Source: Patescibacteria group bacterium (GTDB lineage: Bacteria > Patescibacteriota > Minisyncoccia > UBA6257 > HR35). From it: 46,002 nt of DNA. A model generated the notes under the pieces. That model made no database searches and was not told the DNA's origin. It saw only the letters and a list, made by a program, of their open reading frames with translations. Each line of letters begins with the position of its first letter. Position 1 is the stretch's first letter. Where the stretch lies: NCBI GenBank assembly GCA_025060085.1, contig JANXCM010000001.1, forward strand, positions 1 through 46,002, in the 5' to 3' direction. A program made the position numbers and the translations under genes. This document shows, one piece after another, positions 1 through 46,002 of the stretch.

Positions 1-285
1 ATAATCTTAGAAGAAGGGCAAAGATAATTAAAATAATTTTTTTAAAAATTCATATTTATTGATAAACTGTCACCATTGTAATCTTAAAAAATTTTTATTT
101 TAGGAAAAATATAAAAAAACAAAATAAAAGATAGATAATTCAAAGCTATCACGAATTTTTAAAAAGATTTAAAATAATATATTAGTTTTTTCTTCATTTG
201 GGGAGAAATTTTAGTTTTATTAAATTTTTTTATTTAAAAATTAACTTGTGATAAATCGTCATTAAAATAAATAAAAAGTTAGATT

Positions 286-690
286 ATGATTAAATTAATA
301 CTAGTCGATGCAATCCATTGTTTGTATATTAAGGATGAAAAAAGTGGCAACTTCATAATTTTTGAAGAAATTTTAAGGCTATTAGAAAACTATAATTAAG
401 ATAAGCTTATTATTACTAATGCTTTAAAAGATCAATTTAAAAATTTTGGTTTAGATAGAGCTCCATATGAGGTTTTTACTTTAGAAAATAATCCACCAAA
501 ATTAGGTCCTAAATATTTTGAAATTTTGTTAAATAAATTTACTTTATTACCTAACCAATTTATTTATTTTGATCATAATCTATAATCAGTTAAAAGCGCT
601 GAAAGTTTAGGTATTAAATCTTTTTTCTATGAAAAAAATTTATTAGACTTAAAGAAATTTTTAGATGAAAATATTTTTAAAGATGAATAA
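286..690 (+). pseudogene. HAD-superfamily hydrolase-like gene interrupted by two in-frame TAA codons
   Basis: A single frame runs from ATG 286 to TAA 688-690. It reads MIKLILVDAIHCLY...LENYN*DKLIITNALKDQF...PKYFEILL...FIYFDHNL*SVKSAESLGIKSFFY. An N-terminal Asp, ITN, K..YFE and FDxN..A...G blocks are arranged like HAD motifs I-IV. The in-frame stops are at 397-399 and 583-585. The pieces are too short to appear in the ORF track. Confidence 0.4.
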
Positions 691-1007
691 AATTAAAAAA
701 TTTTTTTTTAGAGTGATAAAATTTTAAAGAGGCACTTTGTTTAACAAAAAAATTTAAAAAAATGAAAATATTCTTGTTGTAGTAATAGAAGGCAAGGGAA
801 AGGTGTTATATAGAAGCAAAATTAAACATAAGATAGAAAAATTTTTTTCTTTATTCTTCTAGAGAGTTTAAAAAAAAATTTTAAATATTATTTTGAAATA
901 ATTTATCAAAATAAACTTATAATATCAGGAGAAAGATATTTAAATTTTTGTGTCAAAAGAGATAATAAATTTAATTTAATCAAATTTACCTTATATAATT
1001 TTAATTA

Positions 1008-1973
1008 ATGGAAGAGCTTTTTCAAAAAATAAATAATTTTTCAGAAGTAGATTTAAATTTATTTCAAAGAATTTTTGAAGTTAAAAAAGAAATAGCAGAA
1101 TTAAAATTACCACAAATCATTGAAGATAAATTTAAGGATGCTCAAAAACAAGAAATAATAATAATAATAAATAAAATTCTTAATCAAGAAACCCATTTTA
1201 ATATTTGGCGAGCAAGAAGAACTGAACCTCAAAAAGAGAATATTAAAATAGAGAATCAATATGATCCTTTTTGTGATGTACTAAATTCAACCCCTGAGGA
1301 TGAATTTGGTAGATTAGAAAATGAATCAGCAATTACAGCGAGTAATTTGACTAAATCTTCTAAAAATCATTCTTTGATAATTTTTAAAAATCATAATTTT
1401 AATGAAAATGATATTAAAAATTCTCTTTTATTAGCAAACAATTGGTTTTCTAATTTTGAAGAAAAAATTAAAATAATCATCTGGAATTATGGTTTTCGTT
1501 CGGGGGCAAGTATTTTTCATCCCCATCTTCAAATATTTTCTTTAGAAGATATTCCTGAGAAAATAAAATATCATTTAGATAAATATAAAAACTATCAAGA
1601 AAAATTTAAGTCGGACTATTTAAATGATATCTTTTATCTTTCTGAAAAACTAAACTTAGCTAAAAAGAAAAATGATTTTAATTTGATTGTCAGTTTAACT
1701 CCAATGAAAGATAATGAATTATTTTTTTGGGGAAAAGATTTTTTAACTAATTACTCTGAATTAGCTAAATTGATTTATTCTTATTTTAATTTGGGAATTG
1801 AAAATTTTAATTTCTTTTTAATTCAGATGCCGTCATTTTTTTTAGGATTTTTAGTCAATCGTGGGGAATCAAAAAAAATCAACTCTGATATCGGAGCTTT
1901 AGAATTATATGCTTTTTCCGTAGTAGGAAGTAATCCCTTTGATTTATTTAATAAGTTATTCCGTTATTGGTAA
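1008..1973 (+). CDS. GalT/HIT-superfamily nucleotidyltransferase-like protein
   Basis: 321-aa ORF with the block NYGFRSGASIFHPHLQIF. This is an HxHxQ-type histidine motif, as in galactose-1-phosphate uridylyltransferase-like enzymes. The rest is not recognisable by eye. Confidence 0.45.
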   Translation: MEELFQKINNFSEVDLNLFQRIFEVKKEIAELKLPQIIEDKFKDAQKQEIIIIINKILNQETHFNIWRARRTEPQKENIKIENQYDPFCDVLNSTPEDEFGRLENESAITASNLTKSSKNHSLIIFKNHNFNENDIKNSLLLANNWFSNFEEKIKIIIWNYGFRSGASIFHPHLQIFSLEDIPEKIKYHLDKYKNYQEKFKSDYLNDIFYLSEKLNLAKKKNDFNLIVSLTPMKDNELFFWGKDFLTNYSELAKLIYSYFNLGIENFNFFLIQMPSFFLGFLVNRGESKKINSDIGALELYAFSVVGSNPFDLFNKLFRYW

Positions 1974-2216
1974 TAAAGCTTTTGGAAATTCAGGAGTAGG
2001 AGAAGAATTTTTATCAGGAATTAATTTTTTTAAATCAGGCTCATTTTCTAATAAAAGCAATGGATTAGCTTCAAGTTGCCATCTGTTTTCTTCTGCAGGG
2101 GAAATTTGTTGGGGATTGGGTCTAGTACTACCTATAGGAAGAAAAATAAAATAGACAATAAGACTAATAGTACAAATCCAAATTAAATTATTGGTTATAT
2201 TTTTATAATTTTCCAT
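1956..2216 (-). CDS. hypothetical small membrane-anchored protein
   Basis: 86-aa ORF with one N-terminal hydrophobic helix (LIWICTISLIVYFIFLPIG), on the same strand as the downstream pgk. It competes with the overlapping + strand ORF 1939..2154. Confidence 0.3.
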   Translation of the reverse strand: MENYKNITNNLIWICTISLIVYFIFLPIGSTRPNPQQISPAEENRWQLEANPLLLLENEPDLKKLIPDKNSSPTPEFPKALLPITE

Positions 2217-2257
2217 TATTTAAATTATATTATAAATTTAAATTAATGCTAAATTAT

Positions 2258-3388
2258 TTAATATTCTTCAAAGACAGGTAATTTCTGATAAGCTAAATAA
2301 TATAGCATTGCACCGCCGCCAGTGGAAAGAAAATTGAAATTTTTGTTTAATTTTAAAGAATTAATAATAGTTAAAGTTTCTCCACCGCCTGCAATTTTAT
2401 ATTTTTTTAATTTTGATAGTAATTGAACAAATAATTTTGATCCTTGAAAATATTTCTTATTTTCTATCCACCCTAGAGGTCCATTCCAAACTATTAAATC
2501 TACCATCTTTAGATTATTGATAAATTCTTTTATACTTTCTGGACCAATATCATAAATAATTTCATCCGGATTTATTTCACCTAAATAGCGGTAGCCTTTA
2601 TTTGTTTGAAAATCAAAAGGTATAATAATTTTATTACTTTTAATTTTTTTAAATTCCCTTAAATAATCTCTATCAATAATTGATTGACCTACTTCAAAAT
2701 TCTTTGCTTGTAAAAAAGTATTAACTATTCCGCCTCCTAAAATAATTACATCCGCTTTTTTAAGAAAATTTCTAATAAGAGGAATTTTTGTTTCTGATTT
2801 AATTCCACCGATAACTAAACCAACCCCTTTATCTTTTTTTAGAACATAATTTAAATTTTCAATTTCTTTTTCAAAATTTAAACCATAATAAGTTAGTAGA
2901 AATTTTTTTAATTGATAGACTGAAGAATGTTGACGATGAGATACGGAAAAAGCTTCATTAACGAAAATATCCCCTAGTTTGCTCAAAGAAAGAGCAAAAT
3001 CATAATCATTTTTTTCTTCTTCCTTAAAAAATCTTATGTTTTCTAATAGTATAATATGATTGAAGGGTAATTTAAAACTGGGTTGCCAGAAGTAATATTT
3101 AATTTGAGGTAAGTATTTTTTAAGGAAGGGGAGAATTTTTTTTGTGGACAAATTTTTATCATTTTTATTTTTTGGTCTGCCTAGATGAGTAATTAATATT
3201 ATCTGTTTAGCTTTATTTTTGATTAAAAAATTAATTGTAGACAAGCTTTGTTTAATACGATAGATGTCTTCAAAATTTTTATTTTTAAGATTGATATTAT
3301 AATCAACTCTTATTAAAACTCTTTTATTTCTTATTTTGTTACCATTTAATCTCAATAAATATTTGTTTTTTAAATTAATCATTTTCAA
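2258..3388 (-). CDS. pgk: phosphoglycerate kinase
   Basis: 376-aa ORF with PGK blocks RVDYN, ITHLGRPK, FVNEAFSVSHR, GGIKSETKI, DIGPES, WNGPLG and GGGE...STGGGAML. Confidence 0.9.
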   Translation of the reverse strand: MKMINLKNKYLLRLNGNKIRNKRVLIRVDYNINLKNKNFEDIYRIKQSLSTINFLIKNKAKQIILITHLGRPKNKNDKNLSTKKILPFLKKYLPQIKYYFWQPSFKLPFNHIILLENIRFFKEEEKNDYDFALSLSKLGDIFVNEAFSVSHRQHSSVYQLKKFLLTYYGLNFEKEIENLNYVLKKDKGVGLVIGGIKSETKIPLIRNFLKKADVIILGGGIVNTFLQAKNFEVGQSIIDRDYLREFKKIKSNKIIIPFDFQTNKGYRYLGEINPDEIIYDIGPESIKEFINNLKMVDLIVWNGPLGWIENKKYFQGSKLFVQLLSKLKKYKIAGGGETLTIINSLKLNKNFNFLSTGGGAMLYYLAYQKLPVFEEY

Positions 3389-4889
3389 GATTATTAATCC
3401 GATACTGAAGAGCTTCAGCTATATGATCAATCTGAATAATTTCTTTATTTTCTAAATCAGCAATTGTTTTTCCAATTTTAATAATTTTATTAATCGCTCT
3501 TAGAGATAGATGAAATTTATCAATTGAATTTCTAAGAAAATCTTCTGCTGCTTTATCTAATCGACAATAAATTTTTATCTCTTTTAGAGAAAGTTCGCTG
3601 TTAAATTTATTTTGTCTTTCAAATTGTTTTATTTTCATTTCTTCAATTTTCTTTTTTATTTTTTTGAAAGAATTTTTTTCTTCTGAAAAAATAGCTTCAC
3701 TTTTTAAACGAGGAATATTAAGTTGCATATCAATTCTATCTAAAAGAGGTCCAGAAATTTTTTTATAGTATTTTAATATTTCATTTAGATAACAGCGACA
3801 TTCTTTTTCAGGGTCATTATAAAACCCACATGGACAAGGATTATAAGCGCCGATAAATAAAAATCTTGATGGAAATTTAATGTTTTTTCTCGCTCGGCTA
3901 ATATTAATTTCGCCGCTGTCTAATGGTTCGCGCAAAGATTCTAAAACATCTCTTTTAAATTCTGGTAATTCATCTAAAAATAGAACACCTCGATGAGCAA
4001 GAGTGATTTCTCCTGGCTTGGGATTTTGACCACCACCGATAATAGCTATTGCTGACGAAGAATGATGAGGATTACGGAAAGGTGGATTAATAATTAAATG
4101 ATCTAAATGATATCCATAAGCACTATAAATACTACTAACTTCCAGAGATTCTTCATAATTTAAATTAGGCAAAAGATTAACTAAATTTTTAGCAATTAAA
4201 GTTTTTCCTGTTCCTGGTGGTCCAAAAAGAAGTAAATTATGTCGACCAGCGGCGGCAATTATTATTCCTCTTAGAGTAAAATCAGAAATTTTTATAAAGT
4301 CAAATTCACTTTCATTTTTTTGATAAAGTTCAAAAAATGATAACGGTTCAAAATGTGGTTGAGGATTAATATTTTCCAAATGATCAATTATTTCTTTTAA
4401 ATTTTTAAAAAGATATAAATTTTTAATTTGAAGATATTTTACCTCATTAAGATTTTCGTACGGAATATAAATTTCATCAAATTCTTTATAAAAATTGAGA
4501 ATAATTGGCAATAAGCCTTTAATTTTTTTTAAAGATCCGTCCAGTCCTAATTCACCTAAAAATAAAATTTTTTTATTAGGAAATTTTATCTGATTAGTTG
4601 CCCTGAGAAAACTAATAGTAATTCCTAAATCTAAATAAGATCCTTCTTTTTTCAAATTAGCGGGAGCCAAATTAACCACTATTCTTTTATTAAATTTTAA
4701 AGGAGGTTTAGCATTGATTGATTTTAGGGCTAAATTTATTCTTTCTTTAGCTTCTTGAATAGCTTTATCAGGTAAGCCAATAATTGAGAAAAAATTTAAA
4801 CCATTCATTAAACCTGTTTCAATTTCAACCAAAATTCCACCTAAAGCTTCTAAAATAGCGGAATAAATTTTATTTGTCATTATCCACAA
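3375..4889 (-). CDS. comM: YifB/ComM family Mg-chelatase-like ATPase
   Basis: 504-aa ORF with Walker A GPPGTGKT, Walker B VLFLDELPEF, a CPCG zinc-like motif and a ChlI-like C-terminal tail. The length and layout are typical of ComM/YifB. Confidence 0.85.
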   Translation of the reverse strand: MWIMTNKIYSAILEALGGILVEIETGLMNGLNFFSIIGLPDKAIQEAKERINLALKSINAKPPLKFNKRIVVNLAPANLKKEGSYLDLGITISFLRATNQIKFPNKKILFLGELGLDGSLKKIKGLLPIILNFYKEFDEIYIPYENLNEVKYLQIKNLYLFKNLKEIIDHLENINPQPHFEPLSFFELYQKNESEFDFIKISDFTLRGIIIAAAGRHNLLLFGPPGTGKTLIAKNLVNLLPNLNYEESLEVSSIYSAYGYHLDHLIINPPFRNPHHSSSAIAIIGGGQNPKPGEITLAHRGVLFLDELPEFKRDVLESLREPLDSGEINISRARKNIKFPSRFLFIGAYNPCPCGFYNDPEKECRCYLNEILKYYKKISGPLLDRIDMQLNIPRLKSEAIFSEEKNSFKKIKKKIEEMKIKQFERQNKFNSELSLKEIKIYCRLDKAAEDFLRNSIDKFHLSLRAINKIIKIGKTIADLENKEIIQIDHIAEALQYRINNLEND

Positions 4890-5022
4890 ATCAATTTGGG
4901 TTAATTTAAAATATATTATAAAATTATTAAATTATTAAATAATTAAAATTATATTAATATTCAGGTCGGAAAATTTTAAATTATTTTTTAAATTTTTACT
5001 TAATTTTTGATAAAGCTCAAAA

Positions 5023-5397
5023 ATGAAAAGTATTATTGCTTATACTCTTTTAATTTATATTTTTTTAGGCCTTTTTTTACCATTTATAATTTATAGTCAA
5101 GGAATTCCAGATCCTGGAGTTATTGATGATCCCGAAGTTGGCTTAATTAAGGGAGATGTAAGAGATACAATAGTTGAAATTTTTAATATTGTTTTCAGAG
5201 TGATTATTTGGATATCGGTTGCTTTGGCAATTATCTTCTTTGCTTGGGCTGGTGTTTTGATTATTGTGCAAGGAAAATTTGATGCTGGAAAAGACAAAAT
5301 TATCTGGGGAATTATCGGATTAATCGTTGCTTTAGTTGCTTGGGCCGTAATTAATCTTATCAGTCAATTTGTTCAGCGTGGGGAATTAGGTCAATAA
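5023..5397 (+). CDS. pilin-like small membrane protein (TrbC/VirB2-type topology), paralog 1 of 7
   Basis: Has a signal-like N-terminus plus the shared two-helix core WISVALAIIFFAWAGVLIIVQGKFDAGKDKIIWGIIGLIVALVAWAV. Confidence 0.5.
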   Translation: MKSIIAYTLLIYIFLGLFLPFIIYSQGIPDPGVIDDPEVGLIKGDVRDTIVEIFNIVFRVIIWISVALAIIFFAWAGVLIIVQGKFDAGKDKIIWGIIGLIVALVAWAVINLISQFVQRGELGQ

Positions 5398-5535
5398 AAT
5401 AATAACGAAAATAAAATAATAGATAAGAATTAAGATATTTTAATCAAGATAAAAGATTTAAAATATATGAATATTTTTAGATTATTGAGGAGATTAAAAA
5501 ATTTTTAATAAGCCTATTTTAATAGGTCTTATATT

Positions 5536-5865
5536 ATGATTTTTCAATTTTCTAAATATCCTTTTGATCCAAAATTTGGTTTACCATCACCCGAACCTGT
5601 GCCAGCTCCATTAGTTTGTGATGATATTTTACCTTGTCTTTTGTTATTCTTTAGTTGGTTATTTAAACTTTTGATTTGGTTGTCAGTAGCTTTTTCTATT
5701 ATTATGATTGCTCTTACTGGTTTGAGAATTATTATTCAACCTGGAGAAATTAAAAATTTAGGTAAAAATTTAATCTGGATAATTACTGGTTTTGTTGTGG
5801 CTTTAGTTTCTTATTCTTTAGTTTTATTAATTGAACGATTAGTAGCTACTGGTAATATTGGATGA
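5536..5865 (+). CDS. pilin-like small membrane protein, paralog 2 of 7
   Basis: Shared core WLSVAFSIIMIALTGLRIIIQPGEIKNLGKNLIWIITGFVVALVSYSL. Confidence 0.5.
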   Translation: MIFQFSKYPFDPKFGLPSPEPVPAPLVCDDILPCLLLFFSWLFKLLIWLSVAFSIIMIALTGLRIIIQPGEIKNLGKNLIWIITGFVVALVSYSLVLLIERLVATGNIG

Positions 5866-5868
5866 AAA

Positions 5869-6270
5869 ATGGCCAAATTTTTCTTATTTTTAATTTTAAA
5901 TCTTATTTTTTTAACCTTATTTAACTTTAATCAAAATAATTATCTTTATGCTCAAATAAGAGAATTTATTCCTCAAAAAATATCTTGTACCCCATTTACT
6001 ATTTTGGATGTTTTAAGAGGACAAAGCATCCCTCCGGGTTTAGTAGGAAAATGTCTTTTATGGTTAGCTCAAAAAATACTCACTCTTATTTATACTGTTT
6101 CGCTTATAATTTCAGTTGGTTTTATAATTTATAGTGGGCTTTTATTTGCCACTAAACCCAATGATGAAAATGCTAAAAAATACTTAATTTGGGCTATTAT
6201 TGGAGCAATTATTACTATTTTAGCTTTTAGTATAGTTCGAGGAATTGAATTTACTTTAAGCCGAGGATAA
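5869..6270 (+). CDS. pilin-like small membrane protein, paralog 3 of 7
   Basis: Signal peptide-like N-terminus and shared core TVSLIISVGFIIYSGLLFATKPNDENAKKYLIWAIIGAIITILAFSI. Confidence 0.5.
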   Translation: MAKFFLFLILNLIFLTLFNFNQNNYLYAQIREFIPQKISCTPFTILDVLRGQSIPPGLVGKCLLWLAQKILTLIYTVSLIISVGFIIYSGLLFATKPNDENAKKYLIWAIIGAIITILAFSIVRGIEFTLSRG

Positions 6271-6273
6271 TTA

Positions 6274-7821
6274 ATGAATAAAAATTTAACTTTTGTAATT
6301 CTTTTTTTACCATTCATTGTTTTTGCTCAAGATTACTTTTTTAATCCTTTTCAATTTGGAATTAAAACTACTCAACAAGTAAGAGAAATTACTGATTTTA
6401 CTTTTCGAGATAAAGTAAGACAAAAAGCAGCTGAATTATTAAATAGAGCTTATGCCACCAGTGGAGTGTATGTTGTTTCAGGAAATAATATTATTAGTAA
6501 TGATCCTAATCGAGATGTAAATCAAGCAGTAAGAGAAACTTATGGTAATTGGTATCTTCTTTTAACTCAAGCTGCTGATGAAGTAATTAAAACCGATAGT
6601 GTAGAAAGGCAAAGACTAGCTCAAATTTTGGGAATAAGTCAAGAAAGTGTTTTAGATTTAGCAGTTTTAAATGTAAAAATAGGTCCGAATGGTTTAGAAG
6701 CTATTTATCTTGGCCCAAGTTCTCAGCAAGGTATTTTACCCAGAGTAAATCCTTGTGAACAAGGATTAGGTCAATGTACTTTGTGGATATTAGTTACCAT
6801 CCTTAAGTTTGTTTATACCTTAGCTTTGTTTTTAGCGGTAATATTTTTAATTTGGGCAGGTATTTTATATATTACTGCTCCTGGGGAAACAAGTAAAACC
6901 CATCCAAGGTTTTATTACGGTTTATTAGGTGTTATAGTAGCTGTTTTAGCTTTTAGTCTTGTTAGAGCTTTAGAGAGAGGTATTACAGGAGGAACTTTTG
7001 TAGCTTCTGATCAACAAGGAAATCAACAATCAAATAATCAATCTCAAAATCAAGTAAGAAATATTTATGTTGATTTAGGAAGCATTGGTTATTATGAAAA
7101 TAAAATTAGTTTTGTTGCCAATACTAATCAAGGAAATTGTAATTTAGATGTTGATGCTTATAATCTTCGTACTAGAAATTTTGATAGTTCTCGTTATCTT
7201 ATTGATATTAATAATAGACCCCAAGATGTAGAATTAGGAGAAATTGCTCATCAACCGGGTGATACTATCCGACTTTATTTTCGTTCTAATAATTGTCGAG
7301 TTAATATTTATCAATACGATGTTAGAATACCATTAGAGAGAATGGAATTTGTTTTAGAAGAATTAAAAATAGAGGTTATTGGTGTTCAAACATTTGATAT
7401 AAGACTAAACTTTTCTAATTTTGAATCAATACTTAGATCAATCTTGGGCGATCTTGTAAGAGGTGTAGCGGGTTATTATCTTTTTGATCCACCATTTTTT
7501 ATCAGATTTGATTATAAATTTAGACAGCCAGCCAGTGTTAATGGTCGATGTAATATTACTTTATCAGTTAAAGCTGCTAATGCTATTAATCTAAACTTAA
7601 ATGAAAGAAATGAAGTATTAACTGCCCAATGGCAAAGATTTACTAGAACTTTTAGCTTTAATTTATCTTATGAAAAAAATCGTCGGGAGAAAATAGTTCA
7701 ATTACCAATTAATTTACCTCGGAATACTTATAATCAAATAGAAATTACTGTATTAGATATAAAAAATTGTGGAACAGCTTTTAATCTTCCTAAAAAGGAA
7801 AATATTTTGATTACTCATTAA
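6274..7821 (+). CDS. large pilin-core fusion protein (N-domain + pilin-like two-helix core + Q/N linker + ~280-aa C-domain), paralog 4 of 7
   Basis: 515 aa with a signal peptide (MNKNLTFVILFLPFIVFAQ). The internal core is TLALFLAVIFLIWAGILYITAPGETSKTHPRFYYGLLGVIVAVLAFSL. It is followed by the linker SDQQGNQQSNNQSQNQ (about nt 7006-7053) and an unrecognisable C-terminal domain. Confidence 0.5.
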   Translation: MNKNLTFVILFLPFIVFAQDYFFNPFQFGIKTTQQVREITDFTFRDKVRQKAAELLNRAYATSGVYVVSGNNIISNDPNRDVNQAVRETYGNWYLLLTQAADEVIKTDSVERQRLAQILGISQESVLDLAVLNVKIGPNGLEAIYLGPSSQQGILPRVNPCEQGLGQCTLWILVTILKFVYTLALFLAVIFLIWAGILYITAPGETSKTHPRFYYGLLGVIVAVLAFSLVRALERGITGGTFVASDQQGNQQSNNQSQNQVRNIYVDLGSIGYYENKISFVANTNQGNCNLDVDAYNLRTRNFDSSRYLIDINNRPQDVELGEIAHQPGDTIRLYFRSNNCRVNIYQYDVRIPLERMEFVLEELKIEVIGVQTFDIRLNFSNFESILRSILGDLVRGVAGYYLFDPPFFIRFDYKFRQPASVNGRCNITLSVKAANAINLNLNERNEVLTAQWQRFTRTFSFNLSYEKNRREKIVQLPINLPRNTYNQIEITVLDIKNCGTAFNLPKKENILITH

Positions 7822-7830
7822 AATAAATAA

Positions 7831-8106
7831 ATGTTTAATTTTACCTTCGCTCAATTAGGAAAAGAGGTGGGGTGTTTTAATTTAACTGGCTTAGATTATT
7901 TTTTTTGTAAAATTGAAGGTTTTTTATGGATTTTTTTTAATATCGGTTTAATTTTAGGCATCGGGCTTTTAATTTTTGCTGGGATAAAATATACCTTAAG
8001 CCAAGGAAAAGATTGGCATAGTGAGTTAATTTTTATTATTCTAGGAATTGCTTTTATTTTGGCTGCTTTTTCTTTACCCTTGATAATTTTTTCTTTTTTA
8101 AAATAA
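7831..8106 (+). CDS. pilin-like small membrane protein, paralog 5 of 7
   Basis: Shared core NIGLILGIGLLIFAGIKYTLSQGKDWHSELIFIILGIAFILAAFSL. Confidence 0.5.
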   Translation: MFNFTFAQLGKEVGCFNLTGLDYFFCKIEGFLWIFFNIGLILGIGLLIFAGIKYTLSQGKDWHSELIFIILGIAFILAAFSLPLIIFSFLK

Positions 8107-8109
8107 TTA

Positions 8110-8364
8110 ATGTTTTCTCATTTCACTCAACCGATTATTAATTTTTTTTCACAATTAACTCAAATTTTTTTGATCTTAGCTATTTTAATTTCAATTTTTA
8201 GTTTTATCTATTTAGGAATAAAAATTTATTTTAGTAAAGGAAATTACAAAGATTTTAAATTAACTCTAATTTTTACTGTTTTAGGTCTTCTTATTTTAGG
8301 TATAATATTTATTAATCGAGAATTAATTTTTGATTTAATAAAAATTTTTATTCCTAATTTTTGA
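8110..8364 (+). CDS. pilin-like small membrane protein, paralog 6 of 7
   Basis: Shared core ILAILISIFSFIYLGIKIYFSKGNYKDFKLTLIFTVLGLLILGIIF. Confidence 0.45.
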   Translation: MFSHFTQPIINFFSQLTQIFLILAILISIFSFIYLGIKIYFSKGNYKDFKLTLIFTVLGLLILGIIFINRELIFDLIKIFIPNF

Positions 8365-9158
8365 TGCAAGAAATTATTCAGATTTTGAATCTAATTCTTC
8401 GCCTTTTACAATCTTTAATAATTTTAGGCTCTATTGCTATTTTTGTCTATTTAGGTTTACTTTTCTATTTCAAAAAATTTGATGAAGTGAAAAAAAATCT
8501 TCCTTATGTTATTTTAGGGCTTATTTTACTAATAGCTGTTTACTCTTTGCCTTTAATAATTTTATCTTTTTTAGAAAGAGGACCACAAGATTTAGATTTT
8601 TCTTTAGATGATCAAATGATAAATCAAAATATTCAAGGTAGATGTCAAATAAGATTTATTATCTTTGATAACAATAATCCTATTTTGGGTATTAATAATC
8701 AACCTCAAGTCAATTTTAGACGAGGTAATTGTTTTCTGACTATTAGGTTTACTACTCAACCTAACCTTGCTTATGTTTTATGTCAATTTGGTAATGATAA
8801 TCGAGAAAGAACTAATTGTTGGGGTATTTACGGTGAACAGTACAATTCAGAAAATAATAGAGTAATGGGAGAGAGTTTAGATTTTTCAACCTTTGGCAGT
8901 CTTGAAAATTTAAATCCGACAAAAAGACTAATTAGATTTCCTTCTCAATCTAACACTATTTATTGTTCTACTACCCTAATTACTCAAAATTTATCAGTAA
9001 AACCATCCAACAAACCTTATATTTTTGTTATTTTTTCTGCTACGCCAGGTTTAAATGCTTGTCAAAACTCTTCTTCTTTAATAATAAAATCGGGTTCAAA
9101 TTTATGGACAAGAGTTGGTGCTGATGCTTTTGATTTAATTACTACTTCAACGAGATAA
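8361..9158 (+). CDS. pilin-core protein with ~180-aa C-terminal extension, paralog 7 of 7
   Basis: N-terminal shared core ILGSIAIFVYLGLLFYFKKFDEVKKNLPYVILGLILLIAVYSLPL, followed by a soluble Cys-containing domain. Its start overlaps the previous gene by 4 nt. Confidence 0.45.
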   Translation: MMQEIIQILNLILRLLQSLIILGSIAIFVYLGLLFYFKKFDEVKKNLPYVILGLILLIAVYSLPLIILSFLERGPQDLDFSLDDQMINQNIQGRCQIRFIIFDNNNPILGINNQPQVNFRRGNCFLTIRFTTQPNLAYVLCQFGNDNRERTNCWGIYGEQYNSENNRVMGESLDFSTFGSLENLNPTKRLIRFPSQSNTIYCSTTLITQNLSVKPSNKPYIFVIFSATPGLNACQNSSSLIIKSGSNLWTRVGADAFDLITTSTR

Positions 9159-9172
9159 TTTTAAATAAACAA

Positions 9173-10324
9173 ATGATCTATCTTGATTATGCTTCTACAA
9201 CACCATTAGATAAGGAGGTTTTGAGGGAAATGAAAAAATACTTTATTGAATATTTTGGTAACCCATCAAGCTTGCATAGTTTTGGGCAAAAAGCATTAAT
9301 GGCTGTTGATCAATCACGTGAATTAATTAAAAATTTAATTCAAGTAGATCATTTTAATGAAATAATTTTTACTTCATCAGCAACAGAAAGTAATAATTTA
9401 GCTATTAAGGGTTTAGCTTATTTATATTATTTTAGATTAAAGATTAAACCTCATTTTTTAACCACCGAAATTGATCATCCCTCAATTCTTGAGCCATTGA
9501 AAGATTTAAAAAATTTAAATTTAATAGATTATGACTTTTTACCTTTTGATGATAATGGTATTATTCAATTTAATAAATTAGAAAATTTAATTAAAGAAAA
9601 TACAGTTTTAATTACTACTCATTATGTAAATAGTGAAATAGGTATTATCCAGCCAATCGGAGAGATTTCAAAGAAATTAAAAAATATTAATCAAAAAAGA
9701 GAAATAAAAATTCTTTTCCATCTAGATGCCAGTCAAGCGCCTCTTACTGAAGATATTTCTGTTAAAAATTTAGGTGTTGACTTAATGACTTTATCTGGCC
9801 ATAAAATTTATGGACCCAAGGGAATTGCTTGTTTATATAAAAAAAACAGCGTAGTTTTAGAAAGGCTTATTTCTGGTTCTGAACAAGAATTTGGTTTAAG
9901 GAGCAGTACAGAGAATGTACCTTCGATTGTTGGATTTGTCAAAGCATTGGAAATAGCGATAGAAAACAGAAAAAATTTTAGAGATCATGTGGAAAAAATC
10001 AAAAAATATTTTATTGAACAGCTTAAAAACAATAATGTAGATTTTCTTATTAATGGTAATCTCAAATTTTCTTCTCCTAAGATTTTAAATATTTACTTTC
10101 CTCAGAAAACTTCTCAACAACTTTTGATTTATTTAGATCAAAATAAAATATTTGTTTCTAGTGGTATGGCATGTAAATCAAGAACAGAAATACCTAATGA
10201 AGTAGTGTCAAAAATATGGCCAGAAAGAGCTAAAAATAGTATTAGATTATCTTTTGGTAAGGAAACAAAGAAAAAAGATATTGATAAATTTGTTGAATTA
10301 ATTAAGAATTTTTTTAAAAAATAA
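9173..10324 (+). CDS. cysteine desulfurase (NifS/IscS class V aminotransferase)
   Basis: 383 aa with LDYASTTP at the N-terminus, the PLP-lysine block LSGHKIYGPKG and the active-site loop VSSGMACKS. Confidence 0.85.
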   Translation: MIYLDYASTTPLDKEVLREMKKYFIEYFGNPSSLHSFGQKALMAVDQSRELIKNLIQVDHFNEIIFTSSATESNNLAIKGLAYLYYFRLKIKPHFLTTEIDHPSILEPLKDLKNLNLIDYDFLPFDDNGIIQFNKLENLIKENTVLITTHYVNSEIGIIQPIGEISKKLKNINQKREIKILFHLDASQAPLTEDISVKNLGVDLMTLSGHKIYGPKGIACLYKKNSVVLERLISGSEQEFGLRSSTENVPSIVGFVKALEIAIENRKNFRDHVEKIKKYFIEQLKNNNVDFLINGNLKFSSPKILNIYFPQKTSQQLLIYLDQNKIFVSSGMACKSRTEIPNEVVSKIWPERAKNSIRLSFGKETKKKDIDKFVELIKNFFKK

Positions 10325-10387
10325 ATATTTTAATTTTGAATTTTATTTAAAAATATTTTAAAATAATATTAAATGTTTTAATTGAAA

Positions 10388-11809
10388 ATGATAAAAAATA
10401 ATAAAACAAATTTAACATTAAATATTTTTTTCTTAGCTTTAATTTTGATTGTATTTTTTTATATTTTATTTTATTCTTATAAATATAGTTTAAGCCAAAG
10501 AACACCAACATCTGATCCAATTGGAACAGAAAAAATTTCCTTAGAAATTTTTACTGAGGCAAATTATAGAAACTTAGGAGATTTAATTAGAGTTGGAATA
10601 GAGACAATAAATACCACTACTATATTTTCTAAATTCTACAATGTTTCTCCCCTGGTGACTATTCTAGATAAATCATTTTATAAATTAACTATTCCAGCAA
10701 CAACTAATATTAATTTAACTTTCGAAAGAATATATCCCGAACCCCTAATGAGTACAAAAATTGAAAATCAAAATTGTTACCAATTAGCTGGTAGGGTAGA
10801 AGGTAGAAATTGTGTTATAGTAGGAATGATAAATAGTCCATCATATTTAGGCCGAGATAAATATGAATTATGGAAAATATCTGCTATGGCGGGAGGCTTT
10901 AATCAAATAAACTTGGGGCAAATATATTTTTATGTTGTTTCTAGTACGCGATCTTTAAATAGACCTAACCACTCAGATCAATCATATTATTTAATTCCAA
11001 TTTCTACTTCGGTTACTTTAACTAATACTTATCCTATAAATTCTATTACCTATAATATTTATTCTCATAAACATTATTGCCCAATTATAGCTTTATTAGA
11101 AACTGAAGCTAACATTAACCCTTCACCCTCAAGTGGAGATTTTACAACTCAAAATTTATCATTTAATCCTATGCAAGTTTTTAATAATGCAAATATTATT
11201 TTTATTTCTCGCAACTTAGAAGTGAATAGAGTACCATCTGGAATATATACTCTAAAATTAGTCAAAAAAAATGATCATAATACAGTTTTATCTAACTTGG
11301 TAACAATAAATGTTAACAATAATATTACTCCTCCAACTTTAAGTCTTTTATGTCAAGCTAATCCAACATCTGGTTTAAGAATTGGTAGTAGCACTACTTA
11401 TATCTTAACAGCTAGCACTACTAATCAAAATCTAGAAAATACCATTTTTACATTAGTAATATCAACAAGTGGCGGAGAATACCTAAGAATTAGTAGTAGC
11501 TCAATCTTTAATTCACCTATAGGAGAATTTTCTACTTCAGTAATCTGGACAGCTAGTGGTACTTATTATGCTACAGCGACAGTAAGAGCTTTAGCTACAT
11601 CGACTCAAGCTTCTTGTCAAAGTGTTAATGTGGAAGCTTGCCAATGTCTATACAGATTAGAAGGTGTAGGGTTTGGAGCACAAATAAGGTGTCAAAGAAG
11701 TGATGGTAGTTGGGAAAACTGGCGACCTTATAGTGGACATATACCTCAAAATTGTAATTGTGAAAATCCTGATGTGAGACGTATTTATGGTGATTTGTGT
11801 CGTGGTTAA
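10388..11809 (+). CDS. hypothetical membrane-anchored/secreted protein with Cys-rich C-terminus
   Basis: The long ORF opens at TTG 10382; the first ATG is at 10388. It has an N-terminal TM helix (LNIFFLALILIVFFYILFY). Eight Cys residues fall in the last ~65 aa. No family is recognisable. Confidence 0.5.
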   Translation: MIKNNKTNLTLNIFFLALILIVFFYILFYSYKYSLSQRTPTSDPIGTEKISLEIFTEANYRNLGDLIRVGIETINTTTIFSKFYNVSPLVTILDKSFYKLTIPATTNINLTFERIYPEPLMSTKIENQNCYQLAGRVEGRNCVIVGMINSPSYLGRDKYELWKISAMAGGFNQINLGQIYFYVVSSTRSLNRPNHSDQSYYLIPISTSVTLTNTYPINSITYNIYSHKHYCPIIALLETEANINPSPSSGDFTTQNLSFNPMQVFNNANIIFISRNLEVNRVPSGIYTLKLVKKNDHNTVLSNLVTINVNNNITPPTLSLLCQANPTSGLRIGSSTTYILTASTTNQNLENTIFTLVISTSGGEYLRISSSSIFNSPIGEFSTSVIWTASGTYYATATVRALATSTQASCQSVNVEACQCLYRLEGVGFGAQIRCQRSDGSWENWRPYSGHIPQNCNCENPDVRRIYGDLCRG

Positions 11810-11881
11810 TTATTATTTTTTTGAAAAAACTCTTAATTATTGAATTACTTACCTTTTATATTTTTCATATCAAATTTTTCA

Positions 11882-12913
11882 ATGATTATTTTGGGGATAG
11901 AAACTACCTGTGATGAAACAGGTTTGGCCTTAATTGAATTTAAAAATAAAAAATTCAGAATTTTAAATCATAAACTTCGAAGCCAATATTTAGTTCATGC
12001 TCCTTACGGAGGAATTGTTCCTATCTTAACTGCTCGTGAGCATCGTAAAAATTTACCTATTCTTTATAGAGATCTAATTCATGAAATTAATTTTGATGAA
12101 AAGAAAATTGATTATTTAGCTTTTGCTATTGGCCCCGGTTTGCCACCAGCTTTATTAGCAGGCAAAGATTTTGTTTTTAGATTAGCTATTAAGTTAAAAA
12201 AGAAAATAATACCCGTCAATCATTTAATAGCCCATTTTTATTCTGTTTTAATTAAAAAAGACTATTTTAGTCTTTGGCAAGAATTAAGAAAAATAGATTT
12301 TCCTGCTCTAGGCCTTTTAATTTCTGGAGGTCATACAATTTTGGTTTATTTCGAATCGTTAGAAAAATATAAGAAAATTGGCGAAACAATTGATGATGCT
12401 ATTGGTGAAAGTTTAGATAAATCAGCTCGGATTTTAAATTTAGAATATCCAGGTGGTCCTAAATTAGAAAAATTAGCGAAGAAAGGTAAACCAATTTTTA
12501 ATTTGCCTTACCCTTTAATGCTAACTAATAATTTTAATTTCAGTTTTTCTGGCCTGAAAACAGCTTTTTGGGAATTAGTTGAAGATATCAAAAGATATAA
12601 TAAACTTGATGAATCAACTAAAGCCGATTTAGCAGCTTCCTATCAAAAAACCGCCTTTGAAATTTTACTTATTAAGACTAAAAAAGCTTATGAAAAATTT
12701 AAACCTCAATCGATCATTATTAGTGGTGGTGTAGCTTCTAATCAATTCTTAAGAAATCTTTTTAAAAAGTATTTTAGTAATCAAAAAATTATTTTCCCTC
12801 AAAAATCATTAGCTACTGATAATGGGATTAAAATAGCTTTTTGTGGTTATTTTTTTTTAGAAAAAGCTTTAGAGGCTAGAAATTTAGATATTAATTCTAA
12901 TCTAAAAATATAA
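11882..12913 (+). CDS. tsaD: tRNA N6-adenosine threonylcarbamoyltransferase TsaD (Kae1/Gcp family)
   Basis: Blocks ILGIETTCDET, SGGHT, DDAIGESLDKSARIL, PGGP, FSFSGLKTA and SGGVASN. The ORF is open from TTG 11840, but the family N-terminus matches ATG 11882 (MIILGIETTCDET). Confidence 0.85.
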   Translation: MIILGIETTCDETGLALIEFKNKKFRILNHKLRSQYLVHAPYGGIVPILTAREHRKNLPILYRDLIHEINFDEKKIDYLAFAIGPGLPPALLAGKDFVFRLAIKLKKKIIPVNHLIAHFYSVLIKKDYFSLWQELRKIDFPALGLLISGGHTILVYFESLEKYKKIGETIDDAIGESLDKSARILNLEYPGGPKLEKLAKKGKPIFNLPYPLMLTNNFNFSFSGLKTAFWELVEDIKRYNKLDESTKADLAASYQKTAFEILLIKTKKAYEKFKPQSIIISGGVASNQFLRNLFKKYFSNQKIIFPQKSLATDNGIKIAFCGYFFLEKALEARNLDINSNLKI

Positions 12914-12961
12914 TCTCTATTTTTAATCCCAAGGGAAATTCTTGTATGTTATAATTTTGAA

Positions 12962-13936
12962 ATGCAAAAAGAAATTTTTAAAAATATCTACTTTTGGTTA
13001 ATTCCAGCCTTTCTAATTTTAATTTGGTATCTTAAAGATATTTTTTTTATTCTCTTTTTTTCTATTGTTTTAGGAATCGCTATTCAAGAATGGGCAATTG
13101 CTATTAAAAAATATTTGAAAATACCTTTTTTTGTAAATATTACTTTGATTTATTTACTTTTTATTTTTATTTTAATATTTTCAATATATGTTTTATTACC
13201 GGTAATTATAAAAGAAGTCAAAAATATTTATCCTCAGGTTCAGGAGATTTTAGAAAGTTACGGTATTAAGAATATTAATAATTATTTTTCTAATTTTTTA
13301 AAAACTACCCCGGAAACCTTGTTCAATTTTTCTTCTTATTTTTTTAATATTTTGGGAGGAATATTCAATTTTATTTTAATTATCATTCTTTCCTTTTATG
13401 TTTCTACTCAAACTAATTTTTTCCCTGATATTTTTAAATTTTTATTTGGTGAAAAACATAAATTTTACATTAATTTGTATTTTAGAATTAAGAAAAAATT
13501 TGCTTTCTGGTTAGCTTCCCAAATTTTTTTGATGATTTTTATTGGTTCTTTAACTTATCTTTTTATGACAATTTTAAAAATTCCTTATGCCAGCTTAATT
13601 GCTTTAATTGCCGGTTTAACAGAAGTTATTCCTATTTTAGGTCCGATCATTTCTGCTTCAATAGCAATTTTAATTACTTTTTCTAATCATCCTGATAAAA
13701 TTTTATGGTTATTAGGTAGTTTTATTTTAATTCAACAAATAGAAAATAATTTAATTATTCCTTTAATAGCAAAAAAAGTTTTTGAAATCAAACCATTGAT
13801 TACTTTAGCTTCAATTTTGATCGGAGCTAAATTAGGTGGTATTTTGGGTGTTTTAACTGTTTTACCCTTTTCAGTTATTTTAATTGAGATTTATCAAGAA
13901 TTTTTTAAAATTGATAATAAAAATGAAAGAGTTTAA
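12962..13936 (+). CDS. AI-2E family transporter (PerM/UPF0118)
   Basis: 324-aa polytopic membrane protein with the characteristic LIAGLTEVIPILGPIISA ... IENNLIIPLI blocks. Confidence 0.7.
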   Translation: MQKEIFKNIYFWLIPAFLILIWYLKDIFFILFFSIVLGIAIQEWAIAIKKYLKIPFFVNITLIYLLFIFILIFSIYVLLPVIIKEVKNIYPQVQEILESYGIKNINNYFSNFLKTTPETLFNFSSYFFNILGGIFNFILIIILSFYVSTQTNFFPDIFKFLFGEKHKFYINLYFRIKKKFAFWLASQIFLMIFIGSLTYLFMTILKIPYASLIALIAGLTEVIPILGPIISASIAILITFSNHPDKILWLLGSFILIQQIENNLIIPLIAKKVFEIKPLITLASILIGAKLGGILGVLTVLPFSVILIEIYQEFFKIDNKNERV

Positions 13937-14393
13937 AACAGCTAAAGGAGAGAGTATTTCTAAAAAAGAGATAATAAATTTAATTAAAAATTTTATTTTG
14001 GAAAAACCGGAATATAATTACAAACTTTTTATTGGGACAGATTCAGAAACACGCGGTAATTTAGTCGAATTTATTTCGGTAATTGTTATTCATCGTGTTG
14101 GTTATGGAGCTCGTTATTTTTGGAAAAAAATTATTTCGAAAAACAATCTTGATATTTATAGTCGTCTTTGGCAAGAGGCTATTTTAAGTTTAAATTTAAG
14201 CCAAAAAATTTTTAAATTTTTAATAGGAGAACAATTAAAATTCGATTTTGAAGTTCATTTAGATTTAGGAACCAATGGAAAAAGTAGAAGTGTTATTAAA
14301 GAATTAATTAATCTGATAAAAAGTTATGGTTTTGAAGTAAAAATTAAACCTCAATCTTATGCTGCTAGTAAAATCGCTGATCATCTTCTTTAA
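13923..14393 (+). CDS. YkuK-like (DUF458, RNase H-like fold) protein
   Basis: Blocks FIGTDSE ... VIVIHRVGYGARYFW have the YkuK-type layout. The ATG at 13923 avoids overlap with the upstream transporter. The stop abuts the EndoQ-like start. Confidence 0.45.
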   Translation: MKEFKTAKGESISKKEIINLIKNFILEKPEYNYKLFIGTDSETRGNLVEFISVIVIHRVGYGARYFWKKIISKNNLDIYSRLWQEAILSLNLSQKIFKFLIGEQLKFDFEVHLDLGTNGKSRSVIKELINLIKSYGFEVKIKPQSYAASKIADHLL

Positions 14394-15647
14394 ATGAGAA
14401 TTATCGCTGATCTTCACTTACATTCAAAATACTCTCGAGGATGTTCTAAAAATTTAGATGTAGAAAATTTAAATTATTGGGGTAAATGGAAAGGGTTGAA
14501 TTTAATTGCTACAGGTGATTATACTCATCCTCTTTGGTTTCAAGAACTTAAATCAAAACTAATTGAATATGATGAAGGTATTTTTAAATTAAAATCAGGC
14601 AACGATGAGTCTTATTTCATTTTGAGTTGTGAATTGAGTTCTATTTATAATAAAAAGGGAAAAATAAGAAGAATTCATTATTTAATTTTTTTTCCTGATT
14701 TTGATTCAGTAGAGCGATTTAATCAAAGAATTTCTGGTTTAAGTAATTTGAGAAGTGATGGACGACCAATTTTAGGTTTGGATGTTAATGATGTTTTAAA
14801 AATTTCTTTAGAAATAAATGAAAAAGTGATTTTTATTCCGGCTCATATTTGGACACCTTGGTTTTCTCTTTATGGATCAATGTCAGGTTTCGACTCACTT
14901 TTTGAAGCTTTTGAGGAAAATATTAAATATTTAGGTGGGGTAGAAACTGGTTTATCTTCTGATCCGCAAATGAATTGGCGAATCTCAGAGCTTGATAATT
15001 TACCTATAGTCTCTTTTTCTGATGCTCATTCACCCTATCCTCATAGAATCGGTAGAGAGGCTACTGTTTTTGAATTAGAAAAATTTAATTTTAATTCTTT
15101 ATATAAAGCCCTTAAAAATCCTAATGAAAAAAATAAAATTGTGATGACTATTGAATTTTTCCCTGAAGAAGGGAAATATCATTATGATGGTCATCGCTTG
15201 TGTCAAATAAAATGTTCGCCAGAAGAATCAAAAAAAATGAATTATATTTGTCCTATCTGTCAAAAAAAATTAACTATTGGTGTTTTAAGTCGAGTAGAAG
15301 AATTAGCCGATCGTCCTTCTGATTATTTTGATTCCAAAAGACCACCCTTTAAAAGGACAATACCCCTAACTGAAATTTTAGGAGAAATTTATCAAACTCA
15401 ACCAACAACTAAAAAAGTTTTGGATGTTTATTTTAAGATATTAGAAGATTTTAAATCAGAAATTGACATTCTAATTGGTAATTATGATCAAAAAAAAATG
15501 GAGGAAAAATATCCGACAGTTTTTTTGGCTTTAAAAAGAATAGAAGATAATAAAATCATTCTTTATCCGGGATATGATGGTGAATATGGTAAAATAAAAA
15601 TTTTTGAGGAGGAAAAAGTTAAAAACGCTAATAAAACTCTTTTTTAA
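14394..15647 (+). CDS. endonuclease Q-like protein (PHP domain + zinc finger)
   Basis: 417 aa with the N-terminal PHP motif IADLHLHSKYSRGCS, then NLIATGDYTHPLWFQEL, HIWTPW and FSDAHSP. The zinc finger is CQIKC...CPICQKKLTIGVLSRVEELADR, as in archaeal/Bacillus EndoQ. Confidence 0.7.
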   Translation: MRIIADLHLHSKYSRGCSKNLDVENLNYWGKWKGLNLIATGDYTHPLWFQELKSKLIEYDEGIFKLKSGNDESYFILSCELSSIYNKKGKIRRIHYLIFFPDFDSVERFNQRISGLSNLRSDGRPILGLDVNDVLKISLEINEKVIFIPAHIWTPWFSLYGSMSGFDSLFEAFEENIKYLGGVETGLSSDPQMNWRISELDNLPIVSFSDAHSPYPHRIGREATVFELEKFNFNSLYKALKNPNEKNKIVMTIEFFPEEGKYHYDGHRLCQIKCSPEESKKMNYICPICQKKLTIGVLSRVEELADRPSDYFDSKRPPFKRTIPLTEILGEIYQTQPTTKKVLDVYFKILEDFKSEIDILIGNYDQKKMEEKYPTVFLALKRIEDNKIILYPGYDGEYGKIKIFEEEKVKNANKTLF

Positions 15648-15672
15648 ATTTATTTTTTTAAAATATTTTAAA

Positions 15673-15975
15673 ATGATTCTATTTTTATCTTTAATTATTG
15701 AAATTTCCCAGCCTATTTATAAATTTTTAAAATATTATTTTTTTGAGGTACCTTTGTTAATTTTTAATTTTTTTAAAAATATCAGTTGGATAATTGAGTC
15801 TAAATTTCCTCTTTTGGTAAATTTAGATAAGCATTTTTCTTTAAATAAAGTTGGTCCTATTTTATTAGTTAGTCTGATTAGTTTTCTTCTTCACAGCCTA
15901 AATTTTTTTATTTTTTTCATTATTCTCATTTTTTGGTATAGCTTTCCATTTATTTTTAATTTGGTAGTTTTTTAA
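15673..15975 (+). CDS. hypothetical small membrane protein
   Basis: Hydrophobic ORF. The internal ATG at 15673 avoids overlap with the upstream gene. There is no family signal. Confidence 0.3.
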   Translation: MILFLSLIIEISQPIYKFLKYYFFEVPLLIFNFFKNISWIIESKFPLLVNLDKHFSLNKVGPILLVSLISFLLHSLNFFIFFIILIFWYSFPFIFNLVVF

Positions 15976-18263
15976 TGAATAATTTTATTTATATTTTAAA
16001 ATTAAGCCAAAATCAAAAAAAAATTTTTAAAATTTTAGCACCCACAATCAAATATTTAATAATTTTTATTAGTTTAGGTTTATTTTTTTCGGGCAAGAAA
16101 TATTTATCGTTAATAGGTTTTTGGCTTTTTTATATTTTTCTTATTGATCTTCTTCTTTTGAAATACTTCGCGCCTCGAAATTTATTATTCGAAAATAATT
16201 ATTTACCAGAAGATTATTTAGATAACACATTGAAATTTATAATTTTAAATTCATTATTAGAAATTAAACATTTAGATAAACTTGATTTATCTTTAATCAA
16301 ACACCTTTTAGGGTTAAAAGAAATTAAAGAAATTTTTTTAAATTTAGATATCAATCCTCAAGAAATTAAAAGGGAGCTAAATGAACTTTTGGAAGAAATT
16401 GATAATAATAAAAAAATAGATTTCAAATACAATAATTTCCAAATCATTTTAAAAAATCTTAAACCTATTTTAATCAATTCTCTTAAATTAGCAAAAAATT
16501 TTAATTTTATGAAAATTAATTCTAGTATTTTTTTTATTTCTATTTTAGAAAGAAATAATCCTTTGATAGAAATTTTGATGAATAGATTTAAGATTTCTTT
16601 TCTAGATATTTATACAGCTTTCTTATTTGTTTTTTTTAAAAAGAGAGAAGAAGTGAAAAAAATAGATTTTTCTTTATTACCTTGGTTTTATTATCCTGAT
16701 TATTATTTGATAAATAATAAAAAAGAACATAGTTTAAATTTATTAGTCTATCAGAAAAGAATTGGCTGGTTAATTGGTTATCAAAAAGAAAAAGAACAAA
16801 TTTTAAAGCAAAATTTTCCCTTGAGGTTGATTTTAATCGGACCAAAAGGAATAGGAAAAAAAACTCTTATTGCCCATTTAGCTTATTTAATAGAAAAAAG
16901 AGAAATAGCTGGTTTTTATTCTCAAAAAAAAATATTCCAAATTAATTTAGATCAAATGACTTCTGAAGATGAATTGAAAAATATTTTCTGGAAAATAATT
17001 AATACTAATTCGATCGTTTTCTTGCCCGATATTCAAAAAAATTTTAAATATTTCCCTCTAATCGAATATTTTTTAAAGATAACACCTTTAAATATCATTA
17101 TTTCTCTTGATGATCAATCTTTTAAATTAAACTTAAAAATTTATAATTTAGAAAAAAAATTTAAAATTCTAAAATTAGGTCGATTGTCAGAAATGGAAGT
17201 TTTAACTATTATTTTTTCAGAATTAAAGAATAATTACCTTCACCCTCGAGCTTTAACTAGATTAGTGGAATTAGTTAGAGATTATTTTGGGAGAAAAGAA
17301 AATTTATTATTAAAATCAAGGGAAGTATTAAATTACAGTTTTATTTTTCTTAAAAAGAATAATTTAAAAATTTTGACTGAGGAAATTATTGGTGATGCTT
17401 TTTCTCAATATATTGAAAAAAATGATAAACTCAAAAAATTTTATTCAAAGCGAGATTTTTTAATTAAAAAATCATTTCAAGATATTCATCAGAATTTTGT
17501 TAATCAAAATTTAGCTCTCAAAACAATTTTAAATAATTTTTATAAAAAAAACAAAATTAAATGTTTTTTATTTTTAGGATCCCCAGGAGTCGGTAAAAAA
17601 ACATTGGCGAAGATATTAGCTCAAACTTATTTTGATAACAATTTTTCTTATTTCAATTTAGAAAATCTAATTATCTCAGGAGAAATAGATTATTTTAAAA
17701 GTAAGATTATATCTTTTTTAAGTCAAAATCAAAAACAACTTATTTTAATTGATAAAGTTGAAAAAGCTACACCTGATTTAATTTTATTTTTAATCTCTCT
17801 TTTTTCTGAAAATAAAATTGAAAATAATTATGGAAATAGAATAGGTTTAAATAATAATTTTTTTATTTTTGTTACCACTCTATTTTCTGAATTTATTGAC
17901 AGCCAAATTTTAGAAGGAAAAAAATGGCAAAATGTTAAAATTTCAATTAAAAATAAATTACTAACAGTTTGGCCTAAAAATTTTGTTAATTCTTTTTCAG
18001 ATATTATTATTTTTCGAAATTTGAATCAAAGAGAAAAAGAAAAAGCTTTAGATATTTTAATCCGTGAGATAAATTTTAAAATTGCCCCAAAAGATAATTT
18101 TCAAATTAAAATTTCTCATGAGCTAAAAAAATATCTTACTAGTTTAAATCTAGAAGAGGTAAAATTTTTAATTTTTGATCGGATTATTCCTCAAGCTCAA
18201 AAAATAAAAAAAGATATTCTTCTGGATTATCATAACAATGAAATTGTTTTTCTTTATCAATGA
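15975..18263 (+). CDS. membrane-anchored Clp/Hsp100-like double AAA+ protein with degenerate nucleotide motifs
   Basis: 762 aa with N-terminal TM helices. The two P-loops read GPKGIGKKTL and GSPGVGKKTLA. The D2-like block LILIDKVEKATPDL...FFIFVTT resembles ClpA/B D2 (DEIEKAHPD), but with Lys in place of the Walker B Glu. Confidence 0.5.
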   Translation: MNNFIYILKLSQNQKKIFKILAPTIKYLIIFISLGLFFSGKKYLSLIGFWLFYIFLIDLLLLKYFAPRNLLFENNYLPEDYLDNTLKFIILNSLLEIKHLDKLDLSLIKHLLGLKEIKEIFLNLDINPQEIKRELNELLEEIDNNKKIDFKYNNFQIILKNLKPILINSLKLAKNFNFMKINSSIFFISILERNNPLIEILMNRFKISFLDIYTAFLFVFFKKREEVKKIDFSLLPWFYYPDYYLINNKKEHSLNLLVYQKRIGWLIGYQKEKEQILKQNFPLRLILIGPKGIGKKTLIAHLAYLIEKREIAGFYSQKKIFQINLDQMTSEDELKNIFWKIINTNSIVFLPDIQKNFKYFPLIEYFLKITPLNIIISLDDQSFKLNLKIYNLEKKFKILKLGRLSEMEVLTIIFSELKNNYLHPRALTRLVELVRDYFGRKENLLLKSREVLNYSFIFLKKNNLKILTEEIIGDAFSQYIEKNDKLKKFYSKRDFLIKKSFQDIHQNFVNQNLALKTILNNFYKKNKIKCFLFLGSPGVGKKTLAKILAQTYFDNNFSYFNLENLIISGEIDYFKSKIISFLSQNQKQLILIDKVEKATPDLILFLISLFSENKIENNYGNRIGLNNNFFIFVTTLFSEFIDSQILEGKKWQNVKISIKNKLLTVWPKNFVNSFSDIIIFRNLNQREKEKALDILIREINFKIAPKDNFQIKISHELKKYLTSLNLEEVKFLIFDRIIPQAQKIKKDILLDYHNNEIVFLYQ

Positions 18264-19174
18264 AAACCTTTTTGTCTTTACTGCTTTCAATTTTTTCACT
18301 GATTTTTTTTATCTATCTATTTGAAACTTTTACTTTATCGAAAAAAATAGAATTTATCAGGAAGGAAATACCCCAATTATTTAAATTAGAAAAATCAGAA
18401 GCTGTATTGATTTTAGGTAAAATGGGTTATGGCTATTATGGAGGAGAAAATACTGATGCTATTTTTGTTGTCTATTTAAAAAATAATCGAGGGTATATCA
18501 TTCATATTCCTAGAGATTTAATTGTAATGGTTGATAATAATGAAACTTATAAAATTAATACTCTTTATAGCTTAAAAAAAATAGATAAAATTTTATTCGA
18601 AGTTTCTTCTTTAACCGGGATAAAAATAACTAAATATTTTGTTTTTGATAATTATTTACTAAAAAAAGTTGTTGATGCTCTTGGTGGTCTTGATGTTGAT
18701 CTTAAATACCCAGTTTCCGATGCTTTGAGTGGTTATACATTGCCACCGGGAAGAAAAAAATTAAGTGGCGAATGGGTTGAATTTGTTGTTCGTTCTCGTC
18801 ATTATCCTCAAGGTGATTTTACTCGAATGAAAAATCAGTTTATAATTATCAATTCTCTTAAAGAGAAGATCAATAGTATTTCTTTAAATGAATTTTTAAG
18901 ATTATCTAACTTAATTTTTCAGTCTAAAAATCATTTTGAAACCAATTTAGATTATTCAGAAATTTTTAAATTAGTTAGTAAATTTAAAAAAATTATCTTG
19001 AAAGATATTATTATTGATTTAAATTCAGGATTATGGAGAGATGATTATTTCCAAGTTAAACTTAATAATCATTCTGATTATTTTTATGTTTATGGTTTAA
19101 TTCCTAAAGATGGTATTGGAAAATACGAAAATATTAGAAAAAAAATTAAAGAAGAGATTACCAAGGGGTATTAG
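18260..19174 (+). CDS. LytR-CpsA-Psr (LCP) family protein
   Basis: Has an N-terminal TM helix, the block DAIFVVYL...IIHIPRDLIV...YKINTLY, and LGGLDVDL. Confidence 0.7.
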   Translation: MKTFLSLLLSIFSLIFFIYLFETFTLSKKIEFIRKEIPQLFKLEKSEAVLILGKMGYGYYGGENTDAIFVVYLKNNRGYIIHIPRDLIVMVDNNETYKINTLYSLKKIDKILFEVSSLTGIKITKYFVFDNYLLKKVVDALGGLDVDLKYPVSDALSGYTLPPGRKKLSGEWVEFVVRSRHYPQGDFTRMKNQFIIINSLKEKINSISLNEFLRLSNLIFQSKNHFETNLDYSEIFKLVSKFKKIILKDIIIDLNSGLWRDDYFQVKLNNHSDYFYVYGLIPKDGIGKYENIRKKIKEEITKGY

Positions 19175-19275
19175 AAAATATTTTAGAAGAATTAAAAACT
19201 TAATGCGCCGAAATCTACATTCTGAAAAAGAAATTTATGATAAAATTAGTGAGATTTTAAAAAAATATAAAAAAT

Positions 19276-20658
19276 ATGATAAATAATTTAAAAGAGAAAA
19301 TTAGAAAAAAAATACCAAGATTTCTAATAAATTTTTATCATTATTTTTATTCTCTTATCGGGGCTTTAATTTTTAGATTCCCTTCTAAAAAAATAATTGT
19401 CATCGGCATAACAGGAACAAAAGGAAAGACAACCACTTGTTATTTAATTTATAAAATTTTAAATAATTTAGGGATTAAAGCTTCTCTTTCTTCAAGTCAA
19501 TTTTTTTATCTTGGTGAAGAAGAGGTGGAAAATAAATCTAGAATAACAATGCCAGGAAGATGGTATCTTCAAGAATTTCTAAAAAAATCTGTGGATAATA
19601 AATGTGAAGTAGCTGTTATTGAAGCTAGCTCTGAAGGATTAATGCAAAATCGACATAAATTTATTGATTTTGATATTTGTGTTTTTTTAAATTTACATCC
19701 GGAACATATTGAACATCATGGTAGTTTTGAAAATTATAAAAGAGATAAAGGAAAACTTTTTCAAAATCTTTTAAAAGGTGAAAAAAAATTTTTCCGAGGA
19801 AAAGTGGTAAAAAAAACAATTATCGCTAATTTTGATGATTATTATTCAGATTACTATCTATCTTTTCCCTCAGAAAAGAAAATAACCTTTGGTTTCGAGA
19901 AAAGTTTAAATAGAGAAAATCATATTCAAATTAGCAAATTTAAATTAACTCCACGGGGTAGTTATTTTAATTTAGTTGAAGAAGAAGAAAAAAAATCATT
20001 TCAATATTTCACTCCTCTATTAGGGAAACAAAATCTTTATAATATTTTAGCTTCATTTTGTGTTTTAAGGAGTTTAGATATTTCTCTTAAATCAGTCAAA
20101 GAAATATTACCTCATATAGAAAATTTACCTGGCAGATATGAGGTAATTGATAACAAAACATTCAAGGTAATTATTGACTATGCTCATACTCCCGATTCTA
20201 TCCAAGAATTATATAAAAATATTTTAGAAATATATAAACCAAAAAGATTACTCTGTTTAATAAGTTCAGCTGGTGGGATTAGAGATAAATGGAAAAGACC
20301 AGAAATAGGTAAAATTGCTGCTAAGTATTGTTCAGAAATAGTTATTTCTGATGAAGATCCTTTTGATGAGGATCCTTTAAAAATTATGAAAGAAATAGAA
20401 CACGGTGTTAAAAATTACCTTTCTGAATATGATTTTTCTAAGCCTTATCAAATTATTAGTGAAAGAAAAGAAGCAATTGAATATTTACTTCAAAGAGCTC
20501 AAAGAGGAGATATTGTCGTTTTAATCGGCAAAGGTGCTGAAAATTCTATTATTAAAGGAAATGAAATTATTCCTTGGAATGAAAAAGAAATAGTTTTAGA
20601 AATTTTAAAGAGATTAAGAGATAAAAAATCAAAAATAAATAAAATTAAATCAGTTTAA
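19276..20658 (+). CDS. murE: Mur ligase, MurE-like (UDP-MurNAc-tripeptide synthetase)
   Basis: Blocks IGITGTKGKTTT, EASSEGLMQNRH, DYAHTPDS and VLIGKGAE. Confidence 0.75.
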   Translation: MINNLKEKIRKKIPRFLINFYHYFYSLIGALIFRFPSKKIIVIGITGTKGKTTTCYLIYKILNNLGIKASLSSSQFFYLGEEEVENKSRITMPGRWYLQEFLKKSVDNKCEVAVIEASSEGLMQNRHKFIDFDICVFLNLHPEHIEHHGSFENYKRDKGKLFQNLLKGEKKFFRGKVVKKTIIANFDDYYSDYYLSFPSEKKITFGFEKSLNRENHIQISKFKLTPRGSYFNLVEEEEKKSFQYFTPLLGKQNLYNILASFCVLRSLDISLKSVKEILPHIENLPGRYEVIDNKTFKVIIDYAHTPDSIQELYKNILEIYKPKRLLCLISSAGGIRDKWKRPEIGKIAAKYCSEIVISDEDPFDEDPLKIMKEIEHGVKNYLSEYDFSKPYQIISERKEAIEYLLQRAQRGDIVVLIGKGAENSIIKGNEIIPWNEKEIVLEILKRLRDKKSKINKIKSV

Positions 20659-20753
20659 ATCCTATTTTAAATAAATTTTTGTTATAATTTTAATATCATC
20701 ATTTTAAACTTCACTTCTATTATTGTTTAAGATTTTTAAATATTAAAATTAAA

Positions 20754-20837
20754 GGGCAGGTGGCGGAATTGGTAGACGCGCTGGGCTTAGGACCCAGTGC
20801 TGAAAAAGGCGTGAGGGTTCGAATCCCTCCCTGCCCA
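20754..20837 (+). tRNA. tRNA-Leu (anticodon UAG)
   Basis: Folded by hand. The acceptor stem is GGGCAGG/CCTGCCC. The D arm is GCGGAATTGGTAGACGC. The anticodon stem CTGGG/CCCAG carries the loop CTTAGGA. It has a long variable arm and the T arm GAGGGTTCGAATCCCTC. Confidence 0.9.
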
Positions 20838-20848
20838 TTTTTTAATCT

Positions 20849-22291
20849 ATGAAAAAAAGACCACCAATTGTAATAATTTTAGGTCATATTGATCATGGAA
20901 AATCAACCTTATTAGATACTATTCAAAAGACAAAAATTGTTGATCAAGAAATTGGAGGAATTACTCAAAAAGTAAGAGCTTATGAAATTATTTATAAAGA
21001 TGAAAAAATTACTTTTATTGATACACCCGGCCATGAAGCTTTTTTTAAACTTAGAGAAAAAGGTTCTCAAATAGCTGATATAGCTATTTTAATTATTGCT
21101 GCCGACGAAGGAATTAAACCTCAAACAAAAGAATGTCTGAATTATATTGTCCAAAACAATTTACCTTTTATTATTGCTATTAATAAAATTGATAAACCCA
21201 ATGCTCGACCTGAAATAGTAAAAAAACAATTAGCGGAATTAAACTTTTTAGTTGAAGAATGGGGAGGACAAATACCAGCAATGGAAATTTCAGCTGCCAA
21301 AAATATAAATATTGATCAACTTTTAGACTTGATTTTACTTTTGGCGGAGATTTTAGAATTGAAATATGATGAAAACAAAAAAGGCGAGGGATATGTTTTA
21401 GAAGTAATGAAAGATTCAAAAAAAGGTTTATTGGTACTAGGAATATTAATTGATGGGGTGCTTAAGGTTGGAGATTATTTAACTACCTCAACTGCCGGCG
21501 GTAAAGTTAAATTTTTAGAAAATATTTTTAATCAACGAATTGATCAATCTTATCCCTCTTCGCCTGTTATTATCAATGGATTTGAAAAACTGCCTCAAGC
21601 CGGAGAAATTTTTAGAGTAATTGAGAAGGATGAACTTGAAAAAACAAAAAAGGAATTACTAGAAAAAGAAATAGCATGGAAAAAACAAATTGTTTTTAAT
21701 AATCATGAAACTACTATTAATTTAAACTTAATCATTAAAACAGATTTAGTTGGTTCACTCGAAGCCATTGAATATCTTTTAGAAAAATTATCAAAAGAAT
21801 TCAAAATAAATATCAAAATAGTCAAAGCAGATGTTGGTCAAATTACCACTGATGATTTAAAATTAGCTAAGCAAACTGATAGTATTTTAATTTCTTTCAA
21901 TCTTAATTTAACTACTACTATTTATGAAGAAATTAAAAATTTAAATTTGATCCTTATTGAAGCTAAAATAATTTATGAAATAGAGGAAAAACTTAAAGAT
22001 TTAATTGAAGTTAAAGAGGAGGAAGTAACCCACAAAGGTGAGCTAGAAATTCTTGCTTTATTTAGTAAATCTTCTCAAAAACAAACTATTGGAGGAAGAG
22101 TTATAAATGGTAAATTAAGATTAAATGATAAATTTTTAATTATTAGAGGAGGAGTAACAATTGGTAAAGGAAAGATAATTAGCTTAGAAAAAAATAAAGT
22201 TAAAGTTGATGAAATTAATGAAGGAGAAATATGTGGATTAATTGTTCAGACAAAAAATGATATTATTATTGGTGATCATTTATTAGTTTAA
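20849..22291 (+). CDS. infB: translation initiation factor IF-2 (short form lacking the long N-terminal region)
   Basis: RPPIVIILGHIDHGKSTLLD, DTPGHEAF and NKID GTPase motifs lie at the very N-terminus. The protein is 480 aa and is followed by rbfA. Confidence 0.9.
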   Translation: MKKRPPIVIILGHIDHGKSTLLDTIQKTKIVDQEIGGITQKVRAYEIIYKDEKITFIDTPGHEAFFKLREKGSQIADIAILIIAADEGIKPQTKECLNYIVQNNLPFIIAINKIDKPNARPEIVKKQLAELNFLVEEWGGQIPAMEISAAKNINIDQLLDLILLLAEILELKYDENKKGEGYVLEVMKDSKKGLLVLGILIDGVLKVGDYLTTSTAGGKVKFLENIFNQRIDQSYPSSPVIINGFEKLPQAGEIFRVIEKDELEKTKKELLEKEIAWKKQIVFNNHETTINLNLIIKTDLVGSLEAIEYLLEKLSKEFKINIKIVKADVGQITTDDLKLAKQTDSILISFNLNLTTTIYEEIKNLNLILIEAKIIYEIEEKLKDLIEVKEEEVTHKGELEILALFSKSSQKQTIGGRVINGKLRLNDKFLIIRGGVTIGKGKIISLEKNKVKVDEINEGEICGLIVQTKNDIIIGDHLLV

Positions 22292-22294
22292 TTT

Positions 22295-22621
22295 ATGCAT
22301 CAAGAAAGAAAAAAAAGAGAAGTAATTAAAAAAATATCGTTTATTTTGAAAGAAATTATAGATAATCCTAAAATTTTTTTAACCGTTTTGGATATTATTT
22401 TACCTTCCAAAAAAGGAATTATGGTTATTTATTTAAGTATTTTTCCTGATGAAAAGAAAAATGAGGTAATTAAAATTCTATTAAAAGAATCAAATAAAAT
22501 TAAACAATTAATCAAAAAGCAGAAATTTTTAAGATATTTACCTAAAAAAATATTCTTTAAATATGATAGCGGATTGAAATCAATGGAAGAAATTGATAAA
22601 ATATTAAAATCTATCAAGTGA
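22295..22621 (+). CDS. rbfA: ribosome-binding factor A
   Basis: 108-aa basic protein immediately after infB. It shows the RbfA-like pattern ...LTVLDIILPSKKGIMVIYLSIF...LRYLPKKIFFKYD. Confidence 0.6.
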   Translation: MHQERKKREVIKKISFILKEIIDNPKIFLTVLDIILPSKKGIMVIYLSIFPDEKKNEVIKILLKESNKIKQLIKKQKFLRYLPKKIFFKYDSGLKSMEEIDKILKSIK

Positions 22622-22630
22622 AATCAACGA

Positions 22631-22702
22631 GGCACGGTGTCCGAGTGGTTAGGAAACGGTCTGCAAAACCGTTTAACGTGGGTTCGAATCCCACCCGTGC
22701 CT
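22631..22702 (+). tRNA. tRNA-Cys (anticodon GCA)
   Basis: The acceptor stem is GGCACGG/CCGTGCC with discriminator U. The anticodon stem ACGGT/ACCGT carries the loop CTGCAAA. The T arm is GTGGGTTCGAATCCCAC. There is a G13:A22-type mismatch in the D stem, as in tRNA-Cys. Confidence 0.85.
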
Positions 22703-22725
22703 CTATAAATTTATATTTAGGCCTA

Positions 22726-22797
22726 GGCCCCATCGTCTAAAGGTTAGGACACCACTCTTTCAAGGTGGAAATAGGGGTTCGATTCCCCTTGGGGCCA
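22726..22797 (+). tRNA. tRNA-Glu (anticodon UUC)
   Basis: The acceptor stem is GGCCCCA/TGGGGCC. The anticodon stem CCACT/GGTGG carries the loop CTTTCAA. The T arm is AGGGGTTCGATTCCCCT. Confidence 0.85.
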
Positions 22798-22826
22798 ATT
22801 AAATTAATAATAAAAGGATAACAAAT

Positions 22827-22860
22827 AGAAAAAGTCTTCCTTTAAAGGAAGACTTTTTCT
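22827..22860. terminator. bidirectional intrinsic terminator hairpin
   Basis: Perfect palindrome AGAAAAAGTCTTCC-TTTAAA-GGAAGACTTTTTCT between the convergent tRNA-Glu (+) and the Pro-rich gene (-). A/T runs flank both sides. Confidence 0.7.
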
Positions 22861-22880
22861 ATATTTAATCTGTTAAAACT

Positions 22881-23138
22881 TTACTGAGCAGAAGGTGCTG
22901 GAGGTGGCGTAGTTCCAGGCTGCTCAGGATTTTCTGGTGATGGTGTTGGAGCAGGTGCTGTCATATCTGTTGGTGGTGAAGGTGGTACTGGACTTGGTTC
23001 AGGCATTGGTAAAACTTGATCAGTTGTAGGTATATTTTGAGCACCTCTTTGTTGAATATACCACCAAGCTAAAAATCCTAACACAATTAAAACGACTAAA
23101 ACTACTACTATTGGAATAATATTTTTATTTTTTTCCAT
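22881..23138 (-). CDS. small membrane-anchored proline-rich protein
   Basis: 85 aa with an N-terminal TM helix (IIPIVVVLVVLIVLGFLAWWYI) and a P/T/S-rich tail (PEPSPVPPSPPTD...PPPAPSAQ). It is locally GC-richer because of the Pro codons. Confidence 0.55.
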   Translation of the reverse strand: MEKNKNIIPIVVVLVVLIVLGFLAWWYIQQRGAQNIPTTDQVLPMPEPSPVPPSPPTDMTAPAPTPSPENPEQPGTTPPPAPSAQ

Positions 23139-23250
23139 TTTTTAAAAATCTATTTTTCGTTAATTTAACTAATTAAAATTACTTCTTAATCGACCATTAA
23201 ATTTTTAATTTTTAATTTTTAATTTAATAAATAAAATTATAAATTAACTT

Positions 23251-23640
23251 TTATTTAAATTCAACCTTACCACCAGCCCCTTCGATTTTTTCCTTAATTT
23301 TATTTGCTTCTTCCATAGAAGCTCCTTCTTTAATTACTTGAGGCGGATTATCAACAAATTCTTTTGCTTCTTTTAAGCCTAATTGAGGCTTGATTTCTCT
23401 TAGAGCTTTAATAACTTGAATTTTATTAGCTCCAGAATCTACTAAAACAACATTTACTTTTGAAGGCTGAGCGGATGTTTCTTCTTGAGATGAAGAAGGA
23501 GCGGTGACTACTGAACCACTTATAAAATTAGGCATAGAAGAAACACCAAATTTTTCTTCTAATTGCTTAATTAGATCATTTAATTCTACTACTGTTAAGT
23601 TTTCTATTTTTTCAATTATTTCATTTATTTTTTCTGACAT
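23251..23640 (-). CDS. rplL: 50S ribosomal protein L7/L12
   Basis: 129 aa with ...LTVVELNDLIKQLEEKFGV..., a flexible linker, and KIQVIKALREI..LGLKEAKEFVD...EEANKIKEKIEGAGGKVEFK. Confidence 0.95.
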   Translation of the reverse strand: MSEKINEIIEKIENLTVVELNDLIKQLEEKFGVSSMPNFISGSVVTAPSSSQEETSAQPSKVNVVLVDSGANKIQVIKALREIKPQLGLKEAKEFVDNPPQVIKEGASMEEANKIKEKIEGAGGKVEFK

Positions 23641-23644
23641 TTTT

Positions 23645-24154
23645 TTATTTTTTAATATTATTAACGACCGTTTTTAATTTAATTAAAGGACTCTTTAAAT
23701 CAAAAACTAATTTATTTAGGTTATTTTTTAGAACAAAAACTAATTGACTATAAATCATGTCTTTGTGAGAATATTTACTTAGAGGTAATAATTCTTCTGT
23801 TTGATAAAATTGATTGTTAAGATAAGCTCCTAAAATTTCTATATTTTTATCTTTCTTATATTTATTTAAGAGATTAATAACACTCAAATCATAAATTTTA
23901 TTAGAAAAAATCACTCCTAAGGGAACTTTGAATATTTCTTGAGATAAAAGAGATTTTAATTGACTATTAGCAATTATTATTAAATTTTTTTTGGCTACTT
24001 TTATAAAAGATTGAAGATTTTTGAGATCTCTTTTAAAATTTAACAAAGTATCAACCTTGATATTTCTTAAATTAATAAAAAAAATGGTATCAAATTCAGA
24101 AAAATATTTTTTTAAAATTTCAATAACTTTTTGTTTCCTTTCTCTTTTTTTCAT
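23645..24154 (-). CDS. rplJ: 50S ribosomal protein L10
   Basis: 169-aa basic ORF directly upstream of rplL in the conserved rplJ-rplL order. Confidence 0.75.
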   Translation of the reverse strand: MKKRERKQKVIEILKKYFSEFDTIFFINLRNIKVDTLLNFKRDLKNLQSFIKVAKKNLIIIANSQLKSLLSQEIFKVPLGVIFSNKIYDLSVINLLNKYKKDKNIEILGAYLNNQFYQTEELLPLSKYSHKDMIYSQLVFVLKNNLNKLVFDLKSPLIKLKTVVNNIKK

Positions 24155-24248
24155 CTTAAGTCTCGCGAGGACTTATTTTTTGCCTCGTTTCTTTGACTTT
24201 TAAAATTTTGTTTTAAAAAATTATAATTTAAATTAAAAATCAAATCAA

Positions 24249-24320
24249 GGGCAATTAGCTCAGGGGAAGAGCGCTTGTATCACACACAAGAGGTCGCAGG
24301 TTCAAATCCTGCATTGCCCA
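24249..24320 (+). tRNA. tRNA-Val (anticodon CAC)
   Basis: The acceptor stem is GGGCAAT/ATTGCCC. The D arm is GCTCAGGGGAAGAGC. The anticodon stem CTTGT/ACAAG carries the loop ATCACAC. The T arm is GCAGGTTCAAATCCTGC. Confidence 0.9.
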
Positions 24321-24360
24321 CAAAAAGATTTTTGATCAATAAAATTTTCAGATATTACTT

Positions 24361-25254
24361 TTAGCGGATGTATTTCTCAAATATTTTTTTTAATTTAGGT
24401 TTAGCAATATGAGTATAAATTTGAGTGGTAGAAATATTTTTATGACCTAAAAGTTCCTGAACTATTCTAATATCTACCCCCTTTGAAATTAAAGTGGTAG
24501 CTAATTGATGACGAAAAGAATGGGGATGAATATTTTTTATTAAACCTACCATTCGAGCTTTATTTTTAATTATTTTTTGAATAGCTCTTGGTGTTAATCT
24601 TTTTCCCCAACTGTTTTTAGCTAAAGAAATGAAAAGAGGAGTAAAATTATCTTTTCTTTGTTGAAGATATTTTTTTAAAATTTGGCTGGCTTTTTTAGAA
24701 AGAAAAACTAATCTTATTTGTCCTCCTTTACCCTTGACAATTATTTCTCTTTTTTCTAAATCAATATCTCGATTGAGGTTACATAATTCTGAAACTCTTA
24801 AACCAGTACTAAATAAACATTCTATAATTGCTCGATCTCTTAAATTTTTTAAGTTAGAAGAATAAATATCTAAACTATTTAAAAGTTTTTGTAATTCTTG
24901 TTCATTTAAAATTTCGATCTCTTTCCTAGTAGTTTTGGGTAGTTCTATTAGGGTAGGATCTAAAACATTTAATCCTTCATTTTTAAGGAATTTTAAAAAA
25001 TTTCTTAGAGCGATTAAGTAATAACTTTGAGTTTTTTTATCTAATTTTTGATCACTAAGATAAATTCTAAATTGCCAGATAGTTTCTTTTGTTATTCTTT
25101 GTGGATGAAGATAATTATTCCAGCTAAAAAATTTTAGTAATTTTCTTTGATACTCTTTAAGAGTGGAGGAAGATCTACCCTTAACAATTTCCAGATATTT
25201 TAAAAATTTAGAAATCAATGAAATAACTTCATTTTTAGCTTCTTGTTTTTTCAT
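24361..25254 (-). CDS. xerC: tyrosine recombinase, XerC/XerD family
   Basis: 297 aa with an N-terminal SAM-like domain. The C-terminal catalytic blocks are GLRVSEL, HPHSFRHQLATTLISKGVDIRIVQELLGHKNISTTQIYTH. Confidence 0.85.
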   Translation of the reverse strand: MKKQEAKNEVISLISKFLKYLEIVKGRSSSTLKEYQRKLLKFFSWNNYLHPQRITKETIWQFRIYLSDQKLDKKTQSYYLIALRNFLKFLKNEGLNVLDPTLIELPKTTRKEIEILNEQELQKLLNSLDIYSSNLKNLRDRAIIECLFSTGLRVSELCNLNRDIDLEKREIIVKGKGGQIRLVFLSKKASQILKKYLQQRKDNFTPLFISLAKNSWGKRLTPRAIQKIIKNKARMVGLIKNIHPHSFRHQLATTLISKGVDIRIVQELLGHKNISTTQIYTHIAKPKLKKIFEKYIR

Positions 25255-25277
25255 TCATAATATTTTAAAATTAAAAA

Positions 25278-25532
25278 ATGCCTAGAACAAAACAAGAAAA
25301 TATTCAACAATATAGACGCCACGAAAAAGATGTTGGTTCCCCAGAAGTACAAATTGCTTTATTAACTGAAGAGATTTTAAATTTAACTCAACATTTAAAG
25401 AAGAATCCTAAGGATTTTAGTTCAAAAAGAGGTTTAATTTTAAAAGTAGTAAAAAGGAGAAAATTATTAAAATATTTAGAAAAAAAATCCTTAGAAACCT
25501 ATAAAAAAATAAAAAGAGAACTGAAAATATGA
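25278..25532 (+). CDS. rpsO: 30S ribosomal protein S15
   Basis: 84 aa with [48 protein letters not shown]. Confidence 0.9.
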
Positions 25533-26038
25533 ATCCTTTTGCTAACTCTGCTCAGAGAGTAGCTATCTTTATTGATACTCAAAATATTTACCATTCAGCT
25601 AAGAATTTTTATAATAAAAAAGTTGATTTTAGTAGTTTAATAAAAATTTTAGTTGGTGAGCGAAATTTAATTAGAGCCATTGCTTATGTTATTAAATCAA
25701 ATTTAAGCTTAAAAGAGATAGCCTTTTTTGAAACCTTGAGTCAAAAAGGAGTAGAGTTAAGAATAAAAGAGATGATTCATTTACCAGGAGGAGAAAAAAA
25801 GGCTGATTGGGATGTAGGTATTGCTGTTGATGCCATTAGAATAGCTAAATTTGTTGATTCAATAATTTTAGTTAGTGGTGATGGAGATTTTATCCCTCTT
25901 GTCGAATATTTAAAAAATCAAGGTAATATTGTTGAAATTGCCGGTTTTTCGAGAAACACCTCAATTAAATTAAAAGAATTAGCAGATTTTTTTTATGATT
26001 TAGAAGAAATTAAAAATTATATTTTGATTAAAAAATAG
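25529..26038 (+). CDS. NYN (LabA-like) domain protein
   Basis: Blocks [12 protein letters not shown], ...[10 protein letters not shown]... and [19 protein letters not shown]. Its start overlaps the rpsO stop. Confidence 0.65.
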
Positions 26039-26039
26039 A

Positions 26040-28103
26040 ATGGAAAAATTCAGTTTAGAAATTGACCATCAAAGAAAAACAATTATTGATTTTGAAATTA
26101 ATGATTGGGCAGAAAGGGCTAATATATCTTTATTAGTTAAATGCTTTGAAAGCACAGTTTTAACCACTATTGTTTTAGGTGAAAAAAGGGAAACTATTGA
26201 TTTCCTGCCTTTAACAGTTGATTATGAGGAAAAATATTATGCAGCAGGGAAAATTTATGGTAGTCGTTTTTTACGAAGAGAAGGAAAACCATCAGAAACA
26301 GCTATTTTAAATGCTAGGTTAATTGATCGTGGTTTAAGACCAGCTATTAAAAATTTTCCTTACGAAGTTCATATTACTAATATCATTTTATCTCTTGATC
26401 CAGATTTTGATCCAGATATTTTAGCCTTTTGGGGTTCTTCGATAGGCTTTTCCTTTTTAGGTTATCCTTGGTTAGGACCAGTGATCCCTGTGAAAATATC
26501 AAAATTGAACAATAATTATCTTTTCTATCCTAAAGAAAGCGAAAAAATTTTTAGTGATTTTAATATTTTTATTTCAGGGATTGAAAATAAAATTAATATG
26601 ATTGAATTTGATGGTTTAGAAATTTCCGAAGATGAAGTTGTTGAAGTTTGTGATTTGGGAATAAAAAAAATTAATCAACTCTATTTTCAAGTTTCTGATC
26701 TTCTAAAAGAAATTAAAACTCCTAATCAAAATATTTTTTTTGAAGACAAAAAAATAAATTATTTAAAATTTGGAGAAGATTTTTTGGTTCAAAATAATTT
26801 AGATATTGAAAGTTTACTTTTTAATAATCAAGAGGGAGAAAACATCGATAAAGTTTTTAAAATTTTAGAAGATGAAAAAAATAATCTTGAGAATTATCAT
26901 TATGTTTACCAAGGTATTTTAGAAAAAATTAAAAAAGTTTTTCAAGAAAAAATTTTGAAAGATAAAATTAGACCTGATGGCCGCAAGTTAGATGAAATAA
27001 GAAAAGTAGAATTACTCGTTAACATTTTACCTCGAGTTCATGGTTCAGCTTTGTTTAAAAGAGGATTGACTCATATTTTGTCGGCTGTTACCTTAGGTTC
27101 TCTTACTGATGATTTATTAATAAAAGAAATTGAATTTGAAGGAAATAAAAGATTTATCCATCACTATAATTTCCCCCCTTTTTCCATTGGAGAAATTGGT
27201 TCTCTTAAATCTCCTTCTAGGAGAGAATTAGGCCATGGCAATTTAGTAGAAAAAGCATTGAAAAACCTTATTCCGAATGAAAATATTTTTCCCTACACTA
27301 TTAGGGTTGTTTCCGAAGTATTATCTTCAAACGGTTCAACATCAATGGGTAGTGTTTGCTCTACCACAATGGCTCTCTTAGATGCTGGAGTGCCAATTAA
27401 AAATAAATGTGCTGGGATAAGTATCGGCATTGTTTATCAGGATGAAGAAAATTACGAATTATTAACAGATATTCAAGGACCAGAAGATTTTTGGGGAGGT
27501 ATGGATTTTAAAGTTGCTGGTACTGATCAAGGCATTACCGCTATCCAGTTAGATGTTAAAATTGACGGTTTAACTATAGAAATTATCAAAGAAAGTTTAA
27601 AAAAAGCAAAATCAGCCAGACTTTTTATTTTAGATAAAATTGACCAAACTATTAAAGAGCCAAGAAAAGAACTTAAACAAACAGTTCCTCGCTCCGCTAT
27701 TATTAATATTAACCCCAATAATATTGGTTTACTTATCGGACCAGGAGGAAAAACAATAAATGAGATAACTAACTTAACAAATTCAAAAATTGATATTAAA
27801 CAGGATGGTTCTGTTTATTTAACATCTGCTGATGAAATAGGAATTAAAAAAACAATCAATCTTATCAAATTAGTTACCAACGAAATAGATATTAATCAAA
27901 TTTTAGAAGGAAAAGTTATCAAGATCCTAGACTTTGGTTTTATTCTTGATCTAGGTTTTAATAAAACAGCTTTACTTCATATATCCGAAATACCTAAAAA
28001 TAAAATAGAAGGGATTAAACTTAATGATTTTTTGAGGGTAAAAGTAAAACAAATAAGTGATAACGGCAGAATTTATGTCTCTTTAATTAATGAACGAGGA
28101 TAA
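26040..28103 (+). CDS. pnp: polyribonucleotide nucleotidyltransferase (PNPase)
   Basis: 687 aa with two RNase PH-like domains (RPDGRKLDEIRKV, GSALFKRG, GGMDFKVAGT), a KH domain (GLLIGPGGKTINEI) and a C-terminal S1 domain. Confidence 0.9.
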   Translation: MEKFSLEIDHQRKTIIDFEINDWAERANISLLVKCFESTVLTTIVLGEKRETIDFLPLTVDYEEKYYAAGKIYGSRFLRREGKPSETAILNARLIDRGLRPAIKNFPYEVHITNIILSLDPDFDPDILAFWGSSIGFSFLGYPWLGPVIPVKISKLNNNYLFYPKESEKIFSDFNIFISGIENKINMIEFDGLEISEDEVVEVCDLGIKKINQLYFQVSDLLKEIKTPNQNIFFEDKKINYLKFGEDFLVQNNLDIESLLFNNQEGENIDKVFKILEDEKNNLENYHYVYQGILEKIKKVFQEKILKDKIRPDGRKLDEIRKVELLVNILPRVHGSALFKRGLTHILSAVTLGSLTDDLLIKEIEFEGNKRFIHHYNFPPFSIGEIGSLKSPSRRELGHGNLVEKALKNLIPNENIFPYTIRVVSEVLSSNGSTSMGSVCSTTMALLDAGVPIKNKCAGISIGIVYQDEENYELLTDIQGPEDFWGGMDFKVAGTDQGITAIQLDVKIDGLTIEIIKESLKKAKSARLFILDKIDQTIKEPRKELKQTVPRSAIININPNNIGLLIGPGGKTINEITNLTNSKIDIKQDGSVYLTSADEIGIKKTINLIKLVTNEIDINQILEGKVIKILDFGFILDLGFNKTALLHISEIPKNKIEGIKLNDFLRVKVKQISDNGRIYVSLINERG

Positions 28104-29322
28104 TTATAAATTCAAAATTATTAAAGATAAAGGAGAATTTGAGGAAATAATTAGAAAAGATAAAAAAAATTTATCCAATTTACAAAATATTAACAATATT
28201 AATCAACTTCTCAAAGAAAATTTACCTCGTCAAAAAAAAATTTCTCCCTTATTGATTATTTTACCTATTTTTATTTTTTTAATCATTTCTTCCGTTTTAA
28301 TATTTATTTTTTTTAATCAACAGAAACAGCCTTCATCATTTACTCAAGATAACGGACAAGATGAAGAAAACATTTATCAAATATTTTCTGAAATTATTAA
28401 CACTTCTTCCCGAGAAGAAAACTTATCTCAAATTACAACTGAAGCGACGGCAACTATTAAAGATAATTTAATAATTGATAATGAAACTTCAACTCAACAG
28501 AAATCTTTTTCTACTATTGTTATTTCACTAGCTACTCCTCCATCAAAAGAAATCTTACAATCAACCCCTTCTGATTTAATAAAAACTGATGATAATCAAA
28601 AAAAAATTTTTAGTTCAGAGATAAAAAATGAAGATTCTATAAATAAAAATATTACTTCATCCATCGTAAACGAACCTCCATCTCCTTCTAGAGATGAAAT
28701 TCTTAATATTAAAACGAAAGAAATTATTAATCAAGGAACCTCTTTGGGTTTAATTTATTTTTCTTTTCCCATATTAGAAATTGAAGTTAAGAGTTTAAAT
28801 AATGAAGGTTTTAAAAATAGTTGGTTATCGCTGATGAAAATTCAAAAAAAAGCAGGTAAAATTTATCAAATTAAATTTATCTTCCAAAATCAAACTATCA
28901 GAGGAGATTTTATCAAAAATTATTTTTTAAATCCATCTTTTTTTATTGAAGAAAAGATTAAAAATAATTTTATTCAAAGTTTAAGTGATGATTATCAAAT
29001 TTTATTTTATTATACTCACACAAGAAAATTTCCTATTTTAATTTTCAAAATAAATAATGATATTCAAACTATTACCTTTATGCGTTTATGGGATAAAGAA
29101 ACTTTAATTAAAGATTTATTATTAACTCTTTTTAGTGGTTTACCCAAGGGCAATCCAATTAGAAATTTCACTTTAACTGAAAATTATGAAGGTATTGATT
29201 ATAAAATTGCCTATTTTGATAATGACTATAAATTGATTTGGACAATTTATAAAGATTACTTAATCATTTCTACCACTCTTAGTGGTTTTAGATATATAAT
29301 TAAAGATATGAAAAATTATTGA
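28090..29322 (+). CDS. hypothetical membrane-anchored protein
   Basis: 410-aa ORF with a single TM helix near residue 60 (LLIILPIFIFLIISSVLIFIFF), a low-complexity linker and an unrecognisable C-terminal domain. Confidence 0.45.
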   Translation: MNEDNYKFKIIKDKGEFEEIIRKDKKNLSNLQNINNINQLLKENLPRQKKISPLLIILPIFIFLIISSVLIFIFFNQQKQPSSFTQDNGQDEENIYQIFSEIINTSSREENLSQITTEATATIKDNLIIDNETSTQQKSFSTIVISLATPPSKEILQSTPSDLIKTDDNQKKIFSSEIKNEDSINKNITSSIVNEPPSPSRDEILNIKTKEIINQGTSLGLIYFSFPILEIEVKSLNNEGFKNSWLSLMKIQKKAGKIYQIKFIFQNQTIRGDFIKNYFLNPSFFIEEKIKNNFIQSLSDDYQILFYYTHTRKFPILIFKINNDIQTITFMRLWDKETLIKDLLLTLFSGLPKGNPIRNFTLTENYEGIDYKIAYFDNDYKLIWTIYKDYLIISTTLSGFRYIIKDMKNY

Positions 29323-29500
29323 TTTTAATTTATTTTTAATTTATAATTTTTTAATTTATAATTGTTATAATTAATTAAAAATATTCTTTTATATTACCTA
29401 ACTGAATTTTAAAAAGTTTTGTTTTTTACTTAATATTTCTTATTTTTATTTTAATTAAATTTTAATTAAATTCTTTATTTTAATTTTAAATATTTTAATA

Positions 29501-29911
29501 ATGCCAACCATTAATCAATTAATAAAAAAAGGTAGAAAAAAAAGAATAGCTAAAAAAAGAGCAACTGCCTTGTTGACTATTTTTAATTCTTTAAGAAAAA
29601 AAGAAAAAAATAATCCATCTCCTTTTAAAAGAGGAGTGTGTGTAAGGGTCTATACTATGACTCCTAAGAAACCCAATTCCGCTCTGAGAAAAGTAGCAAA
29701 GGTTAGATTGAGCAATGGAAAGGAAGTTACTGCTTATATTCCAGGAATTGGTCATAATCTTCAAGAACATTCTATTGTTCTTATTAGAGGAGGTAGAGTA
29801 AAAGATTTGCCAGGCGTAAGATATCATATAGTTAGAGGAATATATGATACTTTAGGGGTAGAAGGTAGAAAACAAGGACGGTCATTATATGGAACAAAAA
29901 AAGAGAAATAG
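29501..29911 (+). CDS. rpsL: 30S ribosomal protein S12
   Basis: [12 protein letters not shown]..., [19 protein letters not shown] and [33 protein letters not shown]. It carries a short basic insertion near the N-terminus. Confidence 0.95.
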
Positions 29912-30403
29912 ATGCCTAGAAGAAAAATAATTATTAAAAGAAAATGGCAACCTGATCCTATTTATAATAGTATTGCTGCTACGAGATTTATTAATAATCT
30001 AATGAAAGACGGTAAAAAAACTGTTGCTCAAAGAATTTTTTACCAAGCTATTGACTATATTAGAGAAAAAACAGGAAATGATGGTTTTAAAATTTTTCAA
30101 CAAGCCTTAAAAAATGTTATGCCTACTTTGGAAGTTTGGCCAAGAAAAATAGCTGGAGCAAGTTATTTAGTTCCAAGAGTAGTTAGTCCCGAAAGAAGAT
30201 TTTATAAGGCGGTAAAATGGATTATTGCTGGTGCTCGAAGTAAAAAAGGTAAACCGATGTATATTAAATTAGCTGAAGAAATTATTGCTGCTTATAATAA
30301 CGAAGGTGAAGCAATCAAAAAGAAAATTGAAAGCCAAAAACAAGCTGAAGCTAATAAAGCTTTTGCTCACTTTGCTTGGTGGGGTCGAAAAAAGAAAAAA
30401 TAA
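29912..30403 (+). CDS. rpsG: 30S ribosomal protein S7
   Basis: MPRRK..., DPIYNS....FINNLMKDGKK, a central block reading PTLEVWPRKIAGASYLVPRVV where S7 proteins usually have a PxxEVxxRRVGGxxYQVP-type signature, and ANKAFAHFAWW. Confidence 0.9.
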   Translation: MPRRKIIIKRKWQPDPIYNSIAATRFINNLMKDGKKTVAQRIFYQAIDYIREKTGNDGFKIFQQALKNVMPTLEVWPRKIAGASYLVPRVVSPERRFYKAVKWIIAGARSKKGKPMYIKLAEEIIAAYNNEGEAIKKKIESQKQAEANKAFAHFAWWGRKKKK

Positions 30404-30406
30404 AAG

Positions 30407-32536
30407 ATGCCTAGATTATATCCTTTAGAAAAAACGAGGAACATAGGAATTATTGCTCATATTGATGCTGGTAAAACTACTACCACAGAGAGAATTTTAT
30501 ATTACACTGGAATTTCTCATAAAATTGGTGAAGTTCATGAAGGAACAACTGTTACTGATTGGATGCCTCAAGAAAGAGAAAGAGGAATAACAATTACCGC
30601 TGCAGCCATTACTTGTTTTTGGACCCAAACCTATTTAAAAAAAATTGAAAACAAAGAGGAAAGAATTAAGGGAGAATATAAAATAAATATTATTGATACA
30701 CCAGGACATGTAGATTTTACTGCTGAAGTAGAAAGATCATTAAGAGTTTTAGATGGAGCAGTAGTTGTTTTTGATGGAGTGCAAGGAGTTGAAGCTCAAT
30801 CAGAAACTGTTTGGCATCAAGCAGATAAATATCGCGTTCCAAGAATCTGTTTTATCAATAAACTAGATAGATTAGGAGCAAGCTTTGAAGATTCTTTACA
30901 TTCAATTAATGAAAGATTAACCAAAAATGCCTTACCTGTTACTATTCCTGTCGGCAGAGAAGAAAATTTTAGATCAGTAATAGATTTAATCTCTATGGAA
31001 TTAATTGATTTTGAAGGAGAAAAGGGTGAAATAGTAATAAGAAAAGATATTCCTCAAAATTTATTAAACGAAGCTGAAAAATATCGAAAATTGATGTTAG
31101 AAAAATTAGCTGAGAGCGACGAAGAGTTTATGAATAAATATTTAGAAGATAACTTTGATAAAAATGATATCCGCCAAGCTATTCGTCGAGCATGTCTTAA
31201 ATATGAATTTATTCCTGTCTATTGTGGTTCTTCTTTAAAAAACAGAGGTGTTCAATTAGTTTTAGATGGAGTAGTTGATTTTCTTCCTTCACCATTTGAT
31301 TTAAATGAAATTAAAGGTAATGATCCTAAGACCGGAGCAGAAATTACTAGAAAACCATCAGATTCTGATTACTTTTCTGCTTTGGCTTTTAAATTAGCTA
31401 TCGACCCTTTTGTTGGTACCTTAACTTATATTAGAATTTATTCTGGTACTTTAAAAAGAGGTGATACTGTTTTAAATACTAGAACAAATGAGACTTTTAG
31501 AGTAGGAAGATTAGTAGTAATGAAAGCTAATCAAAGGGAAGAAGTTGAAGAATTATTTGCCGGTGATATCGGAGCAATTGTAGGAGTAAAAGAATTAAAA
31601 ACTGGAGATACTATTTGTAATCCTAAAGAACCAATTATTTTAGAAACAATAAGATTTGCTGAGCCGGTTATTTGGATGAAAGTTGAACCAAAAACTAAAC
31701 AAGATCAGGAAAAAATGGGTATTTCCTTAAAAGCCTTAAGTGATGAAGATCCTACTTTTAAAATAAAAATTGATCAAGAAACAGGAGATACTTTAATTGG
31801 AGGAATGGGAGAACTTCATTTAGAAATTATGGTTGATAGGTTAAAAAGAGAGTTTAAAATTGAAACTAATGTTGGTGCTCCACAGGTAGCTTATCGGGAG
31901 ACTATAACCAAAGCAGTTGAAGCTGAAGGGAAATATATAAGACAAAGTGGTGGACGTGGGCAATATGGTCATGTAGTTATTAAAGTCGAACCATTAGAAA
32001 GAAATAAAGGTTTTGAGTTTATTAATGCTATCAAAAGTGGTGTTATTCCAGACAATTTTATTCCTGCAGTAGAAAAAGGTATTAGGGAAACTATTGAAAA
32101 GGGAGTTGTTGCTGGTTATCCTTTAACTGATTTAAAAATTACTCTTTTTGATGGTTCTTTTCATGAAGTAGACTCATCTGATTTAGCTTTTAAAATTGCT
32201 GCCGAAATTGCTCTAAAAGATGCAGTTAAAAAAGCCAATCCTATTTTTTTGGAGCCAATTATGAAATTAGAAGTTTTTGTTCCGGCTGATTTTTTAGGTG
32301 ATGTTACTGGCGATTTAGCTAGTCGTCGAGCGAAAATTGAAGAAGTTTCCGATTCAGGAGAAATGAAAAAAATTTTAGCTAAAGTACCACTGGCGGAAAT
32401 GTTTGGTTATGTAACCGTTTTAAGATCTCTGACTCAAGGAAGAGGTTTTAGTTATTTAGAATTTTCAAATTATCAAGAAGTTCCTCAATATCTTTTTGAT
32501 AATATTATTAATAATAGACAAACCACTCGAAGATAA
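30407..32536 (+). CDS. fusA: elongation factor G
   Basis: 709 aa with [51 protein letters not shown] and GELHLEI. Confidence 0.95.
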
Positions 32537-32540
32537 TTTA

Positions 32541-33068
32541 ATGCTTAAAAATGGTCAACTTTTATTAGAGGTTTTAGTGGGTATTCTTATTCTATCTTTT
32601 TTATCTTTAATTATCTTTTTAATATTTAACTTTCTTCCTGAAGTAATTAACACCATAGATGAATCAATTATTATTTATAACTTAGCTTTAAATTATAAAA
32701 ATATTCTTTTAGGTTTGTCCAGAACAAATTATTCCCTTTTTGAAGATTTAATCTATAATCAACCTTATTATTTAATAACTACTTCATCAGGATATGAAAT
32801 TAAAATTGGAAAGGAAATCATTAATGAATATGGATACTATCGTTGGTTTGAACTGATCGATGATTCTTTAATAAAGGTTTATCTTCAGACACCAAATAAT
32901 TTTTATAATTTCCCTTTTTCTTTGGTAAATATTAGGGAAAAAATTTTTGTTCAAGAAAATTGGCAAATAGCCACCACAGGGGTTATCAGAGTAGAAGAAA
33001 TTAGCAACCAATATTTAGAAAAATCAGCTAATATCGAAATCGATGGTCAAATTCGTCTTTCACAATAA
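32541..33068 (+). CDS. pseudopilin-like protein (type IV pilin-type N-terminus)
   Basis: The ATG at 32541 gives MLKNGQ-LLLEVLVGILILSFLSLIIFLIF. This is a short basic leader followed by a hydrophobic helix with Glu at about position +5 of the helix. Confidence 0.4.
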   Translation: MLKNGQLLLEVLVGILILSFLSLIIFLIFNFLPEVINTIDESIIIYNLALNYKNILLGLSRTNYSLFEDLIYNQPYYLITTSSGYEIKIGKEIINEYGYYRWFELIDDSLIKVYLQTPNNFYNFPFSLVNIREKIFVQENWQIATTGVIRVEEISNQYLEKSANIEIDGQIRLSQ

Positions 33069-33504
33069 ATCTTTTACTTTGATTGAACTTGTTATTTATC
33101 TTTTAATTATGAGCTCTTTGGGTATTTTGACAATGTTAGTTTTTTATGGTATAACATTTTATTCTAATGTTTATCTCGATAAAATCTTACTAAGAAATGA
33201 AATGTTTAATTTACTTTATAGACTTCATTTAAATTCTATTATTGCTACCTCCACTGAAGTTAGTTCTAGTAGTATTAAGTTTAATCTTAACCCCGAAGGT
33301 TATGAAAGGTTTTTTCTTTCCAATAACAAAATTTATTTTGAAGATCAAACAACTTCTACTCCTTATACTTCTGATAGGATAAAAGTTAATAATTTCGAAA
33401 TAAACACAACTTCAAATTTTTACCATATCTTTATTAAATTATCTGATAGATCGAACAATCACTCTTTAAGCTTAACAACAACTTTATATCTATGGAGTTT
33501 TTGA
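33043..33504 (+). CDS. prepilin-type N-terminal cleavage/methylation domain protein
   Basis: The N-terminus ...HNKS-FTLIELVIYLLIMSSLGILTMLVF matches the type IV pilin FTLIEL motif, with Ser in place of the usual Gly at -1. Confidence 0.55.
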   Translation: MVKFVFHNKSFTLIELVIYLLIMSSLGILTMLVFYGITFYSNVYLDKILLRNEMFNLLYRLHLNSIIATSTEVSSSSIKFNLNPEGYERFFLSNNKIYFEDQTTSTPYTSDRIKVNNFEINTTSNFYHIFIKLSDRSNNHSLSLTTTLYLWSF

Positions 33505-33896
33505 AAGAAGGGCAAGCAACTTTAATTTTTCTGATGGTAATTTTTTTACTCTGTTTTACCTTTCTAATTTTAATTGGTTTTATTTTATCTAAAGAAATAA
33601 ACATGTCAAAATTGGTAATTCTTAATGCTAAAATGTTTTACGGTCAACTATCAGTTCTTAATCTTTCCTTAAAAGAAATATTTACTAATGATTATTTAGA
33701 AAATACTGAAAAAAGCTTTGTAAATGATGAAATAAACTCTTATTTTAATTTACCGGAAATTAATCCTGAAGTCAAAAGTATCTCTGGTAATATTACTACT
33801 AAGTCAATTAACTTCCCTCTTGAATGGAAGTTTAATTTTACTTTGGAAAAGGATAATCAAGGATTGAAAAATTTAAGAATTTTTATTTTAGACTAG
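33492..33896 (+). CDS. pseudopilin-like hypothetical protein
   Basis: The N-terminus MEFLKEGQ-ATLIFLMVIFLLCFTFLILIGF is a leader plus a hydrophobic helix. It overlaps the preceding pilin gene. Confidence 0.35.
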   Translation: MEFLKEGQATLIFLMVIFLLCFTFLILIGFILSKEINMSKLVILNAKMFYGQLSVLNLSLKEIFTNDYLENTEKSFVNDEINSYFNLPEINPEVKSISGNITTKSINFPLEWKFNFTLEKDNQGLKNLRIFILD

Positions 33897-33907
33897 TTAA
33901 AATTTAA

Positions 33908-33993
33908 GCCGAGATGGCGGAATAGGTAGACGCCCAAGGCTCAGAACCTTGGAGGATGTATATCCTGTGTCGGTTCGAATCCGACTCTCGGCA
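33908..33993 (+). tRNA. tRNA-Leu (anticodon CAG)
   Basis: The acceptor stem is GCCGAGA/TCTCGGC. The D arm is GCGGAATAGGTAGACGC. The anticodon stem CAAGG/CCTTG carries the loop CTCAGAA. It has a long variable arm and the T arm GTCGGTTCGAATCCGAC. Confidence 0.9.
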
Positions 33994-34055
33994 TATTCTT
34001 GATAGTTTTTATTATAAAAATAGTAGTCGTAAATTAAATGTATTTTTATTTTTAA

Positions 34056-35831
34056 ATGATTAATAAATCTTTAGTTGATCAAAGAATTTTGGAAAGGAAA
34101 ACTACTCGAAAATTTAAACAAGTCACGAAAAATGGTTTTCTAAAAATTATTCCCCTTGGAGGACTGGAAGAGGTAGGTAGAAATTTGACTGTTTTTGAAT
34201 GGCAACCTGAAAAAGGTTCAGAGCAAATTATTATTCTTGATATGGGTTTAGGTTATCCTGAATCAGAAAATATGTTAGGAATCGATTATATTATTCCTAA
34301 TATTGAATATTTAGAGGATAAAAAGGACAAAATTCTAGGCATTCTAATAACTCACGGACATTATGATCATATTGGTTCTATTCCTTACATTATTGATAAA
34401 ATTGGCTACCCGCCTATTTATACTACTCCTCTTACTAAAGGTTTAATTCTTAAAAGACAAGAAGACTTTCCTCGGCTTCAAAAACTTGAGATTTATGAAA
34501 TAAAGAAAGAAGAATATAAACCCTTTAAATTAGGAGATTTTATTATTGATTATTTTCATGTTAATCATAATATTCCTGATTCTATAGGTTTTTTTATTAA
34601 AACTCCTGTAGGTAATATTCTTCATACTGGAGATTTTAAAATTGACTTTACTCCTTTTTTTGATAAGCCAGCAGATTTATCACGAATAGTTAAATTAGCT
34701 CATAACGGTGTTGATCTTTTAATGATTGATTCTACTAACGCTCCTGAAACTGGTCATATTATTTCTGAGAGAAAGATTATGGAAAACCTAGAAGAAGTTT
34801 TTAAAAGAGCTAAAGGAAGAATTATCGCTTCTACTTTCGCTTCCTTATTAGAACGAATTCAACAACTCATTTATTTAGCTGCTTTATATGGCCGAAGAGT
34901 AGTTATTGATGGTCATACGATGAGAATTAATGTTGAGGTTTCTAAAAAATTAGGTTATTTAAAATATGAAAAAGGAATTTTTATTAGACCCGAGGATTCT
35001 TTTAAACTTCCTCCTCATCGAGTATTAATTATTTGCACTGGTTCTCAAGCAGAAGAAGGATCAGCCTTAATGAGAATTGCCAATAAAGAACATCGTTATT
35101 TTAAAATTATCAATAATGATTCTGTTATTTTTTCTTCTTCAGTTATTCCTGGTAATGAAAGAATTATTCAAAATTTAAAAGATACTCTAACTAAACAGGG
35201 AGCAAGAATTTATCATTATCAGATGATGGATATCCATGCCTCTGGTCATGCTTTTGCCGATGATATAAGATTATTTATTAATCTTGTTAAACCAAATTAT
35301 TTGATGCCTGTTCATGGACATTATTTTATGATGAAAGCGGTTGAAGAAATAGGTATTGACCTAGGTATTCCCAAAGAAAAAATTATTATTGCTTCTAATG
35401 GTCAAGTTGTTAAAATGTTTCCTGATCAAATAGAGTTGACTAGCGAAAAAGTGCCAGCTAATTTAGTTTATGTTGATGGTTTAGGTTTAGGTAATATTGG
35501 TGATTTAGTTTTAAGAGATCGAAAAGCTTTAGCTGAAGAGGGAATATTTGTAATTATTGTCACTATTGATTCTCAATTAGGGGAAATTAAAACTAGCCCT
35601 GACATTATTTCTCGTGGTTTTGTTTTTCTCAAAGAATCAAAAGATTTATTGAACGAAGTAAGGAATCTCGCTCGTGATGTAGTTAATAAAAATACTAAAC
35701 ATTTAGGAGATGAAGCACCAGTTATTCAAGAGGAGCAAATTAAATACAGTCTTAAAGAAGAAATTTCCCAATTTCTTTATCGAAAAACACAAAGAAGACC
35801 AGTAGTTATTCCTGTTATAATAAAAGTTTAA
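34056..35831 (+). CDS. rnj: ribonuclease J (metallo-beta-lactamase/beta-CASP)
   Basis: 591 aa with IIPLGGLEEVGRN, ILITHGHYDHIGSIPY, HVNHNIPDS, IHASGHA and the C-terminal RNase J domain. Confidence 0.85.
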   Translation: MINKSLVDQRILERKTTRKFKQVTKNGFLKIIPLGGLEEVGRNLTVFEWQPEKGSEQIIILDMGLGYPESENMLGIDYIIPNIEYLEDKKDKILGILITHGHYDHIGSIPYIIDKIGYPPIYTTPLTKGLILKRQEDFPRLQKLEIYEIKKEEYKPFKLGDFIIDYFHVNHNIPDSIGFFIKTPVGNILHTGDFKIDFTPFFDKPADLSRIVKLAHNGVDLLMIDSTNAPETGHIISERKIMENLEEVFKRAKGRIIASTFASLLERIQQLIYLAALYGRRVVIDGHTMRINVEVSKKLGYLKYEKGIFIRPEDSFKLPPHRVLIICTGSQAEEGSALMRIANKEHRYFKIINNDSVIFSSSVIPGNERIIQNLKDTLTKQGARIYHYQMMDIHASGHAFADDIRLFINLVKPNYLMPVHGHYFMMKAVEEIGIDLGIPKEKIIIASNGQVVKMFPDQIELTSEKVPANLVYVDGLGLGNIGDLVLRDRKALAEEGIFVIIVTIDSQLGEIKTSPDIISRGFVFLKESKDLLNEVRNLARDVVNKNTKHLGDEAPVIQEEQIKYSLKEEISQFLYRKTQRRPVVIPVIIKV

Positions 35832-35852
35832 ATTTTAAGTTTCAAATTAATT

Positions 35853-38454
35853 ATGCTTAAGTTTCATTCTATCTCTGTAGAGGAACTTTTAAATATTTTA
35901 AATAGCAATCTTAATGGCCTTTCTAACCAAGAAGCTTTAAAAAGATTAGAAGCTACAGGTAAAAATATTATTCCTGAAGAAAAAATATCTGTTTTTAGAA
36001 TTTTTTTAAAAAATATTAAAAATGTATTTAATTTTGTTCTATTTTTTGCTTTAATTTTAACTTTAGTTTTGAATAAATACACCGACTCGTTTTTTTAATA
36101 CTTTTATTGGTTTTTTCTTTGAATTAAGGACAGAAAAAACTTTACAAAAATTAAAAGAATTATTAAAACCTAAAGCCAAAGTTATCAGAAATGGCGAACT
36201 TCTAGAAATTGAAAGCTCAGACTTAGTTCCTGGAGACATAATTTTAGTTGAAGAAGGCGATATTGTCCCAGCTGATATTAGATTTTTTGAAGTTGAAAAT
36301 TTAAAAGTTGATGAATCTATTTTAACAGGTGAATCATTGCCGGTTGAAAAAAATATTTCTGTTTTTCCTCAAGAAACACCTATTCCTGAACAAAAAAACA
36401 TAGGTTTTATGGGTAGTTATGTAGTTGAAGGTCGGGGAAGAGGAATTGTTTTCGCTACTGCTTTAAATACTTATATCGGAGGAATATATAAAAAGTTCCA
36501 AAAAATTCAAACTACTACTCCTCATTTTGAAAAACTTTCTCGAGATTTGATTTTAAGAATGTTTCTAATTGCTCTTTCCAGCGCAAGTATTATTCTCTTT
36601 TTTTCTTTTCAAAGAGATTATTTTTTAGCTGACACTCTTTTATTTGTATTATCAGCTTTTATTTCTTCTATTCCTGAAGGTTTGCCGATTATTATTAGTA
36701 TAGTTTTAGTTTTAAGCGCTTACAATCTTTCTAAAAAAAATGTTTTAGTTCGTAATCTTCAAGCTACTGAAAATTTATCTATAGTAAATTTACTTCTTTC
36801 AGACAAAACTGGTACTTTAACAGAGAATACAATGACAGTGAGAAAAATTTTTGTTAATAAGGAAGAAATTGAAATTACAGGCGAAGGTTTAAATTTAGAA
36901 GGAAAATTTTTGGTAAATAATAAAGAATTTAACATTCTTGAAAATTATCCTCTTATTAAAATTTTGAATATTTGTAGCATTGTTAGCGAAGCTGAATTAT
37001 TAAAGGATCACATTTTGAAATTTAAAGGAAATGCTAGAGATATTGCTTTACTTGTTATGGTTGAAAAATCAGGTATTAATAGAGAAACTATTTTAAATAG
37101 AGAAAAAATTATAAAAAGAGAACCTTTTTCAAGAATTAAAAAATATAAAAAAGTTATCGTTGAACATGAAAAGGTTGAATCTTATTATATTGGTGCTTTT
37201 GAAAGTATTATAAATATTTCTAAATTTATTTTACTTCAAGAAGGTATATTTAATTTTGAGAATAAAAAATATATTTTAGAAAAAGCTTTAAATTATGCCC
37301 AAAATGGCTTTTCTGTTTTAGCAGTGGCTTTTAATATTGGCGAAAGCGAAGAAAATTTAATTTTTGTCGGTTTAATAGCTCTTTATGATCCTCCTAAAAG
37401 GGGAGTTAAAGAAACTATCCAAAAATTGAAAAAGGCAGGTATTGAAACAAAAATTTTAACAGGAGATCATAAAGAAACAGCCATTTACATTGCTAAAGAA
37501 ATCGGATTTGATAATTTAACTACTCTTTATCAATCTGAAATTGAAAATTTAGATGAAGAAGAATTAAAAAGAAAAATAGCAAAAACATCAATCTTTGCAA
37601 GAATAACACCAGAAACCAAATTGAAGATTTTAGATCTTTATCAAAAATTAGGTTACTCAGTAGCTTATATTGGAGATGGTGTCAATGATGTTTTAAGTTT
37701 AAAAAAAGCAGAAGTAGGTGTTTGCATGGGAGAACGTGGTTCAGAAATTGCCAAACAAGCTAGCGATATTATCTTAATGGATGACCATATTGAAAGCCTT
37801 TCTCGTTCTGTTTCCGAGGGAAGAAAAATATTTAATAATCTTCGTCGGGTAGTTTTTTTTCTCATCACTACAAATGTTGCTGAGAGTCTAACTATTATTA
37901 CTGCTCTTATTTTAGGCTATCCTTTTATTCTTAAACCTACCCATATATTATTTTTAAATTTTGTTACCGATACTTTAGTAGGAACAACTCTAGCTTTCGA
38001 AAGAGAACATGGATATGAACTTCAAAGTAAACCTAGAAAAACCAATGAATCTTTAATAAATCTAAATTTAATTCCTTTTTTGTTAATGATGTCTACCATT
38101 ATGACTATTTTAACAGTCATGATATTTTCAACTGAATTTTTATATGATCTTGAAAAAGCAAGAACCTATGCTTTTTTAGTAATGAGCTTTACTCAACTTT
38201 ACAATGCTATCAACTTAAGATCATTAAACTCAAATATATTTAAATTAAGTTTTAAATTTAACCCCTATATAGTTTTTGGTTTAACATTTTCCTTACTACT
38301 TCAATATCTTGTTATCTTTAATCCTACACTTAGAGGTTTATTAGGATTTTCAAAAATTACCCTTATTGAGTTTTTAGTTGTTTTAATATTAAGCTCATTA
38401 GTTTTTTTTGCTTCTGAATTTTATAAGTTTATAAGAAATAGGTTGAAAAAGTAA
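35853..38454 (+). pseudogene. P-type (P2-like, Ca2+/Mg2+-type) cation-transporting ATPase, disrupted by a frameshift in a T7 run
   Basis: Frame A (35853-36098) encodes the Cation_ATPase_N-like start SVEELLNILNSNLNGLSNQEALKRLEATGKNIIPE plus TM1. Frame B is open from 36073 and continues NTFIGFFFELRTEKTLQKLKELLKPKAKVIRNG...VDESILTGESLPVEK...DKTGTLT...TGDHKETA...GDGVNDVLSLKKAEVG. The two frames overlap only at the T7 run 36090-36096 followed by TAA. Confidence 0.8.
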
Positions 38455-38526
38455 ATCAAACAATATTTATCAATTTTCTTTTTCTGGATTTATCCTATAT
38501 AATAATTAATAGGAGGTGATCTCTAT

Positions 38527-38703
38527 ATGAGCTTAAAGAAACTGCTATCCAAAATTCTTTCGAGTCCGACGACCTACTTTTTATTAGCTGCAGTTAACAT
38601 CGCAATAGCGTCAGTTGGTAGCAGCAAGATAGCAGTTTTTGCTATTATTTGGCTTGCTATCGGCGCTTTTATTCTTGAAAAAAGGAGCTTAGATTTGAAG
38701 TAA
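38527..38703 (+). CDS. 58-aa two-helix hydrophobic peptide with a canonical Shine-Dalgarno sequence
   Basis: AGGAGGTGA (38511-38519) lies 7 nt upstream of ATG 38527. The product is MSLKKLLSKILSSPTTYFLLAAVNIAIASVGSSKIAVFAIIWLAIGAFILEKRSLDLK. A strong terminator hairpin follows. It is below the ORF-track size cut-off. Confidence 0.55.
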   Translation: MSLKKLLSKILSSPTTYFLLAAVNIAIASVGSSKIAVFAIIWLAIGAFILEKRSLDLK

Positions 38704-38745
38704 GGATCCCGTAACTTTATAAAGACGGGATCCTTTATAATTTTT
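38702..38745 (+). terminator. intrinsic terminator
   Basis: An 11-bp stem AAGGATCCCGT/ACGGGATCCTT (38702-38712 / 38725-38735) followed by the T-rich TATAATTTTTATTT. Confidence 0.7.
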
Positions 38746-38839
38746 ATTTAAAATATATTAAATTTTTTGAAAATTTTAATTTAAACATTATTAGCTAATT
38801 AATTTAAAATTATGATAAATTTATCAAAATTACTAACTA

Positions 38840-40471
38840 ATGCCAAAATACATTTTCATTTGTGGCGGTGTAATGTCAGGAGTAGGCAAAGGAATTGCTA
38901 CTGCTTCTATTGCCAAAATTCTTAATTGGTATGGTTATAAAACAACTTGCCTAAAAATTGATCCCTATGTTAATGTTGATGCTGGAACAATGAATCCTAT
39001 TGAACATGGAGAGGTATTCGTTTTAAAAGATGGTACAGAATGCGATCAAGATATGGGACATTATGAACGATTTTTAAATACCGAATTAACCCGTGAAAAC
39101 TATATGACCACTGGTAGTATTTATCTTTCTTTAATTCAAAAGGAAAGAAATCTATATTTTGAAGGTAAATGTGTTGAAGTCGTTCCACATATACCTCTAG
39201 AGGTTATTGAAAAAATTAATAATGCTCAAAAATTTACAAAATCAGAAATAATTATTACTGAAATTGGTGGAACGGTAGGTGAGTATCAAAATTTATTATT
39301 TTTAGAAGCGGTTAGAATTTTAAAACTTCACAAACCTAAGGATGTCCTTTTAATTTTAGTTAGTTATCTTCCTTATCAAGGTGAAGGAATGGAACTAAAA
39401 ACCAAACCTACTCAGTATGCGATTAGAACCCTAAACTCTTCTGGTCTTCAACCTGATTTTGTTTTAGCTCGGGGTGTTAAACCTATAGATGATATTCGTA
39501 AACAAAAAATTGCTTTTAATTGTAATTTAAAAACTTCAGATATTATTTCTGCTCCTGATGAAAAGAATATTTATAAAATTCCTCTAAATTTTGAAAAAGA
39601 TGAATTAGGAATAAAGCTATTAAAAAAATTGAACCTTAAAGCTAAAAATAAAAATAATTCTAATAAAAATATTTGGCGTAAGGAAATAAATAAAATTGAA
39701 AGTTTATCTCAAAAAATTAAGATAGGAATTATTGGAAAATATTTCAAAAGCGGAGATTTTATTCTGAGCGATGCTTATATTTCTGTTATTGAAGCCATTA
39801 AACACGCTAGTTGGAAATTAAACTACCAACCAGAAATAGCCTGGTTAAATTCTGAAGAATATGAAAAAGATAAAAGTAAATTAGAAGAATTAAAAAATTT
39901 TAATGGTATTATCATTCCTGGTGGTTTCGGTGCTAGGGGTGTAGAAGGAAAAATTTTAGCTATAAAATTTTGTCGAGAAAATAAAATCCCTTGTTTTGGT
40001 CTTTGTTATGGATTGCAATTAATGGTTATTGAATTTGCTCGCAATGTTTGTGGATTAAAAAATGCCCATACTACTGAAATAAATCCTAAAACTAAATATC
40101 CTGTTATTGATATTTTAGAAGAGCAGAAAAATTTTTTGAAACAAAAATTATATGGAGGAACGATGAGATTAGGAAACTGGGAATGTAGGGTTAAAAAGGG
40201 AACTATTGCTTATCAAACCTATAAAAAAGAAAAAATAATTGAACGCCATCGTCATCGCTATGAAGTTAATCCTAAATATCATAAAATTTTGGAAAAATTT
40301 GGTTTTATTTTTTCAGGAACATCTCTAAATGGTTTGCTTGTAGAAATTGGTGAATTATCTCAATCAGCTCATCCCTTCTTTTTAGGTACTCAATTTCATC
40401 CTGAACTAAAATCTCGTTTTCTTTATCCCCATCCTTTATTTATAAAGTTTGTTAAAATCTTAATAAGATGA
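38840..40471 (+). CDS. pyrG: CTP synthase
   Basis: 543 aa with KYIFICGGVMSGVGKGI, DPYVNVDAGTMNP.EHGEVFV and the glutaminase domain GFGARG...CFGLCYGLQ...HRHRYEVN. Confidence 0.95.
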   Translation: MPKYIFICGGVMSGVGKGIATASIAKILNWYGYKTTCLKIDPYVNVDAGTMNPIEHGEVFVLKDGTECDQDMGHYERFLNTELTRENYMTTGSIYLSLIQKERNLYFEGKCVEVVPHIPLEVIEKINNAQKFTKSEIIITEIGGTVGEYQNLLFLEAVRILKLHKPKDVLLILVSYLPYQGEGMELKTKPTQYAIRTLNSSGLQPDFVLARGVKPIDDIRKQKIAFNCNLKTSDIISAPDEKNIYKIPLNFEKDELGIKLLKKLNLKAKNKNNSNKNIWRKEINKIESLSQKIKIGIIGKYFKSGDFILSDAYISVIEAIKHASWKLNYQPEIAWLNSEEYEKDKSKLEELKNFNGIIIPGGFGARGVEGKILAIKFCRENKIPCFGLCYGLQLMVIEFARNVCGLKNAHTTEINPKTKYPVIDILEEQKNFLKQKLYGGTMRLGNWECRVKKGTIAYQTYKKEKIIERHRHRYEVNPKYHKILEKFGFIFSGTSLNGLLVEIGELSQSAHPFFLGTQFHPELKSRFLYPHPLFIKFVKILIR

Positions 40472-40503
40472 TAAAAATATTTTTAAATTTAAATTAAAAT
40501 TTT

Positions 40504-43092
40504 ATGGAAGAGGATAAAAATTTTAAATTTTTAAAAATAGTTAATGAGTTAAGAAAAAAATTTGATAGTTCTTTTCCTCCTAATTTTTCTAGAACAATTT
40601 CTTTTAGAATTTATCCTAAGAAAGAATTAAAAAACAGACTAGATAAATGGTTTAATGAAATTTCAGAAGTAAAATTTCTCCATCTAAAAGACATTTATGA
40701 GCGCTTTAAGCATGGAAAAATAAAATTATTCTCTTTTCAAAAATTAAATTATAGTAGCCTCTATAAAGGTAATAGCCTTTTTAATGAACTTAAAAAAAAT
40801 TATAAAATTTTAAACTCTAAAACAATAGAAGGTATTAGGATAGATATTCAAAGTATTTTAAATAGCTTTCTTCAAAATACTAATAGAGTTATTAATCATA
40901 ATAAAAAAATTTTAAGTAGAAATAAAAATAAAATATTATCTTTGAAAGAATTATTTAGTGAAAGAAATATAGAAGAAGAAATTGTATTAATAAAAGAAAT
41001 TTTAAATAAATTTGATGATTTTCAGCAAATAAAAATAGATGAAAATTTTAATTTCAATTCGTGGATAAAGTGCAAATCCATTGCTTTAGAGATTAATCAA
41101 AAGATAAGAGAATTGAATCAGATTATAAATGTTTTAAATATTGAGAATAAATATGAAGTATATCTTAGTAATATTTATGAAATTCCTGATTTTCCTATAG
41201 TAGAAAAATATCAAAATTTAGATGATTATAAAAATAGATTTAATTTAAAAAAACTAGAAGAAGTTAAAAATGAATTTTTTGAAGAATTAGATAAGTTTAA
41301 AAGCACTTATTCTGTTGATTCTTACTTGAATTCTAGTAATTTAAGTTCTCTTTTATCTAATATTAATAATAGATATATAAATGAATATTTAGAACAGATG
41401 ATTGATAATTTTTCTAAGAAAGAAAAATACTTACAAAAAAATAAAAATAGGAAATTTAAATTTAGGTTTATTTACTGGGTTAAACAAAATAAAAATTCAT
41501 TAAATTTGAATGAAATATTAATGAGCTTAATTAATAGAATTAAAAAGGAAGAGAATCATATCAAAACTAAAAATTATATACTTGATAAAAATAGCATTTT
41601 TAAATATCTGGATTCTTTATTATTGTTAGTAGAAATAATTTTTGTTTCCCAGCAGGAACAAAAAAAAAGAAATGAAATTTTAAACAAAATAAATGAAGAA
41701 TTAACTAAATTAAAGTCAATATTAATTAAAGGTAAGAGTATTAAAGATAGCTTTACTATTTCAGGTTTTGGGTGGACTATTTTAAACAATAAGCCTAACA
41801 AACCTAATAAAGCTGCAACTTTATTTTTAGAAAATGATAATAAAAAGAAAATAGGCATAGTTTTAACTACCTCAAATTCGGTTTATGTCTTTAACAAAGA
41901 ATTGATTGATGATAGTATAAATAATAAAAAATTTAAATTTATAGCAATTAAAGGAGGGGCAAGACAAAAAAATAAAAAACAGCCTAAGTCTATGGATATA
42001 AAAGAAGGTTATTTAAATTTGAATAAGGATGAATATAGTTGTTATTTCTATTTAGTTCAAGGAAAATCATATTTAAGAAGATTTTTATTTCATAAAAAAT
42101 GGGGTTTTTTGAATGATAATAAATCTAATAAGTTTTACCCAGCAAATTGTAGATTAAAAAGAATTAAGAATAAACCTGGAGATGATTTTGAATATTATGT
42201 AGATATAACCTTTAGATATAATGGAGAAAATAAAACGATAAATTTTGAAGAAATAAAAAAGGATATTGAATATTTCATAGGAATAGATAGGGGAGAAAAT
42301 ATACCTATGACTATCGCTATAATAAATAAAGAAGGTGAATTTGTTAAAAGCGATTTTTTGGGTGAAAATTTATCTGAAAAATTGAAAGAATTATATAAAA
42401 AGAGAAAGACTAAAATAATTAGAAATAAAATAAAAAGAACTCAAGAAACTATACTTAAACAAAGCATTTCAAAAATTTTATTTTATTTATCAAAATACCC
42501 TGGTTTATTATGCTTAGAGAATTTAAATGTTAATTTTGGGAGAGAAAAAAGTCTTATAGCAAAAAGAACTTATAATAAAGTTATAAAATTTTTAATCTAT
42601 GATTTAGAATTGGTAGGATTAGTAAGAGTCAGAAATAGTAAAATATATGGTTTAATTCATTTAGTTAACCCTAAAAATACGTCAATTATATGTCCTAAAT
42701 GTAATTTTAATTTTAATATTGATGTAAAGAAAAAATATCTTAATAATCTAACAAGTGATGGTTTTAGAGAATTGATCAATAATAAAAAAATAGATTTTAA
42801 AGAAAGAAAATTTAATATAGAAGAAATGGTAATAAAACTTCCTTCGGAATGGTTTTATTATAAAGATCGATCTAATTATCCTTGTAAATATTCTCTAGAA
42901 CAAATAGAAGAAAAAATAAAAAATAATAATTACGAAGAAGCTTTAAAAATATTTAAAACGATAAAGCCAAGGATTTCTAAAGATAAATTTATTTGTTTAA
43001 ATTTTTCTTGTGATTATGAAAATAATGCTGATTTAGTAGGTGCTATAAATATAGCAAAAAGAGGATTAGAATTAATAAATTCTAATCTATAG
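40504..43092 (+). CDS. cas12: compact type V CRISPR effector, Cas12 family (CasX/Cas12e-like C-terminal half), 862 aa
   Basis: The RuvC-I block is YFIGIDRGENIP (D595, nt 42286-42288). A Lys/Arg-rich bridge-helix-like stretch follows (KELYKKRKTKIIRNKIKR). RuvC-II is LLCLENLNVNFGR (E672, nt 42517-42519). The zinc ribbon is split: CPKC (C730/C733) ... CLNFSC (C831/C836). RuvC-III is NADLVGAINIAKRG (D843, nt 43030-43032). The gene lies next to a tracrRNA-like gene, cas4-cas1-cas2 and a CRISPR array. There is no HNH domain. Confidence 0.85.
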   Translation: MEEDKNFKFLKIVNELRKKFDSSFPPNFSRTISFRIYPKKELKNRLDKWFNEISEVKFLHLKDIYERFKHGKIKLFSFQKLNYSSLYKGNSLFNELKKNYKILNSKTIEGIRIDIQSILNSFLQNTNRVINHNKKILSRNKNKILSLKELFSERNIEEEIVLIKEILNKFDDFQQIKIDENFNFNSWIKCKSIALEINQKIRELNQIINVLNIENKYEVYLSNIYEIPDFPIVEKYQNLDDYKNRFNLKKLEEVKNEFFEELDKFKSTYSVDSYLNSSNLSSLLSNINNRYINEYLEQMIDNFSKKEKYLQKNKNRKFKFRFIYWVKQNKNSLNLNEILMSLINRIKKEENHIKTKNYILDKNSIFKYLDSLLLLVEIIFVSQQEQKKRNEILNKINEELTKLKSILIKGKSIKDSFTISGFGWTILNNKPNKPNKAATLFLENDNKKKIGIVLTTSNSVYVFNKELIDDSINNKKFKFIAIKGGARQKNKKQPKSMDIKEGYLNLNKDEYSCYFYLVQGKSYLRRFLFHKKWGFLNDNKSNKFYPANCRLKRIKNKPGDDFEYYVDITFRYNGENKTINFEEIKKDIEYFIGIDRGENIPMTIAIINKEGEFVKSDFLGENLSEKLKELYKKRKTKIIRNKIKRTQETILKQSISKILFYLSKYPGLLCLENLNVNFGREKSLIAKRTYNKVIKFLIYDLELVGLVRVRNSKIYGLIHLVNPKNTSIICPKCNFNFNIDVKKKYLNNLTSDGFRELINNKKIDFKERKFNIEEMVIKLPSEWFYYKDRSNYPCKYSLEQIEEKIKNNNYEEALKIFKTIKPRISKDKFICLNFSCDYENNADLVGAINIAKRGLELINSNL

Positions 43093-43100
43093 TTTAAATA

Positions 43101-43128
43101 TTGACTTTTTAAAAAAGTATAATATAAT
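43101..43128 (+). promoter_or_regulatory. sigma70-like promoter upstream of the tracrRNA candidate (and/or cas4 operon)
   Basis: TTGACT (43101-43106), a 16-nt spacer, then TATAAT (43123-43128). AT-rich DNA produces chance matches, so this is tentative. Confidence 0.4.
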
Positions 43129-43134
43129 TTTAAT

Positions 43135-43250
43135 ATAAGGCCTGGTTAATAAATTAGTTTTAGAGGCCTTAGCTCCTAAAAAAGGTAGCAAAAAGATCAT
43201 ATTTTATAAAGTGGGATATACACCGCCCTCTCAATTGGGGCGGTGTATTA
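43135..43250 (+). ncRNA. tracrRNA candidate (strand not settled)
   Basis: The 22-nt anti-repeat GATCATATTTTATAAAGTGGGA (43195-43216) is the reverse complement of repeat nt 8-29, with one change that still allows a G:U pair. It is flanked by the hairpin TAAGGCCT/AGGCCTTA (43136-43171) and the 11-bp GC-rich hairpin ATACACCGCCC/GGGCGGTGTAT (43218-43248). The ends are estimated from the promoter and the hairpin. Confidence 0.6.
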
Positions 43251-43298
43251 GTTAGCAATAATTTTTAATTTAATGACAAATTTTAAAAATTTTTATTC

Positions 43299-43880
43299 AT
43301 GATAGAGATAAGTTTTTTTGAAAACTATTTGCCAATTACTTATATAGCTGAATTTATTTATTGTCCTAGAGGTGCTGTTTATATGTATTTTAATTGGGAA
43401 AATAATCTAAAAAATAAATTTCTTTATGAAGGATATCTTTATCACAAAAAAATAAAATCTTATCAAGTAAAGCATCGAAAAAATAAACTACAAAGAAAAA
43501 ATATACTTTTATTTAATAATGACTTAAAAATATACGGCTTTTGTGATGTAGTAGAATTTACATTCGATAAAATTTATCCGGTCGAATATAAATCTGGTCT
43601 ACCCAGGATAAATGATTTCAATAAAAGTCAATTATTGCTTCAGTGTTTATGCTTAGAATATATGTTCAACAAAAAAGTAGAAGGAGGTTATATTTATTTC
43701 TACAAAATAAACAAAAGATTTTATTTAAAATTTGATACTAAATTTAGAAATTTCGTTATTAATAAAATTTTTGAATTCAAATCTATTATAGAAAAAATTA
43801 AAAAAACAAAAATAATTGGAAGTAGTATTAATTTATGTAATAAAAGAGGATGTTCTTATTATCAAATATTCAATTTTTAA
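43299..43880 (+). CDS. cas4: Cas4 (RecB-like PD-(D/E)xK nuclease)
   Basis: 193 aa with the N-terminal FIYCPR, EGYLYH, GFCDVVEF...YPVEYKSG, QLLLQCLCLEYMF and the C-terminal Cys pair LCNKRGCSYY. Confidence 0.8.
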   Translation: MIEISFFENYLPITYIAEFIYCPRGAVYMYFNWENNLKNKFLYEGYLYHKKIKSYQVKHRKNKLQRKNILLFNNDLKIYGFCDVVEFTFDKIYPVEYKSGLPRINDFNKSQLLLQCLCLEYMFNKKVEGGYIYFYKINKRFYLKFDTKFRNFVINKIFEFKSIIEKIKKTKIIGSSINLCNKRGCSYYQIFNF

Positions 43881-43937
43881 ATTTAAGATATTAAATTTAA
43901 TTATTTTATTAAAGGATATTTATTAATAATTAACGAA

Positions 43938-44912
43938 ATGACAAGTGTTATTATTTTAGACAAAGAAAAAACAATTAGCGCTTCGAACAAAAAAATTTTA
44001 GTATATGATGGTAAGAAAATAATTAAATCTACACCGGTCTTTATTGTAGAAGACATAATTATTCATATTGATAATAATATAAAGGGAAATTTACTAAAAA
44101 TCTGTTCAAAATATAAAATACCTACTCATTTTATAAGTAAAAATTTAAAATATTACGGGACATTTATGATAGCTAATAGCAAAAATATATTATTAAGAGA
44201 AGTTCAATATTCTAAAAGATTGAATTCAGAATTTTCTCTTAATATTTCTAAAAAATTTATAATAGGCAAAAGGAATAGTCAATTATGGGTATTGAAAAGT
44301 TTAGACAAATCATCTGATTTACCAAATATTAAAATTGATGATATAAAAGATAAGAATCAGCTTCTTGGCATAGAAGGTTTCATAGCGCTTAAATACTGGG
44401 AGCAATTTTCTTATTTGATAAAGAACAAGGAATTTACTTTTAAGAGCAGAACTAAAAATCCTCCTTATGATGAAGTAAATTCTATTTTAAGTTATGGATA
44501 TGTTTTACTTTTATCAAAAATAATTACTAATATTAATTTAGTTGGTTTAGATCCTTATTTTGGATTTTATCATGAAATAAATTATAGAAGACCTTCTTTA
44601 GCTTTAGATCTTATGGAAGAATTTAGGCCATTGGCCGTAGATAAGCTTATTTTAAATTTACTGAATAAGAAAATAATAAAAAAAGAATATTTTGAAAATT
44701 ATCACGGAATATTTATTTTAAAAAGAAATAAACAATACTTTTTCGTAAAAAAATGGATGGATTGGTGGTTTAATAAAAAATTTTATGTTAAATCATTAAA
44801 AAATTCATATACTCTTTCAGAACTATCCTTAAGACAGATAAGAAATTTTGCTAAATATTTAGTGGGCGATATTAATGAATATGAACCATTAAACTTTATT
44901 GGATCAATATGA
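43938..44912 (+). CDS. cas1: Cas1 integrase
   Basis: 324 aa with YGYVLL, GLDPYFGFYHE..YRRPSLALDLMEEFRPLAVDKL. Confidence 0.9.
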   Translation: MTSVIILDKEKTISASNKKILVYDGKKIIKSTPVFIVEDIIIHIDNNIKGNLLKICSKYKIPTHFISKNLKYYGTFMIANSKNILLREVQYSKRLNSEFSLNISKKFIIGKRNSQLWVLKSLDKSSDLPNIKIDDIKDKNQLLGIEGFIALKYWEQFSYLIKNKEFTFKSRTKNPPYDEVNSILSYGYVLLLSKIITNINLVGLDPYFGFYHEINYRRPSLALDLMEEFRPLAVDKLILNLLNKKIIKKEYFENYHGIFILKRNKQYFFVKKWMDWWFNKKFYVKSLKNSYTLSELSLRQIRNFAKYLVGDINEYEPLNFIGSI

Positions 44913-45190
44913 GGTACATCATTTCTTATGATATTTCAGACAATAGTATTCGGCGTAAATTGGTAAACATACTCGAAAAATTTGGTGAAAGAGTTCAGTA
45001 TTCTGTTTTTGAATTTGAGCTCAATGATGAATCTTATGAAAATCTAATTTCAGATCTTAAAGTAAATAGTTTTTTTAGAAAAAGAAGAAATTGTAAAATA
45101 ACAATTTATAAAATAAAACCACATCTTGTAAAACAAATAAAAAGGTACGGATATAAAAGTATTATAGATTCTAAATACGTTATAATGTGA
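44909..45190 (+). CDS. cas2: Cas2
   Basis: 93 aa with MRYIISYDISDNSIRRKLVNILEKFGERVQYSVFEFEL. It overlaps the cas1 stop by 4 nt. Confidence 0.9.
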   Translation: MRYIISYDISDNSIRRKLVNILEKFGERVQYSVFEFELNDESYENLISDLKVNSFFRKRRNCKITIYKIKPHLVKQIKRYGYKSIIDSKYVIM

Positions 45191-45321
45191 TAATTGAGTA
45201 TCTTTTTATTATAAGTATAATTAAAGTTTTTATTCAAAGTTAATTTTTATAGCCTAGGGGAATTGAAAAGAAAATTAATAAAAAATATGTTTAAGTGGAC
45301 AAAAAAATAATACCTTATATC

Positions 45322-45350
45322 TTGAAAAAGAATAGATTATATCTTATAAT
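45322..45350 (+). promoter_or_regulatory. candidate leader promoter for the CRISPR array
   Basis: TTGAAA (45322-45327), a 17-nt spacer, then TATAAT (45345-45350). It sits ~70 nt upstream of the first repeat within the AT-rich 230-nt leader (45191-45420). Confidence 0.4.
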
Positions 45351-45420
45351 TTTAAAATAAATATGTTTTATAAAAATTATCTTCTTTTTATAATCACTAA
45401 TAAAAAATCATAAATTCGCT

Positions 45421-46002
45421 GTTTGAGTCCCACTTTATAAGATATGATCACTAAAACGTATTATCTCCTTTATTACTCTGCTAAATATGGTATTTCTCCA
45501 TGTTTGAGTCCCACTTTATAAGATATGATCACTAAAACTTATTTTCGCCCTTGATTTTTTCAAAACAAAATTTAAGTTTGAGTCCCACTTTATAAGATAT
45601 GATCACTAAAACAAAAATTGAATTGTAATCATATCCATGTTTGGAATTCAGAAGTTTGAGTCCCACTTTATAAGATATGATCACTAAAACGCAACTCTCT
45701 AATTCTGCTCCTCTCGCTAGATCAATGTTTGAGTCCCACTTTATAAGATATGATCACTAAAACCGTTTTCAAATTAAATTTATCAATACGGTTTTGAAAA
45801 ATATCTAATGTTTGAGTCCCACTTTATAAGATATGATCACTAAAACTTCAAAACAGAATTAACAAATTTAATTTTAAGACGGCAAATAAAAGTTTGAGTC
45901 CCACTTTATAAGATATGATCACTAAAACTATTTAGTGTTAAATTAACTTTTTTTATAGGTTGTGTTCGTTTGAGTCCCACTTTATAAGATATGATCACTA
46001 AA
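45421..46002 (+). CRISPR. CRISPR array, 37-nt repeat, at least 8 repeats (truncated by window end)
   Basis: The repeat GTTTGAGTCCCACTTTATAAGATATGATCACTAAAAC starts at 45421, 45502, 45576, 45654, 45727, 45810, 45892 and 45968. The last copy is cut at 46002. All copies are identical. The unique spacers are 44, 37, 41, 36, 46, 45 and 39 nt. The strand is assigned from the leader promoter only. Confidence 0.97.

Follow-up and report, generated by a model that had tools for sequence, protein, structure and literature searches.

Which kind of CRISPR-Cas system closes a contig of a Patescibacteria (candidate phyla radiation) bacterium, and does its 862-aa nuclease belong to a described family? The window analyzed here is the whole 46,002-nt stretch of DNA, in which positions 40504–46002 encode this nuclease, a tracrRNA and the adaptation module cas4-cas1-cas2, followed by a CRISPR array, all co-directional on the + strand. 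The original prediction described a complete, tracrRNA-dependent type V locus with an effector homologous to CasX/Cas12e, representing either a deep new branch of type V-E or a separate compact subtype. Our analysis indicates that the locus is very probably a chromosomal type V-E (Cas12e/CasX) adaptive immune system, and on profile and fold evidence the nuclease is a Cas12e and founds no new subtype.

Layout and setting of the locus

Each element of the predicted locus was found in place, and their combination is far beyond chance:

38840-40471: pyrG (CTP synthase)
40504-43092, + strand: cas12e (casX), 862 aa, predicted type V-E effector lacking the NTSB domain (NF045604, PADLOC, profiles, AlphaFold/Foldseek)
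43101-43128, + strand: predicted tracrRNA promoter, TTGACT-16 nt-TATAAT, sigma-70-like consensus (11/12)
43136-43250, + strand: predicted tracrRNA, ~112-115 nt, ends predicted
43299-43880, + strand: cas4 (PF01930, E 1.6e-11; TIGR00372, 73.3 bits against a cut-off of 65)
43938-44912, + strand: cas1 (PF01867, E 4.3e-72; TIGR00287, 230.6 bits)
44909-45190, + strand: cas2 (PF09827, E 7e-16; TIGR01573, 54.7 bits), overlapping cas1 by 4 nt
45191-45420, + strand: AT-rich leader, with promoter-like TTGAAA-17-TATAAT at 45322-45350
45421-46002, + strand: CRISPR array of 8 identical 37-nt repeats and 7 spacers, cut by the contig end

The block begins 32 nt after pyrG, as predicted, and the genes flanking it have housekeeping functions (IF-2, EF-G, PNPase, RNase J and CTP synthase). 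Since the array runs into the contig end, the claim that the locus has no flanking transposase or integrase can be checked only on the upstream side. None of the four cas ORFs is truncated, and apart from the array being cut by the contig end the locus is apparently complete and intact, as judged from its sequence. Stable association with cas1, cas2 and cas4 is a trait of Cas12e (PMC10691335), and all three genes are present and intact here.

Family, fold and catalytic residues of the effector

Assignment of the 862-aa protein takes into consideration curated models, profiles built from its relatives, and a predicted structure. NF045604, the NCBI curated Cas12e/CasX equivalog, matches it at 836.7 bits (E 2.6e-251), about four times the 200-bit cut-off, and aligns residues 26–855 with positions 2–886 of the 886-position profile; all 22 full-length relatives match the same model. 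Against the PADLOC model for Cas12e the protein scores 541 bits (E 1.2e-162). A profile of the 22 relatives matches LesCas12e (652 bits), VemCas12e (626), PlmCasX (429) and DpbCasX (395) end to end, and the next family, Cas12a, reaches 93 bits through the RuvC region only. The N-terminal half, which the original prediction found unrecognizable, is in fact covered by the curated model, and when the profile is built from the six closest relatives only, it still aligns with PlmCasX over profile positions 120–834, including the LPxFPLVE motif (E 2e-23). Single-sequence phmmer matches to Cas12e proteins of solved structure are weak (E 2e-5 to 4e-4), so the assignment rests on profiles and fold.

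An AlphaFold model of the protein (pLDDT 86.3, pTM 0.70) was compared with known structures using Foldseek. Cas12e structures fill the first six ranks and include 7way, 8xyc, 8y2i and 6ny2 (E 7e-25 to 5e-18, TM 0.48–0.61). PlmCasX (7way) ranks first (E 7e-25, TM 0.56), while the best target-normalized TM values belong to VemCas12e (8xyc, 0.61) and LesCas12e (8y2i, 0.58); the DpbCasX entries 6ny1 and 6ny2 give TM 0.54–0.56, with 6ny1 at rank 11 (TM 0.56), and Cas12a lies lower, at 0.39–0.46. Whole-chain TM to the Cas12e structures is only about 0.55, not a tight superposition, although such a value is to be expected for an apo multi-domain model set against ternary complexes.

The single RuvC domain of the protein carries a D595/E672/D843 triad, and RuvC-II is separated from RuvC-III by a TSL insert with a zinc ribbon. 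The triad and the TSL cysteines C730, C733, C831 and C836 are invariant across the 22 relatives. The E-to-D spacing is therefore 171 aa, as originally noted, and all of the motifs quoted at that time occur in the effector. The triad aligns with the alanine substitutions of the dLes (D578A/E664A) and dVem (D837A) chains, the mutated catalytic residues of the solved structures (PMC11685505); equivalent positions are D576/E662/D837 of VemCas12e and D578/E664/D841 of LesCas12e.

Relative to NTSB-containing relatives, a single stretch of about 100–115 aa is absent between residues 76 and 106, where a Les/Vem-type relative has only 8 extra residues; residues 37–412 of the model are all helical, and beta strands are absent there. 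On these alignments and the predicted model, the missing ~100–120 aa is the NTSB insert, which corresponds to DpbCasX residues 101–191 (PMC11347132), and the protein is a Cas12e without an NTSB domain. The founding members of the family carry this domain, but it is not universal: VemCas12e, LesCas12e and OpbCas12e also lack it, and NTSB is therefore not defining for Cas12e (PMC11685505).

Guide RNA, array and predicted activity

A locus-encoded tracrRNA with an anti-repeat is a further Cas12e trait, and the predicted tracrRNA combines an anti-repeat and a promoter with a stable fold (z-score –4.1). Its parts, all on the + strand, are:

43137-43143 with 43164-43170, + strand: 5' stem, enclosing a loop that ends in GUUUUAG
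43157-43163, + strand: invariant GUUUUAG at the end of the 5' stem loop
43172-43189, + strand: second hairpin, followed by the linker CAAAAAG
43195-43216, + strand: anti-repeat, 22 nt, pairing with repeat positions 8-29 (21 Watson-Crick pairs and one G-U)
43220-43247, + strand: G+C-rich 3' hairpin

The energy of the tracr:repeat duplex is –34.7 kcal/mol. The tracrRNA promoter ties with the leader site at 45322–45350 (11/12, a consensus match only) as the best consensus match in 40300–46002, and equivalent –35 and –10 boxes lie upstream of the tracrRNA in two related loci (L001 and L008). Although stem sequences differ, the tracrRNA layout is common to 7/7 loci examined, and GTTTTAG is invariant in 6/6 aligned loci and was also found in L008. 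Among the seven loci compared, six had repeat sequence, and in five besides our own (L001, L004, L005, L006 and L008) the anti-repeat covaries with the repeat; the tracrRNA structure is kept through compensatory changes in related loci.

The array repeat, GTTTGAGTCCCACTTTATAAGATATGATCACTAAAAC, is present in eight 100%-identical copies, the eighth truncated where both the window and the contig end; CasX repeats are likewise 37 nt long. The seven spacers are all unique, and none of them matches the rest of the window. With transcription on the + strand, the conserved repeat 3' end CACUAAAAC, common to this locus, L005 and L008, would therefore abut the spacer, and it shows complementarity to the invariant GUUUUAG of the tracrRNA. 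The 3' end of the Dpb/Plm CasX repeat is AUCAAAG and differs from CACUAAAAC, so that a guide-RNA triplex in this locus is proposed by analogy. In Cas12e generally, a guide-RNA triplex is formed by the direct repeat through its conserved 3' terminus (PMC11685505).

In our proposed mechanism, the array and the ~113-nt tracrRNA would be transcribed from the + strand, and the anti-repeat would pair with each repeat to form an 'extended stem', while GUUUUAG would pair with the repeat 3' end CUAAAAC beside the spacer, in a pairing that would correspond to the triplex region of CasX. Once the RNAs are processed, Cas12e may be loaded with the tracrRNA:crRNA guide, recognize a 5' PAM, probably T-rich (that of DpbCasX and PlmCasX is TTCN), and form an R-loop, with DNA unwinding probably less forceful than by NTSB-containing CasX. 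The single RuvC site would cut the non-target strand first and the target strand afterwards, and Cas4-Cas1-Cas2 would insert new spacers at the leader end of the array.

It is possible to read the same locus as decaying, either a remnant or a system reduced to RNA-guided binding in which cleavage-based immunity is lost, but we consider this very unlikely. The missing NTSB is required by DpbCasX for unwinding of dsDNA (PMC11347132), and VemCas12e and LesCas12e, in which it is also missing, are weaker enzymes; such orthologues nevertheless retain plasmid interference in E. coli (PMC11685505). A terminator scan found nothing, and no U-tract lies behind the tracrRNA 3' hairpin, whereas orthologous loci do have one. 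Spacer length is unusually variable (36–46 nt), and no protospacer was found for the array spacers in one metagenome scan and three viral scans. Against decay stand the intact and invariant catalytic and zinc-binding residues, the full-length cas ORFs, the identity of all eight repeats beside diverse spacers, and an architecture kept in several divergent genomes.

Position of the Patescibacteria clade within Cas12e

An alternative is that the effector represents a separate compact type V subtype, Cas12e-like only in its RuvC region. Identity to representatives of the solved-structure Cas12e clades is only 18–22%, which makes 'deep branch of V-E' a fair description; besides the weak single-sequence matches to PDB entries, the clade has its own tracrRNA motif and repeat 3' end, and a mostly uniform locus order. 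Even so, a new subtype is very unlikely. Homology extends beyond RuvC to the full length, through the span of the curated model, and with the clade-only profile the alignment to PlmCasX begins in Helical-I and reaches the C-terminus. In structure the protein is best matched by the four Cas12e proteins, and it shares with them the order of domains and the zinc ribbon of the TSL; dependence on a tracrRNA, the cas4-cas1-cas2 module and a repeat of 37 nt are Cas12e-like too. Locus order also varies inside the clade, where the cas12e-tracrRNA-adaptation order is common to most members and two loci (L009 and L010) depart from it. Placement inside Cas12e, as opposed to other Cas12 families, is suggested by the profile matches of the 22 relatives together with identity and tree comparison.

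Four features originally taken as departures from CasX (size, N-terminal half, gene order and host) all fall within published Cas12e diversity, leaving 'separate compact subtype' unsupported. Structures have already been solved for two Cas12e proteins without NTSB, VemCas12e (880 aa) and LesCas12e (899 aa) (8xyc, 8y2i; PMC11685505). Both resemble our protein in size, domain order, tracrRNA dependence and association with cas4/cas1/cas2, but they lie in another branch of the family tree (the Les/Vem-clade representative P0030 has only ~19% identity), their hosts are Verrucomicrobia and Lentisphaerae, and the tracrRNA is encoded between cas2 and the array in their loci but between cas12e and cas4 in ours. 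The latter position is shared with HrbCas12e of bacterium HR35, whose tracrRNA gene lies between cas12e and the adaptation module, and Cas12e layouts are variable (PMC11685505). A candidate-phyla-radiation host has a precedent in CkbCas12e of Candidatus Kerfeldbacteria (PMC11685505), although the Kerfeldbacteria relative P0026 belongs to another branch, at 19% identity. DpbCasX and PlmCasX (PDB 6ny1-3, 7way-7wb1) share full-length homology, a tracrRNA, cas4-cas1-cas2 and the single RuvC with TSL insert, and differ in being ~980 aa with an NTSB; relatives in their clade have ~18–22% identity to the 862-aa protein.

Other type V effectors were also considered. Cas12l (Cas-pi) is a ~860-aa tracrRNA-dependent effector, similar in size and likewise using a long tracrRNA:crRNA guide, and the original prediction saw a resemblance in gene layout. 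No Cas12l entry occurs among the 43 PDB sequences matched by the family profile, a comparison made without a dedicated Cas12l profile, nor among the best 50 Foldseek matches, from a library whose content for a Cas12l structure was not confirmed; all of the strong evidence points to Cas12e. Cas12d/CasY is the type V system first described in candidate-phyla-radiation bacteria, with a cas1-only adaptation module and a scoutRNA. Type V-D was rejected, as the protein has no match to the Cas12d model NF033951 at E ≤ 1 and the locus carries cas4, cas2 and a tracrRNA-type anti-repeat. Finally, a TnpB/IS200-IS605-type transposon nuclease, as suggested by the NCBI title 'MAG: transposase' for an identical protein, by a Pfam match to the Cas12f1-like TNB zinc ribbon and by secondary TnpB-model matches in 14/22 relatives, is effectively refuted by the absence of any match of the window protein to the TnpB model NF040570 at E ≤ 1 in NCBIfam, a length about twice that of TnpB (~400 aa), the neighboring cas4-cas1-cas2, tracrRNA and array in conserved synteny with housekeeping genes, and the absence of a repeat-like element elsewhere in the window.

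The 862-aa protein, as read from its sequence, is a naturally short, predicted nuclease of a family already described and applied in genome editing, and its type is already captured by the curated NCBI model (837 bits). What is distinctive, on sequence comparison, is a small Patescibacteria clade with its own conserved tracrRNA scaffold, comprising about 13 clusters at 50% identity with proteins of 813–911 aa and only 18–26% identity to every other Cas12e branch. With slightly less than even confidence, we suggest that this clade may form a fifth major branch of Cas12e, one without a characterized member. If so, it would bring to the family a guide-RNA scaffold of its own (GUUUUAG with CUAAAAC at the 3' end of the repeat) and the smallest Cas12e enzymes that occur in nature, and its PAM might also be distinct.

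The locus and its chromosomal setting

The 46,002-bp window is one entire contig, and the locus is chromosomal given that the remaining contig genes include those for IF-2, EF-G, PNPase, RNase J, a P-type ATPase and CTP synthase, along with five tRNAs. From position 40504 to the contig end, all features lie on the + strand.

Features of the type V-E locus (window coordinates, strand, description)
40504-43092, +, cas12e, an 862-aa open reading frame that starts 32 nt past pyrG
Between cas12e and cas4 (206 nt), +, intergenic region holding the predicted tracrRNA
43299-43880, +, cas4
43938-44912, +, cas1
44909-45190, +, cas2
Between cas2 and the array (230 nt), +, AT-rich leader
After the leader, to the contig end (which cuts the array), +, CRISPR array of eight identical 37-nt repeats and seven unique spacers of 36-46 nt

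The coordinates, motifs, 171-aa E-to-D spacing and 37-nt repeat of the original prediction were all correct, as was its observation that the composition of the locus is in line with the rest of the window: G+C is ~20-30% throughout, and that of the locus is unremarkable.

The cas4 product (43299-43880) passes TIGR00372 only narrowly (73.3 bits, cut-off 65), and by eye its C-terminus has two cysteines only (C180 and C185) besides the N-terminal C22; three C-terminal cysteines are the usual Fe-S cluster ligands of Cas4. The P-type cation ATPase looks split between 35853-36098, an 81-aa open reading frame resembling the N-terminal part by sequence, and, after a 238-nt gap, 36337-38454, a frame with a TTG start that the E1-E2 ATPase profile of Pfam matches only from profile position 61 onward. 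The split reflects either a pseudogene or an error of assembly or frameshift. In a related locus (L003), cas12e is directly preceded by an ATPase that looks intact.

Assignment of the effector to Cas12e

The effector is a Cas12e protein, bearing out the CasX homology that was first recognised from a few sequence blocks. The NCBI curated Cas12e/CasX equivalog model NF045604 matches it at 836.7 bits (cut-off 200), with residues 26-855 covering profile positions 2-886 of 886, and the PADLOC Cas12e profile scores 541 bits. Pfam recovers only RuvC_1 and Cas12f1-like zinc-ribbon parts, and among NCBI family models no Cas12d, Cas12a or TnpB match was found at E ≤ 1. Cas12d and TnpB were considered as identities for the effector and rejected; Cas12l is an unlikely one, no Cas12l entry being among the 43 PDB sequences hit by a profile of the family or among the best 50 Foldseek matches. 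Three proteins that derive from NCBI score highest with NF045604 (the relatives P0004 and P0021 at 911 and 861, and the effector at 837); non-NCBI proteins of equal relatedness (527 and 489) and a Les-like protein (345) score far lower. This suggests that the effector or a near relative may be among the seed sequences of the model; if so, curators had already classed it as Cas12e.

Protein searches based on a word index, whether started from the effector alone or from a profile of two sequences, recovered nothing beyond the effector itself and a single relative at 47% identity, and it took an exhaustive HMMER search to uncover the family. Among 1.84 billion cluster representatives, this search found just 32 relatives at E ≤ 0.001, the nearest at 44-49% identity. 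All 22 full-length relatives pass NF045604. A profile built from these 22 aligned along the full length of LesCas12e (652 bits), VemCas12e (626), PlmCasX (429) and DpbCasX (395); Cas12a came next among the families, with just 93 bits, confined to the RuvC core. As the 22 include the Les/Vem-like protein P0030, the test was redone with the six closest relatives only. This profile still aligned to PlmCasX (E 2e-23) over profile positions 120-834, including the N-terminal LPxFPLVE motif, and the N-terminal half is thus not unrecognisable, as had been thought. The RuvC residues D595, E672 and D843 and the four zinc-ribbon cysteines are invariant across the family, and the three acidic residues align with the engineered alanines of dLes (D578A/E664A) and dVem (D837A) (PMC11685505).

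AlphaFold, run on the alignment of 22 sequences, gave a confident model (pLDDT 86.3, pTM 0.70), whose best PDB matches were PlmCasX (7way), VemCas12e (8xyc), LesCas12e (8y2i) and DpbCasX (6ny1/6ny2) at TM 0.5-0.6, with Cas12a structures below them (0.39-0.46). Effector residues 76-106 correspond to 131-145 residues in P0031, P0021 and P0028, relatives of ~970-1040 aa that thus carry 100-115 extra residues, and to 38 residues in the Les/Vem-type relative. This length difference is at the same position as the NTSB domain (DpbCasX residues 101-191; PMC11347132), and residues 37-412 of the model contain no beta strands. On both grounds the effector belongs to the NTSB-lacking Cas12e proteins, which have been described before and for which structures have been solved (PMC11685505).

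The proposal of a separate subtype is not supported. Each listed departure from CasX has a precedent within Cas12e: NTSB-lacking VemCas12e, LesCas12e and OpbCas12e for the short size, HrbCas12e, in which the tracrRNA adjoins cas12e, for the gene order, and CkbCas12e for a candidate-phyla-radiation host.

In a neighbour-joining tree of 22 effector proteins, the effector falls within a six-cluster clade whose members share 43-58% identity. The sister of this clade is a second compact clade (P0007-P0012), for which a later homology search found ~20 further members; no named HR35 protein was among the matches of that search. P0014 lies just outside both compact clades. The compact group stands apart, at 18-25% identity, from the Les/Vem branch (P0030), the Plm/Dpb-like branch (P0031, P0021, P0020 and P0018) and a branch with the Candidatus Kerfeldbacteria protein P0026, presumably the CkbCas12e lineage. 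In the near clade, proteins with a named source come from a 'Patescibacteria group bacterium' or a 'Candidatus Microgenomates bacterium'. One sister-clade relative, on a contig of 2.5 kb, is assigned to a 'Thermoproteota archaeon' MAG, probably through a binning error. In NCBI nr the identical protein is recorded as 'MAG: transposase [Patescibacteria group bacterium]', a label that is wrong; close relatives are deposited as 'zinc ribbon domain-containing protein' or 'hypothetical protein'.

Predicted tracrRNA, repeat and spacers

The intergenic region between cas12e and cas4 contains a sigma-70-like site, TTGACT-16-TATAAT at 43101-43128 (11/12 matches), which ties with a site in the leader for the best in 5.7 kb. 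The RNA predicted downstream of it has a fold z-score of -4.1, and no Rfam family was found for it or for the repeat.

Elements of the predicted tracrRNA (window coordinates, strand, description)
~43136, +, predicted transcript start
43137-43143 with 43164-43170, +, 7-bp 5′ stem, its loop ending in GUUUUAG
After the 5′ stem, +, small second hairpin
Between the second hairpin and the anti-repeat, +, linker CAAAAAG
43195-43216, +, 22-nt anti-repeat
43220-43247, +, G+C-rich 3′ hairpin

Related loci were fetched from Logan, JGI and NCBI assemblies (L001, L002, L004, L005, L006 and L008); a search with the six-sequence effector alignment found two genomes. All six have the gene order of the window (cas12e, intergenic RNA, cas4-cas1-cas2) and share its RNA architecture with differing stem sequences, the 5′ stem being GGCCU/AGGCC in the window, UUGGUGG/CCGCCAA in L005 and CCAGGCGG/CUGCCUGG in L006. 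RNAalifold on the raw MAFFT alignment of intergenic regions predicted zero pairs because variable-length loops were misaligned; the architecture was instead compared from folds and duplex checks of each locus, with the invariant GUUUUAG as the anchor. At the DNA level, GTTTTAG is invariant in six aligned loci and is found in L008 too. The anti-repeat matches the repeat of its own locus wherever a repeat sequence was available, and this covariation among loci is strong evidence that the predicted RNA is a functional tracrRNA.

All three complete repeats (window, L005 and L008) share the 3′ end CACUAAAAC, and its terminal seven bases, CUAAAAC, are the exact complement of GUUUUAG. In Cas12e sgRNAs the repeat 3′ end forms a triplex region (PMC11685505), and by analogy we infer that pairing between GUUUUAG and the repeat 3′ end may be its counterpart. 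In the window (43220-43255), the 3′ hairpin, ACACCGCCC...GGGGCGGTGT, is followed by ATTAGTTAG, with no U-tract, and a terminator scan gave no hit; the equivalent hairpins in all six related loci are followed by runs of 4-6 T. Just past the last repeat of the L008 array (5805-5848; Candidatus Microgenomates bacterium S141_128) lies a degenerate inverted repeat copy, 77-83% complementary to the repeat over 35-43 nt. This copy may be either an inverted repeat that has decayed or another element resembling an anti-repeat.

In the wider clade gene order varies, with cas1-cas2-cas4-cas12e in L009 and adaptation genes on the opposite strand in L010, in agreement with the varied architectures reported for Cas12e loci (PMC11685505). 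In L001, the closest fully sequenced relative locus, cas2 (4593-4860) is called at 31 aa only owing to an in-frame stop, downstream of which homologous sequence goes on; either cas2 is disrupted there or the stop comes from a sequencing error.

The spacers (45458-45967) measure 44, 37, 41, 36, 46, 45 and 39 nt in order. L005 and L008, related loci that have the same adaptation genes, hold shorter and much more uniform spacers (32-34 nt and 33-38 nt, respectively), and the difference may reflect loose trimming during acquisition. The neighbouring spacers 5 and 6 (45763-45798 and 45847-45882) are 83% reverse-complementary over 36 nt, and look as if one region, in two variants of a single target, had been sampled twice, once in each orientation. 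No protospacers were found in a viral contig collection scanned with spacers 1, 4 and a degenerate spacer 5/6 consensus, nor in one metagenome scan, and the spacers had zero matches to the rest of the window at up to 7 mismatches; a PAM could therefore not be read. The 5′ flanks that spacers 5 and 6 would each have in the other's variant are T-rich (…TATTTGC and …TATTT), a weak hint at a PAM that carries little weight with n = 2 and differing offsets.

Implications for compact Cas12e systems

By analogy with the Cas12e family, the tracrRNA and crRNA would form a guide, the effector would open a PAM-dependent R-loop and make sequential cuts with its one RuvC site, and Cas4-Cas1-Cas2 would carry out adaptation. 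The locus leaves the understanding of the Cas12e family unchanged. What remains of interest, as far as sequence indicates, is a lineage within the Patescibacteria whose Cas12e enzymes are very small and have an apparent guide scaffold of their own. Cas12e (CasX) is prized as a compact genome editor, and natural orthologues of 813-862 aa with a short, well-defined tracrRNA scaffold are candidates for yet smaller editors. Orthologues lacking the NTSB domain are also a natural experiment in DNA unwinding by Cas12e in the absence of this domain. The locus adds to the evidence that candidate-phyla-radiation bacteria with tiny genomes retain complete, adaptation-competent type V-E systems.

Follow-up and report, generated by a model that had tools for sequence, protein, structure and literature searches.

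A region of about 113 nt (43136-43248, + strand) between the effector gene and cas4 very probably encodes the tracrRNA of a type V-E (Cas12e/CasX) CRISPR-Cas system in the window, by which we mean the whole stretch of 46,002 nucleotides analysed here. The host is a tiny-genome bacterium of the Patescibacteria, and what GenBank labels only as a 'transposase' (MCS7183767.1) is the effector of a complete type V-E system, to all appearance intact, in which the nuclease is accompanied by a tracrRNA, adaptation genes and an array. Judging from homologous loci, we regard the strand of the tracrRNA as settled: it would be the + strand, which also carries the cas12e gene and the CRISPR array. A previous, sequence-only reading had placed a tracrRNA gene of a type V system between effector and cas4 and had left its strand unresolved; the placement and the system are borne out by homologous loci and covariation, whereas the argument for the - strand fails. 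Such a placement between effector and adaptation genes is not new, since in the published locus of HrbCas12e from bacterium HR35 the tracrRNA likewise lies downstream of cas12e and ahead of the adaptation module (Li et al. 2024, Nat Commun 15:10727; PMC11685505). The mechanistic understanding of Cas12e is unchanged by our results, the value of which lies in annotation and tool mining.

The cas12e locus and its effector

All elements of the locus lie on the + strand in the order cas12e, tracrRNA, cas4, cas1, cas2 and array:

40504..43092, +: cas12e (casX) effector gene, 862 aa (NCBIfam NF045604, Pfam and PDB profile matches)
43136..43248, +: putative tracrRNA primary transcript, about 113 nt with predicted ends (architecture with covariation in 11 loci)
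43299-43880, +: cas4 (Pfam Cas_Cas4; NCBIfam cas4 equivalog above cut-off)
43938-44912, +: cas1 (Pfam Cas_Cas1; NCBIfam cas1 equivalog above cut-off)
44909-45190, +: cas2 (Pfam CRISPR_Cas2; NCBIfam cas2 equivalog above cut-off)
45322..45350, +: promoter-like site of the array leader, TTGAAA-17-TATAAT (11/12 consensus matches)
45421..46002, +: CRISPR array, truncated where the window ends; 8 identical 37-nt repeats (GTTTGAGTCCCACTTTATAAGATATGATCACTAAAAC) with 7 spacers of 36-46 nt between them

The link to Cas12e drawn previously is confirmed by the NCBIfam Cas12e/CasX equivalog NF045604, which the effector matches with 836.7 bits (cut-off 200; E 2.6e-251) from residue 26 to 855, covering positions 2-886 of the 886 in the model. 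Matches in Pfam are to RuvC_1 (E 1.2e-11) and the Cas12f1-like TNB. When the family profile is compared with the PDB, the top four matches, VemCas12e, PlmCasX, LesCas12e and DpbCasX, are all Cas12e proteins aligned over about 660 profile positions (E 1.9e-50 to 7.3e-34), the next being Cas12a at 3e-20 over the RuvC part only. The RuvC triad D595/E672/D843 is intact, invariant among 12 family members, and aligned to the residues altered in dLesCas12e (D578A/E664A) and dVemCas12e (D837A), which are listed as mutations of catalytic positions in PMC11685505.

Relatives of the effector were obtained by an exhaustive HMMER search and by contig scans with the family alignment; a word-based protein search with the effector had returned only 2 matches, and an initial scan of genome contigs with the single effector protein none. 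Among the 73 metagenome loci, the majority, in which the match is limited to the RuvC stretch (residues 560-735), were left out of the comparison.

An adaptation module is usual in type V-E systems, OpbCas12e being without it, and the window has cas4-cas1-cas2 together with an adjacent CRISPR array. Systems of this type depend on a tracrRNA for guide formation and cleavage, recognize a 5' T-rich (or C-rich) PAM and produce staggered cuts in double-stranded DNA; a PAM and DNA cleavage of this kind would be expected here as well. The orientation of the array is read as + because the 3' tail of the repeat, CACUAAAAC, is conserved between loci (in all five with a complete repeat sequence) and the 5' ends vary, the pattern described for Cas12e repeats in general (PMC11685505). 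Compared by blastn with 50,697 phage records, the array gave only chance-level matches; exact 24-mer scans of viral contigs (two) found no protospacers, and no spacer has a self-target within the window.

Architecture and covariation of the tracrRNA

The tracrRNA gene comprises the following elements:

43101..43128, +: predicted tracrRNA promoter, -35 TTGACT (43101-43106), 16-nt spacer, -10 TATAAT (43123-43128), 11/12 consensus matches
43136..43171, +: stem P1, 8 bp (43136-43143 with 43164-43171), closing a 20-nt loop (43144-43163); forms in 11/11 loci
43157..43163, +: GUUUUAG at the 3' end of the P1 loop, complement of the repeat tail CUAAAAC (repeat positions 31-37)
43172..43189, +: stem P2 (scaffold stem), GCUCCU / AGG-U-AGC, with bulged U43186 and loop AAAAA; covariation
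43190..43194, +: A-rich single-stranded linker AAAAA; present in 11/11 loci
43195..43217, +: anti-repeat, pairing with repeat positions 7-29 (23 bp, two G·U); complementarity and covariation
43218..43248, +: terminal GC-rich hairpin taken as the intrinsic terminator, 11-bp stem (AUACACCGCCC/GGGCGGUGUAU) and 9-nt loop; homologous position and U-runs

Ten homologous loci, that of HrbCas12e included, share this order on the effector strand after the cas12e stop: -35/-10 boxes, P1, a loop ending in GUUUUAG, a bulged P2, an A-rich linker, an anti-repeat and a GC-rich hairpin with a U-run. Automatic treatment of the 11 tracr regions with MAFFT/RNAalifold recovered only part of P2 and the terminator, and the regions were therefore segmented by hand, each being checked against its real sequence and padded with N (alignment A3). 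Of the 488 cells in A3, 98.4% pair, versus 65.8% in shuffled and 42-51% in slid-partner controls, and 46/65 pairs are changed on both sides; these counts lean towards the proposed structure, to which the alignment was fitted by hand. Conservation and covariation are found in every helix, and the 11 loci combined with two outgroup clades yield a covariation-supported model of secondary structure for the tracrRNA of the HrbCas12e-like clade.

The GC-rich hairpin noticed previously at 43136-43171 is present and corresponds to P1, with UAAGGCCU/AGGCCUUA as its 8-bp stem. Across the 11 loci P1 varies between 6 and 12 bp, 100% of its cells pair and 8/12 columns are changed on both sides; together with its loop it resembles the pseudoknot stem and triplex loop of CasX guide RNAs. 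For P2 the corresponding figures are 8/9 columns and 98.8% of cells, and the single-nucleotide bulge on its 3' strand is kept in 9/11 loci. The linker reads AAAAA, CAUAAAA, CACAAAA or CAUGAAA. At the 3' end of the RNA the only further element after the anti-repeat is the terminator hairpin, in the stem of which 9/11 columns are changed on both sides. The predicted transcript folds with an MFE of -40 kcal/mol.

Complementarity of 43195-43216 (GATCATATTTTATAAAGTGGGA) to repeat positions 8-29, the starting point of the sequence-only reading, holds at 21/22 positions with one C-to-T change and applies to all 8 repeat copies. A search with this 22-mer allowing up to 3 mismatches found only the anti-repeat site and the 8 repeats, and 100 dinucleotide shuffles gave 0 matches. 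An isolated repeat-like 22-mer could also be the relic of an array rearrangement, that is, a decayed and inverted orphan repeat, devoid of RNA function, beside two unrelated hairpins such as a cas12e terminator; the lack of any matching Rfam family would agree with such an origin. We give it next to no credence: the anti-repeat tracks the differing repeats of nine loci in which these are known or partly known (21/26 columns changed on both sides, 96.4% of cells pairing), compensatory changes accompany the conservation of the flanking stems and of the loop motif GUUUUAG, and the HrbCas12e counterpart of the element served as the tracrRNA part of the published guide (PMC11685505). As to Rfam, a permissive scan of 42900-46002 gave nothing over 43101-43250 even at E up to 10, and at gathering thresholds only tRNAs pass in the whole window, none of them at the tracrRNA; with no family matched, this result is silent on Cas12e membership.

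The scoutRNAs of Cas12c and Cas12d have only short complementarity (3-7 nt) to the repeat. A scoutRNA was rejected for the window element, which has 22-23 nt plus 7 nt of complementarity and a Cas12e effector.

The 7-8 repeat nucleotides next to the spacer had been considered unpaired. This does not hold, for CUAAAAC is the exact complement of GUUUUAG (43157-43163) in the P1 loop, a motif found at this fixed place in 10/11 loci and as GUUUUGG in the remaining one (L083). The pairing of tail and loop co-varies between three clades, with CUUUGAU:AUCAAAG in L093, GUUUUAG:CUAAAAC in the clade of the window and GUUGC:GCAAC in L005; it is invariant within the close clade, so that this covariation between clades of Cas12e guides comes from one locus of each of the two others.

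[quoted passage not shown] The window element has the anti-repeat in its 3' part, a predicted U-rich contact with the A-rich repeat tail and a scaffold stem between them. GUUUUAG:CUAAAAC would then correspond to the known triplex region or pseudoknot element, GUUUUAG being the predicted Watson-Crick strand and the conserved UU at 43146-43147 a candidate Hoogsteen strand. A U tract opens the P1 loop in all loci, but it is only UU (43146-47) in the window versus UUU or UUUU in L087, L089, L091 and L004, which makes a true base triple uncertain. A smaller possibility is that in the HrbCas12e-like clade the canonical helix of three base triples has given way to a pseudoknot of loop and tail, 7 bp long and containing no more than two triples.

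We propose that the tracrRNA has a sigma-70-type promoter to itself (43101-43128), right after cas12e, and that its transcription ends at the hairpin 43218-43248. The RNA would consist of P1 closing a U-rich loop that ends in GUUUUAG, bulged P2, the A5 linker and the 23-nt anti-repeat, which would pair with repeat positions 7-29 of the + strand pre-crRNA as the extended stem; the last seven repeat nucleotides, CUAAAAC, adjacent to the spacer, would pair with GUUUUAG of the P1 loop to form the triplex/pseudoknot core recognized by Cas12e. A host RNase, probably RNase III, may then cut the long duplex, leaving Cas12e with the tracrRNA and a crRNA in which a 5' handle derived from the repeat is followed by the spacer. 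Within the six frames of the window, the extent of the search, no signature motif of RNase III was found.

Promoter, terminator and strand

The promoter-like sites TTGACT-16-TATAAT, described previously at 43101-43128 as directed into the tracrRNA, and TTGAAA-17-TATAAT, described on the + strand of the array leader, are both present and are the two best of the region, each with 11/12 matches. In a region of 26% GC a single site of this kind means little without conservation, given that 22 promoter-like sites were found and 22.9 are expected from shuffles. For the tracrRNA site, conservation is available: a TTGAC(A/T)-type -35 box and a -10-like element occur just after the cas12e stop, 4-10 nt before P1, in L001, L002, L076, L077 (TTGATT), L078, L083, L084, L087, L089, L091 and L004. 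The placement is thereby kept in 12 loci (the window, ten homologues and the contig-end fragment L076), the flanking sequence and GC content of which vary widely; in L084, L087, L089 and L091 the -35 box even extends into the 3' end of the cas12e coding sequence. Transcription is predicted to start near 43135-43136.

This conservation bears on the question of whether there is a separate tracrRNA gene at all. The element begins 9 nt past the cas12e stop codon on the same strand, no terminator lies between the two, and promoter-like sites are found at chance frequency in this AT-rich DNA; the anti-repeat region could then be the 3' untranslated tail of the cas12e mRNA, from which the tracrRNA is cut out, TTGACT and TATAAT having arisen by chance. 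That 12 loci of divergent surroundings keep a -35 box and a -10-like element close to P1, at a constant short spacing upstream of it, makes this very unlikely. In any case only the origin of the 5' end is at stake; what the RNA is, its strand and its function would stay as they are, and the two routes could coexist.

At the other end of the predicted gene, the 11-bp hairpin reported for 43218-43248 is found as described. In the window its U-tail is weak (AUUAGUU), and a simple terminator scan found no site at the tracrRNA end because a proper U-run is missing. In 10/10 homologues the homologous hairpin is followed on the + strand by UUUU to UUUUUU.

Could the tracrRNA instead be read from the - strand, as hairpin 43248-43218, repeat-sense segment and TTTTT, pairing with a - strand transcript of the array? 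The order GC hairpin, 22-nt segment and T5 does exist on that strand, which also folds as well as the other (z -4.74 on -, -4.45 on +), so that folding energy cannot discriminate between the two, and one anti-repeat difference in L077 and L084 (G to A) would be G·U there. Nevertheless we judge such a transcript extremely improbable, on several grounds. The non-Watson-Crick cells of the 11 loci in A3 comprise 17 G·U and 8 mismatches on the + strand but, read on the - strand, 2 G·U out of 25 and 23 mismatches; for the intramolecular stems alone there are 9 G·U and 1 mismatch versus 10 mismatches. The C-to-T change, said previously to keep a G:U pair, does so only when both RNAs are read from the + strand and becomes an A·C mismatch on the other. 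The duplex of tracr and repeat, a comparison that had been suggested for both orientations, is predicted at -33 kcal/mol on + and -26 on -.

The 'TTTTT' that had been cited in favour of the - strand is the conserved A-rich linker 43190-43194 of the + strand; read as a T5 it is not directly preceded by a hairpin, and one subclade has it decayed to TTTTATG or TTTCATG. In the homologues the run adjoining the hairpin is a U-run on + and, on -, an A-run preceding the hairpin. No conserved - strand promoter is seen between the hairpin and cas4, the gap being 5-12 nt in four loci. A - strand model also leaves out P1 and P2, which co-vary and contain G·U pairs existing only on +. In the crRNA that it would yield, the spacer would adjoin the variable repeat end and lie distant from the conserved tail, the reverse of the arrangement in all Cas12e systems (PMC11685505). 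Nor does a 3'-terminal anti-repeat favour the - strand, as had been argued, since on + the anti-repeat is the 3' functional element too, the hairpin that follows being the terminator. That the tracrRNA is a discrete small RNA from the array strand is supported indirectly, being predicted from the -35/-10 boxes, the hairpin with its U-run and the G·U asymmetry.

The position of the terminator allows a tentative conjecture on the adaptation genes. In L002, L077, L087 and L091 its U-run ends 5-12 nt before the cas4 start codon, leaving no room for a cas4 promoter; in the window the gap to cas4 is 50 nt without a promoter-like site, and the terminator U-run is lost. Conceivably, though on balance improbably, the tracrRNA gene gates cas4-cas1-cas2, which would be expressed only by read-through of the terminator. 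Spacer acquisition would then be coupled to transcription of the tracrRNA, at a level set by the leakiness of the terminator.

Comparison with characterized guide RNAs

The closest published relative is the HrbCas12e locus on contig BEIL01000004.1 of bacterium HR35 (L077). Its effector is 44% identical to that of the window over residues 8-853 and its locus has the same order of cas12e, tracrRNA, cas4, cas1, cas2 and array. The tracrRNA shows the same elements in the same order and strand, with an identical repeat tail and loop GUUUUAG. Differences lie in P1 (12 bp in HR35 versus 8 bp in the window), in an 18-nt tandem duplication of HR35 that adds a hairpin before the scaffold stem, and in the anti-repeat, which has 26 nt with one G·U and one A·C in HR35 versus 23 nt with two G·U. 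The HR35 terminator has a proper U-run, unlike that of the window, the window genome (25.8% GC) is far more AT-rich than HR35 and the repeat body is unrelated in sequence. The six Cas12e orthologs of the published study, HrbCas12e among them, are reported to act against plasmids in E. coli when guided by a fusion of tracrRNA and crRNA (PMC11685505). With strand and guide RNA parts fixed, a single-guide RNA may be designed directly for the compact 862-aa Cas12e of the window.

The guides of the type V-E prototypes DpbCasX and PlmCasX (PDB 6NY1-3, 7WAY-7WB1) resemble the window RNA in having a 5' stem that encloses a U-rich loop, a strand able to pair with the repeat tail directly ahead of the 3' side of this stem, then a scaffold stem and a 3' anti-repeat forming a bulged extended stem; in them the repeat-tail A's are the basis of a triple helix (PMC11246509; PMC11685505). 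The PlmCasX-like locus L093 shows the same layout of P1 and loop, UUGGUC..UUUUACUUUGAU.GGCCAA, with repeat tail AUCAAAG. The family profile matches the DpbCasX/PlmCasX proteins with E of about 1e-34 to 1e-43, direct matches of the effector sequence alone to proteins of this type being weak (E 2e-5 to 4e-4). In contrast to the window, their loci have the tracrRNA gene between cas2 and array, their tail:loop pair is AUCAAAG:CUUUGAU instead of CUAAAAC:GUUUUAG, and their effectors measure about 980 aa with an NTSB domain.

The tracrRNAs of Cas12b, Cas12f, Cas12g and Cas12l also combine a long repeat:anti-repeat duplex with a second short contact at the spacer-proximal end of the repeat (PMC11246509), and in this they resemble the window RNA. 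Their short duplex, however, has 5-7 bp in a pseudoknot without triple helix, and their effectors come from families other than the Cas12e of the window.

A type II-like tracrRNA was rejected, the anti-repeat being 3', the crRNA running from repeat to spacer and Cas9 being absent from the window. Likenesses to the tracrRNA of type II (Cas9) systems are a separately transcribed small RNA with an anti-repeat and, as the likely route of processing, cleavage of the duplex by RNase III. In addition, the window repeat begins with GTTT and ends with AAAC, as do many type II repeats.

A conserved element beside an intact cas12e gene

The gap between the reading frame of an 862-aa protein (40504-43092) and the next one (43299-43880) is occupied by a conserved, structured element of the + strand, which carries promoter-like and terminator-like signals, is complementary to the CRISPR repeat at two places, and neighbours an intact cas12e, the adaptation genes and a CRISPR array.

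Features of the element, from sequence reading, and the array
43101-43128, +, promoter-like TTGACT-16-TATAAT
43136-43143, +, 5' strand of the 5' stem P1, UAAGGCCU
43144-43163, +, P1 loop of 20 nt, GGUUAAUAAAUUAGUUUUAG
43164-43171, +, 3' strand of P1, AGGCCUUA
43172-43189, +, bulged scaffold stem P2, GCUCCU-AAAAA-AGG-U-AGC
43190-43194, +, linker AAAAA
43195-43217, +, anti-repeat GAUCAUAUUUUAUAAAGUGGGAU
43218-43248, +, terminal hairpin AUACACCGCCC-UCUCAAUUG-GGGCGGUGUAU
45421 to window end, +, CRISPR array, eight identical 37-nt repeats GTTTGAGTCCCACTTTATAAGATATGATCACTAAAAC

The coordinates and motifs of the sequence-only reading, which had proposed a tracrRNA gene here and left its strand open, were all correct: 21 of the 22 nucleotides in 43195-43216 are complementary to repeat positions 8-29, and this 22-mer, with up to three mismatches, has no site in the window beyond itself and the repeats and no match in 100 shuffles. 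Its two promoter-like sites, TTGACT-16-TATAAT and a second one, are likewise present as the region's top two (11/12 matches each), but are weak evidence alone because such sites are as dense after shuffling as in the window's own DNA (25.8% GC). Rfam has no match for the element, including in a scan of the whole window, where only five tRNA genes (20754-33993, + strand; Leu-TAG, Cys-GCA, Glu-TTC, Val-CAC and Leu-CAG) exceeded the threshold.

The 862-aa protein matches the NCBIfam Cas12e/CasX equivalog end to end (836.7 bits, cut-off 200, E 2.6e-251). As a single query against the PDB it matched dLesCas12e, dVemCas12e and DpbCasX weakly; a profile built from twelve family members has VemCas12e, PlmCasX, LesCas12e and DpbCasX as best four matches (E 1.9e-50 to 7.3e-34), spanning most of the profile, followed by Cas12a (3e-20), which matches in the RuvC part only. 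Residues D595, E672 and D843 are invariant across the family alignment and align with the alanine substitutions of catalytically dead LesCas12e and VemCas12e. The genes cas4, cas1 and cas2 lie downstream. GenBank names the Cas12e product (MCS7183767.1) 'transposase [Patescibacteria group bacterium]', so the source record probably leaves the entire type V-E system unannotated. In the stretch upstream (36337-40471), a P-type cation ATPase gene is separated from cas12e by pyrG; such a gene also lies upstream of cas12e, and directly adjoins it, in a contig of the Patescibacteria MAG SKYB30 (L082, 1-2332), which hints that this neighbourhood is conserved in the chromosomes of related genomes.

Homologous loci and covariation of the helices

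Contigs of relatives were gathered by exhaustive HMMER search, look-ups of encoding contigs, and family-alignment scans of genome and metagenome collections. Ten loci (L001, L002, L004, L077, L078, L083, L084, L087, L089 and L091) have the same series of elements, on the same strand and directly 3' of the cas12e stop; L077 (BEIL01000004.1, bacterium HR35) is the source of the published HrbCas12e, with an effector 44% identical to the window's. The -35 box is TTGAC(A/T) in nine and TTGATT in L077, accompanied by a -10-like element, and 4-10 nt past these signals comes a P1 stem of 6-12 bp, the loop of which has a U tract (GGUU.. or UUUU) at its start and GUUUUAG (GUUUUGG once) at its 3' end. 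There follow a second stem (P2), its 3' strand interrupted by a single bulged nucleotide, a linker rich in A (AAAAA or CAUAAAA), an anti-repeat of 19-26 nt complementary to the repeat of its own locus, and a GC-rich hairpin, after which comes UUUU to UUUUUU. L091 has an additional small hairpin, UAGCUUUAGCUA, within the P1 loop. Among the loci having the array or its first repeat on the contig (window, L001, L077, L078, L084, L087, L089, L091 and L004), repeat bodies vary and anti-repeats vary with them. The five that include the repeat end all share the 3' tail CACUAAAAC.

Automatic alignment with RNAalifold gave no full structure, recovering part of P2 and the terminator, because loop lengths vary; the sequences of 11 loci were therefore segmented into elements by hand, a script confirming that the pieces rebuild each real sequence. 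The repeat was appended to each to bring intermolecular pairs into the count; MAFFT left this N-padded alignment unchanged. Standard pairs fill 98.4% of 488 cells. Column shuffling leaves 65.8% of cells paired, none of 500 shuffles reaching 98.4%, and sliding the partner by 1-3 columns leaves 42-51%. Both sides change in 46 of 65 pairs: 8/12 in P1, 8/9 in P2, 21/26 in repeat:anti-repeat, 9/11 in the terminator and 0/7 in the loop-tail contact GUUUUAG:CUAAAAC, invariant in this set. Because the alignment was shaped to fit the structural model, the absolute numbers are optimistic. Composition does not account for the pairing signal, as the slid controls and the large variety of pair types show.

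The loop-tail contact and the strand

Two other Cas12e clades supply the loop-tail variation absent from the close set. A more distant subclade (L003, L005, L079, L085, L086, L090 and L092; 25-35% identity) shares this tracrRNA design, with GUUGC at the loop position equivalent to GUUUUAG (L003, L005, L079, L085 and L090 among them; GUUUCAG in L092). GCAAC is the end of the L005 repeats. Gene order in L090 and L092 is cas1-cas2-cas4-cas12e-tracrRNA, and in L005 the array lies directly 3' of the tracrRNA. L093 is a PlmCasX-like locus, its effector matching PlmCasX at E 8e-110, with cas2 on one side of the tracrRNA and the array on the other; the loop closed by the stem UUGGUC/GGCCAA has UUUUACUUUGAU at its end, and the repeat terminates in AUCAAAG. 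The pairings of the three clades are CUUUGAU:AUCAAAG, GUUUUAG:CUAAAAC and GUUGC:GCAAC, with both-sided change between clades at 4/7 positions and two constant A-U pairs beside the 3'-terminal one. The repeat nucleotides ACUAAAAC, previously read as unpaired, are complementary to the loop and covary with it between clades; these pairings, and agreement with the published description of Cas12e guides, identify them as the predicted triplex/pseudoknot strand. The candidate base-triple tract in the window is a short UU (43146-43147).

Five independent observations point to the + strand. The window's one anti-repeat difference is U:G on + and A·C on -, and cofolding in both orientations, a check proposed with the sequence-only reading, favours + (interaction energy -33 against -26 kcal/mol); folding energies of the two strands do not discriminate. 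The 25 non-Watson-Crick cells of all helices in 11 loci comprise 17 G·U and 8 mismatches on +, whereas on - the mismatches number 23 and the G·U 2; for intramolecular stems alone, the counts are 9 G·U and 1 mismatch against 10 mismatches. In every homologue the nucleotides beside the terminal hairpin form a U-run when read as +, and a conserved -35 box lies upstream on +. Read on +, the conserved end of the repeat is its 3' end, which in all type V crRNAs forms the handle next to the spacer and which is reported as the conserved end in Cas12e (PMC11685505). A minus-strand tracrRNA had been argued from a 3'-terminal anti-repeat followed by TTTTT; this argument fails, since on + too the anti-repeat is the last functional element ahead of the terminator, and the TTTTT of the - strand is the conserved A-rich linker.

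Known systems and the proposed working

The position of the tracrRNA, which had made the find look unusual, is already described (PMC11685505) and is not new: the HrbCas12e locus, the closest known system, shares gene order, with the tracrRNA between cas12e and cas4, as well as RNA architecture, loop motif and repeat tail. Stem lengths and repeat body differ; the window has a weak terminator tail and lacks HR35's duplicated hairpin, an 18-nt near-tandem duplication (L077 8534-8569, GTCACCGGCAAAAAACCG then GTCACCGGCAAAAACCG) which forms an additional hairpin between P1 and the scaffold stem. The prototypes DpbCasX and PlmCasX have their tracrRNA gene elsewhere in the locus, and their loop-tail sequence shows compensatory differences; across Cas12e systems repeat 3' ends are conserved (PMC11685505).

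Transcription of the tracrRNA would start near 43135 and terminate after 43248. Cas12e tracrRNA anneals to every pre-crRNA repeat, and the 23-bp duplex in the window would be cut by RNase III. The mature guide is tracrRNA plus crRNA (repeat handle, then spacer), its triplex region and scaffold stem bound by Cas12e, and the single RuvC site cleaves PAM-flanked double-stranded DNA (PMC11685505, PMC11246509). The window's system would also have a PAM, T-rich in 5/6 orthologs studied (PMC11685505).

Searches of phage records and viral contigs gave no protospacer, and the window holds no self-target. Spacers 1 and 2 have similar 5' ends, and S2, S5 and S6 (45539-45575, 45764-45809 and 45847-45891; 3/7) have a common core TTCAAAAC...AAATTTAA, S5 and S6 being 86% reverse-complementary over 28 nt; this likeness suggests that the sampled protospacers were related, or were variants of a single region, taken from both strands.

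Between the terminator U-run and the cas4 start codon, four homologues have only 5-12 nt (L002 2822-2833; L077 ~8642-8651; L087 ~8277-8287; L091 ~8693-8700), leaving no room for a promoter. The window's gap (43249-43298) is 50 nt, holds no promoter-like site and is preceded by a terminator that lacks the U-run. L078 and L084 differ in having a separate promoter of the TTGAC(A/T) type. The adaptation genes may be expressed via read-through of the tracrRNA terminator.
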